Assembly (NCBI GenBank): GCA_017676145.1 | Contig: GCA_017676145.1_3628.1 | DNA length: 64,000 bases | Direction: 5' to 3' (one strand) | Origin: a phage | Shown: piece after piece, positions 1 to 64,000 of the stretch | How positions within the stretch are numbered: position 1 is the stretch's first letter | How the letters are laid out: each line of letters starts with the position of its first letter | Notes under the pieces: generated by a model | The model's input: only the letters and a program-made list of their open reading frames with translations | Told to the model about the DNA's origin: nothing | Databases searched by the model: none | Translations under genes and position numbers: made by a program

Positions 1-341
1 TCGGTATATAATCTCCAGTTCGGAGATTGTGAAGGATCTGCTGGCATCCTAACCGGGTTAGATTTTGATGCTGCTGGGGCGTACCACCACTGAGGGCCTG
101 TATCCCCTTTAAACTCATACAACTGGTTAAAAACTGTTGTGGATGCACCATACGCCCAAGGGATTGGTGGCGTTTTAAAATAAAGGGTGTCAAGCATGGC
201 TTTTCGTACCGTAGGGATGGTGGTCCCATCCTCTACGACAACTTCATCCACAGCGTTACCGTTGACAATCAGGTGCAAACGTTCAGAATCAACAATTACT
301 TGATCTACCGCCTGCTCAAAGCTTGTCATGTCTTGCGCCAT
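1..341 (-). CDS. hypothetical protein, N-terminal part only (gene runs past window start); tail-fibre module
   Basis: ATG at 339-341 (minus) preceded by AAGGAGAAA Shine-Dalgarno; frame stays open to position 1; translation begins MAQDMTSFEQAVDQ. Confidence 0.4.
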   Translation of the reverse strand, partial: MAQDMTSFEQAVDQVIVDSERLHLIVNGNAVDEVVVEDGTTIPTVRKAMLDTLYFKTPPIPWAYGASTTVFNQLYEFKGDTGPQWWYAPAASKSNPVRMPADPSQSPNWRLYT

Positions 342-350
342 GATTTCTCC

Positions 351-617
351 TTAAGCTTTTTGCTCTTCGTTTTTAACGTGGTCAGGGTGCTGGCAACCCC
401 ACCGGAGCGAGATGAATTTGCTAATAAGCTGGGGGCAAGCTACTGAAGGTGCGTATATCCACGCATACCATTCAGGAAGCGTATCATTGTACCCCATATG
501 AATAAACACCCCAGTCATCACTGCCATGCCTATGTTTGACCATAGCTTAGATTGGGACACTTTTGTAGGGTCATCAGATGCTGCAACCAGTCCCCATAAA
601 AACTGAGTTAATTTCAT
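351..617 (-). CDS. small membrane protein (2-3 hydrophobic segments); holin or exclusion candidate
   Basis: 88 aa ORF with hydrophobic stretches IGMAVMTGVFIHM and WYAWIYAPSVA; lies between tail-fibre genes. Confidence 0.35.
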   Translation of the reverse strand: MKLTQFLWGLVAASDDPTKVSQSKLWSNIGMAVMTGVFIHMGYNDTLPEWYAWIYAPSVACPQLISKFISLRWGCQHPDHVKNEEQKA

Positions 618-626
618 TTACCCTCT

Positions 627-1673
627 TTAAGCATAAGATATGGTGATCCATTGACCGTTTACAAATTTTTGAATGGCTCCAGTCCAATAGTCGCCCTGAT
701 ACGGGTGTTTATATGCGTAATTGCCGGAGCACATTACATGCCCAGGGTATACTCTTGATTCTCTGTAGGTGGTTCTGAAACGGTTTGCTATCCTTACATC
801 TTCAACACCTCTACTAGGCATAGGAATAGTAAGGTTACCACTACTGTCTGCGCTACTACCATTTACCCTGCGGACCACGTTTCTTCCACCAACTGTTGCA
901 TATTGACCCCTGGCGGTTTTATCGTTACAATCTACTCTTCCACCTATTTGAGCGCTGCCGCAGGATTGTTGCCCATTAACAGTGGATCTAGGTATCGTTA
1001 CCGCATTAGCATTTGCAGAGGAGCTTTTTGCATCATTGCATTCAAGATTTCCTTGGATAGCCAGTCTTGCACGGTTGGCAGTTATAGCATTGAGCTTCAT
1101 AGCCGAAAACACAGGCTGCCCACCAGAAGGTTGAAATCTCCAACGGAAACCGTCTATTTGGTGAGAGGGATCATCAAGGTCTGTGCCGTCAGCACCACCG
1201 ATGTTGTCCATAATCCAGAAATCCATCATCGTCTTGTCTGGAGTTATGGTGGTGTATATCGCCGCACTATCTGTTGACGCGGATGCAAACTCGATTCTTT
1301 GAAGACCTAAAGTTTGAGTCTGGATCATTGTGTCTCCAGCCTTGTCAACATAAAGGTCATCCATTTCTTCAGGCGAGTATACATTGAGAACTTGACGTGC
1401 AGCAGCTTTGTCTGGAACGTCTGCCAGATTATTAGTGACCCTTAAGAATCTATTATCCCATCCTGGGACAACATCTTCTGTTAAATGCTTTAGCCACGCA
1501 GAGAGCATGTGGAGTTCAAAGTTAACAACTTCACATGCTATCCTTTGTGTCATATCCCAACCTTTCAATCTCTCTTCTTTGTTCGGTTGAGATTTGTTCA
1601 ACTCTCCTGTATTTTCAAGCACAACATCCTGATTGGCCCAAATATCAAGAGGGATAACTGGTTTAGTCATCAC
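627..1673 (-). CDS. tail fibre protein (paralog B)
   Basis: 348 aa; paralog of 2686-3726 with shared N-terminus and C-terminal NGQWIT motif; GDTM motif typical of phage fibres. Confidence 0.6.
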   Translation of the reverse strand: MMTKPVIPLDIWANQDVVLENTGELNKSQPNKEERLKGWDMTQRIACEVVNFELHMLSAWLKHLTEDVVPGWDNRFLRVTNNLADVPDKAAARQVLNVYSPEEMDDLYVDKAGDTMIQTQTLGLQRIEFASASTDSAAIYTTITPDKTMMDFWIMDNIGGADGTDLDDPSHQIDGFRWRFQPSGGQPVFSAMKLNAITANRARLAIQGNLECNDAKSSSANANAVTIPRSTVNGQQSCGSAQIGGRVDCNDKTARGQYATVGGRNVVRRVNGSSADSSGNLTIPMPSRGVEDVRIANRFRTTYRESRVYPGHVMCSGNYAYKHPYQGDYWTGAIQKFVNGQWITISYA

Positions 1674-1760
1674 GTTCTCCTGAGAAAATTCCTTAAGGAC
1701 TATTTTAACACTTTAGAGAACAAAATGCAAGAACGGCATCCTTGCCGTTCTGACCTTTGT

Positions 1761-2075
1761 TTACCTTTTACTATGCTCTACAAGCATGTGTAAAATCTTT
1801 TGCACATCGGCTCTGATACCGGAGACATCTGTCCTGACATCTTGCTTAAGGTCGTTAATATCGGCCTCTAGCTTACTTAACCGGGTCTCAATAATGGAAT
1901 CAAGTCTATCTTTTGTAACCATGCTATTTTTCACTAAAATGAGGTCTTTCTCCAGCTCATCCAACCTCTTGGAAATGCCTTTCCATTTGGTGTGCCACTG
2001 GTTGAAAGCCCATACACAGATCGGGACAACGGTACCCATGCAGATACCGTACAATGCCGCCAAATCCAACTCCAC
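1761..2075 (-). CDS. membrane-anchored coiled-coil protein (holin, antiholin or exclusion candidate)
   Basis: 104 aa; N-terminal hydrophobic helix LAALYGICMGTVVPICVWAF followed by a charged heptad-like region. Confidence 0.35.
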   Translation of the reverse strand: MELDLAALYGICMGTVVPICVWAFNQWHTKWKGISKRLDELEKDLILVKNSMVTKDRLDSIIETRLSKLEADINDLKQDVRTDVSGIRADVQKILHMLVEHSKR

Positions 2076-2086
2076 AACACCTCCTC

Positions 2087-2671
2087 TTAGAGGGTAGGTC
2101 GTTCCGGGAAGAAAATGTCAGGGGCTTTAGATGTATCTATTTCAAGAAGTTTTACCCTGTACATTTTCAAATCTCTGATGTTGCGTTTTTGGTCATCAGT
2201 GAGATCGTATTCAAGGTCAATCATGTCTTGATAGGCACCAATTCTAGCAGTAGCCCAAGCAAGTTCTGTCTCTATGACACCCTCTGCCTGTTGAACAAAG
2301 AATTCATTGTCTGTGACAAATTCATCACCAACTAAACGCAAAGCGTCGTGGTGGAGCATAATGTTTTCTGGTACCTCTTCTTTTTTGGCGATAACCACAC
2401 GAAGACCTGGAGCAGGCCACAAGGCATCAGGTTCTTCTGTAGATGTCTTAAGAATACCCTTCTCGTCAACAAGTAGGAAGATACAGCCTGGATTTTCTTG
2501 TCGTAGTGTTCGTGATTGCACATACCAATCGCCATCATCATTACGTAAAAAATATCCAGTGTATGCCGTATAATCCTCAACCTCCTGAGGAGTCAGCTCC
2601 TTGGTACCTTTGTTGGTGTGGTATTCGCCAGATCCCGGTTGGTAAAGCTTAAACTCTTGAAGTATTTTCAT
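2087..2671 (-). CDS. tail fibre assembly protein (Tfa-like chaperone)
   Basis: 194 aa; C-terminal YRVKLLEIDTSKAPDIFFPERP matches the conserved Tfa C-terminus (YRVLLNRVDTSTAPDIEWP type); directly downstream of a fibre gene. Confidence 0.75.
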   Translation of the reverse strand: MKILQEFKLYQPGSGEYHTNKGTKELTPQEVEDYTAYTGYFLRNDDGDWYVQSRTLRQENPGCIFLLVDEKGILKTSTEEPDALWPAPGLRVVIAKKEEVPENIMLHHDALRLVGDEFVTDNEFFVQQAEGVIETELAWATARIGAYQDMIDLEYDLTDDQKRNIRDLKMYRVKLLEIDTSKAPDIFFPERPTL

Positions 2672-2685
2672 GCTAGTCCTCCGAT

Positions 2686-3726
2686 CTACGCATAATTAAC
2701 AGTGATCCATTGACCATTTACAAGTTTCTGTAAAGGCCCTGCCCAGTAGGTTGAACCACGCATCTCTTTTTTATCACCAAAATGCCAACCTGTGACAACG
2801 TAGCCGTTGCGAACTGGAGATTCAGAAACACCATCAACAAGTCTTGCGCCGATTCTGATATCCTGTACACCTGTCTGCGGGATGGTGATCGTTACATCCC
2901 CGTTGCCGTTAGCCGTCACTCCATTCACAGAGCGCACCACATTTCTGTTACCGACAACACAATGCTGGCTTCTTACAACCATACTGTCACAACTTGCACC
3001 GCCATTGACATATACTGACCCAGCCGTCAACTGACTAGCTACATTGCAGTTGGTGAATGTTGCTGTGCTGCTAATGGTGAGGTTATTACATCGCATGTTA
3101 TCAACAACTTCAACATTGCCCACCACTTTCAACAACGCACGATTAGCCGTGATTGCGTTCAGATACATCAAAGTGAACTCTGGGTTAATGTCAGGCTGAG
3201 TTGGCTGAAATCTCCAACGGAACGCATCTACTGTAGAGGTGCCACCATCATCAAACGCCCCAATATTATCACTTAACCCAAAGTCGAGAGTTGTCTTATC
3301 TGGGCCAATAGTTGTCTCTATCCAAGCCTTATCTGTCTCGGCAGCTTTAAAGTTGATACGTTGCAAACCCAATGGGCCTGTCATTGTATCACCTGTAACT
3401 TTCACATACCTGGCGTCTGCCTCTTCCTTAGTAATAATACCAAGGTTTCTACGGGCAACAGGGATGTTCAAAAGATCACTCAAGTTATTATCACGTACCA
3501 GATAACGGCCTTCTTGAGCGGGGATCTGCTCGTCAGCAATGTATTTTGCCCAAGTCCCGAGCATATTGAAAATATAGTTAAGTTCTTCACAGGATGGCTT
3601 TTGACCAAGATCCCAACCTTTTCTCCACAAATCATCAATCGGGCGTAGCCTGTTCTGTCTGTGGGTGTTAGGCAGAACCTGATCCTCCTCTGCCCAAATC
3701 TCTAATGGAAAACTAGGTTTTGACAT
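2686..3726 (-). CDS. tail fibre protein (paralog A)
   Basis: 346 aa; GDTMTGPL motif; C-terminal KLVNGQWITVNYA; paralog of 627-1673. Confidence 0.6.
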   Translation of the reverse strand: MSKPSFPLEIWAEEDQVLPNTHRQNRLRPIDDLWRKGWDLGQKPSCEELNYIFNMLGTWAKYIADEQIPAQEGRYLVRDNNLSDLLNIPVARRNLGIITKEEADARYVKVTGDTMTGPLGLQRINFKAAETDKAWIETTIGPDKTTLDFGLSDNIGAFDDGGTSTVDAFRWRFQPTQPDINPEFTLMYLNAITANRALLKVVGNVEVVDNMRCNNLTISSTATFTNCNVASQLTAGSVYVNGGASCDSMVVRSQHCVVGNRNVVRSVNGVTANGNGDVTITIPQTGVQDIRIGARLVDGVSESPVRNGYVVTGWHFGDKKEMRGSTYWAGPLQKLVNGQWITVNYA

Positions 3727-3738
3727 TTTATCTCCTGA

Positions 3739-5811
3739 TTATGAGAAGTCTGGCGGGACAACATCTTCTACATACCCTTTCAGAGCAACCTGCCCCATAT
3801 GGAGCACGGTAGAATCCCTAGCGGTAACAGTGATGCTGTCAGACATTACTTGCGGGTATGCCCACACATACTGTTTTACCTCAGGGTATCTATACTCTAT
3901 GGTTGCCATGTTCCCGCAGATACATCTCCATAAAAATTCTTGGTAATTCCTGGTTGGGTCGTAGCCATATACCGGAGCAAGCTCTTTGCTAGGAACGAAC
4001 CCTGCAAGGTATTGTATTTCAGACGGTTGCCAACCTAACTTAACGATAGGTATGTTTACAGACTCTTTTGCCTTTTCAATACCACCCTGCATCACCCAAT
4101 CGTAGCACTCAGTGCAGAAGAAATCAAGAGCACCTGCTTCCTTTTTATATTGGTCAGCAAGGTTCAGCTTTTGCGTAAGCTCGGTTTCCATAATGGTCGG
4201 GAAAAACAGCAAAGCTGTCATCTGAGCCGATGCAGCGTGTGCTTTTATTGCCTTTGAAATAGCTGCAATACGAGCGCCAAGCTTACCACGACAAAATGCT
4301 ACATACTTGTCATAAACACCGCCAGTTTTAGGATCGTCAATAGTCCCAATGTCTAGTGCATATTCACCAGTCTCATCATAAAACGCCTGTTTTGTAGGGT
4401 AGTCATAAATACAAGGCTTACGAGTATCGGTATTGAACCACCACCACGGTTCACCAATCTGCATAATTACTGGCAGGTTGTTTCTCATAGCGGCTGATGC
4501 AAAATTCTTAAATACTGCAGTAAGGAAATTCATACCCTCTTCAATGGTTGGAGACAAGAGGTAACTACAAGGCGTATAGCCTGTTTTAGCATAGTTATCG
4601 TTCCAATCTCTCTGGGTCCATTCCAACGGACAGGCATCGCTATAAAGCTCAAAGCTTACAGACTGCATAACGTCGAAGTCATGTCGCTTGGCATTATACA
4701 TAAAGTCATCGTGCCATTTATAAGCTGCAGCGTTTAGAGCCCCTGTCCTGTTTATAGACCATTGGGTTCCGGACCATGTGTAATCATAATAATGGCTCAT
4801 ACCAACATAATGGTTTATGGTTCCGGTATAGCCCAGACGCTTGATATTGCTCACCACCCTTAAAGGAGATACGTTCCACATATCGTCATATGCTGTGCAG
4901 ATCCCAACGTCGTGCTCTTTCACCTGGATATTGTTAAGTTGCATCATTTTCCAGCCTGTGTCTGGCTGAAGCAGATCTAGACGCAACTCACACTCTACAT
5001 TTTCCGTTCTTGGGTCTGTACTATTACTTACCCAATCTTTAGGCATAAGTGGTATTAGAATCCTTCTCACCTGTCGAGGATCAACACCCATCATGTTGTT
5101 GTTCTGGTCCATCCCGACGCAGTCCTCGAAATCAATATGAATTTCTGCAACATTCTTATCCTCTGAGATGCTGACAGCATATTGAGCTAAAGGAACATAG
5201 ATGATTGTGCCATCAACAAGGTCTACAGTCATAATCATCTTTTCAGGGGTGGAGAAGTTGCTGGCATTGGTTATTGACATTCTGAACCAAAGCTTGGTGT
5301 TTCTCATCTCGTAGTGATCATCAAATCCAATGCCGAAATGGTCATACTTGTCAACTGTTTCCCAAATGCACCCAGCCATGCCTCCATATGTTCTTGACAC
5401 TAAACGGTTAATACAGCAGTTATTATCTGCAACAATACAGGTGCTTTCAGTCTGCTGGGTAGTTGTAACCCAATATCTTGGGTGAAACATTCTCTCCTCA
5501 ACAGTATCCCAAGATATTCTGTCAAGATTCTCATCTGAAACTATTGTGCATTTCGCTCTTTGTGTTCCAATCATAACCCCTTGAGAGTTTGATGAAAACT
5601 CCATAAAGAAGCTTCTTGGCAACCTGTTTGGCAATTTGTCAACAATTTCTACAGGGATCTCAATACTGGTTGCCCCAACCGGGATAGTTACATCGCCCTC
5701 AACATGATCATAATCTCTACCTGGAACTGCAGTATCCTGAACTGTGCGGTAATGAAACCGTGCAGCCATCGTAGAGTAATCACGGTAAGGTTTAAAAACA
5801 GCTGTTGCCAT
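3739..5811 (-). CDS. tail-associated protein with N-terminal Calx-beta-like segment
   Basis: 690 aa; N-terminal DYDHVEGDVTIPVGATSIEIPVEIVDK resembles a Calx-beta repeat; position in fibre module. Confidence 0.4.
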   Translation of the reverse strand: MATAVFKPYRDYSTMAARFHYRTVQDTAVPGRDYDHVEGDVTIPVGATSIEIPVEIVDKLPNRLPRSFFMEFSSNSQGVMIGTQRAKCTIVSDENLDRISWDTVEERMFHPRYWVTTTQQTESTCIVADNNCCINRLVSRTYGGMAGCIWETVDKYDHFGIGFDDHYEMRNTKLWFRMSITNASNFSTPEKMIMTVDLVDGTIIYVPLAQYAVSISEDKNVAEIHIDFEDCVGMDQNNNMMGVDPRQVRRILIPLMPKDWVSNSTDPRTENVECELRLDLLQPDTGWKMMQLNNIQVKEHDVGICTAYDDMWNVSPLRVVSNIKRLGYTGTINHYVGMSHYYDYTWSGTQWSINRTGALNAAAYKWHDDFMYNAKRHDFDVMQSVSFELYSDACPLEWTQRDWNDNYAKTGYTPCSYLLSPTIEEGMNFLTAVFKNFASAAMRNNLPVIMQIGEPWWWFNTDTRKPCIYDYPTKQAFYDETGEYALDIGTIDDPKTGGVYDKYVAFCRGKLGARIAAISKAIKAHAASAQMTALLFFPTIMETELTQKLNLADQYKKEAGALDFFCTECYDWVMQGGIEKAKESVNIPIVKLGWQPSEIQYLAGFVPSKELAPVYGYDPTRNYQEFLWRCICGNMATIEYRYPEVKQYVWAYPQVMSDSITVTARDSTVLHMGQVALKGYVEDVVPPDFS

Positions 5812-6497
5812 TAACCCTCCTGTCTAGTTGCGTTTACTGTAATACTTTCACAATAAATAGTTGTGGTGTCCCAATCAGGTCTTACGTCAGGAACATATAG
5901 CAAAGTAGCCAACCCACCAACTCCGAACTGGTTTTCTTCCCACACCGATCCGAAGCCGAGAGCTGTAGAATCGCCTTCAAAACCAAAAGCTTGTCCTTGC
6001 GATTCTGTAAGACGCAAATGACAAGGCAGTGGTAGCATATCTAAGATCTGATCTATGGACTGTAATATGTCAAAGCAAGTTTTTCTAATGTTTATGTCAA
6101 ATCTAAAGTTGTCACCTTTCCACGTATCGAAATTGTCTCTTCCGAACAATTGTCGCAAGGTTGAGATGACATCTTCACGAGTCCCGCCCCTCGATGCTGC
6201 TGCCTGCTGAATAATCAGGGTAGCACGAAAATCAGCATCTGAAAGCCCATTCCGAAGAATACCGAGTTGATTACCAACTTCGTCAAGGTATCTTCCACTG
6301 GCATTGTTAAGCAATCTTCCTTCAGCCAAACCTACCAGCATCTTATCAACATTCTCCAACCTTTTAAGGTACACGGTTAAGAATGTGACTAAATTAACCT
6401 TCTCAGCCAGAAAATCTCCAGGCAGGTAGTCAAGACCCCCCTGAACAAAATCTGGCAGAGTGTGGATGTGGTTAACATCCGACTTAATCTCTGCCAT
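5811..6497 (-). CDS. hypothetical tail protein
   Basis: 228 aa ORF, start codon overlaps stop of upstream gene; operon position. Confidence 0.35.
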   Translation of the reverse strand: MAEIKSDVNHIHTLPDFVQGGLDYLPGDFLAEKVNLVTFLTVYLKRLENVDKMLVGLAEGRLLNNASGRYLDEVGNQLGILRNGLSDADFRATLIIQQAAASRGGTREDVISTLRQLFGRDNFDTWKGDNFRFDINIRKTCFDILQSIDQILDMLPLPCHLRLTESQGQAFGFEGDSTALGFGSVWEENQFGVGGLATLLYVPDVRPDWDTTTIYCESITVNATRQEG

Positions 6498-6509
6498 ATC
6501 CCCGCCGCC

Positions 6510-8000
6510 TTAAATAGTTTGTTGGAAAGTTATATTGCTTTCATCGAGGTCAAACACCTCGGTCATGTTCGCAACAACATCGTTTGTAGTGTAAGCTTCG
6601 TCAGAGGCTCCTACAGGTTTAACTTGAATTACCAATCTGTTAAATCTGCCTATCGACACAGCAGCCGATGCAGCACCTACCAATTGGATATTATACAACG
6701 TATCGGCAACATCTAAGCCGTTAACAACTTGCAAAAGAGCCTCTGTAATGGCATCTTTTTCGGTAGTAGAAAGCGCAGCACCTGAGTAGGTAATTCTCAT
6801 ATCCAGGCGGTAAGTGTTTGCCTTAGAATAATAAATCCTTTCAGTCTGACCGTCTGATGTGGTAATATCGTAGAAGATATTCCCATAAGTTCTATTTGTG
6901 CAAGCTATGGTTTGATACAGCGCCTGACAGATATCCTCTGTTGCACCACCGAACACCACCACTTGAAACTTATAAGGTGGTATACCTTTCGCATCCGTTT
7001 TATCGGTGTTGTTAGAGAACACTCTTACTTTCTCAACACCCTTCACCTCGCTTACAGCGCTAAGGATTGCAGGACGGGTAGCTTTAGATGTTAACTGTTT
7101 AGTGCTGGAAGCTCTTAAGCGATACTCTGAGTCCTTCTCAACATCCCTGCCCTCATTGAATCTTTCTCGGTTGGTAAGCTTGATAAATCCGCTGGGAGTA
7201 GGCGACATTGTTGTCACGGTTTCTGCCTCTCTTGACAGCTCACCAGCCTCGTTAGCTATAACATCTAAGGTGATAGTTCTTTCACCTACAATCGGGGATA
7301 CTCTGAAATCTACTCTGCTATTAAGACCAACTTGATCAAGATTCGAATTGTATCCTATCCACAACGTTCCTGTCAACATATCGATCTGAATCAAATCGTC
7401 GTTCAACAGGGTTGTATTATCTACAATGAATTGCTTAATCTCGCCGTAAAAGCTTGGTAAATCAGAAGAGTCCAGAGACTTATCGGTTAAAACCAGACTT
7501 TTTGTTTTGATACTTCCATCTGTCTGGTTGGTAATTTGAAAGTTGTATTTACCAATCCTTAGGTCTGGAGCATTTATTCTGTGAGCAATAAGATTCCCTG
7601 CTACTTGCACATCGTTGCTAAGAACAAAGTTGCCACTGTCCAGCGTATAAGTTTTGGAATCATAAATCATATTGTACGGCACAGTTGTGTTGATTGTCAA
7701 CTGGCAAGTACCCGATGATTTAGAACGGCCTCTTCGGTAAATACCCTGTCTTCCAAGAAGCTCATCCAGGTAAATACCTTCTGCCCCATACAGCGTCTGT
7801 GATGCGTATACAGATGCTGCCATAAGAATAAGTTGATACTCTCGCTCGTTGAAGATAGTGGTCAGCTTATCTGCAACGGAGTTACTCTGTACGTTGAAGT
7901 TTTCGCCAAAAGCACGGATCAGGCTTTGCTTAGTTTCAACGATTAGGTCATTTAGGGTTGGTATAACGAAACCAGCCTCTGTCAATCCATACTTAGCCAC
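6510..8000 (-). CDS. hypothetical tail or fibre-associated protein
   Basis: 496 aa ORF in tail module; no motif recognised. Confidence 0.35.
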   Translation of the reverse strand: MAKYGLTEAGFVIPTLNDLIVETKQSLIRAFGENFNVQSNSVADKLTTIFNEREYQLILMAASVYASQTLYGAEGIYLDELLGRQGIYRRGRSKSSGTCQLTINTTVPYNMIYDSKTYTLDSGNFVLSNDVQVAGNLIAHRINAPDLRIGKYNFQITNQTDGSIKTKSLVLTDKSLDSSDLPSFYGEIKQFIVDNTTLLNDDLIQIDMLTGTLWIGYNSNLDQVGLNSRVDFRVSPIVGERTITLDVIANEAGELSREAETVTTMSPTPSGFIKLTNRERFNEGRDVEKDSEYRLRASSTKQLTSKATRPAILSAVSEVKGVEKVRVFSNNTDKTDAKGIPPYKFQVVVFGGATEDICQALYQTIACTNRTYGNIFYDITTSDGQTERIYYSKANTYRLDMRITYSGAALSTTEKDAITEALLQVVNGLDVADTLYNIQLVGAASAAVSIGRFNRLVIQVKPVGASDEAYTTNDVVANMTEVFDLDESNITFQQTI

Positions 8001-8070
8001 GTCACTCCTCCGGTATGAAAATCTCTACAAGGTATTTTACCAAATTTTGTAACAATAGTCAATCTGAGCA

Positions 8071-8096
8071 TAAAAATAAACCCCGCCGAAGCGGGG
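8071..8096 (-). terminator. rho-independent terminator or attenuator after the J-like gene
   Basis: plus-strand CCCCGC-CGAA-GCGGGG hairpin preceded by an A-run, which reads as hairpin plus U-run on the minus strand. Confidence 0.5.
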
Positions 8097-8105
8097 CTTT
8101 AAAGG

Positions 8106-11100
8106 TTAGTCGTGAGACTCGTTCCAAGGTCCCTGGAAGCTTGAGTTAGAACGACTAACGATCACAGTGGGACAGGAGATTGTGACACCTGTCACGCTAG
8201 ACGTTGACCACGGTGTGTAAATCTCGATAACAATGTCTATAGTTTGTTCACCCAGACCTGTTATCCCTACCGCACACATGCCGTTGTTGTCGTTAAAATA
8301 CTTCTTGCCAGCAAGGATCTGATGACCAGCTATCCATGCATTCAGTTGGGAGCTGGCAAGAGTACCATTCAGTTTAAAGAAGAATGTTACGTTCTTACCC
8401 TGACCTGAAACGTTATCTACGTATCTCCACCTCCAACGGCAAACCCTTTGCTGGGAGTTATATACTGGAGCACAATCCCCGTAAGTCCTGTGTGCAACAA
8501 TTGCACCTTCGAACTGGTTAGCGCGGATAACAGAAGCTTCTACACGACCACGGAAGGTACCTCCGGTTGCATCTATGGTGCCTCTAAAGCTACCATTATT
8601 GGCATAAACATCCCCACGGAAGGTACCACTGGTGGCGTTAACTGCCCCTGTGAAGTTACCTGCACTAGCGTTGATGTTACCTTTCACCCACACATCCATA
8701 AACTGGGCGTGCCCGTTCTTGTTAATATACCAACCGTATTTGTGGTACCCGTTGCCATCGTAGTTGTTAGACGAAATTTCTTGTGCAATCTTGGCAGAAG
8801 AGATCGTCCCGTTCTCTATAAAGGCATCTTTCAAGAACGCTTGGTTGTTCTTAATTGCGAAAGCAAGGGTTGCTGTTCCATTCCCAGGGTTGTATACCGC
8901 AAAGTTGTTTGCACTAACCATGAAGTATGATTGAACTTGGCCTCCAGAACCTTCCATGCCCAATTGGATACCTGCCACATACTTATTCCCTGCGGAGTCT
9001 ACCTGTATTTTTGTGCCCCATTGAGCATTTACTTTGCCCTCTAAGTCGGTCACAGCCTTAGATGTTGTAGCCACTGCAGCTCTTAGCTCTGATACATCCC
9101 CAACATCATCAATGATCTCCTGCTTAGCAACAGCAAGTTCTTGACGAATAGCTGACGCTGTGCCGTTAATAAGATCCACAGTTGCTTTGTTGGTATCGGA
9201 GATTGTAGCGTCCAGTGCTGTTTTTGTGGAGGTCAGCTTACCATCCAAATCCGCAATCGCCTGTTTGTTGGTAGAAATCTCCCCACGTGCAGAAGTTATC
9301 TGCTCAGACAGTGCGGAGGTTTTCTGATTCAACAAATCTGTGGTGGCCTTGTTGGTATTGGCAATCAAGGTATTGAGATCAGTTTTTGCGGTAGTTATCT
9401 TACCATCAAGGGTGGCATAGTTCTTAGATACCGTCGCGTTTGTCTGACTGATCTTTTGATCCAGAGTTTCAGAGGTCCTGTTAAGAAGATCCACTGTCGC
9501 CTTATTGGTGCTCAAGATGCTTGCGTCAAGTTCTGTTCTCTGGGTATTGATCTTGCCATCCAGAGTTTTATCTCCGGCAAGGTATCCGCTCTCCACTCCA
9601 CCTATTTGTTCTACCAACTCCCCTTTGGCTGCAACCAATTTCTCGTCTAAAGCCTCTGTCTTTTTGTTCAGAAGATCAGTGGTTGCTTTATTGGTTGTCT
9701 CAATCAGGGATGCCAGTCTTCCACTTTCAGTGTTCAGATCGTTGGTGAACTTGTTCTGTGCAGCAACAAGTTTCTTATCCAGCGCTGTGATATTGCCATT
9801 GACATCCTCAAACTTCTGAGTTGTCTCTGTAACTACAGCACCTATCCTATCCCCAAGTTGTTGGAATGCCTCATCTACCCTTCCGTCCATGTACTTGTTA
9901 AGTTCTGTGACACGATTTTCAACCTCTTCAATAGAGGAATCTAAAGTGCTCATCAACTCTTTATAAGTTTCTGTCTTTTTAAATTCAGCATCTATCTGAG
10001 GCATCAAATCTTCAATGGAGGTATAGCAGCGTGCAGCACACTCTACAAACTGAGAACTACCAAAAGCATTTGTGGTTCGAATATACCAATAATAAATCTT
10101 ATCGTTCTGCAGACCTTCAGATGTCCAAGTTGAACCAACACCCATGCGGGTGGCTTTTGAAGTAACGGTTGCATCACTTGTGTCCGGCAACCTTGTCATA
10201 CCAGATGTCCAAAAGTCATACTGGGTGCTTACACTTGCCAAGTCCCTACTGTGTGGAATCAGGGTGATAGCAAAGTACCCCTGCTTAACTTCTACAGAAA
10301 CCGGAGCTTCAGGTGCCTGAATGTTAAACTCGCAGTACGCTTCTGGAGATACACCGCCTTTATAAGATGTTGCAACCACGGTTGCTGTGTATGACCCTTT
10401 GGTCAATCCTTCTACGCGGACAAACTGCTCGACTGTTTGTGCTGTCCAAATAATCTCTCCGTTCTTTCTTACCTGCACAATATTTTGAGCGTAAGTCCCA
10501 ACGTTGTCCCAAGCTAAAACACCGTGAGTTACTTCTCCAGCTTGGAGAACGGAATATCTGAAGTTTTGCGGTTGAGCTACACCAGATGGGGATATCGGAA
10601 TATCTACATCGCCAGAATCCGGAAGTTGCCCTGTGGCATCATTCCACTCTTTAGCATCTTGACGAAGTTTTACCTTGACACCGCCCTTTTTGGTGAACTC
10701 CCATTCAAGAACCCTCATTTCTTGGCCCACTATACCAATACTTGGGAGGTCCATTGTAACATAACGGCCAGGCTTAAATTTAAAACCTCGCATATTGCAG
10801 GTGACTTCAATAATCCTGCCAGCTCTAGCACGTCTTAAGAAGATTGCAGAAACACGTTGAGCTTGATAAGGACTGGTAACAAAGCGATAGTCTATATCGA
10901 TTATCTTTCTTTCTCCATCCTTCTCTATCCACTCTGGTACAAACACTGATGGGAAATCTGTTTCAGAATACCCTTTGGTCGGACTAGTGAATCTGCCAGT
11001 TATCGTGTTAGATCTTTTGTCAAATGAGGCTTCCGGATAGATCTTAACCTCACCACAGACACAGTCCTCACTCAATGTCATTGTTGCCGGACCATAGTAT

Positions 11101-11945
11101 GCACCAACCAGCAAACCATACTTACCAGCAACATAACTAAGGTCTGCACCGCAAGCTTTCAGCATTTCTGCCATAATACTTGCTGGGGCCTCATCCATGT
11201 CAAACTCACCGTTAATGGTGTAACGTCGCTCACTGGTGCCGTCAGCGTTTTTTACCGCCTCGTCGCATATGTTGGCAGCCTCCTTGAAGGACTCCCAGTT
11301 GATGGTTTCGTCAGGACATTTAAGGTACGTTCTTAAATAGTCTAGGATCACCAAGGCCGCGTTATTGGTATACACCTCTTTACTGGTGCGAGGATCATAA
11401 CATTTTTTACCAACCTTGATGAGTGTAACGTTTGGCAACCCAAAAGGAAACTTGTTAGGGTCAAACCTGAAGCTAACACGTAGCCAGCTGATCCCTCTAC
11501 CTATCATGTCCGGTGACCACGATGGGCAGTGTGTGCCCATGAAAGGATCAGAGGTTTTTCTGTCGTTATGTAGCTCCCACGATACCAAATCTCCATACGA
11601 AGAAATAGGATTACCGTCGATAAGTATATCTTCTATACCTTCTAGCGGGTGATTGGCAAGAACAATGGCACAATGGAGGGTTCTGTCTCTATCCTGCTCC
11701 AAAAACGCAAGCAATCCAGATGTGCGTGTCTTCCCATACACTACAGAGCAAGGTGCAGCAGAAGATCTGAGAAGCTTTTGTCTATCTTGCTGACTTCTGT
11801 AAGATTTGTTACCCTCGAAAATCTTATCCAGAGTTCTGGTGGTAACAGTGTTCAGACTGTCAGCCAGAGCTGCCTTGGATGCGTTCCAGTCATAGCTTGA
11901 AGATCTTGCAGAAGCAACGATGTTATCAATCATTGCAATTGGCAT
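8106..11945 (-). CDS. lambda J-like host specificity protein (central tail fibre)
   Basis: 1279 aa; fibronectin-III-like segment (IQAPEAPVSVEVKQGYFAITLIPHS) and C-terminal block KYVAGIQLGMEGSGGQVQSYFMVSANNFAV resembling lambda gpJ ([30 protein letters not shown], recalled from memory); central coiled-coil repeats. Confidence 0.65.
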   Translation of the reverse strand: MPIAMIDNIVASARSSSYDWNASKAALADSLNTVTTRTLDKIFEGNKSYRSQQDRQKLLRSSAAPCSVVYGKTRTSGLLAFLEQDRDRTLHCAIVLANHPLEGIEDILIDGNPISSYGDLVSWELHNDRKTSDPFMGTHCPSWSPDMIGRGISWLRVSFRFDPNKFPFGLPNVTLIKVGKKCYDPRTSKEVYTNNAALVILDYLRTYLKCPDETINWESFKEAANICDEAVKNADGTSERRYTINGEFDMDEAPASIMAEMLKACGADLSYVAGKYGLLVGAYYGPATMTLSEDCVCGEVKIYPEASFDKRSNTITGRFTSPTKGYSETDFPSVFVPEWIEKDGERKIIDIDYRFVTSPYQAQRVSAIFLRRARAGRIIEVTCNMRGFKFKPGRYVTMDLPSIGIVGQEMRVLEWEFTKKGGVKVKLRQDAKEWNDATGQLPDSGDVDIPISPSGVAQPQNFRYSVLQAGEVTHGVLAWDNVGTYAQNIVQVRKNGEIIWTAQTVEQFVRVEGLTKGSYTATVVATSYKGGVSPEAYCEFNIQAPEAPVSVEVKQGYFAITLIPHSRDLASVSTQYDFWTSGMTRLPDTSDATVTSKATRMGVGSTWTSEGLQNDKIYYWYIRTTNAFGSSQFVECAARCYTSIEDLMPQIDAEFKKTETYKELMSTLDSSIEEVENRVTELNKYMDGRVDEAFQQLGDRIGAVVTETTQKFEDVNGNITALDKKLVAAQNKFTNDLNTESGRLASLIETTNKATTDLLNKKTEALDEKLVAAKGELVEQIGGVESGYLAGDKTLDGKINTQRTELDASILSTNKATVDLLNRTSETLDQKISQTNATVSKNYATLDGKITTAKTDLNTLIANTNKATTDLLNQKTSALSEQITSARGEISTNKQAIADLDGKLTSTKTALDATISDTNKATVDLINGTASAIRQELAVAKQEIIDDVGDVSELRAAVATTSKAVTDLEGKVNAQWGTKIQVDSAGNKYVAGIQLGMEGSGGQVQSYFMVSANNFAVYNPGNGTATLAFAIKNNQAFLKDAFIENGTISSAKIAQEISSNNYDGNGYHKYGWYINKNGHAQFMDVWVKGNINASAGNFTGAVNATSGTFRGDVYANNGSFRGTIDATGGTFRGRVEASVIRANQFEGAIVAHRTYGDCAPVYNSQQRVCRWRWRYVDNVSGQGKNVTFFFKLNGTLASSQLNAWIAGHQILAGKKYFNDNNGMCAVGITGLGEQTIDIVIEIYTPWSTSSVTGVTISCPTVIVSRSNSSFQGPWNESHD
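9100..9800 (-). repeat. in-frame tandem repeats (about 100 nt units) inside the J-like gene
   Basis: protein shows repeated TNKATTDLLN / TNKATVDLLN / TNKATVDLIN units; matching DNA units such as tggccttgttggtattggcaatcaagg and ttgctttgttggtatcggagattgtag. Confidence 0.4.
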
Positions 11946-12382
11946 TAATACCTCCAGACATCAACAACGATAGAATCTTTCATATCGAACGTAAAGATCC
12001 CTTTATCACCTTTCGCCCAAATCTGGTTGTTCCAGAACACACCAGCGGTGAGGCCGTTCAGACCTTCGAAAATAACAATATCGCCACGCTGAACCTGTTT
12101 AGGAGTATCCAGTCTAGTCAAAAAGAGATCAAAAATAGTAGGCAGGTGTGTGGTTTTGAAACGGAGCATGCACCATCTCTTGCTTTCCAACTCTGTTTTA
12201 TACGTTCCTTCAAAGTTAGAAAGAAAATCTGTTCCGTATTGGGCATCAACACACTTAGCCGCAAAAGTGCAACAATCGTGGAATCCCCATTCAAACGGGA
12301 CGGTGGCTTCTTCGTCAAATACTTTCCACAATTTTTCTTGCCAGTCTACTAAACGAGGGTGTGTGCTCATTAAACCTCCCAA
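11945..12382 (-). CDS. tail assembly protein, possibly NlpC/P60-like (gpK-like)
   Basis: 145 aa; FHDCCTF motif; immediately upstream of the J-like gene. Confidence 0.3.
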   Translation of the reverse strand: MGGLMSTHPRLVDWQEKLWKVFDEEATVPFEWGFHDCCTFAAKCVDAQYGTDFLSNFEGTYKTELESKRWCMLRFKTTHLPTIFDLFLTRLDTPKQVQRGDIVIFEGLNGLTAGVFWNNQIWAKGDKGIFTFDMKDSIVVDVWRY

Positions 12383-12936
12383 ATGATCGGGCGGCTCGCC
12401 ACCTGATCCACATATTTAAAAAATCTGTCATTATCGTTTCTTGAGCTATGGCTTTCCTCTGTGTATCGGTAAGGAAAACCTCTTAACCAGCTGTTGAAGA
12501 TGGAAGAGATGGATATGGACAAAGCACTATTCTCCCCTGTCTGAATAGCCATGTCCGTTATAAGGCCGTCAAACAAGCCATTAGTTGTAACAGGCAAACC
12601 ATTCTCCATAGCGGTGATATACAACGTGGCACGGCAACCGGAATACTCAGTCTTCAGAAGATCACCTACATACTTGGGATCAAACCCGTTCAATGTTGCT
12701 ACCACAGATCCGAAGTTGGTGGCATCTTTCTCAGACACAGCAGTCAATGTTGCTGATCCACCTATCCCTATAAAATGTTGCCCCTCAATAACCACAACAC
12801 CAGTTCCTGAGCACACCCTGACAGTCCCTGTTGGCAGCTCTAGCTTTGCAGCAATTAAGATCTCAACACCATCAAGCTCTAGCTTTTCAAGAAATAAATT
12901 ATCTAATGGCGCTCTTATCATCTTAGAAATCCTCAA
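12370..12936 (-). CDS. minor tail protein (hypothetical)
   Basis: 188 aa ORF overlapping neighbours; operon position. Confidence 0.3.
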   Translation of the reverse strand: MRISKMIRAPLDNLFLEKLELDGVEILIAAKLELPTGTVRVCSGTGVVVIEGQHFIGIGGSATLTAVSEKDATNFGSVVATLNGFDPKYVGDLLKTEYSGCRATLYITAMENGLPVTTNGLFDGLITDMAIQTGENSALSISISSIFNSWLRGFPYRYTEESHSSRNDNDRFFKYVDQVASRPIIWEV

Positions 12937-13513
12937 AGAAGTTGATAACTATATTGTCACCTTTCTGCATAGCATCAACCTTTTGCTTAATTTTATAAAG
13001 ATCTCGGATATGAAATCTACCCTTCGGAGATTGAGTTATTATTTTCATGGTATCCCCTGCGGCAATGGGTTTCCTAAGTCTTGGGGATATGTTTATAACA
13101 GCGGCCCCAACACCATCACTTCGTACTGAGGCTGTCACCACTTTCAACTCATCATTGACAGATATTTTATCTCCAGCTCTGGCTATATCCCTGTTAGGCT
13201 CCCAACCAACCGTCTTCAAAAAATCGTCGTTACCAGTCGGTCCTAGAGCGATTGGCTCATTGGAGGTCACTGAATGCCCATAAGCCTTGATAAGAAAAAT
13301 GTTTCCATCTTTGTAAACCTGATCAACAAAACTTTTAAGCTCTAACAACTGAGACTCGCTGATATTGGAAACCGTCAAAGTGCCTTTCCAATTAGGTGTG
13401 GCATAGGTTACTTTTTGCGTTTTACCTGTAAACGGGCTTTTAAACGTAACAATATCTGCCAACAACTCCAATCTAATGTCTGGAAGGTATCTAGGCCTTT
13501 CCCATAAAAACAT
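12923..13513 (-). CDS. minor tail protein (hypothetical)
   Basis: 196 aa ORF; operon position. Confidence 0.3.
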   Translation of the reverse strand: MFLWERPRYLPDIRLELLADIVTFKSPFTGKTQKVTYATPNWKGTLTVSNISESQLLELKSFVDQVYKDGNIFLIKAYGHSVTSNEPIALGPTGNDDFLKTVGWEPNRDIARAGDKISVNDELKVVTASVRSDGVGAAVINISPRLRKPIAAGDTMKIITQSPKGRFHIRDLYKIKQKVDAMQKGDNIVINFFEDF

Positions 13514-13570
13514 TGTGCCTCCAGGTTAAACAATCATGATAATTATTTTACCAGATTTTAAGTTAATACG

Positions 13571-13603
13571 CAATATAAACAAAAAGCCCCCGCCGAAGCG
13601 AGG
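13571..13603 (-). terminator. rho-independent terminator after the large fibre gene
   Basis: CCCCCGC-CGAA-GCGAGGG hairpin with flanking A-run (U-run on minus strand). Confidence 0.5.
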
Positions 13604-13612
13604 GCAAAACAG

Positions 13613-16600
13613 TTACTTCAATTTTCCTTGTAACTCGGTGACAACCTCTGTCAATTTTTTAACCTGTTCCTCAAGGGAGGTTATTCTATCATCTTGTTCT
13701 CTGCAAACCTGAACAAGCAATCCTGTTACAGCAGCATAGTCAACATTATAGAATCTTTCCTCGGTCATCAGAGGAATACCATCTTGAGTAGGACCAGGAA
13801 CCTCTTTCCTTTTCACGAAAGAACCAACCGCTTCAGGTAATGCTTCCATAACCTCTTGAGCAATTACCCCCGCGTGAGGCATACCATTCTCTTTTAGAGT
13901 GTAGGTATAGCCTTTCATCTTACGGATAGCTTCCAGCGCGTTAGGAATAACCTCTATGTTATCCTTCAGGTCACGGTCAGAGCTCTGGCTGACAGCAGTG
14001 CACTCTACTACGCCGTTAACAGCAAGGTACCTTGACTTGGCCTCATCTGTCTTAGCACCACAATGCCATACCCAACTGGCAGATGTAGCGTTGTCGTTTA
14101 TCTGGAACTCAAGCACGTTCTTCCTGTCTGCGCCATTACCCCAGTAGTACATTCTGCCTGTATTAGAAGGCATGTTGGAAGTGTTGGTAACATCAGTCCC
14201 ACCACCTGTATGTATCATGAACTCCGGGTCAAGATTGGAGCCTGCGGTTTTAAGAGTAATTCCCTTACCACCAAGCTGCTGCCAAGGTCCCCATGTGAAA
14301 ACACTACCTATTGTTGTTCCATAACGCAGGAATTTTTCCCCAAGATATGATATATACTCCTGTACGCAACTCTCTGGAACATTGGCGTAGTTCCTGTACA
14401 CTATAAGCGTACCTGCTCGGGAGCATGGGTAGTTTCTATCAGGTGTGGCTTGAGCATTGGCCTCCTGATGATAAAAACCTTCCCTATCCCCTTTATAGTC
14501 GTTAAGGTCATTAACCCCCAGACCTTGCCCTCTGTGTTGTATGACCTTGTTCCACGCTCTATGGTTACCACCCTCGATAGACCTGGTGTATAACTGATCA
14601 AGGCGACCAGCCATTTGGAAAGCATAGTTCCCAGAAAAAGCCACAGACAGTCCACCAACAACCATCGAACCTTCTGGTCCGTTGACGTTGCCAGCCATTA
14701 TTTTGGACGGGTTATTAGGCCCAAACTGGTTGTTCCAGTCTGCACCAGTGTGGCATACAAAACCACCAGGAGCTGAGAAAGTGCCATCTTTGTTGAAGTT
14801 GTAGAATCTGTGAGCAGAACCTACAACATCACGAACAATAACTTGACCAGCCTCTGGAGTAGATCTGAACTCTGCCTGTCCTTGCAGTCTTGCGCCATTA
14901 CCGCATTTAGAGGTAAAGGTATTGTTGATCAGATCCTCTGTTCCTTCCGATGCAGCTTGGAACCCTGCGTTAGAGAACAGTGCTTTTCTAGTGGTTTGGC
15001 TACCCGGGCAAATGTAGTTAAGACCGTTGTACCACATCTCTACAGGGGGCATTTCTGTCTTACTCATCAGAACCATTCGGTCAGGTGTGCCTATATAGTG
15101 CCGATCTGTACTACCGCCTGTATAGAACCCAGGTGTTCCCTTGAACTCCGCAAGAGTCCTAGTGTTTGTTACATCATCACCTTTAATTGCAAGGCTTAAA
15201 TTATCCGACGCAAGAGGGGCGCAAAACTTGACACCATCTTGGTTATTAGTAACATTTCCTACCTGCCAGTCATTTTCTCTGGTAAATACCTCAAGAACGT
15301 TTCTGCTTGTGTAGACACTGACAGGGAAAGCACGCGACTCAACATAGAATGCAACATACTCCTGCTTTCCTCTGGTTGGGGATACACATCCAAGAATTGC
15401 TTTCTCGTTTTGGTAGAAATTAATAACCCCTTGGAAAGAATCCCCTCTGTCTGTCCACCCACCGGTTCTATAGTGACACTGTAAGGTCGCACAGTTCATA
15501 GGGTCACTGCCAGATGACGATCTGGTAACTATAGTAATATCAGTACCAGTTGTGGGCGCATAGTATGGATCTGTTCTAACGATGATTGGGTAGTATTTCC
15601 CATCTTCCATTCCTGCAGTTCTTGGCAGTGTTAAGAAATCTTTTACGCCTGCCGCTACAGGAACTTTGAACAGATTCTGAGCATCTGCTAAAGTTGTAGC
15701 TCCAGTGCCACCTGCGGCCTGAGGTAAAGGTTCCCACTTGGCCTTCCGGTTGTTATAAACACCCCATTCCAGAGTACCATTACCGGACTCATCCATCCCT
15801 CCATCCCAGACGACCATCTTGGCGGCTTTCTTGGAACCCCAGAATCCTCTTTCTGCCCCTGAACTACGAATCCATTCTCCAAGTCCCCAGTTTGTCAGCT
15901 GACCAGTGAGATCCCCGACCTGCATGTACTTAGGACAATCTAATACACCATCTTCACGGAATCCTAAATACCGATGAGTTTCAGATCCTTTTGCGCCTTT
16001 GTGCAGGTGGACTGTTAACCAAGTCTTATTGTCGTTTCTTACCTCGGAGTAGATCCTATACCCATGCTCAAGGACACCGTCAGCACTGTATTTGTCCCCG
16101 TTAACAATACCTGATGCCGACTTAACATCAGCAGAGCTTTGAGACAGGTAAAGGTGCCCGAAGGTAGGGGAATTTCTAGACCCAAGACCGATGTGCGATC
16201 TAAAAGTATCATCGTTACGAGGTCTGACCATTGGCTGCCATGCAGTCCACTGGTTTGTGTTGGCCTGATAGGTTCTTAAATACCAAACATCTACGTTAGA
16301 GAATGGATAGTATTCCTGACGACAGCCAGTGCCACCGTTAGCATTGTTCTGCCAAACAATCAAGTGACCAGCACCAGAACCTGCAGGATAACCATTTGCC
16401 TCAGTTGCATTAGCTGTCATCGGCTGGTAGTATATGCCGTCCTGATTACCAGTCAAGTTATTGATATTGAAATTTGCCTCAAGGGCTGCACGTTGCTTAT
16501 AGAAAGCACCGATATTGATACGGACTCCAGCGGCATCTCTGGCTCCTGTACCGCCTTGCTCTATAGCAAGAGGTTGCCACGAGGCTGTTTGCTGGTTCCA

Positions 16601-17419
16601 CATACCCCAACGGCCTGTTGCATCAAGCTGCAAGTACCCTGCCGTGTTTAAATCATCTCCAGCACGGATAACTGTTCTTGTTGGGTTGTTTGCCTCCAGG
16701 CGTTTAAATTCATCACGAAGTGCTATTCTTTTTGTTGTTGCTACACCGTTGGTTACTGCAATGGTATACATGGCTCCAGAGGTAGCGCCACGGAAAATAC
16801 CATCAACAGTCGTAGTATCACGACGAGATACCACACCGTTCAAAAATTTTTCACCAGCTGCTTCAGAGGGGTAGTTAGTAGTTCTTCCCTCTTCAATAAC
16901 TGCAGGACCAACAAAGTTGACAAGGTGAATAACATCGCCTACAGTATGCACTGTACCAAAATCTACCCGCTGTGCAAGTGCTTTAGCATCGTTGGCTGTC
17001 TGAACCGTAACATCCATTACATCCTGGACAGACTGCCCTTCGGCTGTCATGATCATAGATGCGCCAATGGTAGACTCCAACTCCTCCCTTAAGGACGGGT
17101 CTGTATATACCATCCATGCAGCATCAGTAATCCCACCATCAGAGTACGGTGAAGACAGTGCAGGCACAGTGTGTGGAAATTCGCCTTTCCAACGCAGGTA
17201 GAGGTCTTCCTCTTCGAAGTAGGCAAAATCCATTGGGCCGTTTAACTTACCACCTTCCTTAAAGGAGATTACATGAGAAACAGTCCCATCCACATGGACA
17301 ACATCGCCAATTTTTACACGACGGGTCAGGTCTGGTTGTTGAACAACCAGGTAATCATCCTCTGTCACTGCGGTAGTGGCAGGAAGAGATTCAATTCTGA
17401 CAACTTTAATATCAGCCAT
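13613..17419 (-). CDS. tail fibre or tailspike with C-terminal intramolecular chaperone (peptidase S74-type) domain
   Basis: 1268 aa; C-terminus SSDRDLKDNIEVIPNALEAIRKMKGYTYTL matches the autocleaving chaperone signature; N-terminus shares an anchor motif with 20054-20722; internal duplicated segment. Confidence 0.6.
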   Translation of the reverse strand: MADIKVVRIESLPATTAVTEDDYLVVQQPDLTRRVKIGDVVHVDGTVSHVISFKEGGKLNGPMDFAYFEEEDLYLRWKGEFPHTVPALSSPYSDGGITDAAWMVYTDPSLREELESTIGASMIMTAEGQSVQDVMDVTVQTANDAKALAQRVDFGTVHTVGDVIHLVNFVGPAVIEEGRTTNYPSEAAGEKFLNGVVSRRDTTTVDGIFRGATSGAMYTIAVTNGVATTKRIALRDEFKRLEANNPTRTVIRAGDDLNTAGYLQLDATGRWGMWNQQTASWQPLAIEQGGTGARDAAGVRINIGAFYKQRAALEANFNINNLTGNQDGIYYQPMTANATEANGYPAGSGAGHLIVWQNNANGGTGCRQEYYPFSNVDVWYLRTYQANTNQWTAWQPMVRPRNDDTFRSHIGLGSRNSPTFGHLYLSQSSADVKSASGIVNGDKYSADGVLEHGYRIYSEVRNDNKTWLTVHLHKGAKGSETHRYLGFREDGVLDCPKYMQVGDLTGQLTNWGLGEWIRSSGAERGFWGSKKAAKMVVWDGGMDESGNGTLEWGVYNNRKAKWEPLPQAAGGTGATTLADAQNLFKVPVAAGVKDFLTLPRTAGMEDGKYYPIIVRTDPYYAPTTGTDITIVTRSSSGSDPMNCATLQCHYRTGGWTDRGDSFQGVINFYQNEKAILGCVSPTRGKQEYVAFYVESRAFPVSVYTSRNVLEVFTRENDWQVGNVTNNQDGVKFCAPLASDNLSLAIKGDDVTNTRTLAEFKGTPGFYTGGSTDRHYIGTPDRMVLMSKTEMPPVEMWYNGLNYICPGSQTTRKALFSNAGFQAASEGTEDLINNTFTSKCGNGARLQGQAEFRSTPEAGQVIVRDVVGSAHRFYNFNKDGTFSAPGGFVCHTGADWNNQFGPNNPSKIMAGNVNGPEGSMVVGGLSVAFSGNYAFQMAGRLDQLYTRSIEGGNHRAWNKVIQHRGQGLGVNDLNDYKGDREGFYHQEANAQATPDRNYPCSRAGTLIVYRNYANVPESCVQEYISYLGEKFLRYGTTIGSVFTWGPWQQLGGKGITLKTAGSNLDPEFMIHTGGGTDVTNTSNMPSNTGRMYYWGNGADRKNVLEFQINDNATSASWVWHCGAKTDEAKSRYLAVNGVVECTAVSQSSDRDLKDNIEVIPNALEAIRKMKGYTYTLKENGMPHAGVIAQEVMEALPEAVGSFVKRKEVPGPTQDGIPLMTEERFYNVDYAAVTGLLVQVCREQDDRITSLEEQVKKLTEVVTELQGKLK

Positions 17420-17454
17420 TCTTTCTCCTGAAAGGGGGCAAACAGCCCCCTATG

Positions 17455-20052
17455 TTAAAGGTACAATCCACGGTATTGAGCATAAAGTCCCAGACCGCGA
17501 AGGATTTCGCCAGAGTGATAGCCTACCGGATCAGAAACTGCCCAGCAGCCGTTTAAAACATTATCCCCGTTAATGAAGTGGTGCTTTTGCAGTAACTTCA
17601 CACAGGCTTCTACAACAATATCTATTTGAGGTATTGTCTCTGAATACCCGCAAAGACCTAGCCAGCAGCAACCTGCAAGCCATTCACCTACCACCCACAT
17701 CCTGTCACCTCTGTCTTGATAAGAATATCCTCCTGAGGTGTTAAAGTCTGTAGGGAGATTTCCGGAATGAGATGACTGGAATCTGTTGAGGAACCATGCC
17801 CATTTCTGGCAGAACAGGAACAGTCTTTCGTCAACAGGTTCTTTATGTTTCTTAAGCTCATATAGTGTGCGGCACGCAGCAACAAAGGCTCTTGATTGGA
17901 GTTTAGAGTTATCTACCATCTCCCACCAACCAGTCAACCCTTCATTACCCCTCTGCCATACGTAGCGGGATGCAACTGGTCCTTCTGTTTTAAATGTGTT
18001 ATTATACCAAACTTGGGAGTCGTACATAAATCCAATTGTATTTGCCAATCTTTGACGATCTATGTTTTCCGCACCCATACAGTAGACTACCGGATATTGC
18101 ATTCCGGGATAGGGCCAATTTGGCCTTTCCTCTAGAAGATAATTTTCCTTATCTATCACCTTTCCGGCAGGGAACACACCTGGAGTGTGTCTGTATGCGC
18201 CTTGCTTGTAGTTTCTGACATAGCAATCACCAACCTTGGCGGTTGATTCTGTCTTGCTTGCCATCCATACACTAAACCAGATCAGATAAGCATCCCTATC
18301 TGCAACATAAAATTGCGGCAGCGTGTTGACGCAATACAGATCGAACAAGCCATTACCTATCTGCCTGTCGCTCAGACTGAAATCTACAGAGGTAATTCCT
18401 TTAGGGTTGGCAAAGAAAGGTTTAATCTCATCTTCTGTGTGATGAGGTTGTGTTGGATCTAGTTTAAAATCACCTAGGGTAAGAGTTTCTGTTATCCATT
18501 GTCCGTTAGTGGCATATAGATCAGCATACCATAACCAACGGTCTTTGTCAAGAAATTTGACCCTTACCATCTCATCATCTGATCGATAAGTTACTGAATT
18601 TAAAGAAATCTCTCTTCCAAAATTGAAAGTTACTTTGCCTCTTACTATGTTGCAACGGGTGAAGTTGTCGGAGTGGTTGTAAATGTCGGTATCATACTGC
18701 ATACTAACACTAGCGCCACCGCTTACGGCAATGTTTTCCTCTTTTGGCAAGAGATACGGGTTACCGTCTTTACCAACCACCTCTACGAAATCAGTAACTT
18801 TGGCAACTGTCTCTGTTACTTCTGACCCTCCAAAAGGGACCCCTATCCTATACTGTTTTTTGTTATTGTTGCCATCATTAAGGATGAAATGTGGCTGGAA
18901 CAGAACCCCCTCTCCTCCGAAATTCATAACAATTTCAGCATCTCTGCCTATCTTGTATGTAGTCCCTTTTTGGATTATTTCGCAAGGCTGGCGTGCGTTC
19001 ATTCTAAAATTGATATACCCGTCGCTGTCCCTACTCATGACAGGAACTGTTCCTGCAACGAGACAAGTACCATCTGTGAACGGTGCCTTAATCAACGTGG
19101 TCTTTCTAAACAACTTGTCGTAGGCATTTATATCACTGAAATTAAGCAACTTGTTGTAAGACTGTTTAAACGCGGTGTAATACTTTTCCTCGCCTGTCAA
19201 AGTGTAGAGTTGATAACAAGCGTCACACCACATTTCTTCCCCGTCCAACTCTGGGGCTTGATTGTCTGCAACCACATTTATAGGGTTTACAATTACAGGG
19301 GATCCAGCAGGTATCACCGATCCACCCTGCTCTTGTGGCAATCTCACACAGTAGGTTACCTTGTGGCTGCCTGTAACACCCTTATCCTGCAGTTGGATTG
19401 TGCCGAACTCTGCAGACGTATGACCACTGTCGGCTATGCTACCGTTGGCCCAATAGCGGTTACCATCCCATGCTATATACCACTCAACCCACCAACTTAA
19501 TCCAGATGTTGTCCAATTTGGGTTAGCATCCGTGCCGCCGTAAACATCAGAGTCTACAGTGTTTCTTCCTAGCACACCGTTATACGCTTGAAATGCCTTG
19601 TCTAGGTATTCACCCCATGTCGGAGATCCAGCTGGGATTTTTCCTCTACCATTGGTAAAAGACACCACTACATCTTTAAACCCACCATGTGATGGGACCC
19701 CGTCTGTAGATAATGGGTAGTGGGACAATCTTTGCATTTTACTTTCTACTGCATATGCACCCAGAAGATGACTGTTGTAGGCTTCCCAGGCTTCTTTGGC
19801 CCTATCTAGATAAAAATCGCTTTTCGATGCCCTGTATGCTTCAATGTATCCCAGAATCAACACAGCCTGAGCTTCATGCATTGCCCAATCATTATTTATC
19901 TTACTCCCTGACCAACCTGACGCTATAAGTCCATCCTGGTTTACCAGCTTGTTCTGCGTGGAGAGATTGGTAATGCCTGTGTTATTATCGAGGCACTTCC
20001 TGTGCCCCTCAATCATCTGAAATACGTTATCAATGTTGTGTTGAATACGCAT
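17455..20052 (-). CDS. putative polysaccharide-degrading enzyme (depolymerase-like tail protein)
   Basis: 865 aa; no N-terminal anchor; Trp/Tyr-rich segments; follows a short anchor-bearing protein. Confidence 0.4.
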   Translation of the reverse strand: MRIQHNIDNVFQMIEGHRKCLDNNTGITNLSTQNKLVNQDGLIASGWSGSKINNDWAMHEAQAVLILGYIEAYRASKSDFYLDRAKEAWEAYNSHLLGAYAVESKMQRLSHYPLSTDGVPSHGGFKDVVVSFTNGRGKIPAGSPTWGEYLDKAFQAYNGVLGRNTVDSDVYGGTDANPNWTTSGLSWWVEWYIAWDGNRYWANGSIADSGHTSAEFGTIQLQDKGVTGSHKVTYCVRLPQEQGGSVIPAGSPVIVNPINVVADNQAPELDGEEMWCDACYQLYTLTGEEKYYTAFKQSYNKLLNFSDINAYDKLFRKTTLIKAPFTDGTCLVAGTVPVMSRDSDGYINFRMNARQPCEIIQKGTTYKIGRDAEIVMNFGGEGVLFQPHFILNDGNNNKKQYRIGVPFGGSEVTETVAKVTDFVEVVGKDGNPYLLPKEENIAVSGGASVSMQYDTDIYNHSDNFTRCNIVRGKVTFNFGREISLNSVTYRSDDEMVRVKFLDKDRWLWYADLYATNGQWITETLTLGDFKLDPTQPHHTEDEIKPFFANPKGITSVDFSLSDRQIGNGLFDLYCVNTLPQFYVADRDAYLIWFSVWMASKTESTAKVGDCYVRNYKQGAYRHTPGVFPAGKVIDKENYLLEERPNWPYPGMQYPVVYCMGAENIDRQRLANTIGFMYDSQVWYNNTFKTEGPVASRYVWQRGNEGLTGWWEMVDNSKLQSRAFVAACRTLYELKKHKEPVDERLFLFCQKWAWFLNRFQSSHSGNLPTDFNTSGGYSYQDRGDRMWVVGEWLAGCCWLGLCGYSETIPQIDIVVEACVKLLQKHHFINGDNVLNGCWAVSDPVGYHSGEILRGLGLYAQYRGLYL

Positions 20053-20053
20053 C

Positions 20054-20722
20054 TTAGATAGCTCCTGCTATAATCAGTGCCCCGTACCAAGTTAACCCGT
20101 TGTCGTAGGTTTCTAACTTGAAAATATCTGTTGCACCAGCTGTAAATGTTAGGATAGGATCTCTTCCGTATGCCCATTTAACATTATCAGGCCAATAGAC
20201 TTTGTTACCGCCAGAGGTCTGAGTAATGCATACGGTTATAGTTCTCGCTACCCCTTCAAGACCTTCTGTCTGATTTTCAAAAGAGATTGTGGTATTTGAA
20301 GTTAGTCGAACTTTAAAAGTGTCCGCAACTTCAAGATCCATATCAAGCTGACCACCAATAGATCCGTAATCAACTATTCTGCCAGAAGAAGTTGCAGCAA
20401 GCTCCCCAAAAACAGACCAGGCTTTTGCAGACACACCCCCAGCACCCTCTACAGTAGAGTCTGGGAGGATTATTTTAGGATAATCCCCGTTCCACGTGTA
20501 GTAGCGCTTAGTTTCTGGATCATAAGCAAAGTCCTTCTTGCTCTTAAGATAACCACCCTCTGTGAAATAGACTATCTTAGTAATGCTAAGATCGTTGACA
20601 ACATCGTCAATCTTAGCCTTTCTTGTCCCATCAGTCTGGTTGACAACCAAGAAGTCATCACTCAGGACTGTTTCTGCATCTTCAAGATCTGGAATTGGTA
20701 TTGTAGGATAAGCTACAGCCAT
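20054..20722 (-). CDS. tail fibre adaptor with conserved N-terminal anchor domain
   Basis: 222 aa; N-terminus DFLVVNQTDGTRKAKIDDVVN parallels DYLVVQQPDLTRRVKIGDVVH of 13613-17419. Confidence 0.45.
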   Translation of the reverse strand: MAVAYPTIPIPDLEDAETVLSDDFLVVNQTDGTRKAKIDDVVNDLSITKIVYFTEGGYLKSKKDFAYDPETKRYYTWNGDYPKIILPDSTVEGAGGVSAKAWSVFGELAATSSGRIVDYGSIGGQLDMDLEVADTFKVRLTSNTTISFENQTEGLEGVARTITVCITQTSGGNKVYWPDNVKWAYGRDPILTFTAGATDIFKLETYDNGLTWYGALIIAGAI

Positions 20723-20731
20723 GATTTCTCC

Positions 20732-21448
20732 TTAGTTAACATCAATAGCACGACCAGACTGGTTGGCAATAGCCTCATCATTAGAGGTAGCAATAACACC
20801 AGAGTATTCGCGCTCATCTGGAGCAAGCGTCCAGGTATTGCGGTTAATGGTTTGTTCTGCCTCGGTCATCAGTAGATCTTTATCCTGAGTCAACAGAGAG
20901 CCTACAGGGATTGGGTTTTCCATCTCAGGACCAGCATACTGGTTCCACCATGTGGCATCCCCGGTTCTAGGCAACCTGAAGTTGATCAGGTAGTACAGCT
21001 TATTAGCCCACTTAATCCAGCCTTCATCATCACAGAGAGAAGTTGTCCCAGCATCAGGTTGTGGATAGGTAAACTGATCAAGACCTACGAAAGCAAGTCT
21101 TACAATCTCGTTCTCCTTGGTAACAACCTCGAAGAACGCTTGATATGTTCTCGATCTTCGATCCATGGTAGATTGGAAGTTTATGATGTTTAGCACATCC
21201 GGCTCTTGTCTTGCCACTTCCATAATCTTGTTATCAAGAACAGTCTTCATGACCTTCTTGCTAAGAAAGTCCATATAAGGGAAGCCAAACAATTCGTCAA
21301 AGTACCAGCTCCCTTTCCAGGTATTAAACCTCATCCACAGGCGCTGGCGCAGACTTACCTGGTTTGAGTCTATCAACTCAAGACCTTTGTCTATCGCCAA
21401 ATCGCCTGTCTGTGGGTCCATCAATATATCACTATAAAGCGTAGCCAT
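20732..21448 (-). CDS. baseplate protein (hypothetical)
   Basis: 238 aa ORF in baseplate region. Confidence 0.3.
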   Translation of the reverse strand: MATLYSDILMDPQTGDLAIDKGLELIDSNQVSLRQRLWMRFNTWKGSWYFDELFGFPYMDFLSKKVMKTVLDNKIMEVARQEPDVLNIINFQSTMDRRSRTYQAFFEVVTKENEIVRLAFVGLDQFTYPQPDAGTTSLCDDEGWIKWANKLYYLINFRLPRTGDATWWNQYAGPEMENPIPVGSLLTQDKDLLMTEAEQTINRNTWTLAPDEREYSGVIATSNDEAIANQSGRAIDVN

Positions 21449-21460
21449 GCAAGCCCTCTA

Positions 21461-22138
21461 TTAGTGCGGTCCACTTGTCTCACCATCAGGGCAAGAGTGG
21501 GTATGACCTTTATATTCTGCATAGAATGAGTCCAAATCCACACCAGCAGCAGTTATGATTCTACCCGATGGGTCTATTGTGGCACCATTCATTCTAATAT
21601 TTCCATCCACAGCAGCTCGTAAATTGGCAGCTCCGTTGGTGAAAGAAAACTCCCCGCTACTGTCGCACCGTAATGTCCCACCAGGTGTTTGAAGCTCAAA
21701 ATCACCAGAAGGTGTCAGCTTAAAATAAACCCTATCATTCCATAACTCTACATTATCAGGATCGATCTGCAGAGCATTAGAGTCTGAATGAACAGAGGTT
21801 ATTGCCCACCCCGGAAACAGGCCGTGAGTTTGTTGATCATCGTTATTGTTTTCATTTCTCTCTGAAAACTGCAACCCTACAACATCTCCAGCCTTAATAG
21901 GGAGTGTTAACCTTGCCTTCCCACTGTTTGCAGACATCACCTGGATTGGCACATCATAGATAAGAGGGTATCTCTCAACATCTCCGTCATCAAACGTGGT
22001 TTCAGCTATTGGCTGCACGGCTGCGGAAGGGATACTGTAATCTACGCTGACAACTCTAGCCCTGATACTGGTGTGGTAGTCCCTCATTATTTTTTCTATA
22101 AAGGATCTTACGGCAGCATCTTTCCTATTTATTGCCAT
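21461..22138 (-). CDS. baseplate protein (hypothetical, spike or hub-sized)
   Basis: 225 aa ORF; position. Confidence 0.3.
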   Translation of the reverse strand: MAINRKDAAVRSFIEKIMRDYHTSIRARVVSVDYSIPSAAVQPIAETTFDDGDVERYPLIYDVPIQVMSANSGKARLTLPIKAGDVVGLQFSERNENNNDDQQTHGLFPGWAITSVHSDSNALQIDPDNVELWNDRVYFKLTPSGDFELQTPGGTLRCDSSGEFSFTNGAANLRAAVDGNIRMNGATIDPSGRIITAAGVDLDSFYAEYKGHTHSCPDGETSGPH

Positions 22139-23136
22139 TATACCTCCTCAGTTTTGTCAACAACTCCACCTATTGTTTCCCCAAGGCCAAGCTCTGTAGT
22201 GTAATCACCGCCCTCTATGGTGCCCTTATGGTGCACCGTGATCACCTTATAGAAGCCTGTGTATTGCCTGCTTTTAAGATAAATGGTGGACTCTGGGAGG
22301 ATAGCTCCGTTAAGGCATGTTGTTACAGTAAGACCAACATCCTCTCTCGGGTTTTTCTTTTTCTTACTTGTGCCACCCTTCGCAGCAGCTTTAGCTTTTC
22401 GTTTTTTAGCAGGTTCTGGGTTTTTAGGGGTAGGTGATCCGTGCATCCCAGACTCTGCACTTATTTCAAACACAGAGTCCTTGAACCTTTTTCCAACCTT
22501 GGTCCAATACAAAGCCCCATCCTGAACGCTAAACGTCGAGTTGGTCAGCCTTGCAAACCTGCGGAGGTTCTCTGCAGTGTTTCCAGAGAAAGCCATGGAG
22601 TATTGCAGAGTCTGGTTTCCAAAACCAACAACCCTACCTTTTGGCAAGTTCATATCCTTCAGCAGGTCATTAAGCACAGAGTTCAGAGGTGTGCCTTTCT
22701 GATAAGATCTTGTGCTTTGGCACTTAATGATGTTCTCAGTGCCATCACCAAAGATGAACTTAGTTTTTCTGGTCGGGCCTTCCCATCTGTCCTCAACAAA
22801 CTCTACAGTTCCGGAGAATATCAACTGGTTCTCATTATCATAGCCAGCCTCAAACATAACTGCAAGAGCATCAGCTTGATGCATATCTAGATAGTTGACT
22901 GTATCGTCAGACAGATTGTAAACTGTCACATAGCCTTTGTTTGGCTCTTTAGTATTGTCCTTTTGTATGTCAAACTCTATATTGGCAGCACCAGTGTCCG
23001 AGCTAATCTCATAAACTCCGGAATCACTCTCTCCTTTCTTTTCAACAGATTTTGGGATATTGGTTTTTGATTTACCGCCATGCTCTACAGGGCGACCAAA
23101 CAACAGTCGCCATGTTCTACGTCTGTACTCTGCCAT
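22138..23136 (-). CDS. baseplate or tail protein with lysine-rich linker
   Basis: 332 aa; PAKKRKAKAAAKGGTSKKKK low-complexity basic segment. Confidence 0.3.
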   Translation of the reverse strand: MAEYRRRTWRLLFGRPVEHGGKSKTNIPKSVEKKGESDSGVYEISSDTGAANIEFDIQKDNTKEPNKGYVTVYNLSDDTVNYLDMHQADALAVMFEAGYDNENQLIFSGTVEFVEDRWEGPTRKTKFIFGDGTENIIKCQSTRSYQKGTPLNSVLNDLLKDMNLPKGRVVGFGNQTLQYSMAFSGNTAENLRRFARLTNSTFSVQDGALYWTKVGKRFKDSVFEISAESGMHGSPTPKNPEPAKKRKAKAAAKGGTSKKKKNPREDVGLTVTTCLNGAILPESTIYLKSRQYTGFYKVITVHHKGTIEGGDYTTELGLGETIGGVVDKTEEV

Positions 23137-23516
23137 TATTCTAACCCTTGCTGTTCCTTGTAAAGATCAACTGGGGTACCGTATACAAGTTGCAGCTCAG
23201 ATCTTGCTCCAAGGTTGTATCTTCCAACCCGTCCCCAATATTGATCGTCTTTAAACGACAGCACCATCAATCTACCTTTCGGTAAGTCGTCTCTGTAATG
23301 CAGTCCGTCTAGAATATCTTGACAAGCTGTTACTTTTCTGGTTACTAAAGGGCTGTCACCTACCGGACCAAGAGATAACCACCAGGACTCATCCCTCTCA
23401 TTCCATTGCATACGCATTTCATACGTCTCATTGTCTAAAACAACACGCATGGTTTGATCAGGAAAGCCGTCAATGTCCCACACAAAGGTGATTATGCACC
23501 AATCTTTAAGCTCCAT
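23136..23516 (-). CDS. hypothetical tail protein
   Basis: 126 aa ORF. Confidence 0.3.
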   Translation of the reverse strand: MELKDWCIITFVWDIDGFPDQTMRVVLDNETYEMRMQWNERDESWWLSLGPVGDSPLVTRKVTACQDILDGLHYRDDLPKGRLMVLSFKDDQYWGRVGRYNLGARSELQLVYGTPVDLYKEQQGLE

Positions 23517-23528
23517 TACACGCTCCCC

Positions 23529-24440
23529 TTATTTTCCGTTAACTTTGTTGTAGTTTCCCTGTTCAGATGGGACTATGGTAGAAGGTCTTCCATATTCCTG
23601 ATAATACCAATCCGCAGCAGATTGGGTAACACCGTTTTCATCCGTCCACATCATAGATTTGTATGGCTGCCACTCTTCTGCAGCATTTGTGGATGCAGTG
23701 TCTGCAAATGCCCCTGTGTCCCTCTTGTTACCTACGTTACTGCCATTCTTACAATCGTTGACAGCACCTTTTTGCTGGGTCTTGCCTACTTTCTTAGGGT
23801 TGCTGTATACAGTTGCATTAACAACCTTGTTCAAGTAGAATGTGCGGAACTCTGTGAGTTCTACATCAAACACCATCGCAGCGCCTTCACCAACAGACTT
23901 GTTGGCAGAAAGACTGGTTATGATGTAGTTCTCAAGGAGTCTCTCCTCGGTAACCAAAGAAACCAATTGGCGCTTATTAATGATCTCAGTCAAAGCCTCC
24001 AGTGCAGCGCCCGGTCGCATAGATGCTGCAGGGTTTTTAGAGTCAGTATTCCTGTCAATGTAGTTTTGCTCATAGATTATATGTGGTGATGTATTTACCC
24101 TACCAGTAAAAGAAAATACACCATCTTTAATTACAGCGTGGTCTGACAGGGTAGATTTATCTTCCACCGCAAAATCAGTCTTATCAACAGAATGTTTGAA
24201 AGAGTAATTCTCAACCTGATCGAAGATAATGGCAAGATCGTTAGTAAAGTTTTTACCCTTCATCTCCGTATTGCGACCACCATAGTTAAGACCGCTGACA
24301 AACATAGTGTATTTTACATCACTTTCAGTTTGCTGCTCTGCCTTTTCAGCCTTTGGAGATTTAACCTCTTGAGGCTTGTACAGGTCTTTTTCATCAACTA
24401 TATTGCTTGGCATAACCTCTCCAGGACACTCCGATACCAT
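23529..24440 (-). CDS. hypothetical tail protein downstream of tape measure
   Basis: 303 aa ORF. Confidence 0.3.
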   Translation of the reverse strand: MVSECPGEVMPSNIVDEKDLYKPQEVKSPKAEKAEQQTESDVKYTMFVSGLNYGGRNTEMKGKNFTNDLAIIFDQVENYSFKHSVDKTDFAVEDKSTLSDHAVIKDGVFSFTGRVNTSPHIIYEQNYIDRNTDSKNPAASMRPGAALEALTEIINKRQLVSLVTEERLLENYIITSLSANKSVGEGAAMVFDVELTEFRTFYLNKVVNATVYSNPKKVGKTQQKGAVNDCKNGSNVGNKRDTGAFADTASTNAAEEWQPYKSMMWTDENGVTQSAADWYYQEYGRPSTIVPSEQGNYNKVNGK

Positions 24441-24480
24441 CTAAATATTGTATCATAAAATAGCCGTTTTTACAACACCG

Positions 24481-24510
24481 ATAAAATAAAGGGGGCCGGA
24501 GCCCCCGTTT
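24481..24510. terminator. bidirectional hairpin terminator between tape measure and downstream tail genes
   Basis: GGGGGC-CGGA-GCCCCC hairpin flanked by A-run and T-run. Confidence 0.45.
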
Positions 24511-24511
24511 A

Positions 24512-26851
24512 TTACCAAAGGTCGGTAGACATGAAGTTGATATCTTTATTGTTCTCCCACTCAAGTTTTGCATCAAACATTTTGTTAAACTCACCCTCAT
24601 CTATTGAAATCGTGATTTTCCCATCACTGATCTCTAAAGGTAGCATTTCCATAGTTCTTAATTGAGAAGCAAAACCAGGGCCACCTGGCAACGGAAGAGT
24701 ACCGCCCGGTAAGGTATCCAAAGGATCAACAAACCCGTTACCTCCCGATATGATATCTTTGCGAATCATATCGCTGATAGTATCCAGTTGCTGATTTCTC
24801 TCACTCAGTGGGTTGAAACGGTCATTAAATAACTCCCCGGCACTTAATATTGTACCGATAATACCAAGCTTACCAAGCAGGCCAACTTTACCACCAGGTG
24901 TCTTGAGGCCACCTCCTCCTTTTCCTGCTGCACCCCCACCAGAACCTTCTGTGGTAGCTGCACCCGCTGCTGCTGCTCCAGCTGCACCTCTTATAGAGCT
25001 AAGGAATTTGAAGGTTTTTACAAGCATAGATGCCATGACAAAACCTTTTGTCAGGGCGTTGACTACCAGCATGATGGCAGCAGCAAACCCTGCCCATCTA
25101 GCATAGCTAAAGGTGTCATGAAGCTCTTCAGAGTATTCCTTCGTCTTAGCTGTTATGAATCCCCATTTAATCCCCCATTCAAGGAAAAACATGCGGATCT
25201 TGACTATAGTGTTGTTTAGTTCACCAACTACCCAGTTAAGGCCTCTCACAAACCCGCTAACAAAATCACCAGAGGCATCCCACACAAATTGCAGAGTCTC
25301 ACCAGTGCGGATTAGTGTATAATAGAACTCTGTTAGTTCGTCAGACCAACGGGTGAATAGTTTCTGACGAGTCAGTTCGATGAAGGTTTTCAGTCTGTTT
25401 TCTGCCAGCACGTTAGACTTCTGCATTCTTTCATAACCAGCTGCAGATGCCTCGTTCATGTACTTAGCCACATACTTCATGATCTTGGCTGTTTTAACCT
25501 CACCTTTCTTCATCATATCCATGAACTGATCCATGGAGAGTTCAGAAAGACCAAAAGCCTCTTTGGTGGCCTTGATAAAAGGTTCGTATGCACCAGGCAA
25601 TGCTTCAGCAAGTTGTTGCTTCAGTTCTTCGGACATTACTTGTCCTTTACCGAGCATCTGTTGGATTGCCATGATACCACGCTGGTATTTTACCTCATCG
25701 GCACCATAAGCAGCAGCATACTGGGAGTATGCAGAAAACAGCTCATGCACTTCCTGATTTGTCATCTGGTTTTTGGCGTTTACCGACATCTGGGCGTAAC
25801 CTTGAAGACCAGATTTGAGATCAAAACCAAGACGCATAGCCTCTTGCTGGACAAACGCAACCTCACTGTTGGCTTTGTTTGGATCTCCAGTAACAGCAGT
25901 AAGAGCAGCACTTGCCCCCTCCATCATGTGACCGGATCTGTTAACCGCAGCAAATCCAGAAAAAGCTGTATACGCAGCTGTTGCATTAATAACAGATCTA
26001 CGTAAGTCTCTCATGGCATCGCCTAGTGTAAGCGTTTGGCTGGTGGCGCTTTTAAACCCGGACTGCAGCGCTGACAGGTGGGCGTTAAAGGTTGACTTCT
26101 TCATCTCCCCGCGAGCAAACCTGGACTCTAACTCTGAGTATCCTGGCAAGCTTCCACGGAATCCGGCCCCATACTTGGCAGAAAGTCTTATCGCGGAGTT
26201 GTAGAGGTGGGTTCTCCTTGCCTCACGATCCGACATAAGCTTATTATCCATACCAGCTTTACTGTCTCTTCTTAGCTGTCTATGATAACGATTCATAGCG
26301 GCTGTCTGAGCTTTCACAAGGTTAGGGTCGGAAGCCACACCACCCATATTAGGGTTACCTGGGATATACTTGAAAGATTTAGCATTAGCCAAAACTCTTG
26401 CCTTGGGTGCCTTATAGCCGCCGTAAGACACTGGTGCAGATTTGGCAGCCTTTTTGGCCTCTTTAGCTTGCTGCTGGTAGAACTTACGCATCCTGGCCAT
26501 TTCTGGATTTTTAGCGGTAAGATTACCTACAGCCTGTTTACGTCTTGCGTTCTCCCTACGTTCTATTGCAGCCCTTACTGCAGCCTCTTTCTTGGCTTGT
26601 GCTACGCTCTCCCTGTGAAGTTTAGCATTTGCCTGAGATTGCTGTCTGGCAACCCGCTGCATTGTTTGCTGAGTTTTAACAGCCACTGCTTGCCATCTAC
26701 TCATTGGGTTGGCTGAGTTAAAATCCTCGCCCAGTTTCCTGAACTCCCTCCCAATACTGCGAATTTTCTCTACAGCTTTTTTGTAGGAGGAGTTCTCTAT
26801 CTCAAAGCCAATCTTGTTGACTGTTGTGGCAACTATTTTGTTTGTAGCCAT
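24512..26851 (-). CDS. tail tape measure protein
   Basis: 779 aa; helical N-terminal half; Gly/Ala-rich segment GAGAAAAGAATTEGSGGGAAGKGGGG; immediately after the chaperone pair. Confidence 0.7.
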   Translation of the reverse strand: MATNKIVATTVNKIGFEIENSSYKKAVEKIRSIGREFRKLGEDFNSANPMSRWQAVAVKTQQTMQRVARQQSQANAKLHRESVAQAKKEAAVRAAIERRENARRKQAVGNLTAKNPEMARMRKFYQQQAKEAKKAAKSAPVSYGGYKAPKARVLANAKSFKYIPGNPNMGGVASDPNLVKAQTAAMNRYHRQLRRDSKAGMDNKLMSDREARRTHLYNSAIRLSAKYGAGFRGSLPGYSELESRFARGEMKKSTFNAHLSALQSGFKSATSQTLTLGDAMRDLRRSVINATAAYTAFSGFAAVNRSGHMMEGASAALTAVTGDPNKANSEVAFVQQEAMRLGFDLKSGLQGYAQMSVNAKNQMTNQEVHELFSAYSQYAAAYGADEVKYQRGIMAIQQMLGKGQVMSEELKQQLAEALPGAYEPFIKATKEAFGLSELSMDQFMDMMKKGEVKTAKIMKYVAKYMNEASAAGYERMQKSNVLAENRLKTFIELTRQKLFTRWSDELTEFYYTLIRTGETLQFVWDASGDFVSGFVRGLNWVVGELNNTIVKIRMFFLEWGIKWGFITAKTKEYSEELHDTFSYARWAGFAAAIMLVVNALTKGFVMASMLVKTFKFLSSIRGAAGAAAAGAATTEGSGGGAAGKGGGGLKTPGGKVGLLGKLGIIGTILSAGELFNDRFNPLSERNQQLDTISDMIRKDIISGGNGFVDPLDTLPGGTLPLPGGPGFASQLRTMEMLPLEISDGKITISIDEGEFNKMFDAKLEWENNKDINFMSTDLW

Positions 26852-26906
26852 GCTTTCCTCATAATAAAAAAGGGCCAGATCCCAGAAAAGGAATCCGGCC
26901 CTTAGA

Positions 26907-27155
26907 TTATCCTCTCCTGCGCTTAGCTTTCGCAGCAGCTGCGGCAGCCTTCTGCTCCCGCTCCATTTCTCTGTTTTGGACGGTATCTAGGAATTCTTCG
27001 ATATCAAGATACTCACAGAGCTTCAGGAAATACGCCATATCTGCAAGATTTAGCGATTCAAAATTTTCCCCTTTGAAATTCTTGAGCACCCTGCACCAAA
27101 GAAAGTCGAACCAGTTAAGTGAACTGTTCTTGGCTGCCCACTCACTGGCCCTCAC
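26907..27155 (-). CDS. tail assembly chaperone, -1 frame extension (GT-like fusion)
   Basis: ORF in the -1 frame relative to 27167-27640; frame is open upstream back to the slippery site at 27266-27272. Confidence 0.5.
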   Translation of the reverse strand: MRASEWAAKNSSLNWFDFLWCRVLKNFKGENFESLNLADMAYFLKLCEYLDIEEFLDTVQNREMEREQKAAAAAAKAKRRRG

Positions 27156-27166
27156 AACAACCTTGC

Positions 27167-27640
27167 TTATTCCTGCTCTTCCGGAGTCTGATCCAGATTG
27201 TTCACCTGCTGGATCATACCCATCTGCTGTAACATCTCCAGAAGGCTTCCTAAACCGTCTTGTGTGAAAAAACAGCCGTAGTTAACCTCCAGAACCTTAC
27301 CTGCCAGCTTAATCATCTCCAGCAGATGCCCTGCAAACACAACATCAGGGTTAAGCTTATCCACACCATCCACGGTAATATCTTCGAACAAGATTTTAAA
27401 TAACTCTTCGATAGAGTTATCATCAAGTTCTTGGAACAGGTAAGCCAGGGCTGTAGGAAGGACCTCTGCCATATTCTGACCGCCTGAGAGAATAGATCCA
27501 CCGATAGCACCTAGCGGGACAGCTACAATCTTACCGATTTTAGGCATGTTTTTCATTGCTTTCATCGGTCCCCAGTGGGTGATCACAAAGTTGTGCCCTG
27601 CTAAATCAATCTCTGTTGTAGGTCTAAAGTTTATAGCCAT
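27167..27640 (-). CDS. tail assembly chaperone (G-like)
   Basis: 157 aa; located between tube candidate and tape measure; contains slippery heptamer near its 3' end. Confidence 0.55.
   Translation of the reverse strand: MAINFRPTTEIDLAGHNFVITHWGPMKAMKNMPKIGKIVAVPLGAIGGSILSGGQNMAEVLPTALAYLFQELDDNSIEELFKILFEDITVDGVDKLNPDVVFAGHLLEMIKLAGKVLEVNYGCFFTQDGLGSLLEMLQQMGMIQQVNNLDQTPEEQE
27266..27272 (-). other. candidate -1 programmed ribosomal frameshift site (U UUU UUC)
   Basis: minus-strand TTTTTTC within codons TGT TTT TTC of the G-like ORF; -1 frame has no stop from here through 26907. Confidence 0.45.
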
Positions 27641-27750
27641 TTTATAGCATCCTTATTAGTCATGTTGTGCACCATATTTGTGTATTTTACCATGATTATG
27701 GTGCATTGTCAATTTAACCTTTCAAGCAATTCAAGAACGTGTGTCAAAAC

Positions 27751-27783
27751 CATAAAAGCAAAAAGCCCCACCCGAAGGTGAGG
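27751..27783 (-). terminator. rho-independent terminator after tube gene
   Basis: CCCCACC-CGAA-GGTGAGG hairpin with A-run (U-run on minus strand). Confidence 0.45.
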
Positions 27784-27802
27784 CCTATGCTAAAGTGTGC
27801 CC

Positions 27803-28276
27803 TTAGATAATACCTGCAAGACCTGCGAGGCCAGTGAGAGCACCAGTGATGTTGTCACGGTTGAGCCATGCATCCAGAATACCGATATCCCAGTCCAGTT
27901 GACCTACTTCGGTTCCGTAAGTCAGGTCAGGCTGCTTCTGAATCCAACCGATTGTGGAAATACCAGGACCCTGGCTGCCCTCCAGCAGAACTGGGAAGAA
28001 TACCAGACCAGTAATCGATGCCTGTTTCTGCCAGTCAGAGAGGTAAGCGTTCCATACAGAAGTGTTCTGCAAAGACACAGTCATAACACCTGATTGGTTA
28101 CGAGACAGTGCCGCAGACATTTCGCCATCCACACCAACATGAGGGTAGATGTTGTCTTCGTTTCTTGAAACAACGATCTTGGTGTCAGCAGCGAAGCCAG
28201 TGACACGCTGCTGCATCAGATACAGTTTGACCTTTTTAGGGTCATACGCATAAGGAGTTAAAATTTGAGTTTCCAT
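27803..28276 (-). CDS. tail tube protein candidate
   Basis: 157 aa; sits between sheath-sized gene and the chaperone pair, the usual sheath-tube-chaperone-tape measure order in contractile-tail phages. Confidence 0.45.
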   Translation of the reverse strand: METQILTPYAYDPKKVKLYLMQQRVTGFAADTKIVVSRNEDNIYPHVGVDGEMSAALSRNQSGVMTVSLQNTSVWNAYLSDWQKQASITGLVFFPVLLEGSQGPGISTIGWIQKQPDLTYGTEVGQLDWDIGILDAWLNRDNITGALTGLAGLAGII

Positions 28277-28286
28277 CTAGGCTTCC

Positions 28287-29663
28287 TTATTCAGTCATTG
28301 CAACAGCATTGGTGGATTTAGAACCAACTTTGTCCAGAAGGACGTTGATCCGGATACGAACGAAGTGCAGGGCGTTGTTATACACCAGTTCTACTTTCAC
28401 ACCTTCCAGAACACGAGCAGCCAACTGATTGGTTGGGATCTCTGCACGTTTAGGAACTGTGATGATCGGGTCGTAGAACACATTGTTGTCTTCGTCAAAA
28501 CCTGTCAGGATCGCGCCATTCTTAATGCCAGTATTGATCGGGTTGTTCATCAGAACAGACTTGATAACCGGAAGATCATCATCAGACATCTTCATGCTTA
28601 AACCCATATTGGAGCGGCGATGCATGTACCCGAACATGGATTCTTCAGATCTGAACTTGATCCAGTGTGCAAAACGAATAGCGTCTGCATACTGACCTGA
28701 AGCACACTTACCTTCCCAGAAAGCGCCAACACCGTTAATCATTCTATAGAAGTTAACGTGGTTTTCCCAAATCGCCATGCGCTGAGTTAAAGTCAGAGAT
28801 GGTGCAATCACACCCGGCATCTGTTTTAAGTGCAAGCTGTCACCGTAAGACGGATCGTTGGATGCCATAGCGCCTACGATACCACCCTCTGGAAAATCTT
28901 TATCAGCACGAGGATCGTACATGCCGACACTGTCATACTGTGCAGCCATCAGTTTGGTGGCGATGTTATTATCTTTGCCAGTCACATCTTCTGCAGTAGA
29001 GTAGACATGCAGCTTGTAGTTAGCCTGAGCCCACTTGGCACATGCTTCAATGTCGGTGTGGTCTTCATGGCACAGGAAGTACCAATTGTCACGCTCAGCA
29101 TTGATCTTATCAACTACTGTAGAAGGTTTTTCAGCATTGGCGATATTTTTGATTGTGTAGTTACCAGTATGATAACCAACAGTGCAGTTACCAGTGATGG
29201 TGAGAACACCTTCAGCAGCCTCTACAGTGATATCGTTCAAGCTATCATCTGCTTCAATTTTAGTCTTCATTGACTCTGCAATCTGAGTTGCACCTGTTCC
29301 ACCAGAGATAGGCACTATCAAAGAAGTATTGTAGCTACCTTTTGCAATAGTCATTACAACATCGGTATCAGCTGCGGCAGCAATACCTTTAAAATCTACA
29401 GTGGTCTTTTCTTTGGCCTGTCTGCCGATCATAACGTATTGTGGAGGGAATACACCACCAAAAGCTTTTGCTGCAAACTCATACGCTGCAGAGCCTTGTG
29501 CGAAACCATCTTCCACCATCTGATCCAGCTCTGCATATACGCGAGCTCGCTCAGTAAAGTTGTTGTGGATAGCGATGAACAGGGGAGTTTCGAAACCTAC
29601 AGTGTCAATAGGCTGGGTTCCGAGGTTAACTGTAACATCTACCACTTTATCTAAATATGGCAT
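28287..29663 (-). CDS. tail sheath protein candidate
   Basis: 458 aa; position directly upstream of tube candidate; assigned by size and order only. Confidence 0.45.
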   Translation of the reverse strand: MPYLDKVVDVTVNLGTQPIDTVGFETPLFIAIHNNFTERARVYAELDQMVEDGFAQGSAAYEFAAKAFGGVFPPQYVMIGRQAKEKTTVDFKGIAAAADTDVVMTIAKGSYNTSLIVPISGGTGATQIAESMKTKIEADDSLNDITVEAAEGVLTITGNCTVGYHTGNYTIKNIANAEKPSTVVDKINAERDNWYFLCHEDHTDIEACAKWAQANYKLHVYSTAEDVTGKDNNIATKLMAAQYDSVGMYDPRADKDFPEGGIVGAMASNDPSYGDSLHLKQMPGVIAPSLTLTQRMAIWENHVNFYRMINGVGAFWEGKCASGQYADAIRFAHWIKFRSEESMFGYMHRRSNMGLSMKMSDDDLPVIKSVLMNNPINTGIKNGAILTGFDEDNNVFYDPIITVPKRAEIPTNQLAARVLEGVKVELVYNNALHFVRIRINVLLDKVGSKSTNAVAMTE

Positions 29664-29703
29664 TTGTTTCCTCTTAATATCTGTGCACGGATATCAAACA
29701 CGC

Positions 29704-29720
29704 AGTGTAATCATTACACT
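29704..29720. promoter_or_regulatory. perfect 17 bp palindrome upstream of the sheath gene
   Basis: AGTGTAATCATTACACT reads identically on both strands; intergenic. Confidence 0.3.
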
Positions 29721-29735
29721 ACACAATTATAACGA

Positions 29736-30287
29736 TTACTGACCACTGTCTGTAACCGCTTTACCAGAATTGGGTGAAGGGAAGTGTGTGGTTATTTCAG
29801 CCTTAATTCCCTGAAGATCCTCAAAAGCCCCAATGTCTGTCTCAACAAACCTTACGTTAAATGTCAGCATCACAGTGGCTCTATTTTCATACGTCTGCTT
29901 ATTCAACGGCACTCTTTGAGGTGAGATTGTTGAATTGTTAGAGTAGGCAAAGCACGATCCCAGAGGGAAATACTTGTCATAAAACATTGGAAGATTTATT
30001 GCTTGCAATACTCTGCTAAGTGCAGCATATGCCCTGCCACGATAAGCTGTTAGCAGATAGGTAACAGTATAGCTGTGGGTGACGTAAGCATTACCCTCCG
30101 CATCTTGAAACTCATTATCTTCCCAAGTGGTAGGATTGATCGCCAAGGTTTGTAAAAGTACAAACTCACCTTCCGGCTTCGGTATGGTAGAGCTTTCTGC
30201 CAGAACTACAGTTCTTCCTGTGGCAACCTTGACAAGCTTAGCAATGGTTGTTTCAAGATCAGAAAAAACTTTTTCGAAAGCTTCCAT
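29736..30287 (-). CDS. head-tail joining or tail completion protein (hypothetical)
   Basis: 183 aa ORF between head and tail modules. Confidence 0.3.
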   Translation of the reverse strand: MEAFEKVFSDLETTIAKLVKVATGRTVVLAESSTIPKPEGEFVLLQTLAINPTTWEDNEFQDAEGNAYVTHSYTVTYLLTAYRGRAYAALSRVLQAINLPMFYDKYFPLGSCFAYSNNSTISPQRVPLNKQTYENRATVMLTFNVRFVETDIGAFEDLQGIKAEITTHFPSPNSGKAVTDSGQ

Positions 30288-30712
30288 TAGTTTTCTCCTT
30301 CAGGCTCTTCTACCACAAAAAATCTATATCTCCCACCACCAGAGGTAACATATGCATCGCATTTTAAAACGGTAAACCATTTCAAGTCACCACGGATGTC
30401 AGGAAGTTGAATTTGATCAGCCATTGCGTATGTTCCTTCATCCGGACTATACAACTTGGTTGAGGAGTAAACTGTAAAAGCCTCGTACTGTCTGTCACCT
30501 TCAGGGTTTATTTGAGAGGAATAATCTTTAGCCGCCCTTCCTGTCAACGGCTGCACAACACACTCTAAGACATCAAACTCTTCATACTCAAGTTCTAACC
30601 CCTCGTTGGCAAAAGGGCCACCAACTGTTTTGTTATACACTCTGTGGCGACCTTTGAATGTTTTACGAGGTATTAGTCTGTTCTTTCCTATCAGCTTATA
30701 ACCTGCTGCCAC
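30287..30712 (-). CDS. head-tail joining protein (hypothetical)
   Basis: 141 aa ORF; start overlaps upstream stop. Confidence 0.3.
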   Translation of the reverse strand: MAAGYKLIGKNRLIPRKTFKGRHRVYNKTVGGPFANEGLELEYEEFDVLECVVQPLTGRAAKDYSSQINPEGDRQYEAFTVYSSTKLYSPDEGTYAMADQIQLPDIRGDLKWFTVLKCDAYVTSGGGRYRFFVVEEPEGEN

Positions 30713-30727
30713 TCAACCCCCTTATTT

Positions 30728-31198
30728 TTACTGTCCGATTTTAAAGGTTGCAGATTCAAGCAGCACATCGTAATGCCGCATAGCCTCGTTGAAGCCTTTC
30801 TCTTGTGCCCACTGCTCGCTAACAGTAGGATTACTAAACTGCCCAGCCTCAATAACAAACTGGATAGCTTTGGCCCCTGTGTCCCCCATCTGCTTAAGAA
30901 TAGCCTCTGCACTTGATCCTCTAGCCATAGCTCTCAACAATTTTTCTGTCAAGGTCTGTAGTTGAGTGCTGTGAAATGCAAAGGCTGTCTCCATGAAATT
31001 GCGAACAGGCAGCCCGTTCCAACCGAAGTTGTGAATGGCTGCCAATGTTGCCATATTTAAGCCTGACGGGTGAGGTTCGTCATAAAAGCCGTAGGTTATT
31101 GTTTTACTTTCAAGTCTCACAAGTTCTTTGTAGAAGCGATCTAAACGCTTTAGGTTGAACCTTGTTTGACATTTAACCTTTAGCATTATATCCCTCAC
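30728..31198 (-). CDS. head-tail joining protein (hypothetical)
   Basis: 156 aa ORF. Confidence 0.3.
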   Translation of the reverse strand: MRDIMLKVKCQTRFNLKRLDRFYKELVRLESKTITYGFYDEPHPSGLNMATLAAIHNFGWNGLPVRNFMETAFAFHSTQLQTLTEKLLRAMARGSSAEAILKQMGDTGAKAIQFVIEAGQFSNPTVSEQWAQEKGFNEAMRHYDVLLESATFKIGQ

Positions 31199-31239
31199 TA
31201 ATGTATTTTACCACAAAGATACATCAAAAGCAACAATTT

Positions 31240-31860
31240 TTAAAAACTGCGTTTGCGTCTTGGGTGGCGAGGAGGTTGGTTATTTAGACCACTGATAGGT
31301 GTAATCCCCTGGACATCGAACGGTCCGTTGCTGTTTTCATTAAATTTAACCCGAATTCCTTCGTCTACACGAACACCACCAATGATAATCATTCTGCTGT
31401 AAGCATCTAACTCAGAATCTACATAGTCTGGGTGTGCCAGCAGCCAATCAAGGAAATCTTTCCATTGGGCGTAGGAAGATCCACCACGAATCTCTATGGT
31501 CTCATCACCTATTTTTTCCAGACGGGAAGTTATACTTGCATTACCGCTGGACACTTCCTGCATCATCAGCCACCGCACAAGCTGCACAAGCACATTGTAC
31601 TTAAGCAGAGGCAGCTTATCAGGATCTGCCGGATAATTTAGTTTCAACTTCTCCATGTCAAGGAATGTTTTAATTACCTCGTCAGGGAGGGTTTCCTCAT
31701 CAACATTGCCAAGCAACAACCTCATAATATTAATAAGAGGTTGGTCTGGATCAGGTTCCGGAGGTACAGGATCTTCTTTTGGTGGTTCTTCTGGGGTATC
31801 TACTGCACCATCATGGTTAGGCGGGGACGGGATAATCTCTTCATCTTCATACCATGCCAT
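31240..31860 (-). CDS. hypothetical head or connector protein with acidic proline-rich N-terminus
   Basis: 206 aa; EEPPKEDPVPPEPDPD segment. Confidence 0.3.
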   Translation of the reverse strand: MAWYEDEEIIPSPPNHDGAVDTPEEPPKEDPVPPEPDPDQPLINIMRLLLGNVDEETLPDEVIKTFLDMEKLKLNYPADPDKLPLLKYNVLVQLVRWLMMQEVSSGNASITSRLEKIGDETIEIRGGSSYAQWKDFLDWLLAHPDYVDSELDAYSRMIIIGGVRVDEGIRVKFNENSNGPFDVQGITPISGLNNQPPRHPRRKRSF

Positions 31861-31872
31861 TTGAAAATACCT

Positions 31873-31909
31873 CGTAAAAATAAAGCCCCATTCCTAATTT
31901 GGAAGGGGC
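31873..31909 (-). terminator. hairpin terminator or attenuator
   Basis: GCCCC...GGGGC stem with A-run on plus (U-run on minus). Confidence 0.4.
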
Positions 31910-31919
31910 CTTAACAAAA

Positions 31920-32762
31920 TTATGCCAGTGCAGCCTCAAAATCTTTCATCATATTTTGGAAAGTTTTTGCCTTACTTAAGGTAACACCGTGCTCTTTGGC
32001 GAAGGTTTGGAGTGCATCTTTTGAACCACTTTTGTCATCTTCGTTGTTAAGAGCTGCGGCCTGCTGTAGTAGGGCATCAACATCACTGCGAGAAGATCTT
32101 GATTCTTGTGCCTGTTCAGGATCCTGCTCAGTGCCTCCCTCCGGTACAGTCGGACCTTGGGATTCTTCACCACCAGGTTCAGTAGGACCTACAGGCGGCT
32201 CCGGCTCTGGTTGAGGCGGTGGAGCTATCGTAGAGACCAGCCCAAGATTTACAACCTGAGAACGTTTCTTAGGCCACTCAATGGTGAAAGTTTGGGTATC
32301 TTCTTCATAAACAACGTTGCATTGCTCATCGTTTATGGTCACCTTTTTAGGCATCCCTACAGGGTCCCATAGATGGCCCTCTGCCACTGAAACTTGGAAA
32401 GCCGCATCTACCTCTTTAAACACTGACGGGGTGAGTGTGATATTGACATCCCCACTTTGCAGTGTTAAAGTGCTTTCATCAAGGTTCTCTGTGAAGAACA
32501 GAAGAATAACACCCATACGGATAGTTGAAATACCAGTATCAATTGGCAGGCCTGTGTGTTTTGCAATCTTCTGGAAGAAGTCTACAATCGTTCTGCATGG
32601 ATAGTGCACACTGCCAATAACGAATTCTGTTGGCGGCAGCAGGGCTGATAAACCAACATTGATTTCTGGGTTATATTGTGCTAAAAATTGATAAAAACTT
32701 AACTGATTGTTGAAAACTCTTAATAGAGGATCATACTCGACTGGGTAGACGGTTCGCTTCAC
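31920..32762 (-). CDS. hypothetical structural protein with proline-rich linker
   Basis: 280 aa; PPPQPEPEPPVGPTEPGGEE linker. Confidence 0.3.
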   Translation of the reverse strand: MKRTVYPVEYDPLLRVFNNQLSFYQFLAQYNPEINVGLSALLPPTEFVIGSVHYPCRTIVDFFQKIAKHTGLPIDTGISTIRMGVILLFFTENLDESTLTLQSGDVNITLTPSVFKEVDAAFQVSVAEGHLWDPVGMPKKVTINDEQCNVVYEEDTQTFTIEWPKKRSQVVNLGLVSTIAPPPQPEPEPPVGPTEPGGEESQGPTVPEGGTEQDPEQAQESRSSRSDVDALLQQAAALNNEDDKSGSKDALQTFAKEHGVTLSKAKTFQNMMKDFEAALA

Positions 32763-32784
32763 GGGACACTCCTGTTAAACCCTA

Positions 32785-32820
32785 ATAAATAAAAAGGGGA
32801 GGGGGAGAACCCCCTCCCCA
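32785..32820 (-). terminator. strong rho-independent terminator after major capsid gene
   Basis: perfect 10 bp stem GGGGAGGGGG / CCCCCTCCCC with A-run upstream on plus (U-run on minus). Confidence 0.6.
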
Positions 32821-32843
32821 TATGGGATGAATCACATCAGTGA

Positions 32844-33854
32844 TTAGCCACCGTTTTTCAGAGTTACTTTAACAACCAGCTCTGGACGGGTGTTAACTGC
32901 CAGCATGGAAGTTTCAGATTCAATCTTCTCTTCACGCAGGTATGCAGAGTGTTTATACCACATGTACAGTTCCTGGGCTGGGGTATTTGCTTCGTTAACA
33001 TCATCTGCTGGAGCAAAGTGCAGCTGGAACATCTGATCAATACCCATAGGCAGAATGCGAGCTTCTTTCTTCGGAATATTGCCAGAGATATCTTCGATAA
33101 AGGTGATACCTTTATGCTCAAACACACGGTATACGCTGTCTTGACCGCCAGCACCCAGACGGCGACGCAGAGGTTCCTGAGCAGAGCCGTAATATGTGTA
33201 TGCCAGTTCTACCAGAGGGTGATGGGTAATAGCACTGAAGAACTCTGGTGAGCACAGGGCTACGATGCGATAGCCAGCTGCATTATCGCCAGCTTGCAGT
33301 GCGATGTGCAGACGAGCTTCTTCCAGAACCTCCATAGGATCCTGATCTGCTTTTGCAGGGTCGATCTCAACAGATTTCTGAGACACACCCCACAGAGTGT
33401 AGTAATCATACTGGCAGGTAGCGTCACCAGGTGCATAGGATTTACCCAGAATAGCCTGGAACAGAGCTTTCTCACGCAGTGCTTCATGAGAAACACGGAT
33501 ACGACGAACAACGCGGGTTACTACGTCCTGAACAGTTTTCGGAGCATCAGGAGTGAAGTAACGACGGAAGTTCTGAACATCTGCGGCAGTGATGCCTTTG
33601 TCCAGAGGGAAGAACGGGATGTTCAGGTTTTTAACCTGAGCACGTTCACTACCAACATAGTTACGTTCACCACCACGACGGCGTGCCGGAATGTCGGTTA
33701 CAACTTCATCAACACGCTCGATCTGAGCAATTGTTGAGGTGCCGAGACGGGTTTCGAACAGATCCATACCGGTGATCAGTCGGAATTGGCGCGGAACAAG
33801 GTCCAGAGTAGCACCTAAATCGACAATGCCAAATTCATCTTTACGAGTAATCAT
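32844..33854 (-). CDS. major capsid protein candidate
   Basis: 336 aa; follows scaffold-like and small head protein genes; followed by strong terminator. Confidence 0.6.
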   Translation of the reverse strand: MITRKDEFGIVDLGATLDLVPRQFRLITGMDLFETRLGTSTIAQIERVDEVVTDIPARRRGGERNYVGSERAQVKNLNIPFFPLDKGITAADVQNFRRYFTPDAPKTVQDVVTRVVRRIRVSHEALREKALFQAILGKSYAPGDATCQYDYYTLWGVSQKSVEIDPAKADQDPMEVLEEARLHIALQAGDNAAGYRIVALCSPEFFSAITHHPLVELAYTYYGSAQEPLRRRLGAGGQDSVYRVFEHKGITFIEDISGNIPKKEARILPMGIDQMFQLHFAPADDVNEANTPAQELYMWYKHSAYLREEKIESETSMLAVNTRPELVVKVTLKNGG

Positions 33855-33905
33855 TTATTTCTCCAAAGTAAAACTTAAATATTTTCCCGAACAATTTAGG
33901 GCTTA

Positions 33906-34292
33906 TTATTCACCAAGAGTCTGGACGTGAACTTTGTTACCTAAAGCTTCCAACTTATCCAGAATTCTTTGGTCTGCTTTAGCTCCATCTGCACCTAACA
34001 GCATATCTTTTGCAAAGGTAACACCATGGACGGCAACAACCAGGTTATAGGATTGACCTACTTCTAAAGGTTTTGCAAGATGAACCGTACCAGCATCTTT
34101 GACAAGAGCACGGTCAACAATAACGCCGTACACATCAGAACCGTCTGCGTTAGCGATGGTACCTGTTTTTGTTACAACAGTACCAGCGTGGTGATGCTCT
34201 GTCAGTGTTACCTTAATCTCTTTAAAATTGTAGCCAGCATCGCTAGAATCAACTTTGCCGAGCACGATATCAGAATATTGAGCGGTAATCAT
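33906..34292 (-). CDS. small head protein (decoration-like candidate)
   Basis: 128 aa; between scaffold and capsid genes. Confidence 0.3.
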   Translation of the reverse strand: MITAQYSDIVLGKVDSSDAGYNFKEIKVTLTEHHHAGTVVTKTGTIANADGSDVYGVIVDRALVKDAGTVHLAKPLEVGQSYNLVVAVHGVTFAKDMLLGADGAKADQRILDKLEALGNKVHVQTLGE

Positions 34293-34312
34293 TTATTTCC
34301 CCCGTTAATGTC

Positions 34313-35290
34313 TTATTTGTTAGATTCTGCACGTGCACGAGCAAGTGCTTTTGCAACGTTTTCAGCAAGAATTTCTTCTGCGGATTTTGCAATATCATCC
34401 ACAACAGGTTCGCCATCATTACCATGTTCAGTGGTGGCAAACTCTTCTTTAGTTTTATGCACCTCTGCTTCCAGCTCTTCAATTTTTGCTTGAGCTTTCT
34501 CCAGCATAGCTACGATAGGTTCGTTAGCTTTCTCCAGCATGAAGTCAACCAGGGTTGCGTGATCTTCTTCACCAACAAAGCTTAAAGCTTGAGCCTTAGT
34601 CAGCATTTTAGCTTTTTCAACTTCAACCTGGGCCTTGATGATTTCTTCAGCTTTACTCTGGGTTGCTTTCAGCTCTTCTACTTGCTTCAGCAGATCCAGA
34701 TACTCTTTAGTTTTGGTTACGTCCACCGGATTCTCCTCGGTATTTGCGGATTTTGCAACATCATCCACCTCGGTAGTTTTATCCACCTCAGTAGGTTCCT
34801 GTACCGCCTTGATCAGGTTCCCTTCTTTATCGAAGAGATCAGCGGTTACTTGTTCAAAAATCTGTTGTGTTTTTAGCAGGCTGTACTGATCTACCACACT
34901 AAGCTGCTTGCCTTCTTTTGCAGCTTTATGAATGGTCACGTTATCACAACGCTCTTCCAGCCATGAAATACAAGACTCTGCGTCAGCTTGCGCCCATTCC
35001 CAATCAGGATGCTCTTTAGCCCAAGCTTCCTCTTCAATCTCAAAACCAAGCATGTGTGCAAGTGCTTTGGCATCATCATACCACATATCGAAGAAACGAC
35101 GCAGGTATTCTTCAAAACTAAGCTCCACAGTAACTTGGCGAAGTGCCTTAACAATATCTTCTGTTAACTGCTCAGGCTGAAGATCACTCTTCATCAAAAG
35201 AGATACAGGTCTGTTGTTAGCGCTATAGCCTTGAGCCTTATGGCACAGGGCAATCCCCTTCTCTTTAATAGTAATCGTTTTTTCAGACAT
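34313..35290 (-). CDS. scaffolding protein candidate
   Basis: 325 aa; acidic with long coiled-coil-like stretches (EELKATQSKAEEIIKAQVEVEKAK). Confidence 0.5.
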   Translation of the reverse strand: MSEKTITIKEKGIALCHKAQGYSANNRPVSLLMKSDLQPEQLTEDIVKALRQVTVELSFEEYLRRFFDMWYDDAKALAHMLGFEIEEEAWAKEHPDWEWAQADAESCISWLEERCDNVTIHKAAKEGKQLSVVDQYSLLKTQQIFEQVTADLFDKEGNLIKAVQEPTEVDKTTEVDDVAKSANTEENPVDVTKTKEYLDLLKQVEELKATQSKAEEIIKAQVEVEKAKMLTKAQALSFVGEEDHATLVDFMLEKANEPIVAMLEKAQAKIEELEAEVHKTKEEFATTEHGNDGEPVVDDIAKSAEEILAENVAKALARARAESNK

Positions 35291-35721
35291 TATTCATTGC
35301 CCTCTTCTACAACACTGATCCCGAAGTTTACGTTGGTAATTTCACCAGTCTCTTCATCAACATTACCTGTTGCCTGAATGCTTAGGCCACCAACAATGCC
35401 AGCCTTCTTAGCTTCCCATAATTCAGGATTATTGTATTTAACTTTAGCAACCCAAGAGCCAGCCTTGATGACCTGCTCAGTGCCAATCACTACAACATCA
35501 AACTCTTCTTGAATCCACGTCTTTTCAATGGTGAAAGCATCTGTAGAGGTCAAGTGAAAAAGGTTTTCAGAAACTAGGCCTGCGGCGTATGCTGCGTCCC
35601 AGTTATCTTTAGCCTTTTTGATGGTGTCTTTACTCATCCACTCGCCGTGAGCATCTTTAGTGTCAGGTTCGTAGATGATTTCGTAGGAAATCATTTCTTC
35701 CTGTGGCATCTTATTCCCCAT
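35290..35721 (-). CDS. prohead-associated protein (XkdF-type pattern)
   Basis: ORF 35290-35865 overlaps portal; likely start at internal Met (35721 or 35709); motif YEIIYEPDTKDAHGEWMS recalls XkdF-family proteins; between portal and scaffold. Confidence 0.4.
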   Translation of the reverse strand: MGNKMPQEEMISYEIIYEPDTKDAHGEWMSKDTIKKAKDNWDAAYAAGLVSENLFHLTSTDAFTIEKTWIQEEFDVVVIGTEQVIKAGSWVAKVKYNNPELWEAKKAGIVGGLSIQATGNVDEETGEITNVNFGISVVEEGNE

Positions 35722-35776
35722 GTGGATTATTTTATCACGCCAAAGGAGGTTTTGCAACCCCCTGTGTTGATAATTT

Positions 35777-37333
35777 TTAATTTTCCATGTTAGATATGGA
35801 GTTATCTCTGGTTGATGACATCTTAGAAGTGCCGTTGCCAGTGGATCCTGCAGCCATTCCATCACCAGCTCTACTGATGTCCTGGCCCAAGAGCTTCATT
35901 AGCTCTTCCTGATCCATGTCCTCGTCAAATCTTTCATCAAACCCGCCTACTTCAAGAATCTTATTAATTACTGCAGGAGTTTTTGGCAAGTAACCTACAG
36001 CACCGATCCTCTGGACAAACTTGGAGAAGCTCTCCATGTCCACTTCTTCAATCAGACCAGGTTTCAGTTTAGGCATATCATCATCTTCAAGGATGATACC
36101 ATTCAATGCCAGAAGCTGTGGAATAAGATCTTTATTGAAGGCCTCAGTGATAATATCTATATCACGCTGAACAAAATGACCATGGATAGATTGTTTTGAC
36201 TCAGACAGCGAGAAAGATCCAACGTTATCGTTACCGAGGTTAATAAAGCCAGCACCGAAACGGTCAAGAATCGCCTTCTTACGGGCATCAATCAAATCTT
36301 TAGTGGAATACTGCTTACCCATGCCGTCAACCCCCTTCAGGGTCATGGAGTAAAGCTCTTTACCAGACTTATCTCTATCAGACGGAAGTATAAAGAAACT
36401 TTGCTCCCCGCTATGGGCATTTGCTGCGTCAAGCATAAGATCTGCAACCATTCTCCCTTCCATTGAATTCGGGTCAATGCTGGCCTTGTTCAGAATATTG
36501 GAAGGAATTTTCAGCTCAAGCACACCACCAAGGTCTTTGGAGCAGCCAACAACCTCAAGGTTTTCAATCAGAACTTTCTCACGGAAAGATCTGTAGCAAC
36601 CTATCATTGGTGACACACCTGCAGGGTTAGATTCTGTTCCTGACAGGGTCATAAGCATAAGCTTTTTAGCAGGGATGAAAATTTCAGGCTCATTAAAGCC
36701 TTTTGAAGGCATTGCAGCAAGAGGTCCAGCCCAGCGTGCATTCTGCGTGTTTAGAAATGCATTAGGTGATTGATAAATACCTGTCAGTGTTCTACTATTC
36801 TTGTCAAAGACAAACGGCTCTGATCTTGACAAACTGGCCTGAGGTCGAAATGCAATTTTATCAATAAGAAGCATCCCGGCGTATTTACCTTCTTTCTCTC
36901 TGCGGTATACTTTCTCAAACAGTGAAAAACCATACTCGTTAAAGGTAGCTGCGCTTCTTGCAATATCTCGAAGAGTTTGTTGGTTTGCCAAATTACGTAA
37001 AGAATACTCTATAAGCTCGGCAGCTTTCTTAGAGTCTTCACTTTTAACATTATAAAGGATCTTAAAATCATTGAATGCTTTCGTGATGAAAACATATTTT
37101 GTATCTAAGGCAGTAGCAACTGTGGAATCACATTTCATAGTCTCCACTGTAGCAATCAGCTGAGGCCAACGCAATTCCTCAACCATCATAGATTGTGATT
37201 CTGCCATAATTTGGGAAAGTGCGCCAGAACCGATCTCACTCATACGAACATTATGAGTTGGTGCGCCTGCGTTCCCAGATTTATTCACAGTTTTGGCTGT
37301 GGCGTTGTGTTTCCTGCGGTTCTTTTTGGACAC
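35777..37333 (-). CDS. portal protein
   Basis: 518 aa; directly downstream of terminase large subunit; size and position. Confidence 0.65.
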   Translation of the reverse strand: MSKKNRRKHNATAKTVNKSGNAGAPTHNVRMSEIGSGALSQIMAESQSMMVEELRWPQLIATVETMKCDSTVATALDTKYVFITKAFNDFKILYNVKSEDSKKAAELIEYSLRNLANQQTLRDIARSAATFNEYGFSLFEKVYRREKEGKYAGMLLIDKIAFRPQASLSRSEPFVFDKNSRTLTGIYQSPNAFLNTQNARWAGPLAAMPSKGFNEPEIFIPAKKLMLMTLSGTESNPAGVSPMIGCYRSFREKVLIENLEVVGCSKDLGGVLELKIPSNILNKASIDPNSMEGRMVADLMLDAANAHSGEQSFFILPSDRDKSGKELYSMTLKGVDGMGKQYSTKDLIDARKKAILDRFGAGFINLGNDNVGSFSLSESKQSIHGHFVQRDIDIITEAFNKDLIPQLLALNGIILEDDDMPKLKPGLIEEVDMESFSKFVQRIGAVGYLPKTPAVINKILEVGGFDERFDEDMDQEELMKLLGQDISRAGDGMAAGSTGNGTSKMSSTRDNSISNMEN

Positions 37334-37435
37334 AAGCTTTACCCCTCAAAACAGTATAACAAAATAGCCCTCGTGTTAGAGGGCTAGTATCTCCGATTAC
37401 TCTATTCTACCACATCTAATTAAGATTGGCAACAC

Positions 37436-38214
37436 TTAGATAAAACGCTTGAACATAGAAGGTGATGAGATTGATGGAATCACACAAGGAAGTGCTACCT
37501 CCTCTTTCTCCAGGAAATTAATCGCAGAAGCCACACAGTCGGCCCAGTCGTCTTTTCTGTTAAATGTTGATCTTTCCCCGTTGAATTTTTCAAGTTCAGT
37601 CAGAAATGCTTCCAGAGTATCAGGATGGAAACTGGATTTTACAATCCTCACCATTCCTTGTTGGGCAAGATTGGCAAAAGGTGAGAACCTTGTTAGTTTA
37701 GATTTGTTGGAAGGCATTGGATCTTCTTCAACCCTAAACCCTTCGGCGAGTAAGGATCTGGAGGAGGTTAAGAACTCACTCTTACCTGCCTGACCTGGGT
37801 CCACAGAGAATACGATTATACAATCATCACCATCAAACTGCGCCTGTTTCCTGATGATCACATCTCGTTCACCAGCCTTTTTACAGAACTTACCTTCCAG
37901 ACCTGTGGAATATCTCCCGTCATCCACGTTCTCAGGACAATAATCACCGGACAGGTAATAAAAGCCGTCGCTATCTTTACTTACCTTAACACTGGCGGTA
38001 AAGTCAGGAAATTTATTACCGGAAGTTCTCTCGGTTCCTGCCTTATCCCATGCCCTACAAGATACTGATCCAAGGGGTACTCTATCGGCATCACGAAGGA
38101 AAGATCTTTGAAAATAGTTTGCACCCTCAGGCTTTGCAAACCAGTTACCATGAAGAAGCTGAGCTTTTTCCAGTTCCGGCAGACCTTCAAGGAAAGCAAG
38201 GTATTCGGGGTTGT
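37436..38214 (-). CDS. terL: terminase large subunit, exon 3 (nuclease domain)
   Basis: reading frame is open upstream of the annotated GTG start back to about 38242 with no start codon; translation NPEYLAFLEGLPELEKAQLLHGNWF...DDWADCVA matches terminase C-terminal pattern. Confidence 0.6.
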
Positions 38215-39214
38215 CTCTTAAGCAGACAGGATTATCGAATCCTTATATTCAAAGGTGGTCGCAACACCACCTTCCGCACCTTTACGTGCTGCTGCATGTT
38301 ACCATGCAGAGTAGACTATATCACCACCCATCTCAGGGTGCTTCGCTTTTCGAGCGCCATAAGCTTGCGCCCTACTCCCTCTCGGGATAGTCGTTGAACT
38401 ACATTACCAATCGTAATTGTTTGAAATATAGGTGTAAGTCTTACGATCTTTTATTCCTTTAACAACACTAAAACTTACTCCCCACTTCTTAGCTATTTTA
38501 TTTACACACAAAACCCTGTCGCTAAGATCCTCGCAGATACCTATTATCTTGTGCTCACTTATCCTATTAGAGGTTGGCACTTTTCTAAAGTTAAACTCTT
38601 TAGAAATATCTGGGTATACTGAGCCATTCTTTATACCACTTACAAGTGGTTGATTGACACCAAACATTTCACAAATGTCTTTTACCCTTGCACCTTGCTC
38701 TAACAGCCTACATATTTCAAGAGCAGTGGCATCATCTAGGGACCTGTATCTATTGATATAGTCCTTTTTAAGTCCCATTTCATGAGCGTGATGTGTGTTT
38801 TCCTCAGGCGTTGTCCACTCAAGGTTCCATGCGGCGTTATTCAACTTATTACCATCCAGGTGGTTTACTTGAGTTTTCACGCTGGGATTATCATTATCAA
38901 CAAAAGTCATAGCAATCACTCTGTGGACTAGCACTTGGAACTTTTTACCGCCCTCGCACAAAGTTACCATAGCATAGCCAGTCTTTTTCTGCACATTAGG
39001 ATGGAGGAATTTATTAGAATACAGACTGTAAATTCTTCCATCGTATGTAGCACAATAATGATTGTAACCTAAAAAGCCTAAATTTTTCATTTCAAACATC
39101 TCCCTACTACAGGTTCGGAAGGGTAATTATAGCTGCTGATTGTCCGTTTAGCAATCGGATTTTCCAGCAATTAACGAAGTTATTCGACGTGCATTTCTGC
39201 ACGAAGCCACTATC
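38215..39214 (-). mobile_element. group I intron carrying an HNH homing endonuclease ORF
   Basis: minus-strand conserved elements P-like AATTGCTGGAAAATCCG (39156-39172), R GTTCAACGACTATCC (38384-38399), S GATATAGTCTAC (38311-38322); interrupts the terminase frame; boundaries approximate to a few nt. Confidence 0.65.
38404..39099 (-). CDS. HNH homing endonuclease (intron-encoded)
   Basis: 231 aa; HHLDGNKLNNAAWNLEWTTPEEN HNH motif; lies entirely within the intron. Confidence 0.75.
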   Translation of the reverse strand: MFEMKNLGFLGYNHYCATYDGRIYSLYSNKFLHPNVQKKTGYAMVTLCEGGKKFQVLVHRVIAMTFVDNDNPSVKTQVNHLDGNKLNNAAWNLEWTTPEENTHHAHEMGLKKDYINRYRSLDDATALEICRLLEQGARVKDICEMFGVNQPLVSGIKNGSVYPDISKEFNFRKVPTSNRISEHKIIGICEDLSDRVLCVNKIAKKWGVSFSVVKGIKDRKTYTYISNNYDW

Positions 39215-39536
39215 ATTTAATGGTTGCGCCTATAAACGAGAATGACAACGGTCTTGGCTTAATCTCCACACCTAGTCCGTTAACCGTGGTGTATTTCTCT
39301 ATTAACTCCTCTTTAGAGTCTCCCCAGATAAATTCACCGTCGCGCCGGATAAAATATCTTTTCTTACCACATTTCTCCGGATCTGGATACCCTTCATCGT
39401 CCAACCACCACCTAACCAGTTTGGCAAGCATGTGTTCTGAGTCGGGGTTACAGCTGATAACCATTCTTGATGGATACTTTGACTGAGATCGCAGACGAGA
39501 CATTAGATAGTCTATCTGCTCCCATTCGAATTGCGT
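39215..39536 (-). CDS. terL: terminase large subunit, exon 2
   Basis: frame open from 39539 to the stop at 39213-39215; translation TQFEWEQIDYLMSRLRS...VISCNPD...IGATIK; boundaries approximate. Confidence 0.55.
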
Positions 39537-39855
39537 CGTTTATGTTCAGGCAAGGTCGCTAGTCTTGCCCCGCCATTTTCAGGCAGCTGCATGTCTCCAT
39601 GCAGACCAGACTATATCTTATAAGCTATAACAACAGCTTACCCTCCCGTTTCGAATCGCTTGATTCTACGTCTTTCGACTAGTCGTTGAACGTTCATCCT
39701 CTCGGATGCTTCGCTGCGGATTATCTAAATCAACACTCTGTTACCATACCTTCGATCTCTCTTCGAAGCCTCTATTATGTTACCATAACAGGTTGGTGGT
39801 GTTAATAATAAAGATTTCCCCGCAATTAGGGAGGTTTTACGAGAGCTACAAATTA
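39537..39855 (-). mobile_element. group I intron (no ORF)
   Basis: minus-strand P AATTGCGGGGAAATC (39813-39827), Q TAATCCGCAGCGAAGC (39708-39723), R GTTCAACGACTAGTCG (39676-39691), S AAGATATAGTCTGG (39606-39619) in canonical order; candidate guide sequence GCTCTC pairs with exon end GAGGGU; stops in all frames. Confidence 0.7.
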
Positions 39856-40281
39856 ACCCTCATCGAAGCAAACCATGGTGTACTCAAGCCCTTGATGGTT
39901 AAGCTTATCTTGGACATACTCCATGTGGCAGTATTTTACAACGGCCCCTTTTTTGCTCCTGTCCCACTTGCCAGTGCTCGGATCAAACCGTGGAAAAATA
40001 AACTTATGATCCTTCTCTCTGAACTTTGGTTTAATGTTTTCAGGCAGATCACTGTAAATAGCTACTGCTTTAGGCCATAGACCTCCTTCACCCTCCAGCT
40101 GCGGGGTTGTTCTTCGGAACATAACCACAGAGCTGTGTGGGTCATCAATAATTTTAAGTGGCATTAGCTGCAAGAGGAACGACTTGCCAGAACCGGCTGC
40201 ACCTCCGATCACCAAAATATCTGCATCGTTCTCAAGGATCATCTTCTGCTTTTCAGAACACGGTCCGTAAATCTTAGACAT
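39856..40281 (-). CDS. terL: terminase large subunit, exon 1 (ATPase N-terminus)
   Basis: Walker A GGAAGSGKS and Walker B MVCFDE in translation; ORF ends at a stop that lies inside the intron. Confidence 0.75.
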
Positions 40282-40568
40282 TAACCTCTCTCCTTTGGAA
40301 ACAGTGTTCTTATATAGTCTTGCAAAATGATCAATTTAGCTCTATCATTACTACAAGACAGGTTATTATCCCTCATAATGCCAGAATTCACCGCATCTGG
40401 CGCACCTTTCTTCAAAGGGATAGCTTTAGCAGGTGGTTTCATAGCACCCTCGGGAGGTTTAACAATCAACCTTCCTACATCCGGAGGGTCAATCTTATAT
40501 TCTTTTTCGACACTTGTCGCACATCCGCACAGCAGTAAGCAAGCAACTAACAATACGGTGGCTCTCAT
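40281..40568 (-). CDS. o-spanin (Rz1-like outer-membrane lipoprotein)
   Basis: 95 aa; signal peptide with LLCGC lipobox; proline-rich body; overlaps i-spanin gene. Confidence 0.65.
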   Translation of the reverse strand: MRATVLLVACLLLCGCATSVEKEYKIDPPDVGRLIVKPPEGAMKPPAKAIPLKKGAPDAVNSGIMRDNNLSCSNDRAKLIILQDYIRTLFPKERG

Positions 40569-40963
40569 CTACCCTCCTGATTAATGCTCTCGTTATAGAT
40601 ATCTATAAGCTGGTCAGGTAGTGTTGACTTCTTACCTTCAGGTGATTGGAGGTAGATAATCTGCTTTTCTTTACCTGCCTTCTCAGCCATATTTAATTTA
40701 TCCTGTAAGTCAGAAAGAGATTTTTCAAGGTTTTTAACCTCCTCTGCGTGGCCCATTTTAATTTTGTCGGCCTGCTTTTGTTGTTGGTCAAGGATCCGTT
40801 CCCACTTTAACTCTGTTGCTGACACACCTTCCTGATAAGCATCATTGAGCTTAGAGTTAAACCAATACACGGCCCCAAGATAAGTCATGCCTATAGCCGC
40901 TGCAAAAACTAAACCTTTTATGATCCCTCTGTATTTACTCATCAATGTTAAAACTGAAATCAT
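40565..40963 (-). CDS. i-spanin (Rz-like)
   Basis: 132 aa; N-terminal transmembrane helix then coiled-coil periplasmic domain; 4 nt overlap with o-spanin. Confidence 0.65.
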   Translation of the reverse strand: MISVLTLMSKYRGIIKGLVFAAAIGMTYLGAVYWFNSKLNDAYQEGVSATELKWERILDQQQKQADKIKMGHAEEVKNLEKSLSDLQDKLNMAEKAGKEKQIIYLQSPEGKKSTLPDQLIDIYNESINQEGR

Positions 40964-40985
40964 TTTAAGGCTCCAGAAACGAAAA

Positions 40986-41012
40986 AACCCCGCAGCTATG
41001 CAGCTAACGGGG
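40986..41012 (-). terminator. hairpin terminator
   Basis: CCCCG...CGGGG stem with run of A on plus (U-run on minus) downstream of 41069-41338. Confidence 0.4.
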
Positions 41013-41068
41013 CGGGTTAAAATTGAGTAACCTAAATAGATCGAAACTAACTAAAAGGAGACTAATAC

Positions 41069-41338
41069 TTATCGAGGCACTCGGTGGATGATTCTGACAG
41101 TAACTGCATTCTCATTCATCAAGTATGCATCCACATCTCTGTAAATATAAAACTTCTGCTCGCTATCAACAACACAAGCCACTGCCCCTTCAGAGTTGTC
41201 TTCAAAGAAGACCACAACTGCATCGCAGCTTAGTTCATGATACGACTCTCGAAGATTTACAGCAAGAGGGTTGAAATCGTCACGAAAATCTACAGTATGG
41301 GTTGGATTTACACGTTCTACAATTTTAAGTGTATACAT
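41069..41338 (-). CDS. hypothetical protein
   Basis: 89 aa ORF. Confidence 0.3.
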   Translation of the reverse strand: MYTLKIVERVNPTHTVDFRDDFNPLAVNLRESYHELSCDAVVVFFEDNSEGAVACVVDSEQKFYIYRDVDAYLMNENAVTVRIIHRVPR

Positions 41339-41384
41339 TTTAAAGGTTCCTTTTGTGTGTATATATTTAAAGTATAACTAAAGG

Positions 41385-41461
41385 TGGTCTCCACGGAGTG
41401 ATTCGAACACTCGACCTCCTGATCCCAAATCAGGCGCTCTACCAAGCTGAGCTACGCGGAG
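41385..41461 (-). tRNA. tRNA-Pro (anticodon UGG)
   Basis: hand-folded cloverleaf: acceptor CTCCGCG/CGTGGAG, anticodon loop TTTGGGA, T-loop TTCGAAT, 3' CCA encoded. Confidence 0.7.
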
Positions 41462-41472
41462 TATTTATAATT

Positions 41473-41547
41473 TGGTGGCCCTGGGTGGAATTGAACCACC
41501 GTCTGGCGATTATGAGTCGCTTGCTTGAACCTTCCAGCTACAGGGCC
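41473..41547 (-). tRNA. tRNA-Met (anticodon CAU; could be Ile2 if lysidinylated)
   Basis: acceptor GGCCCTG/CAGGGCC, anticodon loop CTCATAA, T-arm GGTGG-TTCAATT-CCACC, CCA encoded. Confidence 0.65.
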
Positions 41548-41548
41548 A

Positions 41549-41624
41549 TGGTGCTGATGGCAGGACTTGAACCTGCAACCTATTGATTACAAATCAATTG
41601 CACTACCGATTGTGCTACATCAGC
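41549..41624 (-). tRNA. tRNA-Thr (anticodon UGU)
   Basis: acceptor GCTGATG/CATCAGC, anticodon arm ATTGA-TTTGTAA-TCAAT, T-loop TTCAAGT, CCA encoded. Confidence 0.7.
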
Positions 41625-41629
41625 AAAAA

Positions 41630-41728
41630 GGTGCTAGGTGATGGAATCGAACCACCTATGTATTCAACGACTACCTCGTCTATTTTCAGGATTAAAAATC
41701 CTCGCCCTTGCCAAAGGGCTTACCTAGC
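41630..41728 (-). tRNA. atypical tRNA-like gene, anticodon UUU (Lys) candidate, with about 30 nt variable region
   Basis: perfect 7 bp acceptor GCTAGGT/ACCTAGC, D-arm GCCC-TTTGGCAA-GGGC, anticodon arm GAGGA-TTTTTAA-TCCTG, T-arm GGTGG-TTCGATT-CCATC; extra hairpin GACGA-GGTAG-TCGTT in variable region. Confidence 0.45.
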
Positions 41729-41826
41729 GCAATATGTTGACCATGTGGCTAGTCGGCGATGACGACTGTAACATTTGATAATCCGGTTCTGCTTCCGGCT
41801 TTCGCTTAATTACAAGGTCAACAATG

Positions 41827-41917
41827 TGGCGGAGAGTAATGGAATCGAACCATCATCGAGTCATCCTCAACGGGACGGTTTTCAAGACCGCTTGAGCACC
41901 ATTGCTCCCTACCCTCC
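41827..41917 (-). tRNA. tRNA-Ser (anticodon UGA), long variable arm
   Basis: acceptor GGAGGGT/ACTCTCC, anticodon arm GCGGT-CTTGAAA-ACCGT, T-loop TTCGATT, CCA encoded. Confidence 0.65.
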
Positions 41918-42031
41918 TTTATAAATTACACTGATAATGACACTGATTTTCGAGCAGTTAGTGACTAGTATAAACGACGATAAATATCAATGCCATTATC
42001 TGTATGATTTATGCATTTAAAAATATAAATT

Positions 42032-42119
42032 TGGTGGTGAGTGATGGAGTCGAACCACCCGAATCGCAATGATAACAGATTTACAGTCTGCCCCGCTACC
42101 CCTACGGAATTAACTCACC
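42032..42119 (-). tRNA. tRNA-Tyr (anticodon GUA), long variable arm
   Basis: acceptor GGTGAGT/ACTCACC, anticodon arm GCAGA-CTGTAAA-TCTGT, T-loop TTCGACT, CCA encoded. Confidence 0.65.
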
Positions 42120-42249
42120 TAAATACTAATATTTAAATTCTTTTTAAAATAGCTAGTGTTCTCACCACTAACTATGAGGTATCGGTAAAGTGGTTACCGC
42201 CACTTGCCGAAGATTTACTCTGCTAAAGTAAGCTACATTAAAAAGAACT

Positions 42250-42324
42250 TGGCACCCCGTACTGGACTCGAACCAGTGTCAACGGCTTAGAAGGCCGCTG
42301 CTTTATCCACTAAGCTAACAGGGC
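42250..42324 (-). tRNA. tRNA-Arg (anticodon UCU)
   Basis: acceptor GCCCTGT/ACGGGGT (two G-U pairs), D-arm GCTT-AGTGGATA-AAGC, anticodon loop CTTCTAA, T-loop TTCGAGT, CCA encoded. Confidence 0.65.
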
Positions 42325-42420
42325 ACTGGGTGGCTTTCTTTTACACCTGAGCCGCCAGAAAAGGTGGGAGACCATGTTTACAATATTACACTGTTAAGCA
42401 AAGTTTGTCAAGAAAATATT

Positions 42421-42759
42421 TTAACTATTGCCAACAGGCTGTATCTCTGTGGTAAATGGCATAAAAGGTGCTGGTTTTTCAGCCTCTTCTACTACCACCT
42501 CTTCCTCTTCACCAAACATCTCATCATATTCTTCCTGCATTCGGTCTGCCTTATCAAGGACATACTCTGCAATGCTTTGACGAATATTTTGCTTGGTTTT
42601 CGGATCCAACATCAGCTCTCTTAAAACTTTGTGAGCTTCTGGAACCATCGCTATAAAAGATTCCTTCATATCAAGAATGTTCTTCTCTAGCTGAATGGCG
42701 TTGGACTCCTCTTTCAGAGGTCTGCCTCTACGGCGACGCTTTTTAGTTGTATCCGCCAT
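42421..42759 (-). CDS. small DNA-binding protein with AT-hook-like motif
   Basis: start at internal ATG 42759 with GGAGGAAAC Shine-Dalgarno; KKRRRRGRPLKE basic motif; acidic C-terminus. Confidence 0.4.
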   Translation of the reverse strand: MADTTKKRRRRGRPLKEESNAIQLEKNILDMKESFIAMVPEAHKVLRELMLDPKTKQNIRQSIAEYVLDKADRMQEEYDEMFGEEEEVVVEEAEKPAPFMPFTTEIQPVGNS

Positions 42760-42770
42760 GTTTCCTCCAT

Positions 42771-42800
42771 TATCACGTGATAGGTGGATTTTATCACGGC
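42771..42800. promoter_or_regulatory. operator-like palindrome TATCACGTGATA plus TATCACGGC half-site
   Basis: 12 bp perfect palindrome at 42771-42782 and a repeat of the TATCAC half-site at 42792-42800, just upstream of 42421-42759. Confidence 0.25.
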
Positions 42801-43104
42801 AAATACTGATTGTCAAGTTCGCCGCAGGGTGGTATTCCCTGCGACTTGCCCAGCGTCCTGGACCAGAAAGACCCAACAAGTGGGTTACCAGAGACCCATT
42901 ACCGCGCTTTGGCTCGACCTTATTACAGGTTGGCTGGGGTCACATCGTCATGTGCTGGCTGCCCCTACCATTTTAAGTGTGGTGCACTATCAAGCCCTCT
43001 AAGGGGAACTCAGCATTCTCCGAACCCTGTTTCAAAGCATCCGGAGATAAAGCCATCAAACTCATCTTTAAATTGGATATTCATCATGATACACGAAAAC
43101 AACC

Positions 43105-43347
43105 TCATTGTAAAGCACAAATAAATAAAACATACTTAATTTGTTTGTTATCGGGCTCAGGGTAGAAGTAGAAGATCTTGCTATCACCAATCTGAACACC
43201 ACCATCCCAACAACATAAACCATAACCCGTATTCATACAAGCTAAGTCGTTGGCAAAATCTATTGCATCATCTAGTGCACGAAATTCACCTTCATCTTCT
43301 AAATAATCCTCATTCATGGAACGGAAAACGAGCTTAACCTTAAACAT
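43105..43347 (-). CDS. hypothetical protein
   Basis: 80 aa ORF. Confidence 0.3.
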   Translation of the reverse strand: MFKVKLVFRSMNEDYLEDEGEFRALDDAIDFANDLACMNTGYGLCCWDGGVQIGDSKIFYFYPEPDNKQIKYVLFICALQ

Positions 43348-43423
43348 AGCATTACCTGTAGACCTCGTAAGTTAAAATTGTATCACATCATATTGCAGAT
43401 CTTATCAGGTAACATTATTTTTG

Positions 43424-43612
43424 TCAACAGATTCCGGCCTTATCCCTCCTGTCTGCGTATTCTTTAATCGCAACCTCACCTGCATTGGTAACCAGATCTT
43501 CAAAGTAATTCTCAAGCTCCTCGTCAATGTCCGGTGACCAGCTCTTTTTCCTGTCAGTGTGAATTGCAGACTTGTTGAACTTATTACAGTTCTTTGCTAC
43601 CGGATTGTTCAT
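43424..43612 (-). CDS. hypothetical protein
   Basis: 62 aa ORF. Confidence 0.25.
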   Translation of the reverse strand: MNNPVAKNCNKFNKSAIHTDRKKSWSPDIDEELENYFEDLVTNAGEVAIKEYADRRDKAGIC

Positions 43613-43622
43613 TAAGCTCTCC

Positions 43623-44201
43623 TCAACGTTCGTAGTAAATCTTATTCAACATTACCTCATCGTTTGCAGAAAGGATATCAAGATATGCATCACCAAATCT
43701 GCCTGCAACAACCTCTGCATGATACATCACTTCGTCAACATCGTCAAGAGTGATAACCGGATGACCATATCTTTCTGAATATTGCCTCAGGGTGCGATGT
43801 AACGAGTCGTCATCATATGCAGACTTTTTAATATCACAAACACGACGAATGGCCTTGATGTCGAAAAAACCTGTGCGATACCACCCAAGAAAAAAGTTCC
43901 GTGTGGTGTCAACATCTACATCAATACCATCAAGAACTTTATCTACAAGATAGCTGTCATCCTTTGGACCAGCGTCCTTAGTGCGAATGTAGTTGCCATC
44001 TTTTCCAGGCGATAGCTCCTTCTCATCACCAACCTGCATGCCATCATTTGGCGGTGTTAGCCACTTATCCGGATGCTTACGATCACGAGCGTTAGAATGA
44101 TTACGCTGGAAACCTGGCTTCCACTTGAAAGTTTTCTCCATCTGTTCTTCATTCTGATAACGTTTTGCAATCTTTTCGCGGTCATCTTTGCGTGAACTCA
44201 T
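43623..44201 (-). CDS. hypothetical protein
   Basis: 192 aa ORF with GAGGAGG Shine-Dalgarno upstream of ATG at 44201. Confidence 0.4.
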   Translation of the reverse strand: MSSRKDDREKIAKRYQNEEQMEKTFKWKPGFQRNHSNARDRKHPDKWLTPPNDGMQVGDEKELSPGKDGNYIRTKDAGPKDDSYLVDKVLDGIDVDVDTTRNFFLGWYRTGFFDIKAIRRVCDIKKSAYDDDSLHRTLRQYSERYGHPVITLDDVDEVMYHAEVVAGRFGDAYLDILSANDEVMLNKIYYER

Positions 44202-44706
44202 AACTGCCTCCTCTTCAAGTTATAGAAAAACTCACTGTATCGCTTTGTAACGAGCTTTTCTATCAAACTGGTGCGATTGCCTTACTTGGTATAGTTTACG
44301 CAGCTGTGTGGCGATTTAGGGGCCTTCCTGTCCGTTTCCACACATAAACTTTAACTAAACTCGCGCGGGAGGCTCTCAACCGACTCCTTACGGCGCTGGC
44401 AAGCTTTCGTCGGTGGTCCACATTAGTGCTCGGCCTTTGGCCTGCGCTATCGCTTCGCTCCCACACATGTTAACAGTCCTGCATGTATGCACTCCTGTCA
44501 TTGTGTGCACTATGGAGGCCCGGCATCTCGCCCCTCGTAGGCGAGTGCCAATGAAGGGCCGACACTACCAATAGTAAGTAATAAATTTAAAACATGGTAC
44601 TTAGGATCTAGTATATTCTACATAAGTTAAGTATATGTACTTTAGTACCATAAGTACTAGATCTTTTATTTTTTATTATTTAGTTATTTTAGTTATATTC
44701 TTTATG

Positions 44707-44787
44707 TGTCCGTATTGCGGACAGTTAGTGTCCGTATTACGGGCAGATGTGTCCGCGTGACGGACAGTAGTGTCCGTATCACGGACA
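44707..44787. repeat. iteron array: four 17 bp dyad-symmetric repeats at 21-22 bp spacing (origin or operator candidate)
   Basis: TGTCCGTATTGCGGACA (44707-44723), TGTCCGTATTACGGGCA (44729-44745), TGTCCGCGTGACGGACA (44750-44766), TGTCCGTATCACGGACA (44771-44787); adjacent AT-rich tract 44600-44700. Confidence 0.6.
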
Positions 44788-44862
44788 GTTACTACCCTCT
44801 GCTCTTGGATGGACATAAAACATACGAATCCTTATAGTGCAGATATTTAAGTTTTCACTGGT

Positions 44863-45213
44863 CTAACCAGTTGTTGACATTCGAATAACCTCTTCTGGTG
44901 GCAAAACTTTGGAAAATGTGCATCTTTTACCTCTCCCTTGTGTGGATATTTCAACCACTCCTGCACATTCTAAAGTTTTAACGCACGCTGCTGCTTTTGT
45001 TTTCTTTATCCCAACATCTGCTGCAATTTTCCTTGTGCTGGGTGTGAAGCGTGAATTTCCTCCAAGCTTATACCAGTTGTGCAGGTAGCAGTATACGATC
45101 TTGTCATACAAGTCAAGAACAACAACCTCCCCGGTTGTGTCATTCAAAACTTTTGACATAGACAGTATTTCAAGGGGGACTTTAAGATATAGCAGCTTAT
45201 CCCCATCTTTCAT
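44863..45213 (-). CDS. helix-turn-helix DNA-binding protein (candidate iteron-binding or replication initiator)
   Basis: 116 aa; PSTRKIAADVGIKKTKAAACVKTLECAGVVE has helix-turn-helix character; gene ends about 75 bp from the iteron array. Confidence 0.4.
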   Translation of the reverse strand: MKDGDKLLYLKVPLEILSMSKVLNDTTGEVVVLDLYDKIVYCYLHNWYKLGGNSRFTPSTRKIAADVGIKKTKAAACVKTLECAGVVEISTQGRGKRCTFSKVLPPEEVIRMSTTG

Positions 45214-45260
45214 ATCTCCTGATTCTCCTTGTGTGGCAATTTTCTTTAAAATAGCAGGGA

Positions 45261-45815
45261 TTACTCCCCGCTGTCAATAGCAAGACTCATTGCAATACGG
45301 TATGCCTCTTCTAATGGTAAGAGTCTCCCCCACACATCCCAACCGACATCAAACTGCCTGCCAAACAACTGTTGCGTGGTTCCGTGAGCATGACCGAACA
45401 GTTGGACTGATCCGTGATGCTTTCTGTTCCACGTTGCAAACTGGTAATGACTCATACAGATCAAATTCTTGTTGTGGCGAAACTCGTAATAATCTACAAC
45501 CTCATGATAGAACTCTTTCATAATTCTGACAGTCGTCCTTGTGTCATGGTTGCCACGAACAAGAATAATATGTCCGTTCAACATATTTAGAATATCTGGA
45601 AGTAAGTTGTTGATATTCTTATCATTAGTGCACGCAATATCCCCCAAGTGGAACACAGTGTCTGCAGGTGACACAACAGAGTTCCACTCGGTGATGATTC
45701 CAGCATTCATACTGTCAAGATTGTGATCATACTGAGATCTGTGTTTTTGACACGAGTCAAACTCCATGACCCGCTGGTGGAGAAAGTGTGTGTCACTTGT
45801 TACAAAGTATTTCAT
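45261..45815 (-). CDS. calcineurin-like metallophosphoesterase (candidate RNA 3' end-healing phosphatase)
   Basis: start at internal ATG 45815 with GAGGAA Shine-Dalgarno; motifs SDTHF, LGDIACTND, RGNHD, GHAH. Confidence 0.6.
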   Translation of the reverse strand: MKYFVTSDTHFLHQRVMEFDSCQKHRSQYDHNLDSMNAGIITEWNSVVSPADTVFHLGDIACTNDKNINNLLPDILNMLNGHIILVRGNHDTRTTVRIMKEFYHEVVDYYEFRHNKNLICMSHYQFATWNRKHHGSVQLFGHAHGTTQQLFGRQFDVGWDVWGRLLPLEEAYRIAMSLAIDSGE

Positions 45816-45822
45816 ACATTCC

Positions 45823-46233
45823 TCATTTAAGTTTAATGCAGTTTTTAAGCTGGCGTTCCATACGATCCACGACCATGTCTGGAACATCATGAATGCTTTT
45901 ATTACCGTGGCGGTTTTCAACCACGATTACGGTATAACTATACCCATGACTGATTGCCATGTCAACATATTCTTGCACATGTTTTTCTTTTGTAAACGTA
46001 TTACTTACCACGATACGGTCGTATCCCATACGCATCATATCTTCTACGTTATCTTTGCACCATTTTGCTGCAAGTGTTACTTTACTTGCATCCCAGTTGT
46101 AATTGCCGTCATCGTCGTACCAGAACATGTCGTTCTCAAAATGTGGATACAGACCTTCTAAAGATAGCGCATTTGCCAGTGTTGATTTGCCAGACCCTGG
46201 TAGACCACGCACGATATATAGCATTTTAGACAT
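45823..46233 (-). CDS. polynucleotide 5'-kinase (T4 Pnk kinase-domain-like)
   Basis: start at internal ATG 46233 with GGAGG Shine-Dalgarno; P-loop GLPGSGKST; IVVSNTFTK and VPDMVVDRMERQL parallel T4 Pnk kinase motifs. Confidence 0.7.
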   Translation of the reverse strand: MSKMLYIVRGLPGSGKSTLANALSLEGLYPHFENDMFWYDDDGNYNWDASKVTLAAKWCKDNVEDMMRMGYDRIVVSNTFTKEKHVQEYVDMAISHGYSYTVIVVENRHGNKSIHDVPDMVVDRMERQLKNCIKLK

Positions 46234-46351
46234 AGCGGCCCTCCGTTTTAATTTTAATGATAGTATAGCGTGCTCTTTTGAACATTTCAAGTGTTGACAT
46301 GATGCTGTTTGTGTGGGAAGATTGTGGAACAAAATGACAAATGAGGAACGT

Positions 46352-47269
46352 ATGATGAAGTATTTTAATGCAGACGACCTAGTTGACAAAGGTCTTGTAA
46401 CCAGCAGATATTACCCAGATCTTGGATTAAAGATCTATAAATATGCCAGAAAAGTATTTTACAACAATTTATGGCATTTGTCTCCTCGTTTGCTGGAGTG
46501 CCGGGGAATTGTTGTCGGTAATGAAGGAAATGTTGTGGCATGGCCCTTCACAAAAGTGTTTAACTTGGGAGAAAACTCCACCAACCTGCCTGACAATAAG
46601 CTTGTGACGGCGGTAGAGAAAAAGAACGGATTCCTTGGTGTGGTATCATCTCATAAAGGTGAACTATTGTTCTCAACAACCGGATCTCTTGATTCTCCAT
46701 ATTGTAACCTCGCAAAGGAAACCATCCAGGAGCAATGTGGTAATTTAGATCTTATCAAGAAGGTTATGGGCAAAGAAAACATGACATTCATGTTTGAAAT
46801 TTGTCACCCTTCAGATCCGCATATTGTTCAGGAAGATCATGGCGCATATTTGATAGGCTGCAGATATAATGATTCTGGAATAATGCTACCAGAAGCAGCT
46901 TTAGATGGGATTGCCAAACACCTTGGTGCAAAACGTCCTCACACTGTGCGTGAAATTCCGTTCAGCTATGCAAAAGAATTAGCTGCAGAAACAAGAGGTG
47001 AAGGGTATATGATTCGTAAGCCTTACTACCCTTATGACCTGCAGCTGAAGATCAAGTCTCCATACTATCTGGCACGGAAGGCCGTAATGAGGGGTAAGGC
47101 TTGGAAGATTTGGGATGATGATATCTTTAAACGTATTGACGAAGAGTTTTACGGCATGGTAAACTTCATTCGTAGCAATTACACAGAGGATGTGTGGAAC
47201 TGCCTCCTGGAGCAGGAACGCCGTGAGATACTTGATTGCTATTTCCACAACGAGGACTATATGCAATGA
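46352..47269 (+). CDS. RNA ligase (Rnl2-like nucleotidyltransferase)
   Basis: motif I-like EKKNG, motif IV-like EGYMIRKP, motif V-like KIKSPYY; start chosen at ATG 46352 after GAGGAA. Confidence 0.55.
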   Translation: MMKYFNADDLVDKGLVTSRYYPDLGLKIYKYARKVFYNNLWHLSPRLLECRGIVVGNEGNVVAWPFTKVFNLGENSTNLPDNKLVTAVEKKNGFLGVVSSHKGELLFSTTGSLDSPYCNLAKETIQEQCGNLDLIKKVMGKENMTFMFEICHPSDPHIVQEDHGAYLIGCRYNDSGIMLPEAALDGIAKHLGAKRPHTVREIPFSYAKELAAETRGEGYMIRKPYYPYDLQLKIKSPYYLARKAVMRGKAWKIWDDDIFKRIDEEFYGMVNFIRSNYTEDVWNCLLEQERREILDCYFHNEDYMQ

Positions 47270-47616
47270 AGAAGTTGATTGTGTGGCTTGATGATTTTAG
47301 AGATCCGTCAGATTATGGACTCCCAGACGCTCTGTGGCTAAAGAATTCTTCTGAGTTTATGGATTTCATCGATGACAAGGGAAAGCTATATAGACGCGTT
47401 TCTGAGTGGCATTTTGACAGCGACTTGGGAGAAATTTTTGAAGGATACGATTGCTTCTGCATACTAGAGGAAAAATTTGTATTTGGTAAGCCTCCTGTAG
47501 TTGACAACGTGAAGATTTTCGTGCATACTTCTAACCCATCAGCGGCTCGTAAATTCATGCTTGCTGCTGACTCGTTTAAAAAGTTTGGAATAGAGATTAA
47601 ACAAAACATCTACTGA
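47266..47616 (+). CDS. hypothetical protein, adjacent partner of SIR2 gene
   Basis: 116 aa from ATG overlapping upstream stop (ATGA); begins MKKLIVWLDDFRDPSD; single HTS motif; no family recognised. Confidence 0.4.
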   Translation: MKKLIVWLDDFRDPSDYGLPDALWLKNSSEFMDFIDDKGKLYRRVSEWHFDSDLGEIFEGYDCFCILEEKFVFGKPPVVDNVKIFVHTSNPSAARKFMLAADSFKKFGIEIKQNIY

Positions 47617-47624
47617 GGACACTT

Positions 47625-48386
47625 ATGCGACGACTGATCATTATCTCCGGCGCTGGTTTGAGCGCTGAATCTGGTATCCCAACTTTCCGATCTGGTTGCA
47701 CTGCAATGTGGGAGAATTTCAGCATCGATGAGGTGTGTAACATCCACACCTTTGCCAAGAACTACTATAAGGTGCATGACTTTTACAATGCACGGCGTGT
47801 AGCTCTGGGCAGTGTTGATCCTAACATTGCACATCTCCGGATCGCTGAGTGGTATTCCCGCTGGTCTGGTCGTGTGATCAACCTGACCACCAATGTAGAT
47901 GATTTGCTGGAGCGTGCTGGTGTAAAACATGAAGATATTTTACATGTCCACGGATATTTGCCAGAAATAGTCTATGAGGATGATGAAGGGAGTGACGTCA
48001 TTAAAGACATTGGATACTCTGAGGTAGATGCAAGCGAGTATACTTGGGTCAAGCCTAATGTGGTGTTCTTCGGAGAAGTAGCTCCGAAGTATACAGACAT
48101 GTATGACCTGTTGACTTCTCTTACGAGTAATGATATGGTTATCCTTGTAGGGTGTTCCAACACAGTTATCAATTTTAACTGGGAGCTATTCCCTGCCTGC
48201 AATAAGGGAACCAAACTGCTGATCGTTAACAAATACGACTCACAGCAGCTAGGGGAGAATGGTATTTCACGTAGTGATATTTACCAATATGAGGATCGCG
48301 GCATCCCAGTTTGGTTTAACGGGGCGGTTGATGCTTTCTCTGATAAAACATTCATTGAGACCGTAGAAAACTTTATGGAACTTTAA
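47625..48386 (+). CDS. SIR2-family NAD-dependent protein (sirtuin-like)
   Basis: GAGLSAESGIPTFRSG Rossmann motif and HVHG catalytic His motif; 253 aa. Confidence 0.7.
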   Translation: MRRLIIISGAGLSAESGIPTFRSGCTAMWENFSIDEVCNIHTFAKNYYKVHDFYNARRVALGSVDPNIAHLRIAEWYSRWSGRVINLTTNVDDLLERAGVKHEDILHVHGYLPEIVYEDDEGSDVIKDIGYSEVDASEYTWVKPNVVFFGEVAPKYTDMYDLLTSLTSNDMVILVGCSNTVINFNWELFPACNKGTKLLIVNKYDSQQLGENGISRSDIYQYEDRGIPVWFNGAVDAFSDKTFIETVENFMEL

Positions 48387-48399
48387 AAGGAGACCTTTA

Positions 48400-49113
48400 A
48401 TGCTGAATACCAAATTAATTGACAACCTGGAAAAACTGTCCCAACCTGAAAACTACCTTTGGTCTGCCAACTGGGTGGAAAACTGGAACCGTGTGGCAGC
48501 TAAAGTGAAAAAATCATACACACCATTCGAATTACAGCTTAGCTTCATTGAGGAAGAGTTCAATGAAGTTTTGGAAGAGCTGGAGAAAGGTGATGGCGGA
48601 GATCACCTGCTAAAAGAGGCCTGCGATCTTCACGTTGTCACAAGTTATGCCGCTTATCTTGTTAATGATAATCACGAAAAGTGGTCAAACCTGTTTGATA
48701 ATCCACAGGGTCTTAAGTTCAAGATCGGTGAGTTCTATGATACACTGATCGCTGCGAAAAACACCTCTAAGCAAAAAGCGTCCGCTTACCGCTTAGCAGA
48801 GTTGTCAACAGCTTTGCTGTTCCAGCTTCGCGGCGATGTGTGCGGGATGATGCGTAAGGTTCTCAAATCGAATGACAGCAAGTTTGCACGAGTCAACCAT
48901 CTACGGTATTCACACGGTGCCAGTGCAGATATGCCTGCTGAACAACTCATCGAGTTGGAGATTAAAGATCTTGAGCGACGCTTTGATGGTCGATATGAAG
49001 GTTTTGTTGCTAAGGAAGAATTCTACAACGGAAATAAAGTTATCATATTCCTCGACAGTAAAGGTAAGATTATGAAGCCTTCAAGCTTCAAGGATGTAAC
49101 AGAATATATTTAA
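48400..49113 (+). CDS. MazG-like nucleotide pyrophosphohydrolase
   Basis: EEEFNEVLEELEKGD and LLKEACDL acidic helix motifs. Confidence 0.45.
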   Translation: MLNTKLIDNLEKLSQPENYLWSANWVENWNRVAAKVKKSYTPFELQLSFIEEEFNEVLEELEKGDGGDHLLKEACDLHVVTSYAAYLVNDNHEKWSNLFDNPQGLKFKIGEFYDTLIAAKNTSKQKASAYRLAELSTALLFQLRGDVCGMMRKVLKSNDSKFARVNHLRYSHGASADMPAEQLIELEIKDLERRFDGRYEGFVAKEEFYNGNKVIIFLDSKGKIMKPSSFKDVTEYI

Positions 49114-49119
49114 CAACAT

Positions 49120-49147
49120 AGCCGGGGCGATCCCGGCTTTACTTGTT
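49120..49147 (+). terminator. rho-independent terminator
   Basis: GCCGGG-GCGAT-CCCGGC hairpin followed by TTTACTTGTTT. Confidence 0.5.
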
Positions 49148-49177
49148 TCGGAAAGTATGCAAGTGAGGTAGAAAGTT

Positions 49178-49486
49178 ATGTACAAGCACTCCAGAGACCT
49201 TGAAAACGATGCTGTGTTTGGAGATCAGATGAAAGAATTGGTTAAACTTATAGGTAGGATAGAGGATAAGTTTGACACTAAGATCTACATCGACAGCAAA
49301 GTATTCAACCACAAAATATGGACAAATCTGTGTGTTGGACTACATGGAGATAAGGATGTGGTAAATTTAGTTGTAATTAAGTTCATAGTGTGGCAGAATA
49401 GAACCATAAGTTATTACGATCCGCACCTACTTGTTTACCCGATAAAAGATCTATTAGAGAAGGAGGACTGCAATGCCGTTATTTAA
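49178..49486 (+). CDS. hypothetical protein
   Basis: 102 aa ORF. Confidence 0.3.
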   Translation: MYKHSRDLENDAVFGDQMKELVKLIGRIEDKFDTKIYIDSKVFNHKIWTNLCVGLHGDKDVVNLVVIKFIVWQNRTISYYDPHLLVYPIKDLLEKEDCNAVI

Positions 49487-49742
49487 TCTTGCTAAACCTG
49501 TAGAAGCACACCAGTTTGATGGAAGCTCTTCATCAGTATCTGATCTGCAACGGTGGATTGATACAGGTGTGTTTACATCGTCACCTGTTCGAACCAGAGA
49601 TATTCTTCGCATGTGTGAGCTTGTCGAGCCGTTTGGTAACCTTGTCTTGTACCAAGGGGATTGGTTAGTTGACTTTATGGGAGACTGGTTGGTAATGAGC
49701 AAAGAAGAGATGTTTAAAATTTTTAAGGAAGAGGCTGAGTAA
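49473..49742 (+). CDS. hypothetical protein
   Basis: 89 aa ORF, overlaps neighbours. Confidence 0.3.
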   Translation: MPLFNLAKPVEAHQFDGSSSSVSDLQRWIDTGVFTSSPVRTRDILRMCELVEPFGNLVLYQGDWLVDFMGDWLVMSKEEMFKIFKEEAE

Positions 49743-51025
49743 TGCATCAGATCAAAACAACACTGTACGCACTGAACAAAGATGGCAGCTACCAACAGTG
49801 GAAAGTATTCACGGATGGTGATAAGGTTATCGTAGAGTTTGGCAAGCTTGATGGTAAACTGCAATACAAAGAGACGATCTGCACACCTAAGAACGTTGGT
49901 CGTGCCAATGAAACTACAGCTGAGCAACAGGCTGAGCTGGAAGCGATCAGTAAGTGGGAAAAACAAGTCCGTCTGGGGTATGTTGAAAATATGGAAGATT
50001 GCGAGCAGGGTGTTGACCTTTTACCCATGCTGGTGCATGACTACCTGAAGCGTGGAAAGGCACTTAAATTACCTTGCTGGATCTTGCGTAAGTTAGATGG
50101 CCTTCGTCTACTTGTTGTTTTCCAAAATGGTGAGCCTAAATTTATTTCCCGTGGTAATAAGTCCTACCCTATTCAAGGAAAGCTTCTGGAGCAACTTCGT
50201 TCTTTCCACTTCACCACCGGGATTAAACAGCTCGACGGAGAGATCTATATTCATGGCCTGCCTCTGCAGAAAATAGTGTCTCTTGCTAAACGGTGGCGCA
50301 CACAGGAAGAGATTCAGGCCGAGATCGATAAAGACTACGAGGCAGATAAAAAACGCCGTCATGCCGCAATTAAGGCAGGCTTATCAACATACAAAAACTT
50401 CAACAAGGTAGATATTCCTGTTGATGTTGAGCCTGTTCGTGATGATTTGCGTTACGGTGGGTACTGTAGCTACGATCTAGAGTATCACATTTTTGATATT
50501 CCTAGTGACAAGGTGTGGTGGGATCCAGAAACAGAATCTGGACGCTGCAAGGATCTTATGGATGTAGAAGATACCATTACCACTCTGATGCTTGACCATA
50601 TCAAGGTTGTTGACGCAGAGCTTGCGTACACAGTTGATCATTGCGAAGAATCTGTCGGTGTATTCATGTCCGAAGGGTATGAAGGTACTATCATGCGTAA
50701 CTTCTGTGGTAAATACGAATACGGTCAGCGAACATCTGAAGCATTGAAATGGAAAAAGTTCAACGATGCTGAGGTGAAAGTTATTGACGTTGAGAAAGAT
50801 AAGAATGATGAAGGTGTTCTTATCTGTGTTGACAAGGAAGGTATTGTTGTTAAAATGAAGATGAAAGGTACGCACGAGGAGCGTAGCTATGACAGGATGC
50901 AGGAAATGATCGGCAAGTTTGTCACCTTCAAATATCAAGCAAGGACAGAAGACAACAACTACCAATTCCCTGTCGGTATCTGCGTCCGAAATGTTAACCC
51001 AGACACTTGGGAGGTGCTGGAATAA
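49742..51025 (+). CDS. ATP-dependent DNA ligase
   Basis: motif I KLDGLR, motif III LDGEIYIHG, motif V-like LKWKKF. Confidence 0.65.
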   Translation: MHQIKTTLYALNKDGSYQQWKVFTDGDKVIVEFGKLDGKLQYKETICTPKNVGRANETTAEQQAELEAISKWEKQVRLGYVENMEDCEQGVDLLPMLVHDYLKRGKALKLPCWILRKLDGLRLLVVFQNGEPKFISRGNKSYPIQGKLLEQLRSFHFTTGIKQLDGEIYIHGLPLQKIVSLAKRWRTQEEIQAEIDKDYEADKKRRHAAIKAGLSTYKNFNKVDIPVDVEPVRDDLRYGGYCSYDLEYHIFDIPSDKVWWDPETESGRCKDLMDVEDTITTLMLDHIKVVDAELAYTVDHCEESVGVFMSEGYEGTIMRNFCGKYEYGQRTSEALKWKKFNDAEVKVIDVEKDKNDEGVLICVDKEGIVVKMKMKGTHEERSYDRMQEMIGKFVTFKYQARTEDNNYQFPVGICVRNVNPDTWEVLE

Positions 51026-51166
51026 TTTAGGTATGTTTAGTAGATAACGGTAGCCAATTGAATGAGTGTTTTCAATTGGCACCTACATATGCCCTGATGT
51101 ATGCACTGTGCAACCTAGCCACGTGCTGATCAGGGCTCGTTATGAGTGAACTGGAGAGTATGAAAA

Positions 51167-51637
51167 ATGAAACTTGATAAAAATGTTCAACGAAAAGCTT
51201 TCTTGGATATGATCGCATATTCAGAAGGTACAGATAATGGTAGACAACCTACCAAGGATCGGGGCTACGATGTCATAGTCGGGGGCAAGCTGTTTAGCGA
51301 TTACAGTAAGCATCCAGGTGTTTACGTTAAACTAAATGCTAAACTTACCTCCTCTGCTGCTGGGCGTTACCAGATTCTGGAGAAGTTTGCTAAACACTAT
51401 ATGAAACAGTTAGGATTACCAGATTTTGGCCCTACCAGTCAGGACAAGATTGCGTTGCAACTGATCCGTGAGTGTAAGGCGCTCGATGATATTGATGAAG
51501 GTCGTATTCACCAGGCCATCCATCTTTGCAGATCCCGATGGGCAAGCCTTCCAGGTGCAGGGTACGGTCAGCACGAACAGAAGATCGAAAAGTTGATCGA
51601 GGTGTTTAAAAAGTCAGGCGGCGTTGTCCTGGATTAA
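51167..51637 (+). CDS. endolysin, lambda R-like lytic transglycosylase
   Basis: RKAFLDMIAYSEGTDNGRQ, GYDVIVGG, AAGRYQIL, WASLPGAGYGQ blocks closely parallel lambda R (recalled from memory). Confidence 0.85.
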   Translation: MKLDKNVQRKAFLDMIAYSEGTDNGRQPTKDRGYDVIVGGKLFSDYSKHPGVYVKLNAKLTSSAAGRYQILEKFAKHYMKQLGLPDFGPTSQDKIALQLIRECKALDDIDEGRIHQAIHLCRSRWASLPGAGYGQHEQKIEKLIEVFKKSGGVVLD

Positions 51638-51640
51638 TCA

Positions 51641-51669
51641 TTGACATAACCATACGGATGTGGTATTGT
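51641..51669 (+). promoter_or_regulatory. sigma70-like promoter candidate
   Basis: TTGACA (51641-51646), 17 nt spacer, TATTGT (51664-51669). Confidence 0.3.
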
Positions 51670-51700
51670 TGCCTCATAGAATGTTCAGGAGGGTTTAACC

Positions 51701-51907
51701 ATGAAAGATTTTCTGTTGGCAATTTTGTTCATGGCAGCATGCCTTGTCTGTGGTGTCGTGTTTGCAGGTGAGACAGCGTACCTTGTAGATGTATATCGGG
51801 ACAATGGTAAACGTATTTGCCTTTATGAGACAAGCCAAGGTGAGCTATATGAGCTTGTGAAACAAGGTGAGGCAGGTTCCTGCCCTCGCACCCATTTCTT
51901 TGAATGA
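51701..51907 (+). CDS. small membrane protein next to endolysin (holin candidate)
   Basis: 68 aa; N-terminal hydrophobic segment FLLAILFMAACLVCGVVFAG; no classical lipobox. Confidence 0.3.
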   Translation: MKDFLLAILFMAACLVCGVVFAGETAYLVDVYRDNGKRICLYETSQGELYELVKQGEAGSCPRTHFFE

Positions 51908-51916
51908 GGAGGATAC

Positions 51917-52381
51917 GTGGAAGACGGACGTTTAATGAAGTCTGAACGCAGGCTTATTGTGCAACTGATCCCAGAAACAGCTTGGTATAATAACCTCCGA
52001 AACGCTGTGAAGAAGAGTGAGTGGGATAAGATCCGTAAGAAGTGCTACAGAGAAGCCAACTACACTTGCGAGGTGTGTGGTGGCAAAGGTAGCAAACACC
52101 CTGTGGAGTGTCATGAACTTTACACCTTCGAAGAGGGGGTGATCCGGCTTGTCGGACTGATAGCCCTGTGCCCAGATTGTCACACATCGGTGCATCCTGG
52201 GTTAGCAAATATCCGTGGGAAATATGCTCAGGCAGTTAATCAGTTGGCTAAGGTAAATAAGATCACTAAGGGCATGGCTGAAGCTTATTACCGAGACTGC
52301 TTTGCAGAGTGGCGGGAGCTTAGTAAAGTTCCGGAATGGAAGACCGACTTTTCGTGGATAGAGGGTTACCTTGATGGCTAA
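51917..52381 (+). CDS. zinc-finger protein, possible HNH-type nuclease
   Basis: CEVCGG...ECHELYT...CPDCHTSVH cysteine/histidine pattern. Confidence 0.35.
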   Translation: MEDGRLMKSERRLIVQLIPETAWYNNLRNAVKKSEWDKIRKKCYREANYTCEVCGGKGSKHPVECHELYTFEEGVIRLVGLIALCPDCHTSVHPGLANIRGKYAQAVNQLAKVNKITKGMAEAYYRDCFAEWRELSKVPEWKTDFSWIEGYLDG

Positions 52382-52664
52382 GAAACCTGTAAAAGAAAAA
52401 TTTGATAAGACAGCTTTTGTATTCGATACACCTCTGGACGACATTATTAGAGGTATGCAATCATTGTACCGGAAGGCTGAATCTGATCAGTTGTCTGAAT
52501 CAGAACTTTACTGGCTTGGTTGGTGGGAGCTAAACCTTCCTAAAGCTGAAAGTTCTTGTCTGAGAACTGTTAAAACGTGCGCCCAAGAAAACGCTGCACT
52601 TGGAATCTACCACAAAAGGAAAAGATCAACAAAAAGCTCTCCAAGGAAGACTAAAAAGTCTTGA
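52371..52664 (+). CDS. hypothetical protein with basic C-terminus
   Basis: 97 aa ORF. Confidence 0.3.
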   Translation: MMAKKPVKEKFDKTAFVFDTPLDDIIRGMQSLYRKAESDQLSESELYWLGWWELNLPKAESSCLRTVKTCAQENAALGIYHKRKRSTKSSPRKTKKS

Positions 52665-52690
52665 CAAAAGTGTTATTAATCTGATATTAT
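52661..52690 (+). promoter_or_regulatory. sigma70-like promoter candidate
   Basis: TTGACA (52661-52666), 18 nt spacer, TATTAT (52685-52690); AGGAG and ATG at 52724 downstream. Confidence 0.45.
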
Positions 52691-52723
52691 CATTCAGATA
52701 TTTATAAACCAGGAGAACTAGAT

Positions 52724-53032
52724 ATGCTTAAAATTTTTATTGTTGAAGATAAAGATATTGTCCAGTTGTATGCAAACGAGAATCATAAAGGTATGATCCT
52801 GAAGAAGGCAAGCAACCTTCATGAAAACACCATTCAACCTGGCGATGTAATTAAGATCTGTGGCTATCTGATACCAGACTCCTTGATGAAAATAACCCAC
52901 CACTGGGGGTCTAATCCGTTCCTTTTTGAAAAATATTGGGATGTTGAGTCGCTTATTGCAGAGAGTGATGATGCATTCCATTACAGCATCCAACCATCTT
53001 GCAGAGTAACTAACAGGAGGGTCTTTGAGTAG
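52724..53032 (+). CDS. hypothetical protein
   Basis: 102 aa ORF with AGGAG Shine-Dalgarno. Confidence 0.3.
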   Translation: MLKIFIVEDKDIVQLYANENHKGMILKKASNLHENTIQPGDVIKICGYLIPDSLMKITHHWGSNPFLFEKYWDVESLIAESDDAFHYSIQPSCRVTNRRVFE

Positions 53033-54164
53033 AGAATATCCACTTATTGAGTCCATAGATTGTCTAGCTAATCTTCTTGAACCTGACGCTATAGTTTATT
53101 ATGACTTCGATCAGGTTGCATATCAAGCTGCAGCAAGTTGCGAAAAAAGGACAATTGAGGTAACACACAAAGCCTCCGGACGTAAGAAGATGTTTAAAAC
53201 ACGAACAGAGTTCTGGGGGCGGCAGAAGAACACAGTTGGTGGTTGGTTAAAAGCTGAGAATACCAACCGTGAAGCTGCATGTAAAAAGGCTGGCAAGGAG
53301 TTTATTCCGTGGACACGAGAAGATTTCGATGTCTTGGATATCCAAACCCCTGATCCTGTAGAGAACTGCTTGCACACAATTAAGTGTAAAGCTAATGCAG
53401 TCCTTAATTATCTCGGTATTCCGGAAGATCGGTGCGTGGGGGTACTTGGAGGCACAGGTAATTTCAGACTAGATCTTCCCATGCCGGAAAGATATAAAGC
53501 CAACCGTAACAACACTCTTCGACCACTGCTGCTTGGAGATGCAAGACAGTATCTCCAAAAGCAGTATAATGCTCAAGTGATCAACGGTATCGAGGCTGAC
53601 GACTGGTTAGCTATCCAGCAATTTGAAGGTTGGAACCACTACCAAAAAACAGGTAAGTTCAACAAGTTTATTATCTCTATTGATAAGGACCAAAGAACAC
53701 TACCGGGGCTTGTGTTCGATCCCATGCGAAACGATAAGGGAGATTTTGTAAGGGAAACCCCTATGCTGATCGATAACGGTATGGGGAACATCTTCATGAA
53801 GCCTAATGGAGAGGTTGGTGGTTACGGGATGCTGTTCTTCGGATACCAAATGCTGTGTGGTGACTCTGCTGACAATATCAAGCCGTATCAAGGACTTATC
53901 GGTAAGGGTAAGTTCGGGGATGCCTCAGCATTCTACCTACTGTCTCAGTGCAGCACTCCAAAGGAGATGTGGGTGGCTATTATTGATCAGTACAAGAAGT
54001 GGTTCCCGAAAGGTGTTGTTAAGTATACTGACTTCAATGGTATTGATCGCAGAATTTCCGTAGGTCAATGGATGAGTATAATTTTTGACTGTTTGTATAT
54101 GAAGCGAACATTCAATGATCAAACAAAACTTGTTAACGTTCTTAGAAATGTTGGAGCAATTTGA
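53025..54164 (+). CDS. flap endonuclease / 5'-3' exonuclease
   Basis: LCGDSADNIKPYQGLIGKGKFGDASAFYLL matches the H3TH motif of FEN-family nucleases. Confidence 0.7.
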   Translation: MSREYPLIESIDCLANLLEPDAIVYYDFDQVAYQAAASCEKRTIEVTHKASGRKKMFKTRTEFWGRQKNTVGGWLKAENTNREAACKKAGKEFIPWTREDFDVLDIQTPDPVENCLHTIKCKANAVLNYLGIPEDRCVGVLGGTGNFRLDLPMPERYKANRNNTLRPLLLGDARQYLQKQYNAQVINGIEADDWLAIQQFEGWNHYQKTGKFNKFIISIDKDQRTLPGLVFDPMRNDKGDFVRETPMLIDNGMGNIFMKPNGEVGGYGMLFFGYQMLCGDSADNIKPYQGLIGKGKFGDASAFYLLSQCSTPKEMWVAIIDQYKKWFPKGVVKYTDFNGIDRRISVGQWMSIIFDCLYMKRTFNDQTKLVNVLRNVGAI

Positions 54165-54496
54165 TGACTAAAAATGCTGTAGATAACGCAATTATGGAAG
54201 CTGTTTTTGAGGATGATCATACAACAGGGACACTTAAAACAAAAAACACATTCGTTGTTGCCACAGGTGTGTGGCGGTTGTATGAAGATGACACCATTTC
54301 ATACATCCTGTACACTGATGATTACGCAGATGACCGTGTATGGTCTGCTGTTTTAAAAGAGGATTGTGAGCTGATTGAGGGCGAGCGGTTATGCATGTTC
54401 ACCAGTGTGGAAACAGATGTTAAGCTTTGCTCTCTCGTCTTGTTCAAAGATAAGGCTTATGCTCCTGATGAAGGAGAGGAGGATGAGGAAGCATGA
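54161..54496 (+). CDS. hypothetical protein
   Basis: 111 aa ORF. Confidence 0.3.
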   Translation: MMTKNAVDNAIMEAVFEDDHTTGTLKTKNTFVVATGVWRLYEDDTISYILYTDDYADDRVWSAVLKEDCELIEGERLCMFTSVETDVKLCSLVLFKDKAYAPDEGEEDEEA

Positions 54497-55122
54497 GAGA
54501 GCGTCTATTATCCATAGACCAGTCGTTGACACACACAGCTTGCGTTGTATGGGACGATGGAAAGCCTGTTCATAAGGTTGTGTTACGAACTCAAAGCTCA
54601 TCTGCAAAAGAGAAGAAACCAGGGACGGTTTCTTTTGCAACAGCTGCTGAGCGTATTGACTGGATCTGCAAACAGGTTAGATATTATATCCACACGCACG
54701 GCGTTGACACCGTGGTAATGGAAGGGCTCTCCTTCGGATCGCGAGGGGATGCTACACGTGAACTGGCTGGGTTGTTTTACGGTCTTGAAGTTATGTTATG
54801 GGATGCTTTAGCGGATTGTGAAAATGACGGCCTGTTTAAGGTCCACACAGTGACACCTACAACTGCCAAAAAGTTTGCTCGTAGTCATCTACCTGAAGAA
54901 CTTGCTTTTGAGGAGAAGAAAAAGCTTGACAAAAAGACAGGTAAAGAGCATACTGTGAAGAAACCTGTTACGATGGATAAAAAGTTGATGGTCAAGGCCT
55001 GCGAAGTATCTGAACCGGGGTTCCTAGATGGGATCAATTTAGTACAAGGTAAGGCCGATCTTGCAGATGCTTATTGGATAGGCAGGGCGCATCTGGAGGG
55101 ATTATCGCAAAGCGTAAAATAA
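54493..55122 (+). CDS. RuvC-like resolvase candidate
   Basis: LSIDQSLTHTACVV and VVMEGLSFGSRG resemble RuvC-fold catalytic strands. Confidence 0.4.
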   Translation: MRERLLSIDQSLTHTACVVWDDGKPVHKVVLRTQSSSAKEKKPGTVSFATAAERIDWICKQVRYYIHTHGVDTVVMEGLSFGSRGDATRELAGLFYGLEVMLWDALADCENDGLFKVHTVTPTTAKKFARSHLPEELAFEEKKKLDKKTGKEHTVKKPVTMDKKLMVKACEVSEPGFLDGINLVQGKADLADAYWIGRAHLEGLSQSVK

Positions 55123-55679
55123 GAAAGAAAGCTGTCAAAGCCCCCGTTCATAGCGGGTGGCTAAAAGATTCTAAAGATATAGCTAACTTTCGGAAAGAAT
55201 TGTCAGAAGAGCAGGATGGTCTTGATCCGATCTTGTGCGAACCACTTCGTAAGCCTTGTTTAGATCACGATCATCTGACTGGTCGTTGTAGAGGTGTTTT
55301 GTCCCAATGCACTAATACCTTTGAGGGGTATGTGCTTAAATACTGGATGAAATACTGTAACGAGTATACAGATTGCAGTTTATCAGAGGCGTTGCGCCGG
55401 ATGGCTGACTATCTGGAGAAAGACTACAGCGACTTCCCGCTCCACAAAAACTACAGAGATGATATGACAAAGTTCTTGAGGAGATGCTCTAAGGCTACGA
55501 TTATTGCACGGGCAGAATCGGATCTCGATCTTGTCATTAATTCAGAGTACACCAAGCATGAGGCTATTGAGGCATACATGCAGGAGTTTATAAAGAAAAC
55601 TGAGGAGAGAGATTTCTATGGGGATGAAAAAGGTATTCAATCCTTGCGATTCAGTTCTGATCAGAATGAAATACCGTAA
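55074..55679 (+). CDS. endonuclease VII-like junction resolvase (T4 gp49-like)
   Basis: CLDHDHLTGRCRGVLSQCTNTFEG parallels T4 endo VII zinc/His-Me finger region; true start may be downstream of 55074. Confidence 0.65.
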   Translation: MDRQGASGGIIAKRKIRKKAVKAPVHSGWLKDSKDIANFRKELSEEQDGLDPILCEPLRKPCLDHDHLTGRCRGVLSQCTNTFEGYVLKYWMKYCNEYTDCSLSEALRRMADYLEKDYSDFPLHKNYRDDMTKFLRRCSKATIIARAESDLDLVINSEYTKHEAIEAYMQEFIKKTEERDFYGDEKGIQSLRFSSDQNEIP

Positions 55680-55839
55680 CTGGAAAGGTGTTGTTGCAGA
55701 TCGCTGCGTTACTGAGCCTAGTTTATGGTTTGGATCTACAGAGTATCATAAAGAAGAGCAGTGGTTGATGCATGCATTTGATGTAGACAAGGGCGAATAT
55801 CGTGACTTCGCTTTAAAAGACATTCTTCAGTTTTACTAA
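55618..55839 (+). CDS. hypothetical protein
   Basis: 73 aa ORF. Confidence 0.25.
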   Translation: MGMKKVFNPCDSVLIRMKYRNWKGVVADRCVTEPSLWFGSTEYHKEEQWLMHAFDVDKGEYRDFALKDILQFY

Positions 55840-55851
55840 GGAATCTTAACG

Positions 55852-56835
55852 ATGATGACAAAGTTAACTCTTGAGCAAATTTTAACACTGAAGCAACAGG
55901 GATACACTAATAGACAAATTGCTCGTGAATTTTTAGGTCGTGAGTCACGTGAGAGCTGGATCCGGCTACAGCTTAAACGTGCACAAGAGAATATGTCAGA
56001 GATTGTAGGAGAGGCAACGGAGCGCTTCCTTGAAGAACACAAAGGTGCTAAAGTTTGGGTGTATGATACAGAAACATCCCCAACAAACGGCTGGTTCTTT
56101 GGGCATTATAAGACCAACATTCAAACCTGCGGTATTGAAATTATGCCCTATATGCTAACTTTCGCAGGTAAATGGTTAGACAGCCCTAGCGTGGTTGACT
56201 GTGCTCTCCCTGATTACAAAATGTGGGGCGAGGATATCCACAACGATCTTGAGCTGATTCAAGATTTGTGGTATTATTTGGATAAATGTGATGTCGCAGT
56301 AGCACACAACTCTGGTTTTGACTGTGGGTGGGCCAACCAACGATTTGCATTTCACGGTTTGCCGCCAACAAGCCCCTACAAAGAGGTTGACACCCTCAAG
56401 ATGATTAAAAAGGCATTCCGTTTGAATGCAAACACGTTAGAGTATGCATGTAAATACTTCCAACTGGCCCGACAGAAACTAATTGACCACACATTTGAAA
56501 TGTGGATCAAGTGCGTTCATGGTGATCTTGAGGCGTTTAAACAGATGCGGGAGTATAATGTTGGGGACATCTTGTCTCTGGAAGGCCTGTATTTGCTGGC
56601 GCGTCCGTTTGCTAAGCAGCACCCCAACATGTCGTTGTACTACCAAGATGAGGAGTCAAAAGTTCGTTGCCCACGTTGTGGTGGAGAACACCTTCACGAG
56701 GAAGAGGCTTTGGCGTATACTCAACTGAGTGCATTTAAAACCTACCGCTGCGAAGGTTGTGGATCTGTTGTTCGTGATCGTAACAACATCCGTACCCGAG
56801 AAGAGATGAAAAACACCCTGATTCAGATAATCTGA
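55852..56835 (+). CDS. DEDDh 3'-5' exonuclease with N-terminal helix-turn-helix and C-terminal zinc ribbon
   Basis: Exo I VWVYDTETS, Exo II VAHNSGFD; N-terminal LTLEQILTLKQQGYTNRQIAREFL; C-terminal CPRCGG...CEGCG. Confidence 0.6.
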   Translation: MMTKLTLEQILTLKQQGYTNRQIAREFLGRESRESWIRLQLKRAQENMSEIVGEATERFLEEHKGAKVWVYDTETSPTNGWFFGHYKTNIQTCGIEIMPYMLTFAGKWLDSPSVVDCALPDYKMWGEDIHNDLELIQDLWYYLDKCDVAVAHNSGFDCGWANQRFAFHGLPPTSPYKEVDTLKMIKKAFRLNANTLEYACKYFQLARQKLIDHTFEMWIKCVHGDLEAFKQMREYNVGDILSLEGLYLLARPFAKQHPNMSLYYQDEESKVRCPRCGGEHLHEEEALAYTQLSAFKTYRCEGCGSVVRDRNNIRTREEMKNTLIQII

Positions 56836-56843
56836 CAAGTAGA

Positions 56844-56872
56844 GGGAGGCTTGCGCCTCCCCTTTTCATTTT
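56844..56872 (+). terminator. rho-independent terminator
   Basis: GGGAGGC-TTGC-GCCTCCC hairpin followed by CTTTTCATTTT. Confidence 0.6.
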
Positions 56873-56881
56873 GGAGGCACC

Positions 56882-57688
56882 TTGAGCAAGAAAGAGTCCA
56901 ACGACAAATATTACACAGACCCTGAGTATGCAGAATATCTTGTTGGTAAAGTAAAAGCTAGGTATGGGAATTGTGCATACGTTGAGCCTTCTGCTGGAAA
57001 GGGTTCTTTTTCAAAACTATTTTCAGAGATACTGTCGTACGATTTGGTACCAGATCCTGAATTTGAAGGCCCAACACCGTGTATTAAGGCAAACTTCTTA
57101 GAGGTGTACCCTAAGGCTGATGTCTTCATAGGTAATCCTCCATTCGGCAAAAATTCGTCTTTAGCTTGCAAGTTCTTTAACCACTGTGCATCATTGCTAG
57201 AGCCTGGCGGGGCTATAGCCTTCATCTTGCCACGGACATTTGAAAAAATATTTTTTGCAAACAAGCTGGACATGTCAATGCACCTTATCTACAGCGAAAG
57301 GTGCCCCAAGAACTCGTTTTTACTTAACGACAAACCTTATGACGTGCCATGTGTTTTCCAAATTTGGGAGAAAAAGGTGTGCAATAGGGATCCTGTAGAG
57401 ATTGGAGAGAATAAGCTATTTTCTTTTAGCACACCGGATGACTACGACTTCTGCATAAGACGTGTTGGATATAATGCTGGAAAAGTATTGGGAGATGATG
57501 ACCCAAAATCTGAAGAATCAACATATTTCATAAAATCTTTAGTTGATGGTGTTGACAGAGTGTTTGCTGAATGCTATTCTTCTTTTCAAGAAGAAGCAGG
57601 TAAGACTGCTGGAATGAAGAGTATAGGCAAGAAAGAACTACAATACATTTTGGAGACTAGGTATGATCAAAAGTATAGACTTGACTAA
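56882..57688 (+). CDS. DNA N6-adenine methyltransferase (putative)
   Basis: TTG start after GGAGG; AdoMet motif VEPSAGKGSF and catalytic NPPF motif FIGNPPFG. Confidence 0.6.
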   Translation: MSKKESNDKYYTDPEYAEYLVGKVKARYGNCAYVEPSAGKGSFSKLFSEILSYDLVPDPEFEGPTPCIKANFLEVYPKADVFIGNPPFGKNSSLACKFFNHCASLLEPGGAIAFILPRTFEKIFFANKLDMSMHLIYSERCPKNSFLLNDKPYDVPCVFQIWEKKVCNRDPVEIGENKLFSFSTPDDYDFCIRRVGYNAGKVLGDDDPKSEESTYFIKSLVDGVDRVFAECYSSFQEEAGKTAGMKSIGKKELQYILETRYDQKYRLD

Positions 57689-58121
57689 AGAGCTTACTGA
57701 TGCAAAAGCTTTTGGTGAGACAGCCGTGCAAAGGGGGCAGGCTATGGGGCTGGCACTACCTTTTGTCTTAAAAGAGCATTTTACAGATTTTCAGCTTATC
57801 CGGGGCGAAAAGGGAATGCTTATTCTGGAACATAAGCTGAGTAAGAAACGTTATAAAGTTGTTTTTAATTCTAAAGCTCCAACAAAACTTGGATTCAGAA
57901 CTTACAATCTCAACCCTTCTTATACTAAGGGTGTTGGAAGAGTGGAGCAGCAGCATCTCAGTGCTAGAGCTTCTTTGGCCCCTTTGATGCTAAATTTCTC
58001 AGGCGTGGCTTTGGGATACCTGGATAAGAAAAGAGTTCTTCATGTTCGTTTTACAGACTTTGTAACGCTTTTAGCTAACAACGAAGTAGATGAAAAGGGA
58101 CGTGTAAAAACAAACTTCTAA
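57663..58121 (+). CDS. hypothetical protein overlapping methyltransferase 3' end
   Basis: 152 aa ORF; no motif recognised. Confidence 0.3.
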   Translation: MIKSIDLTKELTDAKAFGETAVQRGQAMGLALPFVLKEHFTDFQLIRGEKGMLILEHKLSKKRYKVVFNSKAPTKLGFRTYNLNPSYTKGVGRVEQQHLSARASLAPLMLNFSGVALGYLDKKRVLHVRFTDFVTLLANNEVDEKGRVKTNF

Positions 58122-58136
58122 TAACGTGCAGTATGA

Positions 58137-58340
58137 TTGGAGACCGCAATGACACCAGAGTTAACAATTCCAGACAGCTTTTCAGAAAGCTTTATCCCAG
58201 AAATGATGAATAAGATGCGATCATTGCTTGATCAGATTGAGGAGGCTGTTTGGGAAGACGATGCCGTAGTAGCTAACGAACTGGTAGATAAGTGTAAAAG
58301 TATTATTGATGCAGTTGAAGAATACCACGGAGGTTTTTAA
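58137..58340 (+). CDS. hypothetical small acidic protein
   Basis: 67 aa ORF. Confidence 0.3.
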   Translation: METAMTPELTIPDSFSESFIPEMMNKMRSLLDQIEEAVWEDDAVVANELVDKCKSIIDAVEEYHGGF

Positions 58341-58942
58341 TGGATATTATTGTTCTTAATGCTCCACCAAGTTCTGGAAAAGACCATATCGCAGATCTTT
58401 TGTTGGAAGCCATTCCAAACTCGCATCACCGCGAGGTAAAGGAAATGCTATTCAGTGTGGCAATTAAGGCAGCTGGTATTTCACCACAGTTGTGGAATGC
58501 ACTCTATGATCGCCGCTACAAAGAAGAACCGTGCCCGTTCTTAATGATAGACGGCAAGCATGTTTCTCCGCGAGAATGGATGATCCATTGTAGTGAAAAT
58601 CTGATCAAACCTATCTTTGGTGAAGATGCTTTCGGTAAGGCCGCAGTCGCATCCTTGAAGAAAGATTTCCCTGAAGGTAAAGGGGTTGTTGTTTACTCCG
58701 ATGGTGGCTTCAAAGAGGAGCTGGCATGCCTTGGCGAGTACGCATCCATCACAGGTGGCGATCTTCTACTGTTCCGTATCCACCGTGCAGGATATGATTG
58801 GGGAAATGATTCCAGAACTTACCTTAGCCTAGAGAAGAACGGGATAAAAGGTATTGAGTTTGATGTTGTTAACCCCGAGGGAGCTCCTTGGGAGTGCGCA
58901 TCTGAGATTGTGTGCAAGTATATTGATGCTAAAGAGGGCTGA
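58340..58942 (+). CDS. deoxynucleoside monophosphate kinase (T4 gp1-like)
   Basis: N-terminus MDIIVLNAPPSSGKDHIADLL parallels T4 gp1 LIFLSGVKRSGKDTTADFI. Confidence 0.55.
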   Translation: MDIIVLNAPPSSGKDHIADLLLEAIPNSHHREVKEMLFSVAIKAAGISPQLWNALYDRRYKEEPCPFLMIDGKHVSPREWMIHCSENLIKPIFGEDAFGKAAVASLKKDFPEGKGVVVYSDGGFKEELACLGEYASITGGDLLLFRIHRAGYDWGNDSRTYLSLEKNGIKGIEFDVVNPEGAPWECASEIVCKYIDAKEG

Positions 58943-58947
58943 GAACA

Positions 58948-59541
58948 ATGCTGATCGGAATTGATGTAGATTTAACACTGGTAGACTCAGGAACAGCATG
59001 GTGGGAGTGGCTAGAGCGTTTATATGGTCCAGCCAGCAAGACAGTCGCTAAACCTTCTAACGGACTGATGTATTACGATCTGTCAAAGTATTGGCCTGAT
59101 CGCCCCAAAGAAAACATCATAGGGCCTTTTGATTTCTGGAGTGACCCGTTCCTCTACGACTTTCTTAAGCCTGAAGAGGGGGCTATTGAGGTTATGAAAG
59201 ATTTGGTGGCTCGTGGTCACAAGCTTGCGTTTATCTCTGTATGCAAGAAAGGTCACCTTGCATCTAAATCAAGGTTCTTAAAGCGTTGGACCAGCGATTT
59301 TATGGATCTTGACGATCACACCCAGGGTCACGGCTTCTACGCCACACATTTCAAAGGTAATGTGGCTGTAGATGTTATAATTGACGACAGGCATGAATAC
59401 CTGAACCAATTCGCTTCACGCCCTGAAGTTATTAAAATCTTAAAAGACACTCCTTATGAACAATTCGAGGAGTTGAAGGTTAGTGTTGACTATACCGCTA
59501 ACAGCTGGTATAAAATAGGGAAGTTTTTAGAAGGTATTTGA
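58948..59541 (+). CDS. HAD-superfamily phosphatase (nucleotidase candidate)
   Basis: N-terminal IGIDVDLTLVD (DxD motif). Confidence 0.45.
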   Translation: MLIGIDVDLTLVDSGTAWWEWLERLYGPASKTVAKPSNGLMYYDLSKYWPDRPKENIIGPFDFWSDPFLYDFLKPEEGAIEVMKDLVARGHKLAFISVCKKGHLASKSRFLKRWTSDFMDLDDHTQGHGFYATHFKGNVAVDVIIDDRHEYLNQFASRPEVIKILKDTPYEQFEELKVSVDYTANSWYKIGKFLEGI

Positions 59542-59542
59542 A

Positions 59543-59743
59543 ATGGGCAGATGTTCTAAAGGTGGCGATCCTGTAGTCAGATACGGTGACTGGCTAGAGG
59601 TGTATGATCTGGGTGGTAAGCTGGTGTACGCCTCTAGGATCACCCAAGATATGTGCTCCGATATGTTTAACAGATACCTTGCATTTAAGGCCAACATAAA
59701 CCCAGACGAAATTTCCAAAATTAAAACAAGGAGAGCTAAATAA
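59543..59743 (+). CDS. hypothetical protein
   Basis: 66 aa ORF. Confidence 0.3.
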   Translation: MGRCSKGGDPVVRYGDWLEVYDLGGKLVYASRITQDMCSDMFNRYLAFKANINPDEISKIKTRRAK

Positions 59744-60726
59744 TGCTAAAACTGTGCACTGCAAAGATTATTGCCGACAGCATTTCCGAGAAAGGTAAGC
59801 GTATCACTACTTTTGAGCTAGAATATCCTCGAATTATTCACTCAGAGCTTATGACACATCGAATGTTCAGCCGAAACGCTATGTCTTCTCGTGCAGTACC
59901 TGTCAGCAAGATGCTGCAGCAAATTGTGGAGAATCCGGCAATGCCAGTTCGCTTCGGTGTAAATAAGCGAGGAATGGAAGATGGAGGGGAACACGATCAA
60001 AAGATCCGTGTAGAATACACTGACATGGAGATGACCCCTGAAGAGTTTTGGAAAGAAGCTGCAAAAAACGCCGCTTGGCATGCAGAGAAGTTCGCCCTTG
60101 CTGGTTACCATAAGCAAGTATGTAACCGCTTAGTAGAGCCGTTCCAGCGCATGAAAACAGTTGTAACAAGCACAGAGTGGAATAATTTTTTCCACCTGCG
60201 TTGCTGGCACGATGCGGATCCTACGATTCAGATGTTGGCTAATTGCATGCAGGATGCTATTATGAATAGCACTCCTGAAATCCTTAAACCGGGTCAATGG
60301 CACACCCCATATGTAGAGCATGTTTATTTGGACGGAGAGTTTAACTACGCTGTACGTGACACAGAAGGAAAGCTCTGCATTCTCGATACTAAAGAAGCTC
60401 TGTCTATTAGTGCTAGTTGCTGTGCACAAGTATCTTATCGAAATATTGACAGCACGTTTGAAAAGGCAGACAGTGTTGCTAAAAAATTGATTGGTGGGGA
60501 TCGTATTCATGCAAGCCCTTACGAGCACCAGGCAACACCTATGGATCACGATAACGCAATGGAACGTTTAAACTACTACCTGTCTTCATGTGAAATCACA
60601 CAGGACAGCTGTGTTTGGCAGGAAGGTGTAACCCATCAAGACCGCGACGGTAAATTCTGGTCTGCCAACTTTTGTGGGTGGGTTCAGCACAGACAGCTGC
60701 TTAATAACCACTTCATGAAAGGTTAA
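59743..60726 (+). CDS. thyX: flavin-dependent thymidylate synthase
   Basis: ThyX-type motif THRMFSRNAMSSR (RHR...S...R pattern). Confidence 0.7.
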   Translation: MLKLCTAKIIADSISEKGKRITTFELEYPRIIHSELMTHRMFSRNAMSSRAVPVSKMLQQIVENPAMPVRFGVNKRGMEDGGEHDQKIRVEYTDMEMTPEEFWKEAAKNAAWHAEKFALAGYHKQVCNRLVEPFQRMKTVVTSTEWNNFFHLRCWHDADPTIQMLANCMQDAIMNSTPEILKPGQWHTPYVEHVYLDGEFNYAVRDTEGKLCILDTKEALSISASCCAQVSYRNIDSTFEKADSVAKKLIGGDRIHASPYEHQATPMDHDNAMERLNYYLSSCEITQDSCVWQEGVTHQDRDGKFWSANFCGWVQHRQLLNNHFMKG

Positions 60727-60727
60727 T

Positions 60728-60755
60728 CCTATCGCAGCGATAGGTAACTTTTGTG
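60728..60755 (+). terminator. hairpin terminator after thyX
   Basis: palindrome CCTATCGC-A-GCGATAGG followed by TAACTTTTGTGTT. Confidence 0.45.
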
Positions 60756-60784
60756 TTGACTAATAGTATTAGATAATCTATAAT
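60756..60784 (+). promoter_or_regulatory. sigma70-like promoter
   Basis: TTGACT (60756-60761), 17 nt spacer, TATAAT (60779-60784). Confidence 0.5.
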
Positions 60785-60824
60785 AATGGCTCACTTTGTT
60801 GGTGAGCCAGAAATGGAGACAGAT

Positions 60825-61286
60825 ATGAGTAATGTTATGATTCCTAAAAAGACATTTATTTCAGTTACTTTAGATTTCCTATCTACTGTTCCCGGGTTTA
60901 ACGTTCGCACACGAAACGGTCTCCGAGCTGCACTCTTTGCTGTAGGGTTTGATTTAAAAAATATTGATGTTCTTCGTGGAAAAAACGTTCGATGCAAAAA
61001 TAAGCCAACCCATTATCGAAAGGCAGATGTATTTGCTGGTGTCATGCGTGCAGACTTTAGATACCCGCAGATGTATAACGGTGTAGATATTTTAGATGTA
61101 GATAAAGCACCCTGTGAGGCAATGCTTGTTCAAGATCTTCCGTATGATATCCCAGTAGAAGATCGTGTTAATGTGAGAAAGTATACAAAACAATCTGAAA
61201 AGGCTGAAGATATTCATATTGTTGATGAACCTTTCAATTTTGAAGATCTGCATCGCCTGGAAAAATTATTCGGTATTGAAAGCTAA
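60825..61286 (+). CDS. hypothetical protein
   Basis: ORF 60786-61286 trimmed to ATG at 60825 (GGAG upstream); the 60786 ATG overlaps the -10 box. Confidence 0.35.
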   Translation: MSNVMIPKKTFISVTLDFLSTVPGFNVRTRNGLRAALFAVGFDLKNIDVLRGKNVRCKNKPTHYRKADVFAGVMRADFRYPQMYNGVDILDVDKAPCEAMLVQDLPYDIPVEDRVNVRKYTKQSEKAEDIHIVDEPFNFEDLHRLEKLFGIES

Positions 61287-61296
61287 GGTGGTGAAG

Positions 61297-61527
61297 ATGA
61301 GTCATAACTCCAAGTGGAAGGATCTTGGTTTTGCAAGTCGGGCAGAGTATGTTGGTTGGCTTTGGTTCAACGGTCTGACAAACGATATTAAAATGTATGA
61401 TGATGTTTATTATGATGAGTATACAGGTAAAATTATAAATATCTCTGTAGAAGAGGATACTTTTATCCAACAAGACACTGATACCTGCCTTGATAAATAC
61501 GTTGATGAAGTGGAGGAAGCAAATTGA
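61297..61527 (+). CDS. hypothetical small acidic protein
   Basis: ATG at 61297 after AAGGTGGTG; 76 aa. Confidence 0.3.
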   Translation: MSHNSKWKDLGFASRAEYVGWLWFNGLTNDIKMYDDVYYDEYTGKIINISVEEDTFIQQDTDTCLDKYVDEVEEAN

Positions 61528-63839
61528 TCACCAAGGTAATTAAAAGCAACGGATGTGAAGTGGCATTCGATCCAGAACGTTTAAATAAGGCAGCTATTTT
61601 CGGTGACGACGGTAACGGCAATTGGTCACATATTGCACTTGATGCATACAAACGGCTGTATGATGGGTGTACAACCAAAGAAGTTAACCAAGCTATCATA
61701 GACTCCTGTGTTAGCCGTAAAGACGAAGCTCATTCTCGTATGGCTGGTCGTGTTCTTATCGGTCAGATTTATAAAGAGGCTTTTGGAGGATTTACAAAGA
61801 TCCCTTCCTTACCCTCATTTTACAATACCATGGTTGATAAAGGGTATTGGGAGGATATGGGTTATAGCTTTACCGAGTTAAACACTTTAGACGCTGTTAT
61901 TGATCACAGTAAAGATCTCGGTTATGGCTATGCAGTCCTTAAACAGTTTCGCGACAAATACGGGATCAAGGATACTCTTAAAGACACCCTGTTTGAATCT
62001 CCCCAGATGATGTTTATGGGGATAGCAATGGCTGTCATGAAGAATATGCCGAAAGAACGTCGTATCAACGATGTTGTAAAATTATACACTTATCTGTCGG
62101 ACTTGAAGATTAATGCCCCGACACCGTACTTAAACGGTCTACGCACAGGTAAGACAGGGTATGCATCTTGTTGCGTAATAAAAGCGGACGATACAGCAAA
62201 ATCTATTGGTGTGGCACGTGAAGTTGCGTACACAATGACGGTTAACCAAGCAGGTATTGGCTACTATCTATCATCAAGATCTGCAGGTGATGGTGTTCGT
62301 GGTAACACTATTAAACATATGGGTAAGCTTCCATATTATCGAGGCATTGATGCTGGGGTTAAGGAGAATAGACAACAATCACGCGGAGGTTCGGCAACGG
62401 TATCATTCCTTGCGCTAGATCCACAGATTGATGAACTGATCCGTTTGAGAAACCCTATGACTGTTGCTTCAAAAAGAATCAACACCATGGACTACTCTAT
62501 AGGTATTAATAGATCATTTATCAACCGTGTGGCTAAGAATTTAGATTGGATGCTTGTTTCTTATAAGCACGCACCTCAACTGCACGAGGGTATCTTCACC
62601 ATGTCTATGGAGGAGTTTGATGCAGAGGTTGATCGTATCGCTAAAGATGACAGCATTCCTAAAACATGGATCCGTGCTAGAGACCTTGCCGTTGAACTGA
62701 TCACGCAGCGTACCGAGGTAGGCAGGCTGTATGTGTACTGGACAGATGAGATGAATAGACATACACCTTTTAAAGATGTAATCTATTCAAGTAATCTGTG
62801 TGCAGAGATAGCTCTTCCGACAAAAGGCTATTCAGATATGCGTAATATCTTCAAGTACGATGCTGATGATGGTGAGGTTGCATTGTGCTTCCTATCATCT
62901 CTTGTAGCTGGAAGGGTTACTCCAGAGGAGTATGAGGATGTTGCATACTACACTGTGCTTATGATTGACAATGTTATGGAAATTATGACATATCCGTATG
63001 AAAATATGGAGAGCACTGTTAAAAAACGCAGATCCATCGGGGTTGGCCTTACCAATGTTGCACATTTTATTGCCAGCCACAAGGTTGCTTACGGATCTCC
63101 TGAAAGTAAACAGCTTGTTCACGATCTTGCAGAGCTCCACAGCTACAGCTTGCATAAGGCAAGTTTACGATTGGCAAAAGAGCGCGGTGTCTGCGAGTGG
63201 ATGCATAAAACAAAATACCCAGATGGTTGGTTACCAATCGACACTTATAACAAAGAGGTCGATAGTGTGGTGAAAGATCCTTCTCTTAAGCAGGATTGGG
63301 AAGGGTTACGTAAAGAAATTATTGAAAACGGTGGACTACGTAATAGCGTTCTTGAAGCATACATGCCTAATGAAAGCTCTTCGTTGGCAACAAACACCAC
63401 TAACGGGGTTTATCCTGTCCGTGAACACATTATCTTTAAAAAGTCACCACAAGGGCAGGTGCTGTTTATCGTTCCTGACTATGATGAGTTGAAAGAGTAT
63501 TACACCTCGGCTTGGGACGTTGATACTAACGACATGATCGATATGTATGCTGTAATTCAAAAATTCACAGGTCAGGCAATCAGCGCGGATTTATACATAG
63601 ACTACACCAAGTTGAAAGATGGTAAAATTTCAATGAAGGAGCAGTTAGGGTACCTTATCCGTGCCACTAAATTCGGGATGAAGACATGGTATTATTTAAA
63701 CTCTAGGGTTGGTGCTGGTGACTCCTTGGCAGAGGAACTTCATGCCAAGAAACAGGCTGAAGATGAAACCAGAAAGAACTATCCTTTGATTGCAGATAGT
63801 TCAGTTGAAGATCCGTATTGCGAAAGCTGTGCACTATAA
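61524..63839 (+). CDS. nrdA: ribonucleotide reductase class I large subunit
   Basis: N-terminal ATP-cone-like MITKVIKSNGCEVAFDPERLNKA; active-site NLCAEI; C-terminal CESC tail; 771 aa. Confidence 0.85.
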   Translation: MITKVIKSNGCEVAFDPERLNKAAIFGDDGNGNWSHIALDAYKRLYDGCTTKEVNQAIIDSCVSRKDEAHSRMAGRVLIGQIYKEAFGGFTKIPSLPSFYNTMVDKGYWEDMGYSFTELNTLDAVIDHSKDLGYGYAVLKQFRDKYGIKDTLKDTLFESPQMMFMGIAMAVMKNMPKERRINDVVKLYTYLSDLKINAPTPYLNGLRTGKTGYASCCVIKADDTAKSIGVAREVAYTMTVNQAGIGYYLSSRSAGDGVRGNTIKHMGKLPYYRGIDAGVKENRQQSRGGSATVSFLALDPQIDELIRLRNPMTVASKRINTMDYSIGINRSFINRVAKNLDWMLVSYKHAPQLHEGIFTMSMEEFDAEVDRIAKDDSIPKTWIRARDLAVELITQRTEVGRLYVYWTDEMNRHTPFKDVIYSSNLCAEIALPTKGYSDMRNIFKYDADDGEVALCFLSSLVAGRVTPEEYEDVAYYTVLMIDNVMEIMTYPYENMESTVKKRRSIGVGLTNVAHFIASHKVAYGSPESKQLVHDLAELHSYSLHKASLRLAKERGVCEWMHKTKYPDGWLPIDTYNKEVDSVVKDPSLKQDWEGLRKEIIENGGLRNSVLEAYMPNESSSLATNTTNGVYPVREHIIFKKSPQGQVLFIVPDYDELKEYYTSAWDVDTNDMIDMYAVIQKFTGQAISADLYIDYTKLKDGKISMKEQLGYLIRATKFGMKTWYYLNSRVGAGDSLAEELHAKKQAEDETRKNYPLIADSSVEDPYCESCAL

Positions 63840-63846
63840 TTTTAAA

Positions 63847-63868
63847 GGGGCTTCGGCCCCATTTTAGA
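63847..63868 (+). terminator. hairpin attenuator between nrdA and nrdB
   Basis: GGGGC-TTCG-GCCCC hairpin followed by ATTTTAG. Confidence 0.35.
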
Positions 63869-63877
63869 GGTAGAATA

Positions 63878-64000
63878 ATGGCTGTATTTAATGCTGAGAA
63901 CACCGCTCATAAAACTGGTGACTATCCGCTGTTTCTGGGACAGCAAATGGGTATGTACGACTCTATCAACAAAAAATATCCACAACTGTTTGAACTATAC
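63878..64000 (+). CDS. nrdB: ribonucleotide reductase small subunit, N-terminal part (runs past window end)
   Basis: ATG at 63878 after AGAGG; PLFLGQQMGMYDSINKKYPQLFEL parallels NrdB N-terminus (PMFFG...YD...F.EL). Confidence 0.65.
   Translation, partial: MAVFNAENTAHKTGDYPLFLGQQMGMYDSINKKYPQLFELY

What the first reader, a model, noticed from the sequence alone, without database searches (positions are those of the whole stretch)
17455..20722. Adaptor plus 865 aa enzyme-like tail protein: candidate capsule or LPS depolymerase
The 222 aa protein (20054-20722) carries the same N-terminal anchor motif as the large fibre 13613-17419, while the 865 aa protein downstream has no anchor and is rich in aromatic residues with segments suggestive of a carbohydrate-active fold. 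This is the architecture of a virion-attached depolymerase docked through a short adaptor.
Basis: inference. Interest (0 to 1): 0.5.

Follow-up and report, generated by a model that had tools for sequence, protein, structure and literature searches.

The report
Tail glycosidase-like protein plus adaptor
Two neighbouring genes of an rV5/FV3-type coliphage encode a small tail adaptor and a large tail protein built on a sugar-cleaving enzyme fold; the pair is already catalogued in known phages, and its predicted enzyme activity has never been tested.

Summary
Both ORFs exist on the minus strand, 1 nt apart. The 222-aa protein shares its first ~105 residues with the 1268-aa fibre (E 2e-18). The 865-aa protein has no such anchor.

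The window is a Vequintavirus, 98.9% nt identical to phage FV3 over the finding. The genes are FV3 ORF43/42, equivalent to rV5 gp43/gp42 (both found in rV5 virions) and phi92 gp140/gp141.

The small protein's C-terminal beta-sandwich sits directly upstream of a large homologue in 10 of 11 intact loci from unrelated phage groups, while its N-terminus varies. This supports adaptor docking.

The gene is under strong purifying selection (dN/dS 0.04), so it is not a serotype-specific capsule or O-antigen depolymerase. A conserved glycan target, or glycan binding without cleavage, is more likely.

Verdict: real, ordinary and already annotated ("glycosidase domains"), but biochemically untested.

The parts
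20054..20722 (-). 222-aa tail adaptor (FV3 ORF43 / rV5 gp43; phi92 gp140 family, PHROG 7760)
   Evidence: ORF. PHROG 7760, E 6e-119. 100% identical cluster P0095. rV5 gp43 was detected in virions (PMC3606486).
20411..20722 (-). Anchor half of the adaptor (residues 1-104): short N-terminal motif plus Tail_spike_N domain (residues 51-104), homologous to the N-terminus of the 1268-aa fibre
   Evidence: BLASTP E 2e-18. Pfam PF18668, E 3e-10. PDB sequence hits to N-terminal domains of CBA120 TSP1/3/4 and other tailspikes. Low model confidence as a monomer.
20057..20383 (-). C-terminal beta-sandwich of the adaptor (residues 114-222), the part conserved across phage groups; proposed docking domain for the large protein
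17455..20052 (-). 865-aa tail protein (FV3 ORF42 / rV5 gp42; phi92 gp141 family, PHROG 2871) with a six-hairpin glycosidase-like barrel
19753..20052 (-). Barrel segment 1 (residues 1-100): N-terminal helix 2-23 and hairpin 59-96, with motif H-E60-A-Q62 (family consensus T-E-G-Q)
   Evidence: Secondary structure. E60 in 27/28 and Q62 in 28/28 sequences. Resembles BcsZ TS-E55-GQ, the residue mutated in PDB 3qxq. Weak profile hits to GH76, cellobiose 2-epimerase and six-hairpin chains at residues 72-107.
19267..19752 (-). Beta-rich insert 1 (residues 101-262)
   Evidence: Strands 101-254 in the model. Holds conserved E148 and D151.
19123..19266 (-). Barrel segment 2 (residues 263-310): hairpin 269-305, with motif D270-G-E272-E-M-W (family consensus D-A-E-x-W-F)
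   Evidence: D270 in 27/28 and E272 in 24/28 sequences. Aligned by hhalign, not significantly, to the BcsZ GH8 signature SAS-D-G-D-VW.
18088..19122 (-). Beta-rich insert 2 (residues 311-655), several beta-sandwich-like units; invariant R341, Y489 and D502
   Evidence: Strands 329-613. Invariant columns. Residues 482-580 also match PHROG 23426, another tail protein family.
17458..18087 (-). Barrel segment 3 (residues 656-865): six helices, with motifs Y-D678-S-Q680, G691-P...W699-x-R701, R721 and E849
   Evidence: Helices 663-863. Conservation counts.
17434..17450 (-). GC-rich hairpin (GGGGGC-TGTTT-GCCCCC, then TTT) between the 865-aa gene and the 1268-aa fibre gene
   Evidence: Read directly from the sequence. 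Not called by the terminator scan, because its T-run is too short.
13613..17419 (-). 1268-aa lateral fibre carrying the same N-terminal anchor and a C-terminal S74 intramolecular chaperone (context; sits where phi92 has endosialidase gp143)
   Evidence: Pfam Tail_spike_N and Peptidase_S74. Synteny with phi92. Distal part variable, 47-74% aa identity to MaxTheCat.
3739..5811 (-). 690-aa N4 gp65-like protein (Calx-beta + NCTSP_N + NCTSP TIM barrel); possible functional partner (context)
   Evidence: Pfam E 2e-79. Two homologues of the 865-aa family are fused C-terminally to this module, E 4e-157 and 8e-135. phi92 gene order is gp140-gp141-gp142.

Best explanation
The two genes form a two-part tail appendage of an rV5/FV3-type myovirus.

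The 222-aa protein is the adaptor. Its first ~105 residues are a short anchor motif plus a Tail_spike_N domain, homologous to the N-terminus of the neighbouring 1268-aa fibre. They plug it into the same kind of socket on the baseplate or fibre network. Its C-terminal ~110-residue beta-sandwich holds the 865-aa protein through the latter's conserved N-terminal region.

The 865-aa protein is a six-hairpin (alpha/alpha)6 glycosidase-type barrel carrying two large beta-rich inserts. It engages, and probably hydrolyses, a conserved host surface glycan during adsorption, not a serotype-specific capsule or O-antigen.

Shown: the ORFs, the anchor homology, the fold, the conserved acidic motifs, the strict gene adjacency across phage groups, and purifying selection. 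Taken from the literature: presence of both proteins in rV5 virions. Inferred: physical docking, the direction of docking, catalysis and the substrate.
For: Identity:
- 98.9% nt identity to FV3 over the finding. The genes are FV3 ORF42/43.
- rV5 gp42 and gp43 were found in virions by mass spectrometry (PMC3606486).

Fold and motifs of the large protein:
- AF2 pLDDT 87.2, pTM 0.81.
- The only profile-vs-PDB sequence hits are six-hairpin enzymes.
- Conserved motifs: T-E60-G-Q62 (27/28 and 28/28) and D270-A-E272-x-W (27/28 and 24/28). They resemble BcsZ TS-E55-GQ and SAS-D-G-D-VW and are paired with them in a greedy hhalign alignment.

Coupling of the two genes:
- 1-nt gene spacing.
- The small-protein C-domain ORF abuts the large ORF in phAPEC8, SE13, SPN3US, phi92, SD-2_S15, phiEa104, SeKF_80, Cronobacter A24, EC151 and Vibrio D506.
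- The two proteins have almost the same genus-level distribution, 537 against 525 phage records.
- The conserved part of the small protein is its C-terminus and its N-terminus varies by phage group. The large protein is conserved from residue ~2-10 onward.
- The Goslar homologue has a 278-aa N-terminal extension and no separate small ORF.

Anchor: E 2e-18 to the 1268-aa fibre.

Constraint: dN/dS 0.039 for the 865-aa gene and 0.067 for the 222-aa gene.

Earlier predictions by others agree:
- phi92 Gp141 is listed as 'glycosidase' (PMC5380687).
- S144 ORF17: 'HHpred predicts hydrolase' (PMC7432712).
- BASEL annotation: 'glycosidase domains'.
Against: - No sequence model of any glycoside hydrolase family reaches threshold. 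On the full protein there is no Pfam hit. On barrel-only constructs the hits are sub-threshold only, GH76 E 8e-4 to 0.013 and GH9 0.011, and GH8 is absent. hhalign to BcsZ gives E 0.42.
- The catalytic base cannot be assigned. D678 is not aligned to BcsZ D243.
- The Vequintavirus lineage departs from the family consensus at 37 of 128 conserved columns, against a median of ~7 for other members.
- It lacks an acidic residue at 4 of 15 conserved acidic columns: D309N, E360I, D703N and D782G, though E704 and D783 lie next to two of these.
- No coordinates were available, so clustering of conserved residues in the barrel pocket was not checked.
- A small-large fusion could not be shown convincingly, hhalign E ~0.001 over 22-94 columns.
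Confidence: 0.55

Rival explanations
1. The 865-aa protein is a non-catalytic structural or glycan-binding body of a lateral fibre. Its barrel descends from an enzyme but no longer cleaves anything in the Vequintavirus lineage. The 222-aa protein still serves as its adaptor.
For: - The window protein and its 56% relative P0003 are outliers, with 37 and 36 departures at 128 conserved columns.
- They lack several conserved acidic and aromatic residues and a 9-residue loop around residues 700-718.
- No glycoside hydrolase family model reaches threshold.
- Other family members carry varied C-terminal modules (NCTSP, Big_2, Gly_rich_2), as a fibre shaft that presents distal domains would.
Against: - E60, Q62, D270, E272, D678 and Q680 are retained in the window protein.
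- dN/dS 0.039 shows strong constraint over the whole protein, though this fits a binding role equally well.
- Acidic residues lie next to two of the 'lost' positions, so part of the loss may be alignment shift.
Confidence: 0.3
2. Reverse topology: the 865-aa protein is fixed to the baseplate. It acts as a hub on which the anchor-bearing proteins (the 222-aa protein and the 1268-aa fibre) dock through their shared N-termini.
For: - Two different proteins share one anchor type and need a socket.
- In phi92, fibre II is reported to join the base of fibre I (PMC13450770).
- phi92 gp140 and gp143 share the first ~35-residue motif, judged by eye.
- The gene lies between the two anchor-bearing genes.
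Against: - In Rosemountvirus, SPN3US, Grimontviridae and Vibrio phages the small protein keeps the C-domain but has an unrelated N-terminus, while the large protein is conserved. If the N-terminus bound the large protein, it should be the conserved part.
- No other anchor-bearing fibre accompanies the module in those phages.
Confidence: 0.1
3. One reading: a capsule- or O-antigen-specific depolymerase that produces haloes on particular host serotypes.
For: A glycosidase-like fold in a virion tail protein. Relatives are known for wide host ranges that include capsulated strains (PMC8594841).
Against: - 97% aa identity across more than 110 Vequintavirus genomes, and dN/dS 0.039.
- The BASEL study finds allelic variation only in the three largest fibre genes.
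- The same family occurs in phages of Escherichia, Salmonella, Vibrio, Erwinia, Cronobacter and others.
- The fold is not the beta-helix of known capsule and O-antigen depolymerases.
Confidence: 0.07

Closest known systems
Escherichia phages FV3 ORF43/ORF42 and rV5 gp43/gp42 (Vequintavirus)
   Same: Essentially the same genes: 98.9% nt identity over the finding and 99.9% aa for the large protein, with the same order and neighbours. rV5 gp42 and gp43 are virion proteins by mass spectrometry.
   Different: Nothing material. Published annotation stops at 'tail protein', 'tail fiber protein' or 'glycosidase domains'.
phi92 gp140 (157 aa) and gp141 (958 aa), Justusliebigvirus
   Same: Same position after the sheath-initiator gene gp139. 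gp141 is 35% identical over its full length, E 5e-175. gp140 matches the adaptor C-domain, E 5e-29. Gp141 is listed as a predicted glycosidase.
   Different: gp140 lacks the Tail_spike_N domain and has only the short N-terminal motif. gp141 is ~90 aa longer and keeps the family-consensus residues that the window protein has lost. In phi92 the N4 gp65-like gene gp142 follows directly. The 2026 cryo-EM study did not place gp141 and left fibre II unassigned.
GH8 inverting glycoside hydrolases (E. coli BcsZ, Listeria PssZ, C. perfringens CPF_2247)
Branched or adaptor-mounted tailspikes: CBA120 TSP2/TSP4, G7C gp66/gp63.1, K1-5/SP6 gp37
   Same: A virion-anchored protein provides a docking domain for a second, anchorless enzyme. 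Tail_spike_N is the TSP1/gp66 N-terminal domain. There is a weak fold match to TSP4-N.
   Different: Here the cargo is an (alpha/alpha)6 barrel, not a trimeric beta-helix. The adaptor is far smaller than TSP4 or gp66 and has no enzymatic part of its own. Docking is not demonstrated.
N4 gp65-type non-contractile tail sheath protein (NGR-binding), represented in the window by the 690-aa ORF 3739-5811
   Same: Part of the same lateral-fibre locus. In two homologue clusters the gp42-like protein and the NCTSP module form one polypeptide. The genes are adjacent in phi92.
   Different: A different fold family (TIM barrel). Its phage distribution is narrower and does not cover the Salmonella, Vibrio, Erwinia and Cronobacter phages that carry the gp43/gp42 module.

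Membership tests
phi92 gp141 / rV5 gp42 tail protein family (PHROG 2871) | Full-length sequence homology to family members | tested here: met
   PHROG 2871 E 0, 1174 bits. 99.9% to FV3. 35% identity and E 5e-175 to phi92 gp141. 90 representative clusters in an exhaustive HMMER search.
phi92 gp141 / rV5 gp42 tail protein family (PHROG 2871) | Component of the virion | not testable with these tools
   Literature only: rV5 gp42 was detected by virion mass spectrometry (PMC3606486). S144 ORF17 is treated as a tail protein.
phi92 gp140 / rV5 gp43 small tail fibre protein family (PHROG 7760) | Sequence homology, especially of the C-terminal ~100 residues | tested here: met
   PHROG 7760 E 6e-119. 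phi92 gp140 E 5e-29. Alignments A1 and A3.
Six-hairpin (alpha/alpha)6 glycosidase superfamily | (alpha/alpha)6 barrel fold | tested here: met
Six-hairpin (alpha/alpha)6 glycosidase superfamily | Acidic catalytic residues at the barrel mouth | tested here: inconclusive
   E60, D270, E272, D678 and E849 are conserved in 24-27 of 28 sequences, and two sit in GH8-like motifs. No significant alignment, no coordinates, base unassigned.
Six-hairpin (alpha/alpha)6 glycosidase superfamily | Glycan hydrolysis | not testable with these tools
   Needs biochemistry.
CAZy GH8 (Pfam PF01270) | Match to the family sequence model | tested here: not met
   No Pfam hit on the full protein. None to GH8 on ten barrel-only constructs at E up to 10. 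hhalign to BcsZ E 0.42.
Classical tailspike depolymerase (trimeric parallel beta-helix) | Right-handed beta-helix catalytic domain | tested here: not met
Classical tailspike depolymerase (trimeric parallel beta-helix) | Own N-terminal particle-binding domain | tested here: not met
   No similarity to the anchor.
Classical tailspike depolymerase (trimeric parallel beta-helix) | Allelic variation that tracks host capsule or O serotype | tested here: not met
   97% aa identity across the genus. dN/dS 0.039, while the neighbouring fibre varies.
Adaptor-mounted tail enzymes (CBA120 TSP4/TSP2, G7C gp66, K1-5 gp37 type) | Adaptor carries a virion-anchor domain | tested here: met
   Tail_spike_N plus an N-terminal motif shared with the 1268-aa fibre.
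Adaptor-mounted tail enzymes (CBA120 TSP4/TSP2, G7C gp66, K1-5 gp37 type) | Anchorless partner encoded next to the adaptor and co-inherited with it | tested here: met
   10 of 11 intact loci from unrelated phage groups. Matching distributions.
Adaptor-mounted tail enzymes (CBA120 TSP4/TSP2, G7C gp66, K1-5 gp37 type) | Docking domain of T4 gp10 / XD type | tested here: inconclusive
Adaptor-mounted tail enzymes (CBA120 TSP4/TSP2, G7C gp66, K1-5 gp37 type) | Physical complex between adaptor and enzyme | not testable with these tools
   No multimer prediction or interface output was available. Needs pull-down or cryo-EM.

The most novel reading that the evidence does not exclude
In rV5- and phi92-type phages the adaptor, the (alpha/alpha)6 protein and the N4 gp65-like protein (window 3739-5811; phi92 gp142) would form one lateral fibre, possibly the unassigned 'fibre II' of phi92. 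That fibre would target the conserved ManNAc-containing NGR exopolysaccharide, with the GH8-like barrel acting as the NGR hydrolase, much as the GH8 enzyme PssZ cleaves the ManNAc-based Listeria exopolysaccharide. The PssZ substrate is stated from my own knowledge, not from a tool result. More broadly, the small-plus-large pair would be a mobile two-gene cassette that delivers a non-beta-helix glycanase to tails of myo-, podo- and siphoviruses.
Probability: 0.12. Interest if true: 0.6.

Novelty: already known. Interest (0 to 1): 0.3.

Why it matters
If the barrel is active, this family is found in more than 500 sequenced phage genomes across many host genera. It would then be a widespread, uncharacterised class of virion glycanase that is not a beta-helix and that targets a conserved rather than a serotype-specific glycan. 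That is of interest for biofilm or exopolysaccharide-degrading enzymes and for host-range engineering.

It would also help to assign genes to the three lateral fibre sets of rV5- and phi92-type phages. The BASEL authors call that assignment 'far from clear', and the 2026 phi92 cryo-EM study left it open for fibre II.

As it stands, the finding re-identifies an annotated gene pair and a prediction already in the literature.

Tried and rejected
- PDB sequence search with the 865-aa protein: no hit at E up to 1. The profile search gave only weak hairpin-motif hits.
- NCBIfam: nothing for any of the three proteins.
- The search for homologous proteins returned only 5 relatives of the large protein, even with a profile. 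The exhaustive representative search was needed.
- The search for related loci with the alignment failed: no stretch conserved enough.
- hhalign of the full or barrel-only alignment against E. coli BcsZ was not significant. GH8 membership is therefore not claimed.
- I first thought Y-D678-S-Q might equal the BcsZ base motif SY-D243-A. The greedy alignment does not pair them and helix numbering is ambiguous, so this was dropped.
- Rosetta-stone test for a small-large fusion:
  - An HMM of the small family hit only P0064, an odd 293-aa chimera.
  - The 276-350-aa N-terminal extensions of P0024, P0030, P0034, P0063 and Goslar gp92 gave at best hhalign E ~0.001 over a short terminal hairpin. The result is inconclusive.
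- SD286 'gp38' (PMC12946066) is an unrelated 123-aa protein.
- An internal repeat in the 1268-aa fibre, suspected by eye, was not confirmed by self-BLASTP.
- The idea that the module is always tied to the NGR fibre was rejected. NCTSP homologues are absent, at tblastn sensitivity, from the Salmonella, Vibrio, Erwinia and Cronobacter phages that carry the module.
Full report
WHAT IS THERE

On the minus strand, ORF 20054-20722 (222 aa) is followed after a single base (TAA-G-ATG) by ORF 17455-20052 (865 aa). An AGGAG lies 10 nt before the second start. A GC-rich hairpin (17434-17450) separates the 865-aa gene from the 1268-aa fibre gene 13613-17419. A strong terminator-like site follows that fibre gene.

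The region is 98.9% identical in DNA to Escherichia phage FV3 and 94% identical to most of about 120 Vequintavirus (rV5-like) genomes. The two ORFs are FV3 ORF43 and ORF42. They correspond to rV5 gp43 (222 aa) and gp42, both detected in rV5 virions by mass spectrometry (PMC3606486). The BASEL phage MaxTheCat annotates them as 'sialidase domain protein' and 'lateral tail fiber protein with glycosidase domains'.

CHECK OF THE OBSERVATION

- Residues 8-105 of the 222-aa protein align with residues 7-105 of the 1268-aa fibre: 38% identity, E 2e-18. Both carry Pfam Tail_spike_N.
- A phmmer search with the anchor against all window ORFs finds only these two proteins.
- The 865-aa protein shows no similarity to the anchor; the best E is 1.1.
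- Aromatic content is 12.9% against 9.8 +/- 1.9% for 52 long ORFs, rank 3. This is real but modest.

THE LARGE PROTEIN

It matches PHROG 2871 ('tail protein', 1174 bits) and has no Pfam, NCBIfam or PDB sequence hit. An exhaustive HMMER search found only 90 representative clusters. tblastn found the family in 525 phage records:
- Vequintavirus, 97% aa identity;
- Phapecoctavirus and phi92-like phages, 35%;
- Rosemountvirus and Loughboroughvirus, SPN3US- and Goslar-type jumbo phages, Asteriusvirus, Erwinia Kolesnikvirus, Grimontviridae, a Queuovirinae siphovirus and Vibrio phages, 26-31%.

phi92 gp141 is 35% identical over its full length.

An AlphaFold2 model built on 28 diverse homologues is confident (pLDDT 87.2, pTM 0.81). 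Eleven helices (2-23, 59-96, 269-305, 663-863) are interrupted by beta-rich inserts at about 101-262 and 311-655.

Family-wide conservation highlights four motifs:
- T-E60-G-Q62 (27/28 and 28/28);
- N-A-x-D270-A-E272-x-W-F (27/28 and 24/28);
- Y-D678-[SA]-Q680 (25/28 and 28/28);
- G691-P...W699-x-R701-W-D703, together with E849.

E60 and D270 are each the second residue of a predicted helix. The E. coli GH8 enzyme BcsZ has TS-E55-GQ and SAS-D116-G-D118-VW. PDB entries 3qxq and 7f82 carry substitutions at positions corresponding to BcsZ E55 (Gln) and D243 (Ala); from my own knowledge these are the catalytic acid and base. A greedy hhalign alignment pairs E60 with E55 and D270 with D116, but it is not significant (E 0.42), and no equivalent of D243 emerges. 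Ten barrel-only constructs give only sub-threshold Pfam hits (GH76, GH9, C5-epimerase) and none to GH8.

So the fold is shown, a GH8-like acid and Asp pair is plausible, and membership of a CAZy family is not supported.

The window protein is also a divergent branch. It departs from consensus at 37 of 128 conserved columns, against a median of about 7 for other members. It lacks an acidic residue at four of 15 conserved acidic columns, although two of these have an adjacent acidic residue. Even so, it is under strong purifying selection: dN/dS 0.039 against MaxTheCat, with 93% nt and 97% aa identity. The neighbouring 1268-aa fibre drops to 47-74% aa identity in its distal part.

THE SMALL PROTEIN

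It matches PHROG 7760. Residues 51-104 are Tail_spike_N. PDB sequence hits for this stretch are N-terminal domains of CBA120 TSP1/3/4 and other tailspikes.

This C-domain is the conserved part of the protein. It aligns with the small ORFs that precede the large homologue in phAPEC8, SE13, SPN3US and phi92, whereas the N-termini differ.

COUPLING OF THE TWO GENES

HMMs of the C-domain and of the large family were run on 12 fetched loci; the Vibrio PVA7 locus is fragmented into short ORFs, which leaves 11 intact. In 10 of the 11 intact loci the C-domain ORF ends at, or overlaps, the start of the large ORF. These 10 loci cover myoviruses, jumbo phages, Grimontviridae and a siphovirus.

The exception is Goslar. 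There the large ORF carries a 278-aa N-terminal extension and no small ORF is present. Homology of that extension to the C-domain could not be established.

tblastn distributions of the two proteins nearly coincide, 537 against 525 records, with the same genus breakdown.

The argument for the docking direction is this. The conserved C-domain goes with the conserved N-terminal region of the large protein. The variable N-terminus of the small protein goes with the phage-specific virion. In this window that N-terminus is the same anchor as on a bona fide fibre. This is inference, not demonstration.

CONTEXT

- Synteny with phi92 is: hub, spike, sheath initiator gp139, gp140, gp141, gp142, gp143.
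- The 2026 phi92 cryo-EM study assigns fibre I to gp143 and fibre III to gp147. It leaves fibre II unidentified and never considers gp141.
[quoted passage not shown] It attributes primary adsorption to a conserved glycan, later named NGR, via the N4 gp65-like deacetylase fibre.
- That protein is window ORF 3739-5811: Calx-beta, NCTSP_N and NCTSP TIM barrel.
- Two clusters of the large family (P0019, P0024) are fused C-terminally to the same NCTSP module, E 4e-157 and 8e-135. Other clusters carry Big_2 or Gly_rich_2 tails. The C-terminus of the large protein can therefore carry distal modules.
- NCTSP homologues are not found in the Salmonella, Vibrio, Erwinia and Cronobacter phages that carry the module. 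The link to NGR is at most lineage-specific.

MECHANISM AND RIVALS

- Best explanation (0.55): an adaptor-mounted, six-hairpin glycosidase-like tail protein acting on a conserved surface glycan.
- Main rival (0.3): the same architecture, but the barrel only binds glycan or is structural in this divergent lineage.
- Reverse topology, with the large protein as hub (0.1): disfavoured by the variable N-termini of the small protein.
- Serotype-specific capsule or O-antigen depolymerase (0.07): disfavoured by conservation, distribution and fold.

COMPARISON AND NOVELTY

The locus is the known rV5/FV3 gp43-gp42 pair. Three earlier sources already point to a hydrolase:
- phi92 Gp141 is listed as a predicted glycosidase (PMC5380687);
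- S144 ORF17 'might have hydrolase activity' by HHpred (PMC7432712);
- the BASEL annotation reads 'glycosidase domains'.

This analysis adds:
- a confident fold assignment;
- the candidate acid and Asp motifs;
- the divergence of the Vequintavirus branch;
- the strict two-gene cassette across unrelated phage groups;
- the NCTSP fusions.

None of these changes the category. This is an already known, annotated feature whose function remains untested. Interest is 0.3.

Noticed in passing
window 8106-13513 (minus strand): A lambda-like tail-tip gene set sits inside a myovirus baseplate and fibre cluster. It comprises a 'distal tail protein' (PHROG 1302, 12923-13513), a tail protein (PHROG 2048, 12370-12936), DUF6950 (11945-12382, annotated 'cell wall hydrolase' in BASEL) and a 1279-aa gpJ-like protein with Ig_J, Ig_J_second and Phage_Tail_Tip domains (8106-11945).
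   Followed up: partly
window 3739-5811 (minus strand): A 690-aa protein with Calx-beta, NCTSP_N and NCTSP TIM-barrel domains (N4 gp65-like; the NGR-binding fibre of the literature). The same module is fused to the C-terminus of two homologues of the 865-aa family, P0019 and P0024. Its phage distribution differs from that of the gp43/gp42 module.
   Followed up: partly
window 17434-17450 (minus strand): A GC-rich hairpin (GGGGGC-TGTTT-GCCCCC) followed by TTT lies between the stop of the 865-aa gene and the RBS of the 1268-aa fibre gene. It may be a weak terminator or an RNA-stabilising element. The terminator scan does not call it.
   Followed up: no
phage database records MG065635, MG065647, MG065653-MG065658 and others: 18-23 records named 'Campylobacter phage' (host C. 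jejuni) are 94-99% identical to these rV5-like coliphage genes. They look like mislabelled hosts or coliphage contaminants of Campylobacter phage stocks.
   Followed up: no
window 21461-22138 (minus strand): A 225-aa central spike protein with the N-terminal OB-fold domain of the phi92 spike family (Pfam PF18352) and a C-terminal G-H-T-H-S-C-P...G-P-H tip. The tip includes an HxH motif like the iron-binding apex described for phi92.
   Followed up: no
protein P0064 (293 aa, from the representative library): A chimeric ORF. Residues 18-194 match the N-terminal part of the large family, and residues 202-290 match the C-terminal domain of the small adaptor family (E 9e-23). The order is the reverse of the usual gene order. 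It may be a recombinant or an assembly artefact.
   Followed up: partly
window about 46000: GC skew changes sign, from negative before about 46 kb to positive after. This fits a switch of coding strand between the structural module (minus strand) and the following genes.
   Followed up: no
L011 (Goslar) 1664-5260; P0024, P0030, P0034, P0088: A subgroup of large-family homologues carries an N-terminal extension of very constant length (276-293 aa). At least in Goslar it lacks a separate small adaptor ORF. This may be an adaptor fused in cis, but homology to the adaptor C-domain is not demonstrable.
   Followed up: partly

What the first reader, a model, noticed from the sequence alone, without database searches (positions are those of the whole stretch)
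26907..27640. Programmed -1 frameshift in the tail assembly chaperone pair
The G-like ORF (27167-27640) contains the slippery heptamer U UUU UUC (minus-strand coordinates 27272-27266) 28 codons before its stop; from that point the -1 frame is open all the way through ORF 26907-27155. That is the classical G/GT arrangement immediately upstream of the tape measure gene, predicting a fusion product of about 205 aa.
Basis: partly seen in the sequence, partly recalled or inferred. Interest (0 to 1): 0.45.

Follow-up and report, generated by a model that had tools for sequence, protein, structure and literature searches.

The report
Tail chaperone frameshift in rV5-like phage
This rV5-like E. coli phage very probably makes its two tail assembly chaperones from one gene by a programmed backward ribosome slip on UUUUUUC, a well-known phage trick that has simply not been annotated in this phage group.

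Summary
The window is a Vequintavirus, 99.6% identical to Escherichia phage FV3. On the minus strand the gene order is sheath, tube, G (27640-27167, Pfam Phage_TAC_15), T ORF (27155-26907), tape measure.

The heptamer T TTT TTC (27272-27266) is in X XXY YYZ phase in G. The -1 frame opens three codons upstream of it and stays open to 26907.

Two numbers need correcting: 32 codons (not 28) separate the heptamer from the G stop, and the fusion is 244 aa (not about 205).

Comparative evidence is strong:
- All 78 relatives analysed (G identity down to about 26%) keep a -1 ORF overlapping the 3' end of G.
- In 41 unique contexts the codon before Phe-Phe varies (TGT, CCT, AGT, TCT) but always ends in T, and Phe-Phe is always TTT TTC.
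- Two lineages have swapped in other canonical heptamers (C CCU UUU, G GGA AAG).
- Several relatives have no start codon ahead of the conserved T domain.
- Synonymous variation falls from 0.57 to 0.21 at the site.

A GGAGGU 12 nt upstream is a likely stimulator. A downstream hairpin is not supported.

No public record inspected annotates the fusion. Related phage families were reported to use the homologous site in December 2025. Verdict: a new member of a known kind, of low to moderate interest.

The parts
27763..27786 (-). Intrinsic-terminator-like hairpin after the tail tube gene, upstream of the G unit
   Evidence: 10-bp stem with 6 G-C pairs, followed by a T-run. The Gotham record annotates the equivalent site as a terminator.
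27684..27712 (-). Sigma-70-type promoter-like site for the G/GT unit (TTGACA, 17 nt, TAAAAT, with a TG extension)
   Evidence: 11 of 12 matches. The rV5 record annotates promoter P51 at the same relative position.
27167..27640 (-). Gene G: tail assembly chaperone, 157 aa, 17.3 kDa, the zero-frame product
   Evidence: Pfam PF21822 Phage_TAC_15, E = 1.1e-23, 84.5 bits against a cut-off of 22. phrog_3840 'tail assembly chaperone', E = 6e-69.
27285..27290 (-). Internal Shine-Dalgarno-like GGAGGU, 12 nt upstream of the heptamer; candidate stimulator of the -1 shift
   Evidence: Sequence. An SD-like 4-mer sits at this position in 32 of 41 unique contexts, against a 9.4% background. The Glu codon here is GAG in 32 of 39 contexts, against 36% elsewhere in the same genes. 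The spacing fits the experimentally based rule in PMC4066793. Its function is inferred, not shown.
27282..27284 (-). Last -1-frame stop codon (TAA) before the slip site; the -1 frame is open from 27281
27266..27272 (-). Slippery heptamer U UUU UUC (P-site UUU = F124, A-site UUC = F125)
   Evidence: It is conserved at the homologous position in 83 of 85 fetched sequences. Across 41 unique contexts the -1 codon is TGT, CCT, AGT or TCT (wobble T invariant) and Phe-Phe is always TTT TTC. U_UU.U_UU.C is among the efficient E. coli motifs (PMC4066793).
27167..27265 (-). Dual-coding overlap: the last 32 codons of G plus its stop in frame 0, and RRFRKPSG plus a Gly/Ser/Asp-rich linker in frame -1
   Evidence: The synonymous-difference fraction is 0.21 at the slip site and 0.38 in the rest of the overlap, against 0.57 upstream. 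The -1-frame motif RFR(K/R)P is conserved as far as Barba16S, Herod and phiPsa397.
27190..27256 (-). Candidate weak downstream hairpin (9-nt spacer); status inconclusive
   Evidence: The RNAalifold consensus with the 70%-identity clade has 4 pairs changed on both sides. In the window it is not the minimum-energy fold, its z-score is only -0.71, and no hairpin meets the rule of PMC4066793.
26907..27266 (-). The -1-frame extension translated only after the slip (119 aa plus stop). The full GT product is G residues 1-125 plus this extension: 244 aa, 27.1 kDa
   Evidence: Residues 163-244 of the fusion match phrog_10409 (E = 4e-50, unknown function). The segment has no Pfam or PDB match.
26910..27170 (-). 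Conserved T domain (from about ISKVV..RA..KNSSL.WFD.L to the basic C-terminus). The annotated GTG start at 27155 falls inside it
   Evidence: Alignments. Start-codon survey.
26870..26903 (-). Strong intrinsic terminator between the T stop and the tape measure gene
   Evidence: 14-bp stem plus a T-run.: -27.9 kcal/mol, z = -5.0. It is annotated as a Rho-independent terminator in rV5.
24512..26851 (-). Tail tape measure protein gene (779 aa), immediately downstream
   Evidence: Pfam TMP_3, E = 1.5e-18. phrog_5255, E = 0.
27803..28276 (-). Tail tube protein gene (157 aa), immediately upstream
   Evidence: Pfam KPP10_Orf10 and phrog_280. Several related records annotate it as tail tube protein.
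28287..29663 (-). Tail sheath gene (458 aa)
   Evidence: phrog_205 'tail sheath', E = 9e-118, and Pfam DUF3383.

Best explanation
Genes G and T of this rV5-like myovirus are one recoded gene.

Most ribosomes translate G (27640-27167) to its stop and release the 157-aa chaperone gpG. A minority slip one base backwards when the two tRNA-Phe(GAA) molecules occupy UUU (P site) and UUC (A site) of U UUU UUC (27272-27266). Both tRNAs re-pair on UUU UUU, and translation continues in the -1 frame through 119 more codons to 26907. The product is a 244-aa gpGT with this layout:
- G residues 1-125;
- the motif HTRRFRKPSG;
- a flexible Gly/Ser/Asp-rich linker;
- a conserved T domain of about 85 aa.

A Shine-Dalgarno-like GGAGGU 12 nt upstream probably raises the slip rate by pairing with 16S rRNA. 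No convincing downstream RNA structure exists in this phage.

By analogy with lambda gpG/gpGT and P2 E/E+E', the shared G part would coat the tape measure protein. The T domain of the rare long form would recruit the tube protein so that the tail polymerises to the measured length. Neither form would stay in the virion.

What is shown: the sequence architecture, the family membership of G and the conservation pattern. What is inferred: the slip itself, its frequency, the SD effect and the binding partners.
For: Anatomy:
- The heptamer is in phase, and the -1 frame opens 3 codons before it and stays open for 119 codons after it.
- The +1 frame is closed after 19 aa.
- The -1 frame has 14 stops in the 122 codons upstream and none in the 119 downstream. 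The same pattern holds in 15 of 15 diverse relatives.

Family and synteny:
- G hits PF21822 and phrog_3840 and lies between the tube and tape measure genes.

Conservation:
- All 17 GenBank relatives first fetched and all 61 IMG/VR loci keep a -1 ORF overlapping the 3' end of G.
- U UUU UUC is at the homologous codons in 83 of 85 fetched sequences.
- The -1 codon varies in amino acid (Cys, Pro, Ser as TGT, CCT, AGT, TCT) but its wobble T is invariant in 41 of 41 unique contexts.
- Phe-Phe is TTT TTC in 41 of 41 contexts. Elsewhere in the same genes Phe is 45% TTT, and wobble T in Cys/Pro/Ser codons is 35%.
- Neighbouring Tyr, Asn, Val and Gly codons vary freely.
- KLEP7 has C CCU UUU, Barba16S has G GGA AAG three codons downstream, and Vibrio PWH3a-P1 has A AAU UUU.
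- Synonymous variation drops from 0.57 to 0.21 at the site.

Translation of the -1 frame from the slip site:
- The peptide right after the slip (RFR[K/R]P) is conserved out to Rheinheimera, Acinetobacter and Pseudomonas phages.
- In K54rec2, CB7, F5M2A, KLEP7 and phiA009 the first possible start codon lies inside the conserved T domain.

Motif competence:
- U_UU.U_UU.C is frameshift-prone in E. coli, and U_UU.C is the second-best tetramer (PMC4066793).
- P2 uses TTTTTTG without a hairpin (PMC3091744).

SD-like element: with the spacing rule.
Against: - No protein-level evidence exists. No fused product appears among 73 homologues in a 5.8-billion-cluster protein database, and none of about 25 GenBank records inspected annotates a joined CDS.
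- In this phage, unlike several relatives, a GTG with a weak AAGG SD (spacing 5) lies at 27155, so some independent initiation of an 82-aa T cannot be excluded.
- The IMG/VR loci were retrieved with a peptide pattern that requires ..[CPS][FL]F. The presence of Phe-Phe there is therefore ascertained, although codon choice is not.
- The unique contexts are not phylogenetically independent, so the p-values are overstated.
- No significant downstream structure is present.
- A T6 run is also compatible in principle with RNA polymerase slippage.
Confidence: 0.87

Rival explanations
1. Transcriptional slippage. RNA polymerase adds one extra U while copying the T6 run. A minority of mRNAs would then carry G and T in one frame, and the ribosome would read normally.
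For: The site is a homopolymer run, and inserting one U gives exactly the -1 frame. The invariant wobble T before Phe-Phe lengthens the run from 5 to 6, which this model also predicts. In Herod and phiPsa397 the T-run sits in a different codon phase, where a canonical tandem slip is not available.
Against: Six residues is shorter than the runs known to give useful slippage by E. coli RNA polymerase, about 8-9 or more (own knowledge). The last base is C in 41 of 41 contexts, so the run is never extended to T7. Lineages that lost the run replaced it with in-phase X XXY YYZ heptamers that have no long homopolymer: G GGA AAG in Barba16S and A AAU UUU in PWH3a-P1. Only ribosomal slippage explains that. 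A conserved SD-like element at the spacing that stimulates ribosomal -1 shifts has no role in this model.
Confidence: 0.07
2. Two separate genes. T is translated independently from GTG 27155 (AAGG SD, 5-nt spacing) as an 82-aa protein, as most records annotate it, and the heptamer is incidental.
For: The window has a GTG with a weak SD at that position. Many records and phrog_10409 treat the 82-aa ORF as a gene.
Against: The GTG falls inside a conserved block (ISKVVVRASEW), and conservation continues upstream of it. Called lengths in the database range from 60 to 122 aa, and some records omit the ORF altogether, so gene callers find no consistent start. In K54rec2, CB7, F5M2A, KLEP7 and phiA009 the first ATG, GTG or TTG lies 58-84 residues into the C-part, inside the conserved domain and with no SD. 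The -1 frame is kept open through so-called intergenic gaps of 60-90 nt in Av-05, CB7 and others. This model does not explain the nucleotide-level conservation of the heptamer.
Confidence: 0.04
3. Artefact or pseudogene. G and T are one ordinary gene split by a homopolymer sequencing error or a recent frameshift mutation.
For: Homopolymer runs are error-prone in sequencing.
Against: The same T6 length and the same two-frame layout occur in 83 of 85 fetched sequences, including single isolates, RefSeq records and metagenome contigs. The frame-0 tail of G after the site is itself conserved and ends at a similar position in relatives.
Confidence: 0.01

Closest known systems
Bacteriophage lambda gpG/gpGT (Levin, Hendrix and Casjens 1993; Xu, Hendrix and Duda 2004, 2013, 2014; summarised in PMC5009743)
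   Same: Two overlapping ORFs lie directly upstream of the tape measure gene. There is a -1 shift on an X XXY YYZ heptamer near the 3' end of G, giving a short abundant form and a rare long form. No strong downstream structure is present. The presumed division of labour is the same: G binds the tape measure protein and T recruits the tube or tail protein.
   Different: The heptamer is U UUU UUC with tRNA-Phe in both sites, not G GGA AAG with tRNA-Gly and tRNA-Lys. G belongs to a different sequence family (PF21822). The tail is contractile. The T domain has no detectable similarity to any Pfam family. A conserved upstream SD-like element is present. The unit has its own promoter and terminators.
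Bacteriophage P2 E / E+E' (PMC3091744)
   Same: It is a contractile-tail coliphage with the gene order sheath, tube, chaperone pair, tape measure. The -1 shift occurs on a U6N heptamer (TTTTTTG), and no downstream hairpin is present.
   Different: The last base is G rather than C. The proteins are smaller (91 and 142 aa against 157 and 244 aa). No sequence similarity to this G or T was found with the tools used.
Tail chaperone -1 frameshift with a conserved GTTTTT motif in Vandenendeviridae (Pakpunavirus Adele) and Andersonviridae (Felix O1-like, Mooglevirus) (PMC12846349, December 2025)
   Same: These are evolutionarily related virion modules. The slip is at the homologous codons at the end of the ..NY.. 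helix of the chaperone. The -1 ORF is routinely mis-annotated as a separate hypothetical gene. The -1-frame motif RFRRP follows the slip in phiPsa397 and Herod, as RRFRKP does here.
   Different: In those phages the codons are GUU UUU (Val-Phe), a non-canonical, T7-gene-10-like G GUU UUU. Here, and throughout Vequintavirinae, Stephanstirmvirinae and Plateaulakevirus, they are U UUU UUC (Phe-Phe), a fully canonical heptamer. The paper notes that Vequintavirinae are related but does not report the frameshift for them.
E. coli dnaX and IS911-type -1 frameshift signals (SD-like stimulator rule in PMC4066793)
   Same: An internal Shine-Dalgarno-like sequence lies 6-17 nt upstream of the slippery heptamer. 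Here it is GGAGGU, 12 nt upstream.
   Different: dnaX and IS911 also need a strong downstream stem-loop or three-way junction. None is supported here.

Membership tests
Tail assembly chaperone G/GT pair with programmed -1 frameshift (Xu, Hendrix and Duda 2004) | The pair of ORFs lies between the major tail/tube gene and the tape measure gene, on the same strand | tested here: met
   Tube 28276-27803, G 27640-27167, T 27155-26907, tape measure 26851-24512, all on the minus strand.
Tail assembly chaperone G/GT pair with programmed -1 frameshift (Xu, Hendrix and Duda 2004) | The second ORF is in the -1 frame relative to the first and overlaps its 3' end | tested here: met
   The -1 frame is open from 27281 and overlaps G by 115 nt. 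The +1 frame is closed.
Tail assembly chaperone G/GT pair with programmed -1 frameshift (Xu, Hendrix and Duda 2004) | A slippery X XXY YYZ heptamer, in zero-frame phase, lies inside the overlap | tested here: met
   U UUU UUC at 27272-27266. It is the only canonical heptamer in G.
Tail assembly chaperone G/GT pair with programmed -1 frameshift (Xu, Hendrix and Duda 2004) | The arrangement is conserved in relatives despite sequence divergence | tested here: met
   17 GenBank relatives plus 61 IMG/VR loci, with G identity down to about 26%. Outgroups Herod, phiPsa397 and PWH3a-P1 also keep it.
Tail assembly chaperone G/GT pair with programmed -1 frameshift (Xu, Hendrix and Duda 2004) | Both the short and the frameshifted long protein are made, at a fixed low ratio | not testable with these tools
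   This needs proteomics or a reporter assay. No fused protein appears in public protein sets.
Tail assembly chaperone G/GT pair with programmed -1 frameshift (Xu, Hendrix and Duda 2004) | Both products are required for tail assembly and absent from mature virions | not testable with these tools
There is only a weak hint.
Pfam PF21822 Phage_TAC_15 | The hmmscan score is above the curated gathering threshold | tested here: met
   84.5 bits against a cut-off of 22; residues 15-129 match profile positions 2-125 of 127.
SD-stimulated -1 frameshift sites (dnaX / IS911 type) | [quoted passage not shown] | tested here: met
   GGAGGU at 27290-27285, enriched at this position across relatives. A stimulatory effect was not tested.
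SD-stimulated -1 frameshift sites (dnaX / IS911 type) | A stable hairpin or pseudoknot starts 4-10 nt after the motif | tested here: not met
   No hairpin qualifies in the window under the rule of PMC4066793. Fold z-scores are -0.37, +0.76 and -0.71. Covariation with one sister clade is only suggestive.
Transcriptional slippage sites | A long A or T homopolymer (about 8-9 or more for E. coli RNA polymerase; own knowledge), acting independently of codon phase | tested here: not met
   The run is T6 and is never longer in 41 contexts. Where replaced, the new sites are phase-locked heptamers without long runs.

The most novel reading that the evidence does not exclude
The slip rate, and so the G:GT ratio, may be set by more than the heptamer. 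The proposed signal has two parts. The first is a conserved upstream GGAGGU that pairs with 16S rRNA. The second is a clade-specific long-range helix anchored on the conserved GGUUU(C/A)G just downstream. In the window this would be 27256-27190. In Seunavirus and Certrevirus relatives it would be a stem of about 100 nt that closes over the G stop codon, with compensatory changes. Terminating ribosomes could then feed back on frameshifting. That would make this a regulated recoding signal, unlike the stimulator-free lambda and P2 sites.
Probability: 0.2. Interest if true: 0.45.

Novelty: new member of a known kind. Interest (0 to 1): 0.25.

Why it matters
Practical value:
- More than 100 deposited rV5-like genomes, including RefSeq records, annotate the T region in four inconsistent ways: an 82-aa hypothetical gene, an overlapping 122-aa ORF, two fragments, or nothing.
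- The related Seunavirus, Certrevirus, Phapecoctavirus and Justusliebigvirus genomes show the same inconsistency.
- A single joined CDS (27640..27266, 27266..26907) with ribosomal_slippage would correct them.

Biological value:
- The data show one slip position held fixed across several phage subfamilies while the heptamer itself turns over: U UUU UUC, C CCU UUU, G GGA AAG, A AAU UUU and G GUU UUU.
- This is a clean natural series for studying how frameshift efficiency is tuned.

It does not change what is known about the mechanism of tail assembly chaperones.

Tried and rejected
- Downstream stimulatory RNA. Single-sequence folds of 60, 67 and 97 nt were no better than shuffles. The hairpin rule of PMC4066793 gave none in the window. 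50 of 58 relatives have a qualifying hairpin, but the rule is permissive and the hairpins are not homologous. An alignment fold with the sister clade is suggestive only. I treat this as inconclusive.
- Function of the T domain. There was no Pfam hit even at E = 10, no NCBIfam hit and no PDB sequence hit, with either a single sequence or a 16-member profile. DUF6889 matched two members at E about 0.07, which I did not accept.
- Search for an existing annotation of the frameshift. None was found in about 25 inspected records, in a 5.8-billion-cluster protein search or in the T ORF cluster.
- Literature. The library holds no paper reporting the frameshift for rV5 or Vequintavirus. The Virology 2022 paper on T4-like chaperones could not be read.
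- The MiataMamis record splits T into two small CDS, but the -1 frame is intact there, so this is an annotation artefact.
- Two other long -1 extensions in the window (plus strand, 16703 and 16844) lie in a shadow ORF inside a 1268-aa minus-strand gene and were rejected.
- The deep-sea phage D6E locus did not show a clear -1 pair and was left out.
Full report
**Identity and context**

The 1.1-kb region around the finding is 99.6% identical to Escherichia phage FV3. It is 95-99% identical to more than 100 rV5-like phages of the genus Vequintavirus.

All genes in this region lie on the minus strand, in this order:
- Tail sheath, 29663-28287 (phrog_205, Pfam DUF3383).
- Tail tube, 28276-27803 (Pfam KPP10_Orf10, phrog_280).
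- A 157-aa ORF, 27640-27167.
- An 82-aa ORF, 27155-26907.
- Tape measure protein, 26851-24512 (Pfam TMP_3, phrog_5255).
- Baseplate genes further downstream.

The 157-aa ORF is a member of Pfam PF21822 Phage_TAC_15 (E = 1.1e-23) and of phrog_3840 'tail assembly chaperone' (E = 6e-69). The 82-aa ORF matches only phrog_10409, of unknown function.

**Check of the observation**

Read on the minus strand, the G-frame codons at 27274-27266 are TGT TTT TTC (C123 F124 F125). TTTTTTC at 27272-27266 is therefore a slippery heptamer in X XXY YYZ phase.

The -1 frame has a TAA at 27284-27282. It opens at 27281, three codons before the heptamer, and runs without a stop to 26909-26907. It is the frame of the 82-aa ORF.

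- 32 codons, not 28, separate the heptamer from the G stop.
- The fusion is 125 + 119 = 244 aa (27.1 kDa), not about 205.

**Is it more than chance?**

On its own the window gives moderate support.
- In-frame canonical heptamers occur at 2.9 per 1000 codons, so about 0.11 are expected in the 38-codon overlap.
- Of 67 such heptamers in the window, this is the only one in a credible gene followed by at least 60 open -1 codons. The two others lie in a shadow ORF inside a 1268-aa gene on the other strand.
- The -1 frame has 14 stops in the 122 codons before the site and none in the 119 after it.

**Comparative evidence**

I fetched 17 GenBank relatives. They span Vequintavirus, Seunavirus, Avunavirus, Certrevirus, Phapecoctavirus, Justusliebigvirus, Plateaulakevirus, Barbavirus and an unclassified Pseudaeromonas phage, with G identity from 99% down to 28%.

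- All 17 have a -1 ORF of 117-131 aa overlapping the 3' end of G by 85-157 nt.
- The +1 frame is short in all of them.
- In 15 of 15 diverse relatives, -1-frame stops number 9-26 upstream of the slip site and zero downstream.

A scan of IMG/VR added 61 loci, all with the same layout. One caveat applies: that scan used a peptide pattern that requires ..[CPS][FL]F. The presence of Phe-Phe there is therefore ascertained, but codon choice is not.

Across 41 unique 39-nt contexts:
- The codon before Phe-Phe is TGT (13), CCT (11), AGT (9) or TCT (8). That is three different amino acids with an invariant wobble T.
- Phe-Phe is TTT TTC in 41 of 41.
- The neighbouring Tyr (TAC 28, TAT 13), Asn, Val and Gly codons vary freely.

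Elsewhere in the same genes Phe is 45% TTT, and the wobble of Cys/Pro/Ser codons is T in 35%. Selection is therefore acting on the nucleotides U UUU UUC and not on the peptide.

The fraction of identical-residue codon pairs that differ synonymously falls along the gene:
- 0.57 upstream of the site.
- 0.21 in the window from -3 to +8 codons.
- 0.38 in the rest of the overlap.

**Turnover of the slip site**

Two relatives lack U UUU UUC.
- KLEP7 has C CCU UUU one codon upstream.
- Barba16S has lost Phe-Phe (HYGCLTS) and carries the lambda-type G GGA AAG three codons downstream. Its -1 peptide (VFRIPSGD) aligns with RRFRKPSGD of the window.

Outgroups found through the tube protein show other motifs at or next to the homologous codons:
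- Vibrio PWH3a-P1 has A AAU UUU.
- Otagovirus phiPsa397 has G GUU UUU.
- Saclayvirus Herod has U GUU UUU.
- In phiPsa397 and Herod, RFRRP again follows in the -1 frame.

Different in-phase slippery motifs at one fixed position are what ribosomal frameshifting predicts. Neither chance nor polymerase slippage predicts this.

**Is T a separate gene?**

In the window a GTG at 27155 is preceded by AAGG at a spacing of 5. However, it lies inside a conserved block (ISKVVVRASEW).

In K54rec2, CB7, F5M2A, KLEP7 and phiA009 the first ATG, GTG or TTG in the T frame is 58-84 residues past the slip site. That is inside the conserved domain, and no SD precedes it. In those phages the T domain can only be reached from G.

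Public annotation reflects the missing start:
- The T cluster in a 15-billion-protein collection holds versions of 60, 77, 81, 82, 83, 87 and 122 aa, all hypothetical.
- Some records omit the ORF or split it.
- The original rV5 record annotates an overlapping ORF50.
- None of about 25 records inspected has a joined CDS.
- No fused protein is among 73 homologues in a 5.8-billion-cluster search.

**Mechanism**

E. coli reads both UUU and UUC with tRNA-Phe(GAA) (own knowledge). After a -1 slip both tRNAs re-pair on UUU.

Sharma et al. 2014 (PMC4066793) report the following for E. coli:
- U_UU.C is the second most shift-prone tetramer.
- H_HH.U_UU.Y heptamers are among the efficient class.
- U_UU.U_UU.C is used by IS elements.

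P2 E/E+E' uses TTTTTTG and has no downstream hairpin (PMC3091744).

A likely stimulator is GGAGGU at 27290-27285, 12 nt before the heptamer.
- It fits the experimentally based window of 6-17 nt used by Sharma et al..
- An SD-like 4-mer occupies this position in 32 of 41 contexts, against a 9.4% background.
- The Glu codon there is GAG in 32 of 39 contexts, against 36% elsewhere.
- These counts are not corrected for phylogeny, and the element is absent in the Certrevirus and Plateaulakevirus contexts. It is supportive but not essential.

A downstream structure is not supported in the window.
- Fold z-scores are -0.37, +0.76 and -0.71.
- No hairpin meets the published rule.
- A 67-nt hairpin (27256-27190) shares 4 covarying pairs with a 70%-identity sister clade. 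That is a single evolutionary comparison.

**Function**

This part is inferred from lambda (PMC5009743).
- gpG and the G part of gpGT bind the tape measure protein.
- The T domain recruits the tube protein.
- The ratio is about 30:1.
- Neither protein is in the virion.

Here the C-part has three segments: a short conserved basic motif, a variable Gly/Ser/Asp/Pro-rich linker, and a conserved domain of about 85 aa ending in a basic tail. The domain has no Pfam or PDB relative.

**Comparison with what is known, and novelty**

This is the classical G/GT recoding device. The closest published case is the conserved -1 frameshift with a GTTTTT motif in tail chaperone genes of Vandenendeviridae and Andersonviridae (PMC12846349, December 2025). 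The authors place those clades next to Vequintavirinae.

My outgroup analysis shows that the sites are homologous. The Vequintavirinae, Stephanstirmvirinae and Plateaulakevirus version is the fully canonical U UUU UUC.

I found no report or annotation of the frameshift for rV5-like phages. It is therefore a new member of a known kind. Its value lies mainly in correcting annotation and in offering a natural series of slip-site variants.

**Verdict**

| Explanation | Confidence |
|---|---|
| Programmed -1 ribosomal frameshift producing a 244-aa GT | about 0.87 |
| Transcriptional slippage | about 0.07 |
| Independent T gene | about 0.04 |
| Artefact | about 0.01 |

Interest: 0.25.

Noticed in passing
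window 26870-27786 (minus strand): The G/GT pair looks like a self-contained transcription unit. A terminator-like hairpin follows the tube gene (27786-27763). Next comes a near-consensus extended -10 sigma-70 promoter (27712-27684). A strong terminator (26903-26870, z = -5.0) lies between the T stop and the tape measure start. Chaperone dosage may therefore be set separately from the tube and tape measure genes.
   Followed up: partly
window 41385-42324 (minus strand): A tRNA cluster (Pro-UGG, Met, Thr-UGU, Ser-UGA, Arg-UCU). It also holds a 99-nt element at 41630-41728 that ARAGORN calls 'tRNA-???' with a 4-base anticodon (atcc). Rfam scores that element as tRNA at 35.5 bits. Rfam finds one more tRNA-like element at 42035-42119 (39 bits) that ARAGORN missed. 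There is no tRNA-Phe in the window.
   Followed up: partly
L005, L006, L007, L032, L034, L036, L045 (Seunavirus, Avunavirus and Klebsiella clade) and L008, L010, L017, L037, L039, L041 (Certrevirus); alignment A3, columns 14-18 with 115-119: In these relatives a stem begins 6-7 nt after the heptamer (GACGG or AGCGG). It pairs about 100 nt downstream with CCGUC or CCGCU, just past the G stop codon. Two adjacent pairs change on both sides between the clades, and further pairs enclose the stop codon. This may be a long-range frameshift stimulator. The window does not have it.
   Followed up: partly
GenBank MG0656xx records (hits H28-H30, H38, H45, H100, H104, H105): About 23 records named 'Campylobacter phage' with host Campylobacter jejuni are 96-100% identical to rV5-like coliphages over this region, and none of those listed in the hit tables carries any annotation. 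They look like mislabelled or contaminant Vequintavirus genomes.
   Followed up: no
L014 (Rheinheimera phage Barba16S) 1820-2458: In Barbavirus a reverse-strand gene annotated as a putative DNA-binding protein sits between the GT pair and the tape measure gene. This breaks the otherwise universal adjacency.
   Followed up: no
L085 (deep-sea thermophilic phage D6E) 2909-3829: The 920-nt stretch between the tube-like gene and the tape measure gene is unannotated. It holds short ORFs whose frame relation looks like +1 rather than -1. This may be a different recoding arrangement or a different chaperone family.
   Followed up: no
L002 (Escherichia phage MiataMamis) 1707-1945: The T region is annotated as two small hypothetical CDS (132 and 96 nt) although the -1 frame is intact for 124 codons. 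This is an example of the annotation scatter caused by the unrecognised frameshift.
   Followed up: yes

Follow-up and report, generated by a model that had tools for sequence, protein, structure and literature searches.

The large terminase gene (TerL) of the phage examined here is very probably split by two mobile, self-splicing group I introns, the second of which carries an HNH gene; we infer splicing from the arrangement of the DNA and give this reading a probability of about 93%. Judged by its sequence, the source phage is an rV5-like Vequintavirus, whose large terminase gene occupies this locus on the minus strand of the window, i.e. the whole stretch of 64,000 nucleotides that was analysed. 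The window and rV5 share 96.7% DNA identity over 3.1 kb of the terL locus, and the junctions align without indels. In the direction of transcription, the locus contains the following features.

39856..40281, minus strand: TerL exon 1, codons 1-142, with Walker A (GGAAGSGKS) and Walker B (MVCFDEG); delimited by the ORF and by intron-less alleles
39537..39855, minus strand: intron 1, ORF-less group I intron of 319 nt, phase 0, between Gly142 and Thr143
39220..39536, minus strand: TerL exon 2, codons 143-247 and the first two bases of Ile248
38241..39219, minus strand: intron 2, group I intron of 979 nt, phase 2, inside codon Ile248
38404..39099, minus strand: predicted intron-encoded HNH homing endonuclease, 231 aa, with Pfam, PHROG and I-HmuI matches
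37436..38240, minus strand: TerL exon 3, from the last base of Ile248 to the stop, with the RNaseH-like nuclease domain
37383..37410, minus strand: likely intrinsic terminator, a GC-rich hairpin followed by a T run (AGCCCTCTAACACGAGGGCTATTTTGTT), downstream of the TerL stop

The terminator coordinates were placed by eye, and the homologous site downstream of TerL is annotated as a Rho-independent terminator in the rV5 record. The twin-intron terminase architecture itself is already known: it has been published for rV5 since 2013, in a section entitled "Introns in terminase" (Kropinski et al. 2013, Virol J 10:76; PMC3606486), and the rV5 GenBank record (DQ832317 / NC_011041) joins three terminase segments into one CDS. 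As in the window, rV5 ORF64ABC consists of three exons separated by introns of 319 nt (intron 1) and 979 nt (intron 2), the latter enclosing the 231-aa HNH ORF65. However, the window belongs to another isolate, which differs from rV5 by ∼3% point differences, among them ACG instead of ACA at exon 2 positions +1 to +3 and, in P8 of intron 1, a base pair changed on both sides so that pairing is kept.

Joining the three exons in silico gave an open frame of 1548 nt encoding 515 aa. The spliced CDS is collinear, at exactly 1548 nt and with 95-96% identity, with the uninterrupted genes of FFH2, Murica, JeffSchatz, CM1 and ∼20 more records, and this same-length collinearity fixes the splice sites. 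The exon 1 junction was set by comparison with ECML-10, JeffSchatz and C9, which are intron-less there, and the borders of intron 2 by the intron-less JohannBauhin, HeinrichReichert and JeffSchatz. Exon 1 terminates in GGU, whose U is position -1, and exon 2 ends at 39220 with ...GCAACCAU. Exon 3 starts at 38240 with AUUCGAUAAUCC, that is (A)UUCGAUAAUCCU, translated FDNPVCLRDNPEY. With a slash at the junction, the predicted exon 1/exon 2 join reads GAUGAGGGU/ACGCAA and the exon 2/exon 3 join GCAACCAU/AUUCGAU, so TerL across the intron 2 junction reads ...GATIFDNPVCLRDNPEY...; the empty-allele terL sequence around the same insertion site is ...GCAACAAUAUUCGAU....

The earlier note, which was made from the letters of the window, had proposed three terminase exons and two group I introns, the second enclosing the HNH gene. 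The covariance-model matches, the 515-aa frame and the 1548-nt collinearity all bear out this proposal. Every string that it quoted is found once, on the minus strand, where it had been placed; the HNH ORF lies at 38404-39099, and the N-terminal ORF (40281-39853, stop included) finishes FDEG followed by a stop, directly after Walker B, as had been described. The comparison with intron-less alleles that it suggested fixed the splice sites, and the contrary outcome that it named, in which the segments are independent genes elsewhere, did not occur: in FFH2, Murica, JeffSchatz and many other phages they make up a single uninterrupted gene. For intron 1, its junctions 39536/39856 and its range 39537-39855 were exact. 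For intron 2, the intron was recognized rightly, but the borders given as 39214-38215 have to be shifted to 39219-38241 (by 5 and 26 nt at the 5′ and 3′ ends, respectively), and exon 3, which had been read from NPEY, actually starts FDNPVCLRD.

The spliced product has the composition of a T4-type (Terminase_6) large terminase, with an N-terminal Walker A/B ATPase and a C-terminal RNaseH-like nuclease in one polypeptide. Pfam Terminase_6N covers residues 25-294 (72.6 bits) and Terminase_6C residues 394-489 (27.9 bits), and PHROG 979 matches end to end (residues 1-513, E = 1.7e-208). Both insertion sites are in conserved TerL sequence, one right behind the Walker B DEG and the other within the ATIFDNP stretch.

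Intron 1 matches the full Rfam model RF00028 (positions 1-253) at 85.2 bits, where the cut-off is 50, with E = 2.8e-20 for the whole window, a score by which chance is excluded. The intron opens with an in-frame UAA and closes with G (...AUAAACG). Its core strings P (39827-39813), Q (39723-39708), R (39691-39676) and S (39619-39606) each occur once on the minus strand, as does GCTCTC at 39846-39841. P1 is formed by AUGAGGGU paired to GCUCUCGU, with U.G at the splice site. In the constrained fold P2 is absent, P5 is extended, and P7.1/P7.2 as well as P9/P9.1/P9.2 are present, with P7.1 as GUC-GAAA-GAC and P7.2 as GAAUC-AAGC-GAUUC.

At the curated threshold, the Rfam scan of the whole window picked up intron 1 alone. 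The permissive scan of the locus returned for intron 2 of the window only two half matches to RF00028, of 29.4 and 23.5 bits. Intron 2 falls below the Rfam cut-off because a 732-nt segment bearing the HNH gene fills the P6 loop: this segment (39131-38400) stands in place of a 21-nt P6a hairpin in the ORF-less allele. Against the same cut-off of 50, the ORF-less intron 2 alleles of RudolfGeigy and C9 score 95.6 and 87.5 bits, and the intron 2 arms of the window are 98.4% identical to the RudolfGeigy allele. On these ORF-less alleles we credit intron 2, too, with a group I core. In a constrained fold of the RudolfGeigy allele, P2 to P9.2 are present, P7.1 (UCCC-GAGA-GGGA) and P7.2 (GGGCGC...GCGCUC) included. 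P1 pairs CCAU/UA with UAGUGG, again with U.G at the splice site, an in-frame stop lies just inside (AUU AAA UGA), and the last nucleotide is a G (...AUAUAAGG) whose position is set by intron-less alleles.

As folded here, both introns belong to the T4-type phage family and to subgroup IA, which is marked by P7.1/P7.2; the call was made from this criterion and at the level of IA. The P7.1/P7.2 hairpins between P7 and P3′ reportedly define subgroup IA, and the T4 td intron is said to have them together with an in-frame stop just inside, two points in which intron 1 is alike. Moreover, intron 1 and T4 td show 84% identity over the 3′ domain (79 nt, from P7′ to the 3′ splice site, with P9, P9.1 and P9.2) and share the GNRA-capped P9 hairpin CUGCAUGGNGACAUGCAG. 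In contrast, the 5′ half of intron 1 has no detectable DNA similarity to T4 td and P2 is absent, and T4 td resides in gene td and carries a GIY-YIG gene (I-TevI), whereas intron 1 resides in terL without any ORF. The 3′ domain of intron 2 is 85% identical over 80 nt to the intron in nrdD (anaerobic ribonucleotide reductase) of Justusliebigvirus VEcB, although the host gene, the 5′ half and the inserted ORF differ.

The two introns had been called related, which holds at the family level but not for any closer kinship: BLAST of one against the other found only a shared 35-nt P7′/P9 stretch. An origin as recent duplicates was rejected, as this stretch is the only match and the 3′ domains are nearer to T4 td and VEcB nrdD, respectively. 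The GNRA-type hairpins that the earlier note had seen in both (39604-39587 in intron 1 and 38309-38292 in intron 2, minus strand, each once) do exist, but as a special link between the introns they were discarded, being a family trait also found in T4 td. A permissive Rfam scan of the 64 kb found no further group I introns.

Sister phages provide a natural comparison of occupied and empty sites. At least eight allele states occur at terL among ∼96%-identical phages. Alleles may lack both introns, have just intron 1, either plain or with an EndoVII-like ORF (located in P8 of intron 1 in some relatives), have just intron 2, either with the HNH gene or ORF-less, or combine these states. Av-05, with intron-like pieces and TerL fragments in odd orientations at both ends of its record, was left out as outgroup. 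In phage V18, a lesion coincides exactly with the intron 1 site. The introns and the HNH gene are patchily distributed, and differences in the exon flanks are linked to intron presence; both observations support homing indirectly. The flank of intron 1 is GGU in 6/6 intron-bearing alleles and GGC in 3/3 alleles lacking intron 1; that of intron 2 is ACC, whose C pairs with the guide, in 6/6 bearing alleles and ACA in 3/3 alleles lacking it. In both introns the guide pairs with the 5′ exon through a U.G at the splice site; position -1 is a U, and the last intron nucleotide is a G.

These flanks also bear on the idea that the insertions stay unspliced, with TerL translated as two or three polypeptides that come together afterwards, as in Aeh1, where mobE splits NrdA. 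Non-splicing HNH insertions do exist (Aeh1 nrdA and CB7_245, as cited in PMC7344957), and the pieces are entered as separate ‘terminase’ CDSs in many database records. However, we consider such an arrangement very improbable here. Exon 2 has neither a start codon nor a ribosome-binding site at its 5′ end, its first Met being 11 codons in, and exon 3 likewise lacks both, with a GTG ∼104 codons in as the earliest possible start. Moreover, intron 2 interrupts a codon, the group I cores of both insertions are complete and reach or exceed the Rfam cut-off (for intron 2, in the ORF-less allele), and the exon flanks vary with intron presence in just the way that P1 pairing demands.

A comparably slim chance is left for one or both introns being decayed relics that splice poorly, in a terminase allele that is crippled or non-functional. 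The homing-cycle model predicts decay after fixation, and ORF-less intron forms do occur. Against decay, the core scores are high for intron 1 and for ORF-less intron 2, and 102/102 proposed intron 1 pairs hold in four alleles, where each substitution in a paired column preserves pairing and P7 (GACUA/UAGUC) is unbroken; two changes are fully compensatory, one in P5a (U-A to C-G) and one in P8 (U-A to G-C). This sample comprises just four close sequences, one of which had supplied the structure that was tested. The identical architecture is, moreover, present in the plaque-forming rV5, typing phage 5 and SophiaRose. Since TerL is essential for packaging, plaque formation by phages with the same architecture implies that the introns work.

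We therefore prefer two functional introns removed by splicing, for which the following course is proposed. The whole gene would be transcribed into one pre-mRNA, in which each intron would fold its own P3-P8 catalytic core. The internal guide would pair with the end of the upstream exon and set the U.G wobble at the 5′ splice site; free guanosine would attack this site, and the released exon end would then attack behind the terminal G. P10 pairings, judged by eye, are weak (∼3 bp). Two such events would yield the 1548-nt mRNA encoding the 515-aa TerL, while ribosomes on unspliced RNA would be terminated by the in-frame stops at or near the 5′ splice sites of both introns. By sound reasoning, packaging of the phage would depend on splicing.

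Our literature search found no splicing or RNA data for any Vequintavirus, and returned only the rV5 genome paper, an annotation remark in BASEL and the RT-PCR on Certrevirus CB7. In CB7, an HNH-bearing terminase intron is spliced, as determined by RT-PCR and sequencing (PMC7344957). CB7 is comparable to the window in belonging to the Vequintavirinae, in its TerL (51-60% identical) and in having a group I-like intron with HNH at Walker B. However, its intron is inserted between D and E of Walker B, 6 nt further upstream than intron 1 here, and its terminase has one intron instead of two. In the passage of Kropinski 2013 on this point, the terL group I intron of Lactobacillus phage LL-H (Mikkonen and Alatossava 1995) is given as the sole earlier case; LL-H, an unrelated siphovirus, has just one intron.

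The HNH protein has an N-terminal HNH_3 nuclease domain (Pfam, 28.0 bits, cut-off 24.8) and C-terminal helix-turn-helix modules (HTH_23, HTH_7 and HTH_5), and matches PHROG 59 (HNH endonuclease) with E = 6.9e-51. Translation more probably begins at Met4 (39090), ∼10 nt after GGGAG. Compared with I-HmuI, the HNH nicking enzyme of Bacillus phage SPO1 (PDB 1U3E, E = 4.9e-12), the N-terminal HNH domain aligns over ∼100 residues, and both genes lie inside a phage group I intron; the C-terminal DNA-binding region, here helix-turn-helix, and the target gene differ, and activity here is predicted. The ORF is placed as homing genes are, in a peripheral intron loop, and its presence does not depend on that of the intron: the otherwise identical introns of RudolfGeigy and C9 lack it. 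Terminase-adjacent HNH proteins can stimulate packaging (Kala et al. 2014, cited in PMC7344957), but that this one is mainly an accessory factor of the terminase, as in HK97-type packaging machines, is the least credible alternative, given that most sister phages with intact terminase genes lack the ORF, that it sits in an intron loop, and that the protein resembles intron-encoded I-HmuI and combines HNH with helix-turn-helix modules, as homing enzymes typically do. As a homing endonuclease, the I-HmuI-like enzyme encoded in the P6 loop of intron 2 would cut or nick intron-less terminase alleles in mixed infections, and recombinational repair would copy the intron in along with flanking exon markers.

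With the arrangement in print for rV5 since 2013, no new question is opened here, and the value of the analysis is mainly for annotation: in many sister-phage records the pieces stand as separate ‘terminase’ or ‘hypothetical’ genes, and with the exact splice sites a single 515-aa TerL can be annotated correctly. Moreover, the locus is a tidy natural instance of the homing cycle within an essential late gene, as empty, intron-only and intron-plus-endonuclease alleles co-circulate in near-identical phages. The idea of interference competition through intron-encoded endonucleases is of a known kind; for terL and for Vequintavirus it may be a candidate explanation. Tentatively, and at rather less than even odds, in view of the many allele states, the linked exon markers and the V18 lesion, the vequintavirus terminase locus may be an active arena of intron and endonuclease warfare, in which the introns serve as weapons in co-infection and not as neutral passengers; if so, the essential packaging gene of rivals would be cut during co-infection.

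The TerL gene lies on the minus strand, flanked by the o-spanin gene and the portal gene, and the 3.1 kb round this locus matches Escherichia phage V5/rV5 (Vequintavirus) from end to end at 96.7% identity and dozens of sister phages at 96-97%. Alignment of the junctions to sister-phage alleles gave the following anatomy.

40281-39856, minus strand: TerL exon 1
39855-39537, minus strand: intron 1, 319 nt
39536-39220, minus strand: TerL exon 2
39219-38241, minus strand: intron 2, 979 nt
38240-37436, minus strand: TerL exon 3

The strings quoted in the earlier note each occur once, where that note had placed them, and its Walker ATPase ORF was recovered at 40281-39853 including the stop, ending in ...MVCFDEG* with the stop directly behind the Walker B motif. 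In-silico joining of the exons gives an open frame of 1548 nt (515 aa), and this synthetic spliced CDS aligns at 95-96% identity, as a single block of exactly 1548 nt, with the uninterrupted terminase genes of intron-less phages, so that the proposed division into three exons holds. The spliced protein matches Terminase_6N and Terminase_6C, and its match to PHROG 979 (terminase large subunit) spans residues 1 to 513. Intron 1 is in phase 0, between Gly142 and Thr143, with borders as previously drawn, and intron 2 is in phase 2, within Ile248 of ...GATIFDNP.... For intron 2 the earlier borders (39214-38215) had to be moved: in the mRNA the 5′ splice site lies 5 nt upstream of where it was drawn, and the start of exon 3 is 26 nt earlier, at FDNPVCLRD. 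Separate translation of the three TerL pieces is unlikely, as start signals are absent at the 5′ ends of exons 2 and 3 and intron 2 splits a codon. The TerL start codon (40281) and the stop codon of the preceding o-spanin ORF share an ATGA (ORFs 40281-40568 and 39853-40281), and this may couple translation of TerL to the lysis-gene transcript.

Among sister phages the two insertions are found in all combinations: ECML-10 is without intron 1, JohannBauhin without intron 2, RudolfGeigy has both introns with the HNH gene absent from intron 2, C9 has an ORF-less intron 2 alone, and JeffSchatz, FFH2, Murica and about 20 more are intron-less. The exon base before the intron 1 site makes GGU in all six intron-1-bearing alleles examined and synonymous GGC in all three without the intron; at the intron 2 site the exon bases are ACC (6/6 with intron 2) and ACA (3/3 without). 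At both sites the intron-linked base is the one required by P1 pairing, and this tracking fits a splicing constraint, co-conversion during homing, or both.

The Rfam group I intron model RF00028 (cut-off 50 bits) matches 39865-39587 on the minus strand over its full length, with 85.2 bits (E = 2.8e-20 for the whole window), confirming the claimed nature of intron 1. Intron 2 was matched only in two halves (29.4 and 23.5 bits), as expected because the covariance model cannot bridge a 0.7-kb insertion; its ORF-less alleles in RudolfGeigy, 98.4% identical to the intron 2 arms of the window, and in C9 reach 95.6 and 87.5 bits, so its group I core stands. Each intron is preceded by U and ended by G. 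In intron 1, P1 pairs AUGAGGGU with GCUCUCGU, which bears out the GCTCTC guide suggested earlier, and in intron 2 CCAU pairs with GUGG, both with a U.G pair at the splice site. Folds constrained to the core helices have the complete P1-P9.2 architecture in both introns, with the P7 pseudoknot and P7.1/P7.2 hairpins; in intron 1, P2 is absent and P5 extended. We take this P7.1/P7.2 architecture to be that of subgroup IA, to which the T4 introns belong in the Michel-Westhof classification. Four intron 1 alleles were compared: each forms all 102 of the proposed pairs as standard pairs, no substitution in a paired column breaks the pairing, and two changes are fully compensatory (in P5a from U-A to C-G, in P8 from U-A to G-C). 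This conservation supports the modelled structure of intron 1, though it is no proof alone, the sample being small and the structure derived from one of the four sequences. Decayed, non-splicing introns are unlikely, as their helices are intact and compensated.

In the minimum-energy fold of an ORF-less intron 2 (sequence L004), UCGAAU just past P2 pairs with AUUCGA, the first six bases of exon 3 (L004:1514-1519 with L004:1750-1755; about 39187-39182 and 38240-38235 in the window), which could be a 3′-exon-binding contact or chance.

That the two introns are related, as had been claimed, is true at family level only, judging by alignment. BLAST between them gave a single 35-nt stretch over P7′ and P9, whereas the 3′ domain of intron 1 shares 84% identity with the T4 td intron over 79 nt, and that of intron 2 shares 85% with the phage VEcB nrdD intron over 80 nt. 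The GNRA-capped hairpin CUGCAUGG-NRA-CAUGCAG, put forward as their link, occurs in T4 td too and therefore makes no specific connection.

The ORF inside intron 2 (38404-39099, 231 aa) very probably encodes the HNH homing endonuclease that had been claimed: its product has an HNH_3 domain over the Pfam cut-off followed by helix-turn-helix modules, matches PHROG 59 (HNH endonuclease), and aligns (E = 4.9e-12) with I-HmuI, an HNH nickase encoded in an intron of phage SPO1. Its true start is more likely Met4 (39090), judging from the position of a GGGAG Shine-Dalgarno-like sequence. A 732-nt segment with this gene stands in place of the 21-nt P6a hairpin of the ORF-less allele. Intron 1 of the window is without an ORF, but in many sister phages (HdK5, L006:1064-1654; HeinrichReichert, L007:1064-1654; JES2013 and others) a 591-nt EndoVII-like ('recombination endonuclease') ORF replaces P8; hence this intron occurs both ORF-less and with a homing-endonuclease gene of a second, unrelated kind. 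A packaging-cofactor role of the HNH protein is unlikely, since it is missing from most sister phages.

In our model, both introns would self-splice from the TerL pre-mRNA by guanosine-initiated reactions, in-frame stops at or just past each 5′ splice site would end translation on unspliced RNA, and intron 2 would home through HNH cleavage of empty alleles during mixed infections. The evidence comprises complete group I cores, splice sites that obey the rules, an exactly restored conserved frame, presence/absence polymorphism and the HNH domain. We found no RNA data in the literature on Vequintavirus; plaque-forming phages such as rV5 share the architecture and TerL is essential, therefore splicing presumably works. 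For the HNH-bearing terminase intron of Certrevirus CB7, splicing was shown by RT-PCR and sequencing (PMC7344957). In this Pectobacterium phage the intron (L016:372-1350) separates the codons for D and E in the Walker B motif and lies 6 nt upstream of the window intron 1 site; thus one conserved motif is targeted by different introns, at positions that differ slightly.

Several related records are irregular. In V18 (NC_041937, L010:700-760) the terminase is annotated as two CDSs because of a 9-nt tandem duplication (TGGTTTGCT) and the loss of 1 nt from GAGGGC. These changes fall precisely on the intron 1 insertion site and could reflect either a sequencing error or scarring from repair at a homing site. 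Av-05 (NC_025830, sequences L011 and L012) has terminase fragments and pieces resembling both introns at both ends of its circular record in inconsistent orientations, which suggests misassembly at a terL gene that carries introns. About 18 GenBank MG0656xx 'UNVERIFIED Campylobacter phage' records (e.g. L009, 'Campylobacter phage C9') share about 96-97% identity with E. coli vequintaviruses across the locus; their host label is probably an error or a result of contamination.

Upstream of the lysis and terminase genes lies a tRNA cluster (Pro, Met, Thr, Ser, Tyr, Arg; 41385-42324, minus strand). The tRNA at 42035-42119, annotated Tyr in rV5, was found by Rfam and missed by ARAGORN, and the Ser tRNA at 41827-41917 was missed by the Rfam tRNA model. 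Between tRNA-Thr and tRNA-Ser is a tRNA-like gene of 97-99 nt (41630-41728, minus strand), with an Rfam tRNA score of 35.5 bits (cut-off 29), called 'tRNA-???' with a 4-base anticodon by ARAGORN and carrying no annotation in the rV5 record; visual inspection shows an acceptor stem of 7 bp and a long variable arm, and the anticodon arm looks unusual (GGAUU-UUU-AAUCC, or a UUUUUAA loop).

The split arrangement is already known: the GenBank and RefSeq entries for rV5 join three segments into 'terminase large subunit ORF64ABC' and place 'HNH homing endonuclease ORF 65' within it, BASEL phage records annotate spliced joins for several allele types, and Kropinski et al. 2013 (PMC3606486) has a section 'Introns in terminase', with thanks to D. 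Shub for help in intron location. Thus the split TerL gene is real and neatly documented, yet ordinary to a phage specialist and already published; our modest additions are base-exact splice sites for the window, the corrected intron 2 boundary, a catalogue of allele states, and the placing of the ORFs in P6 of intron 2 and in P8 of intron 1 of relatives.
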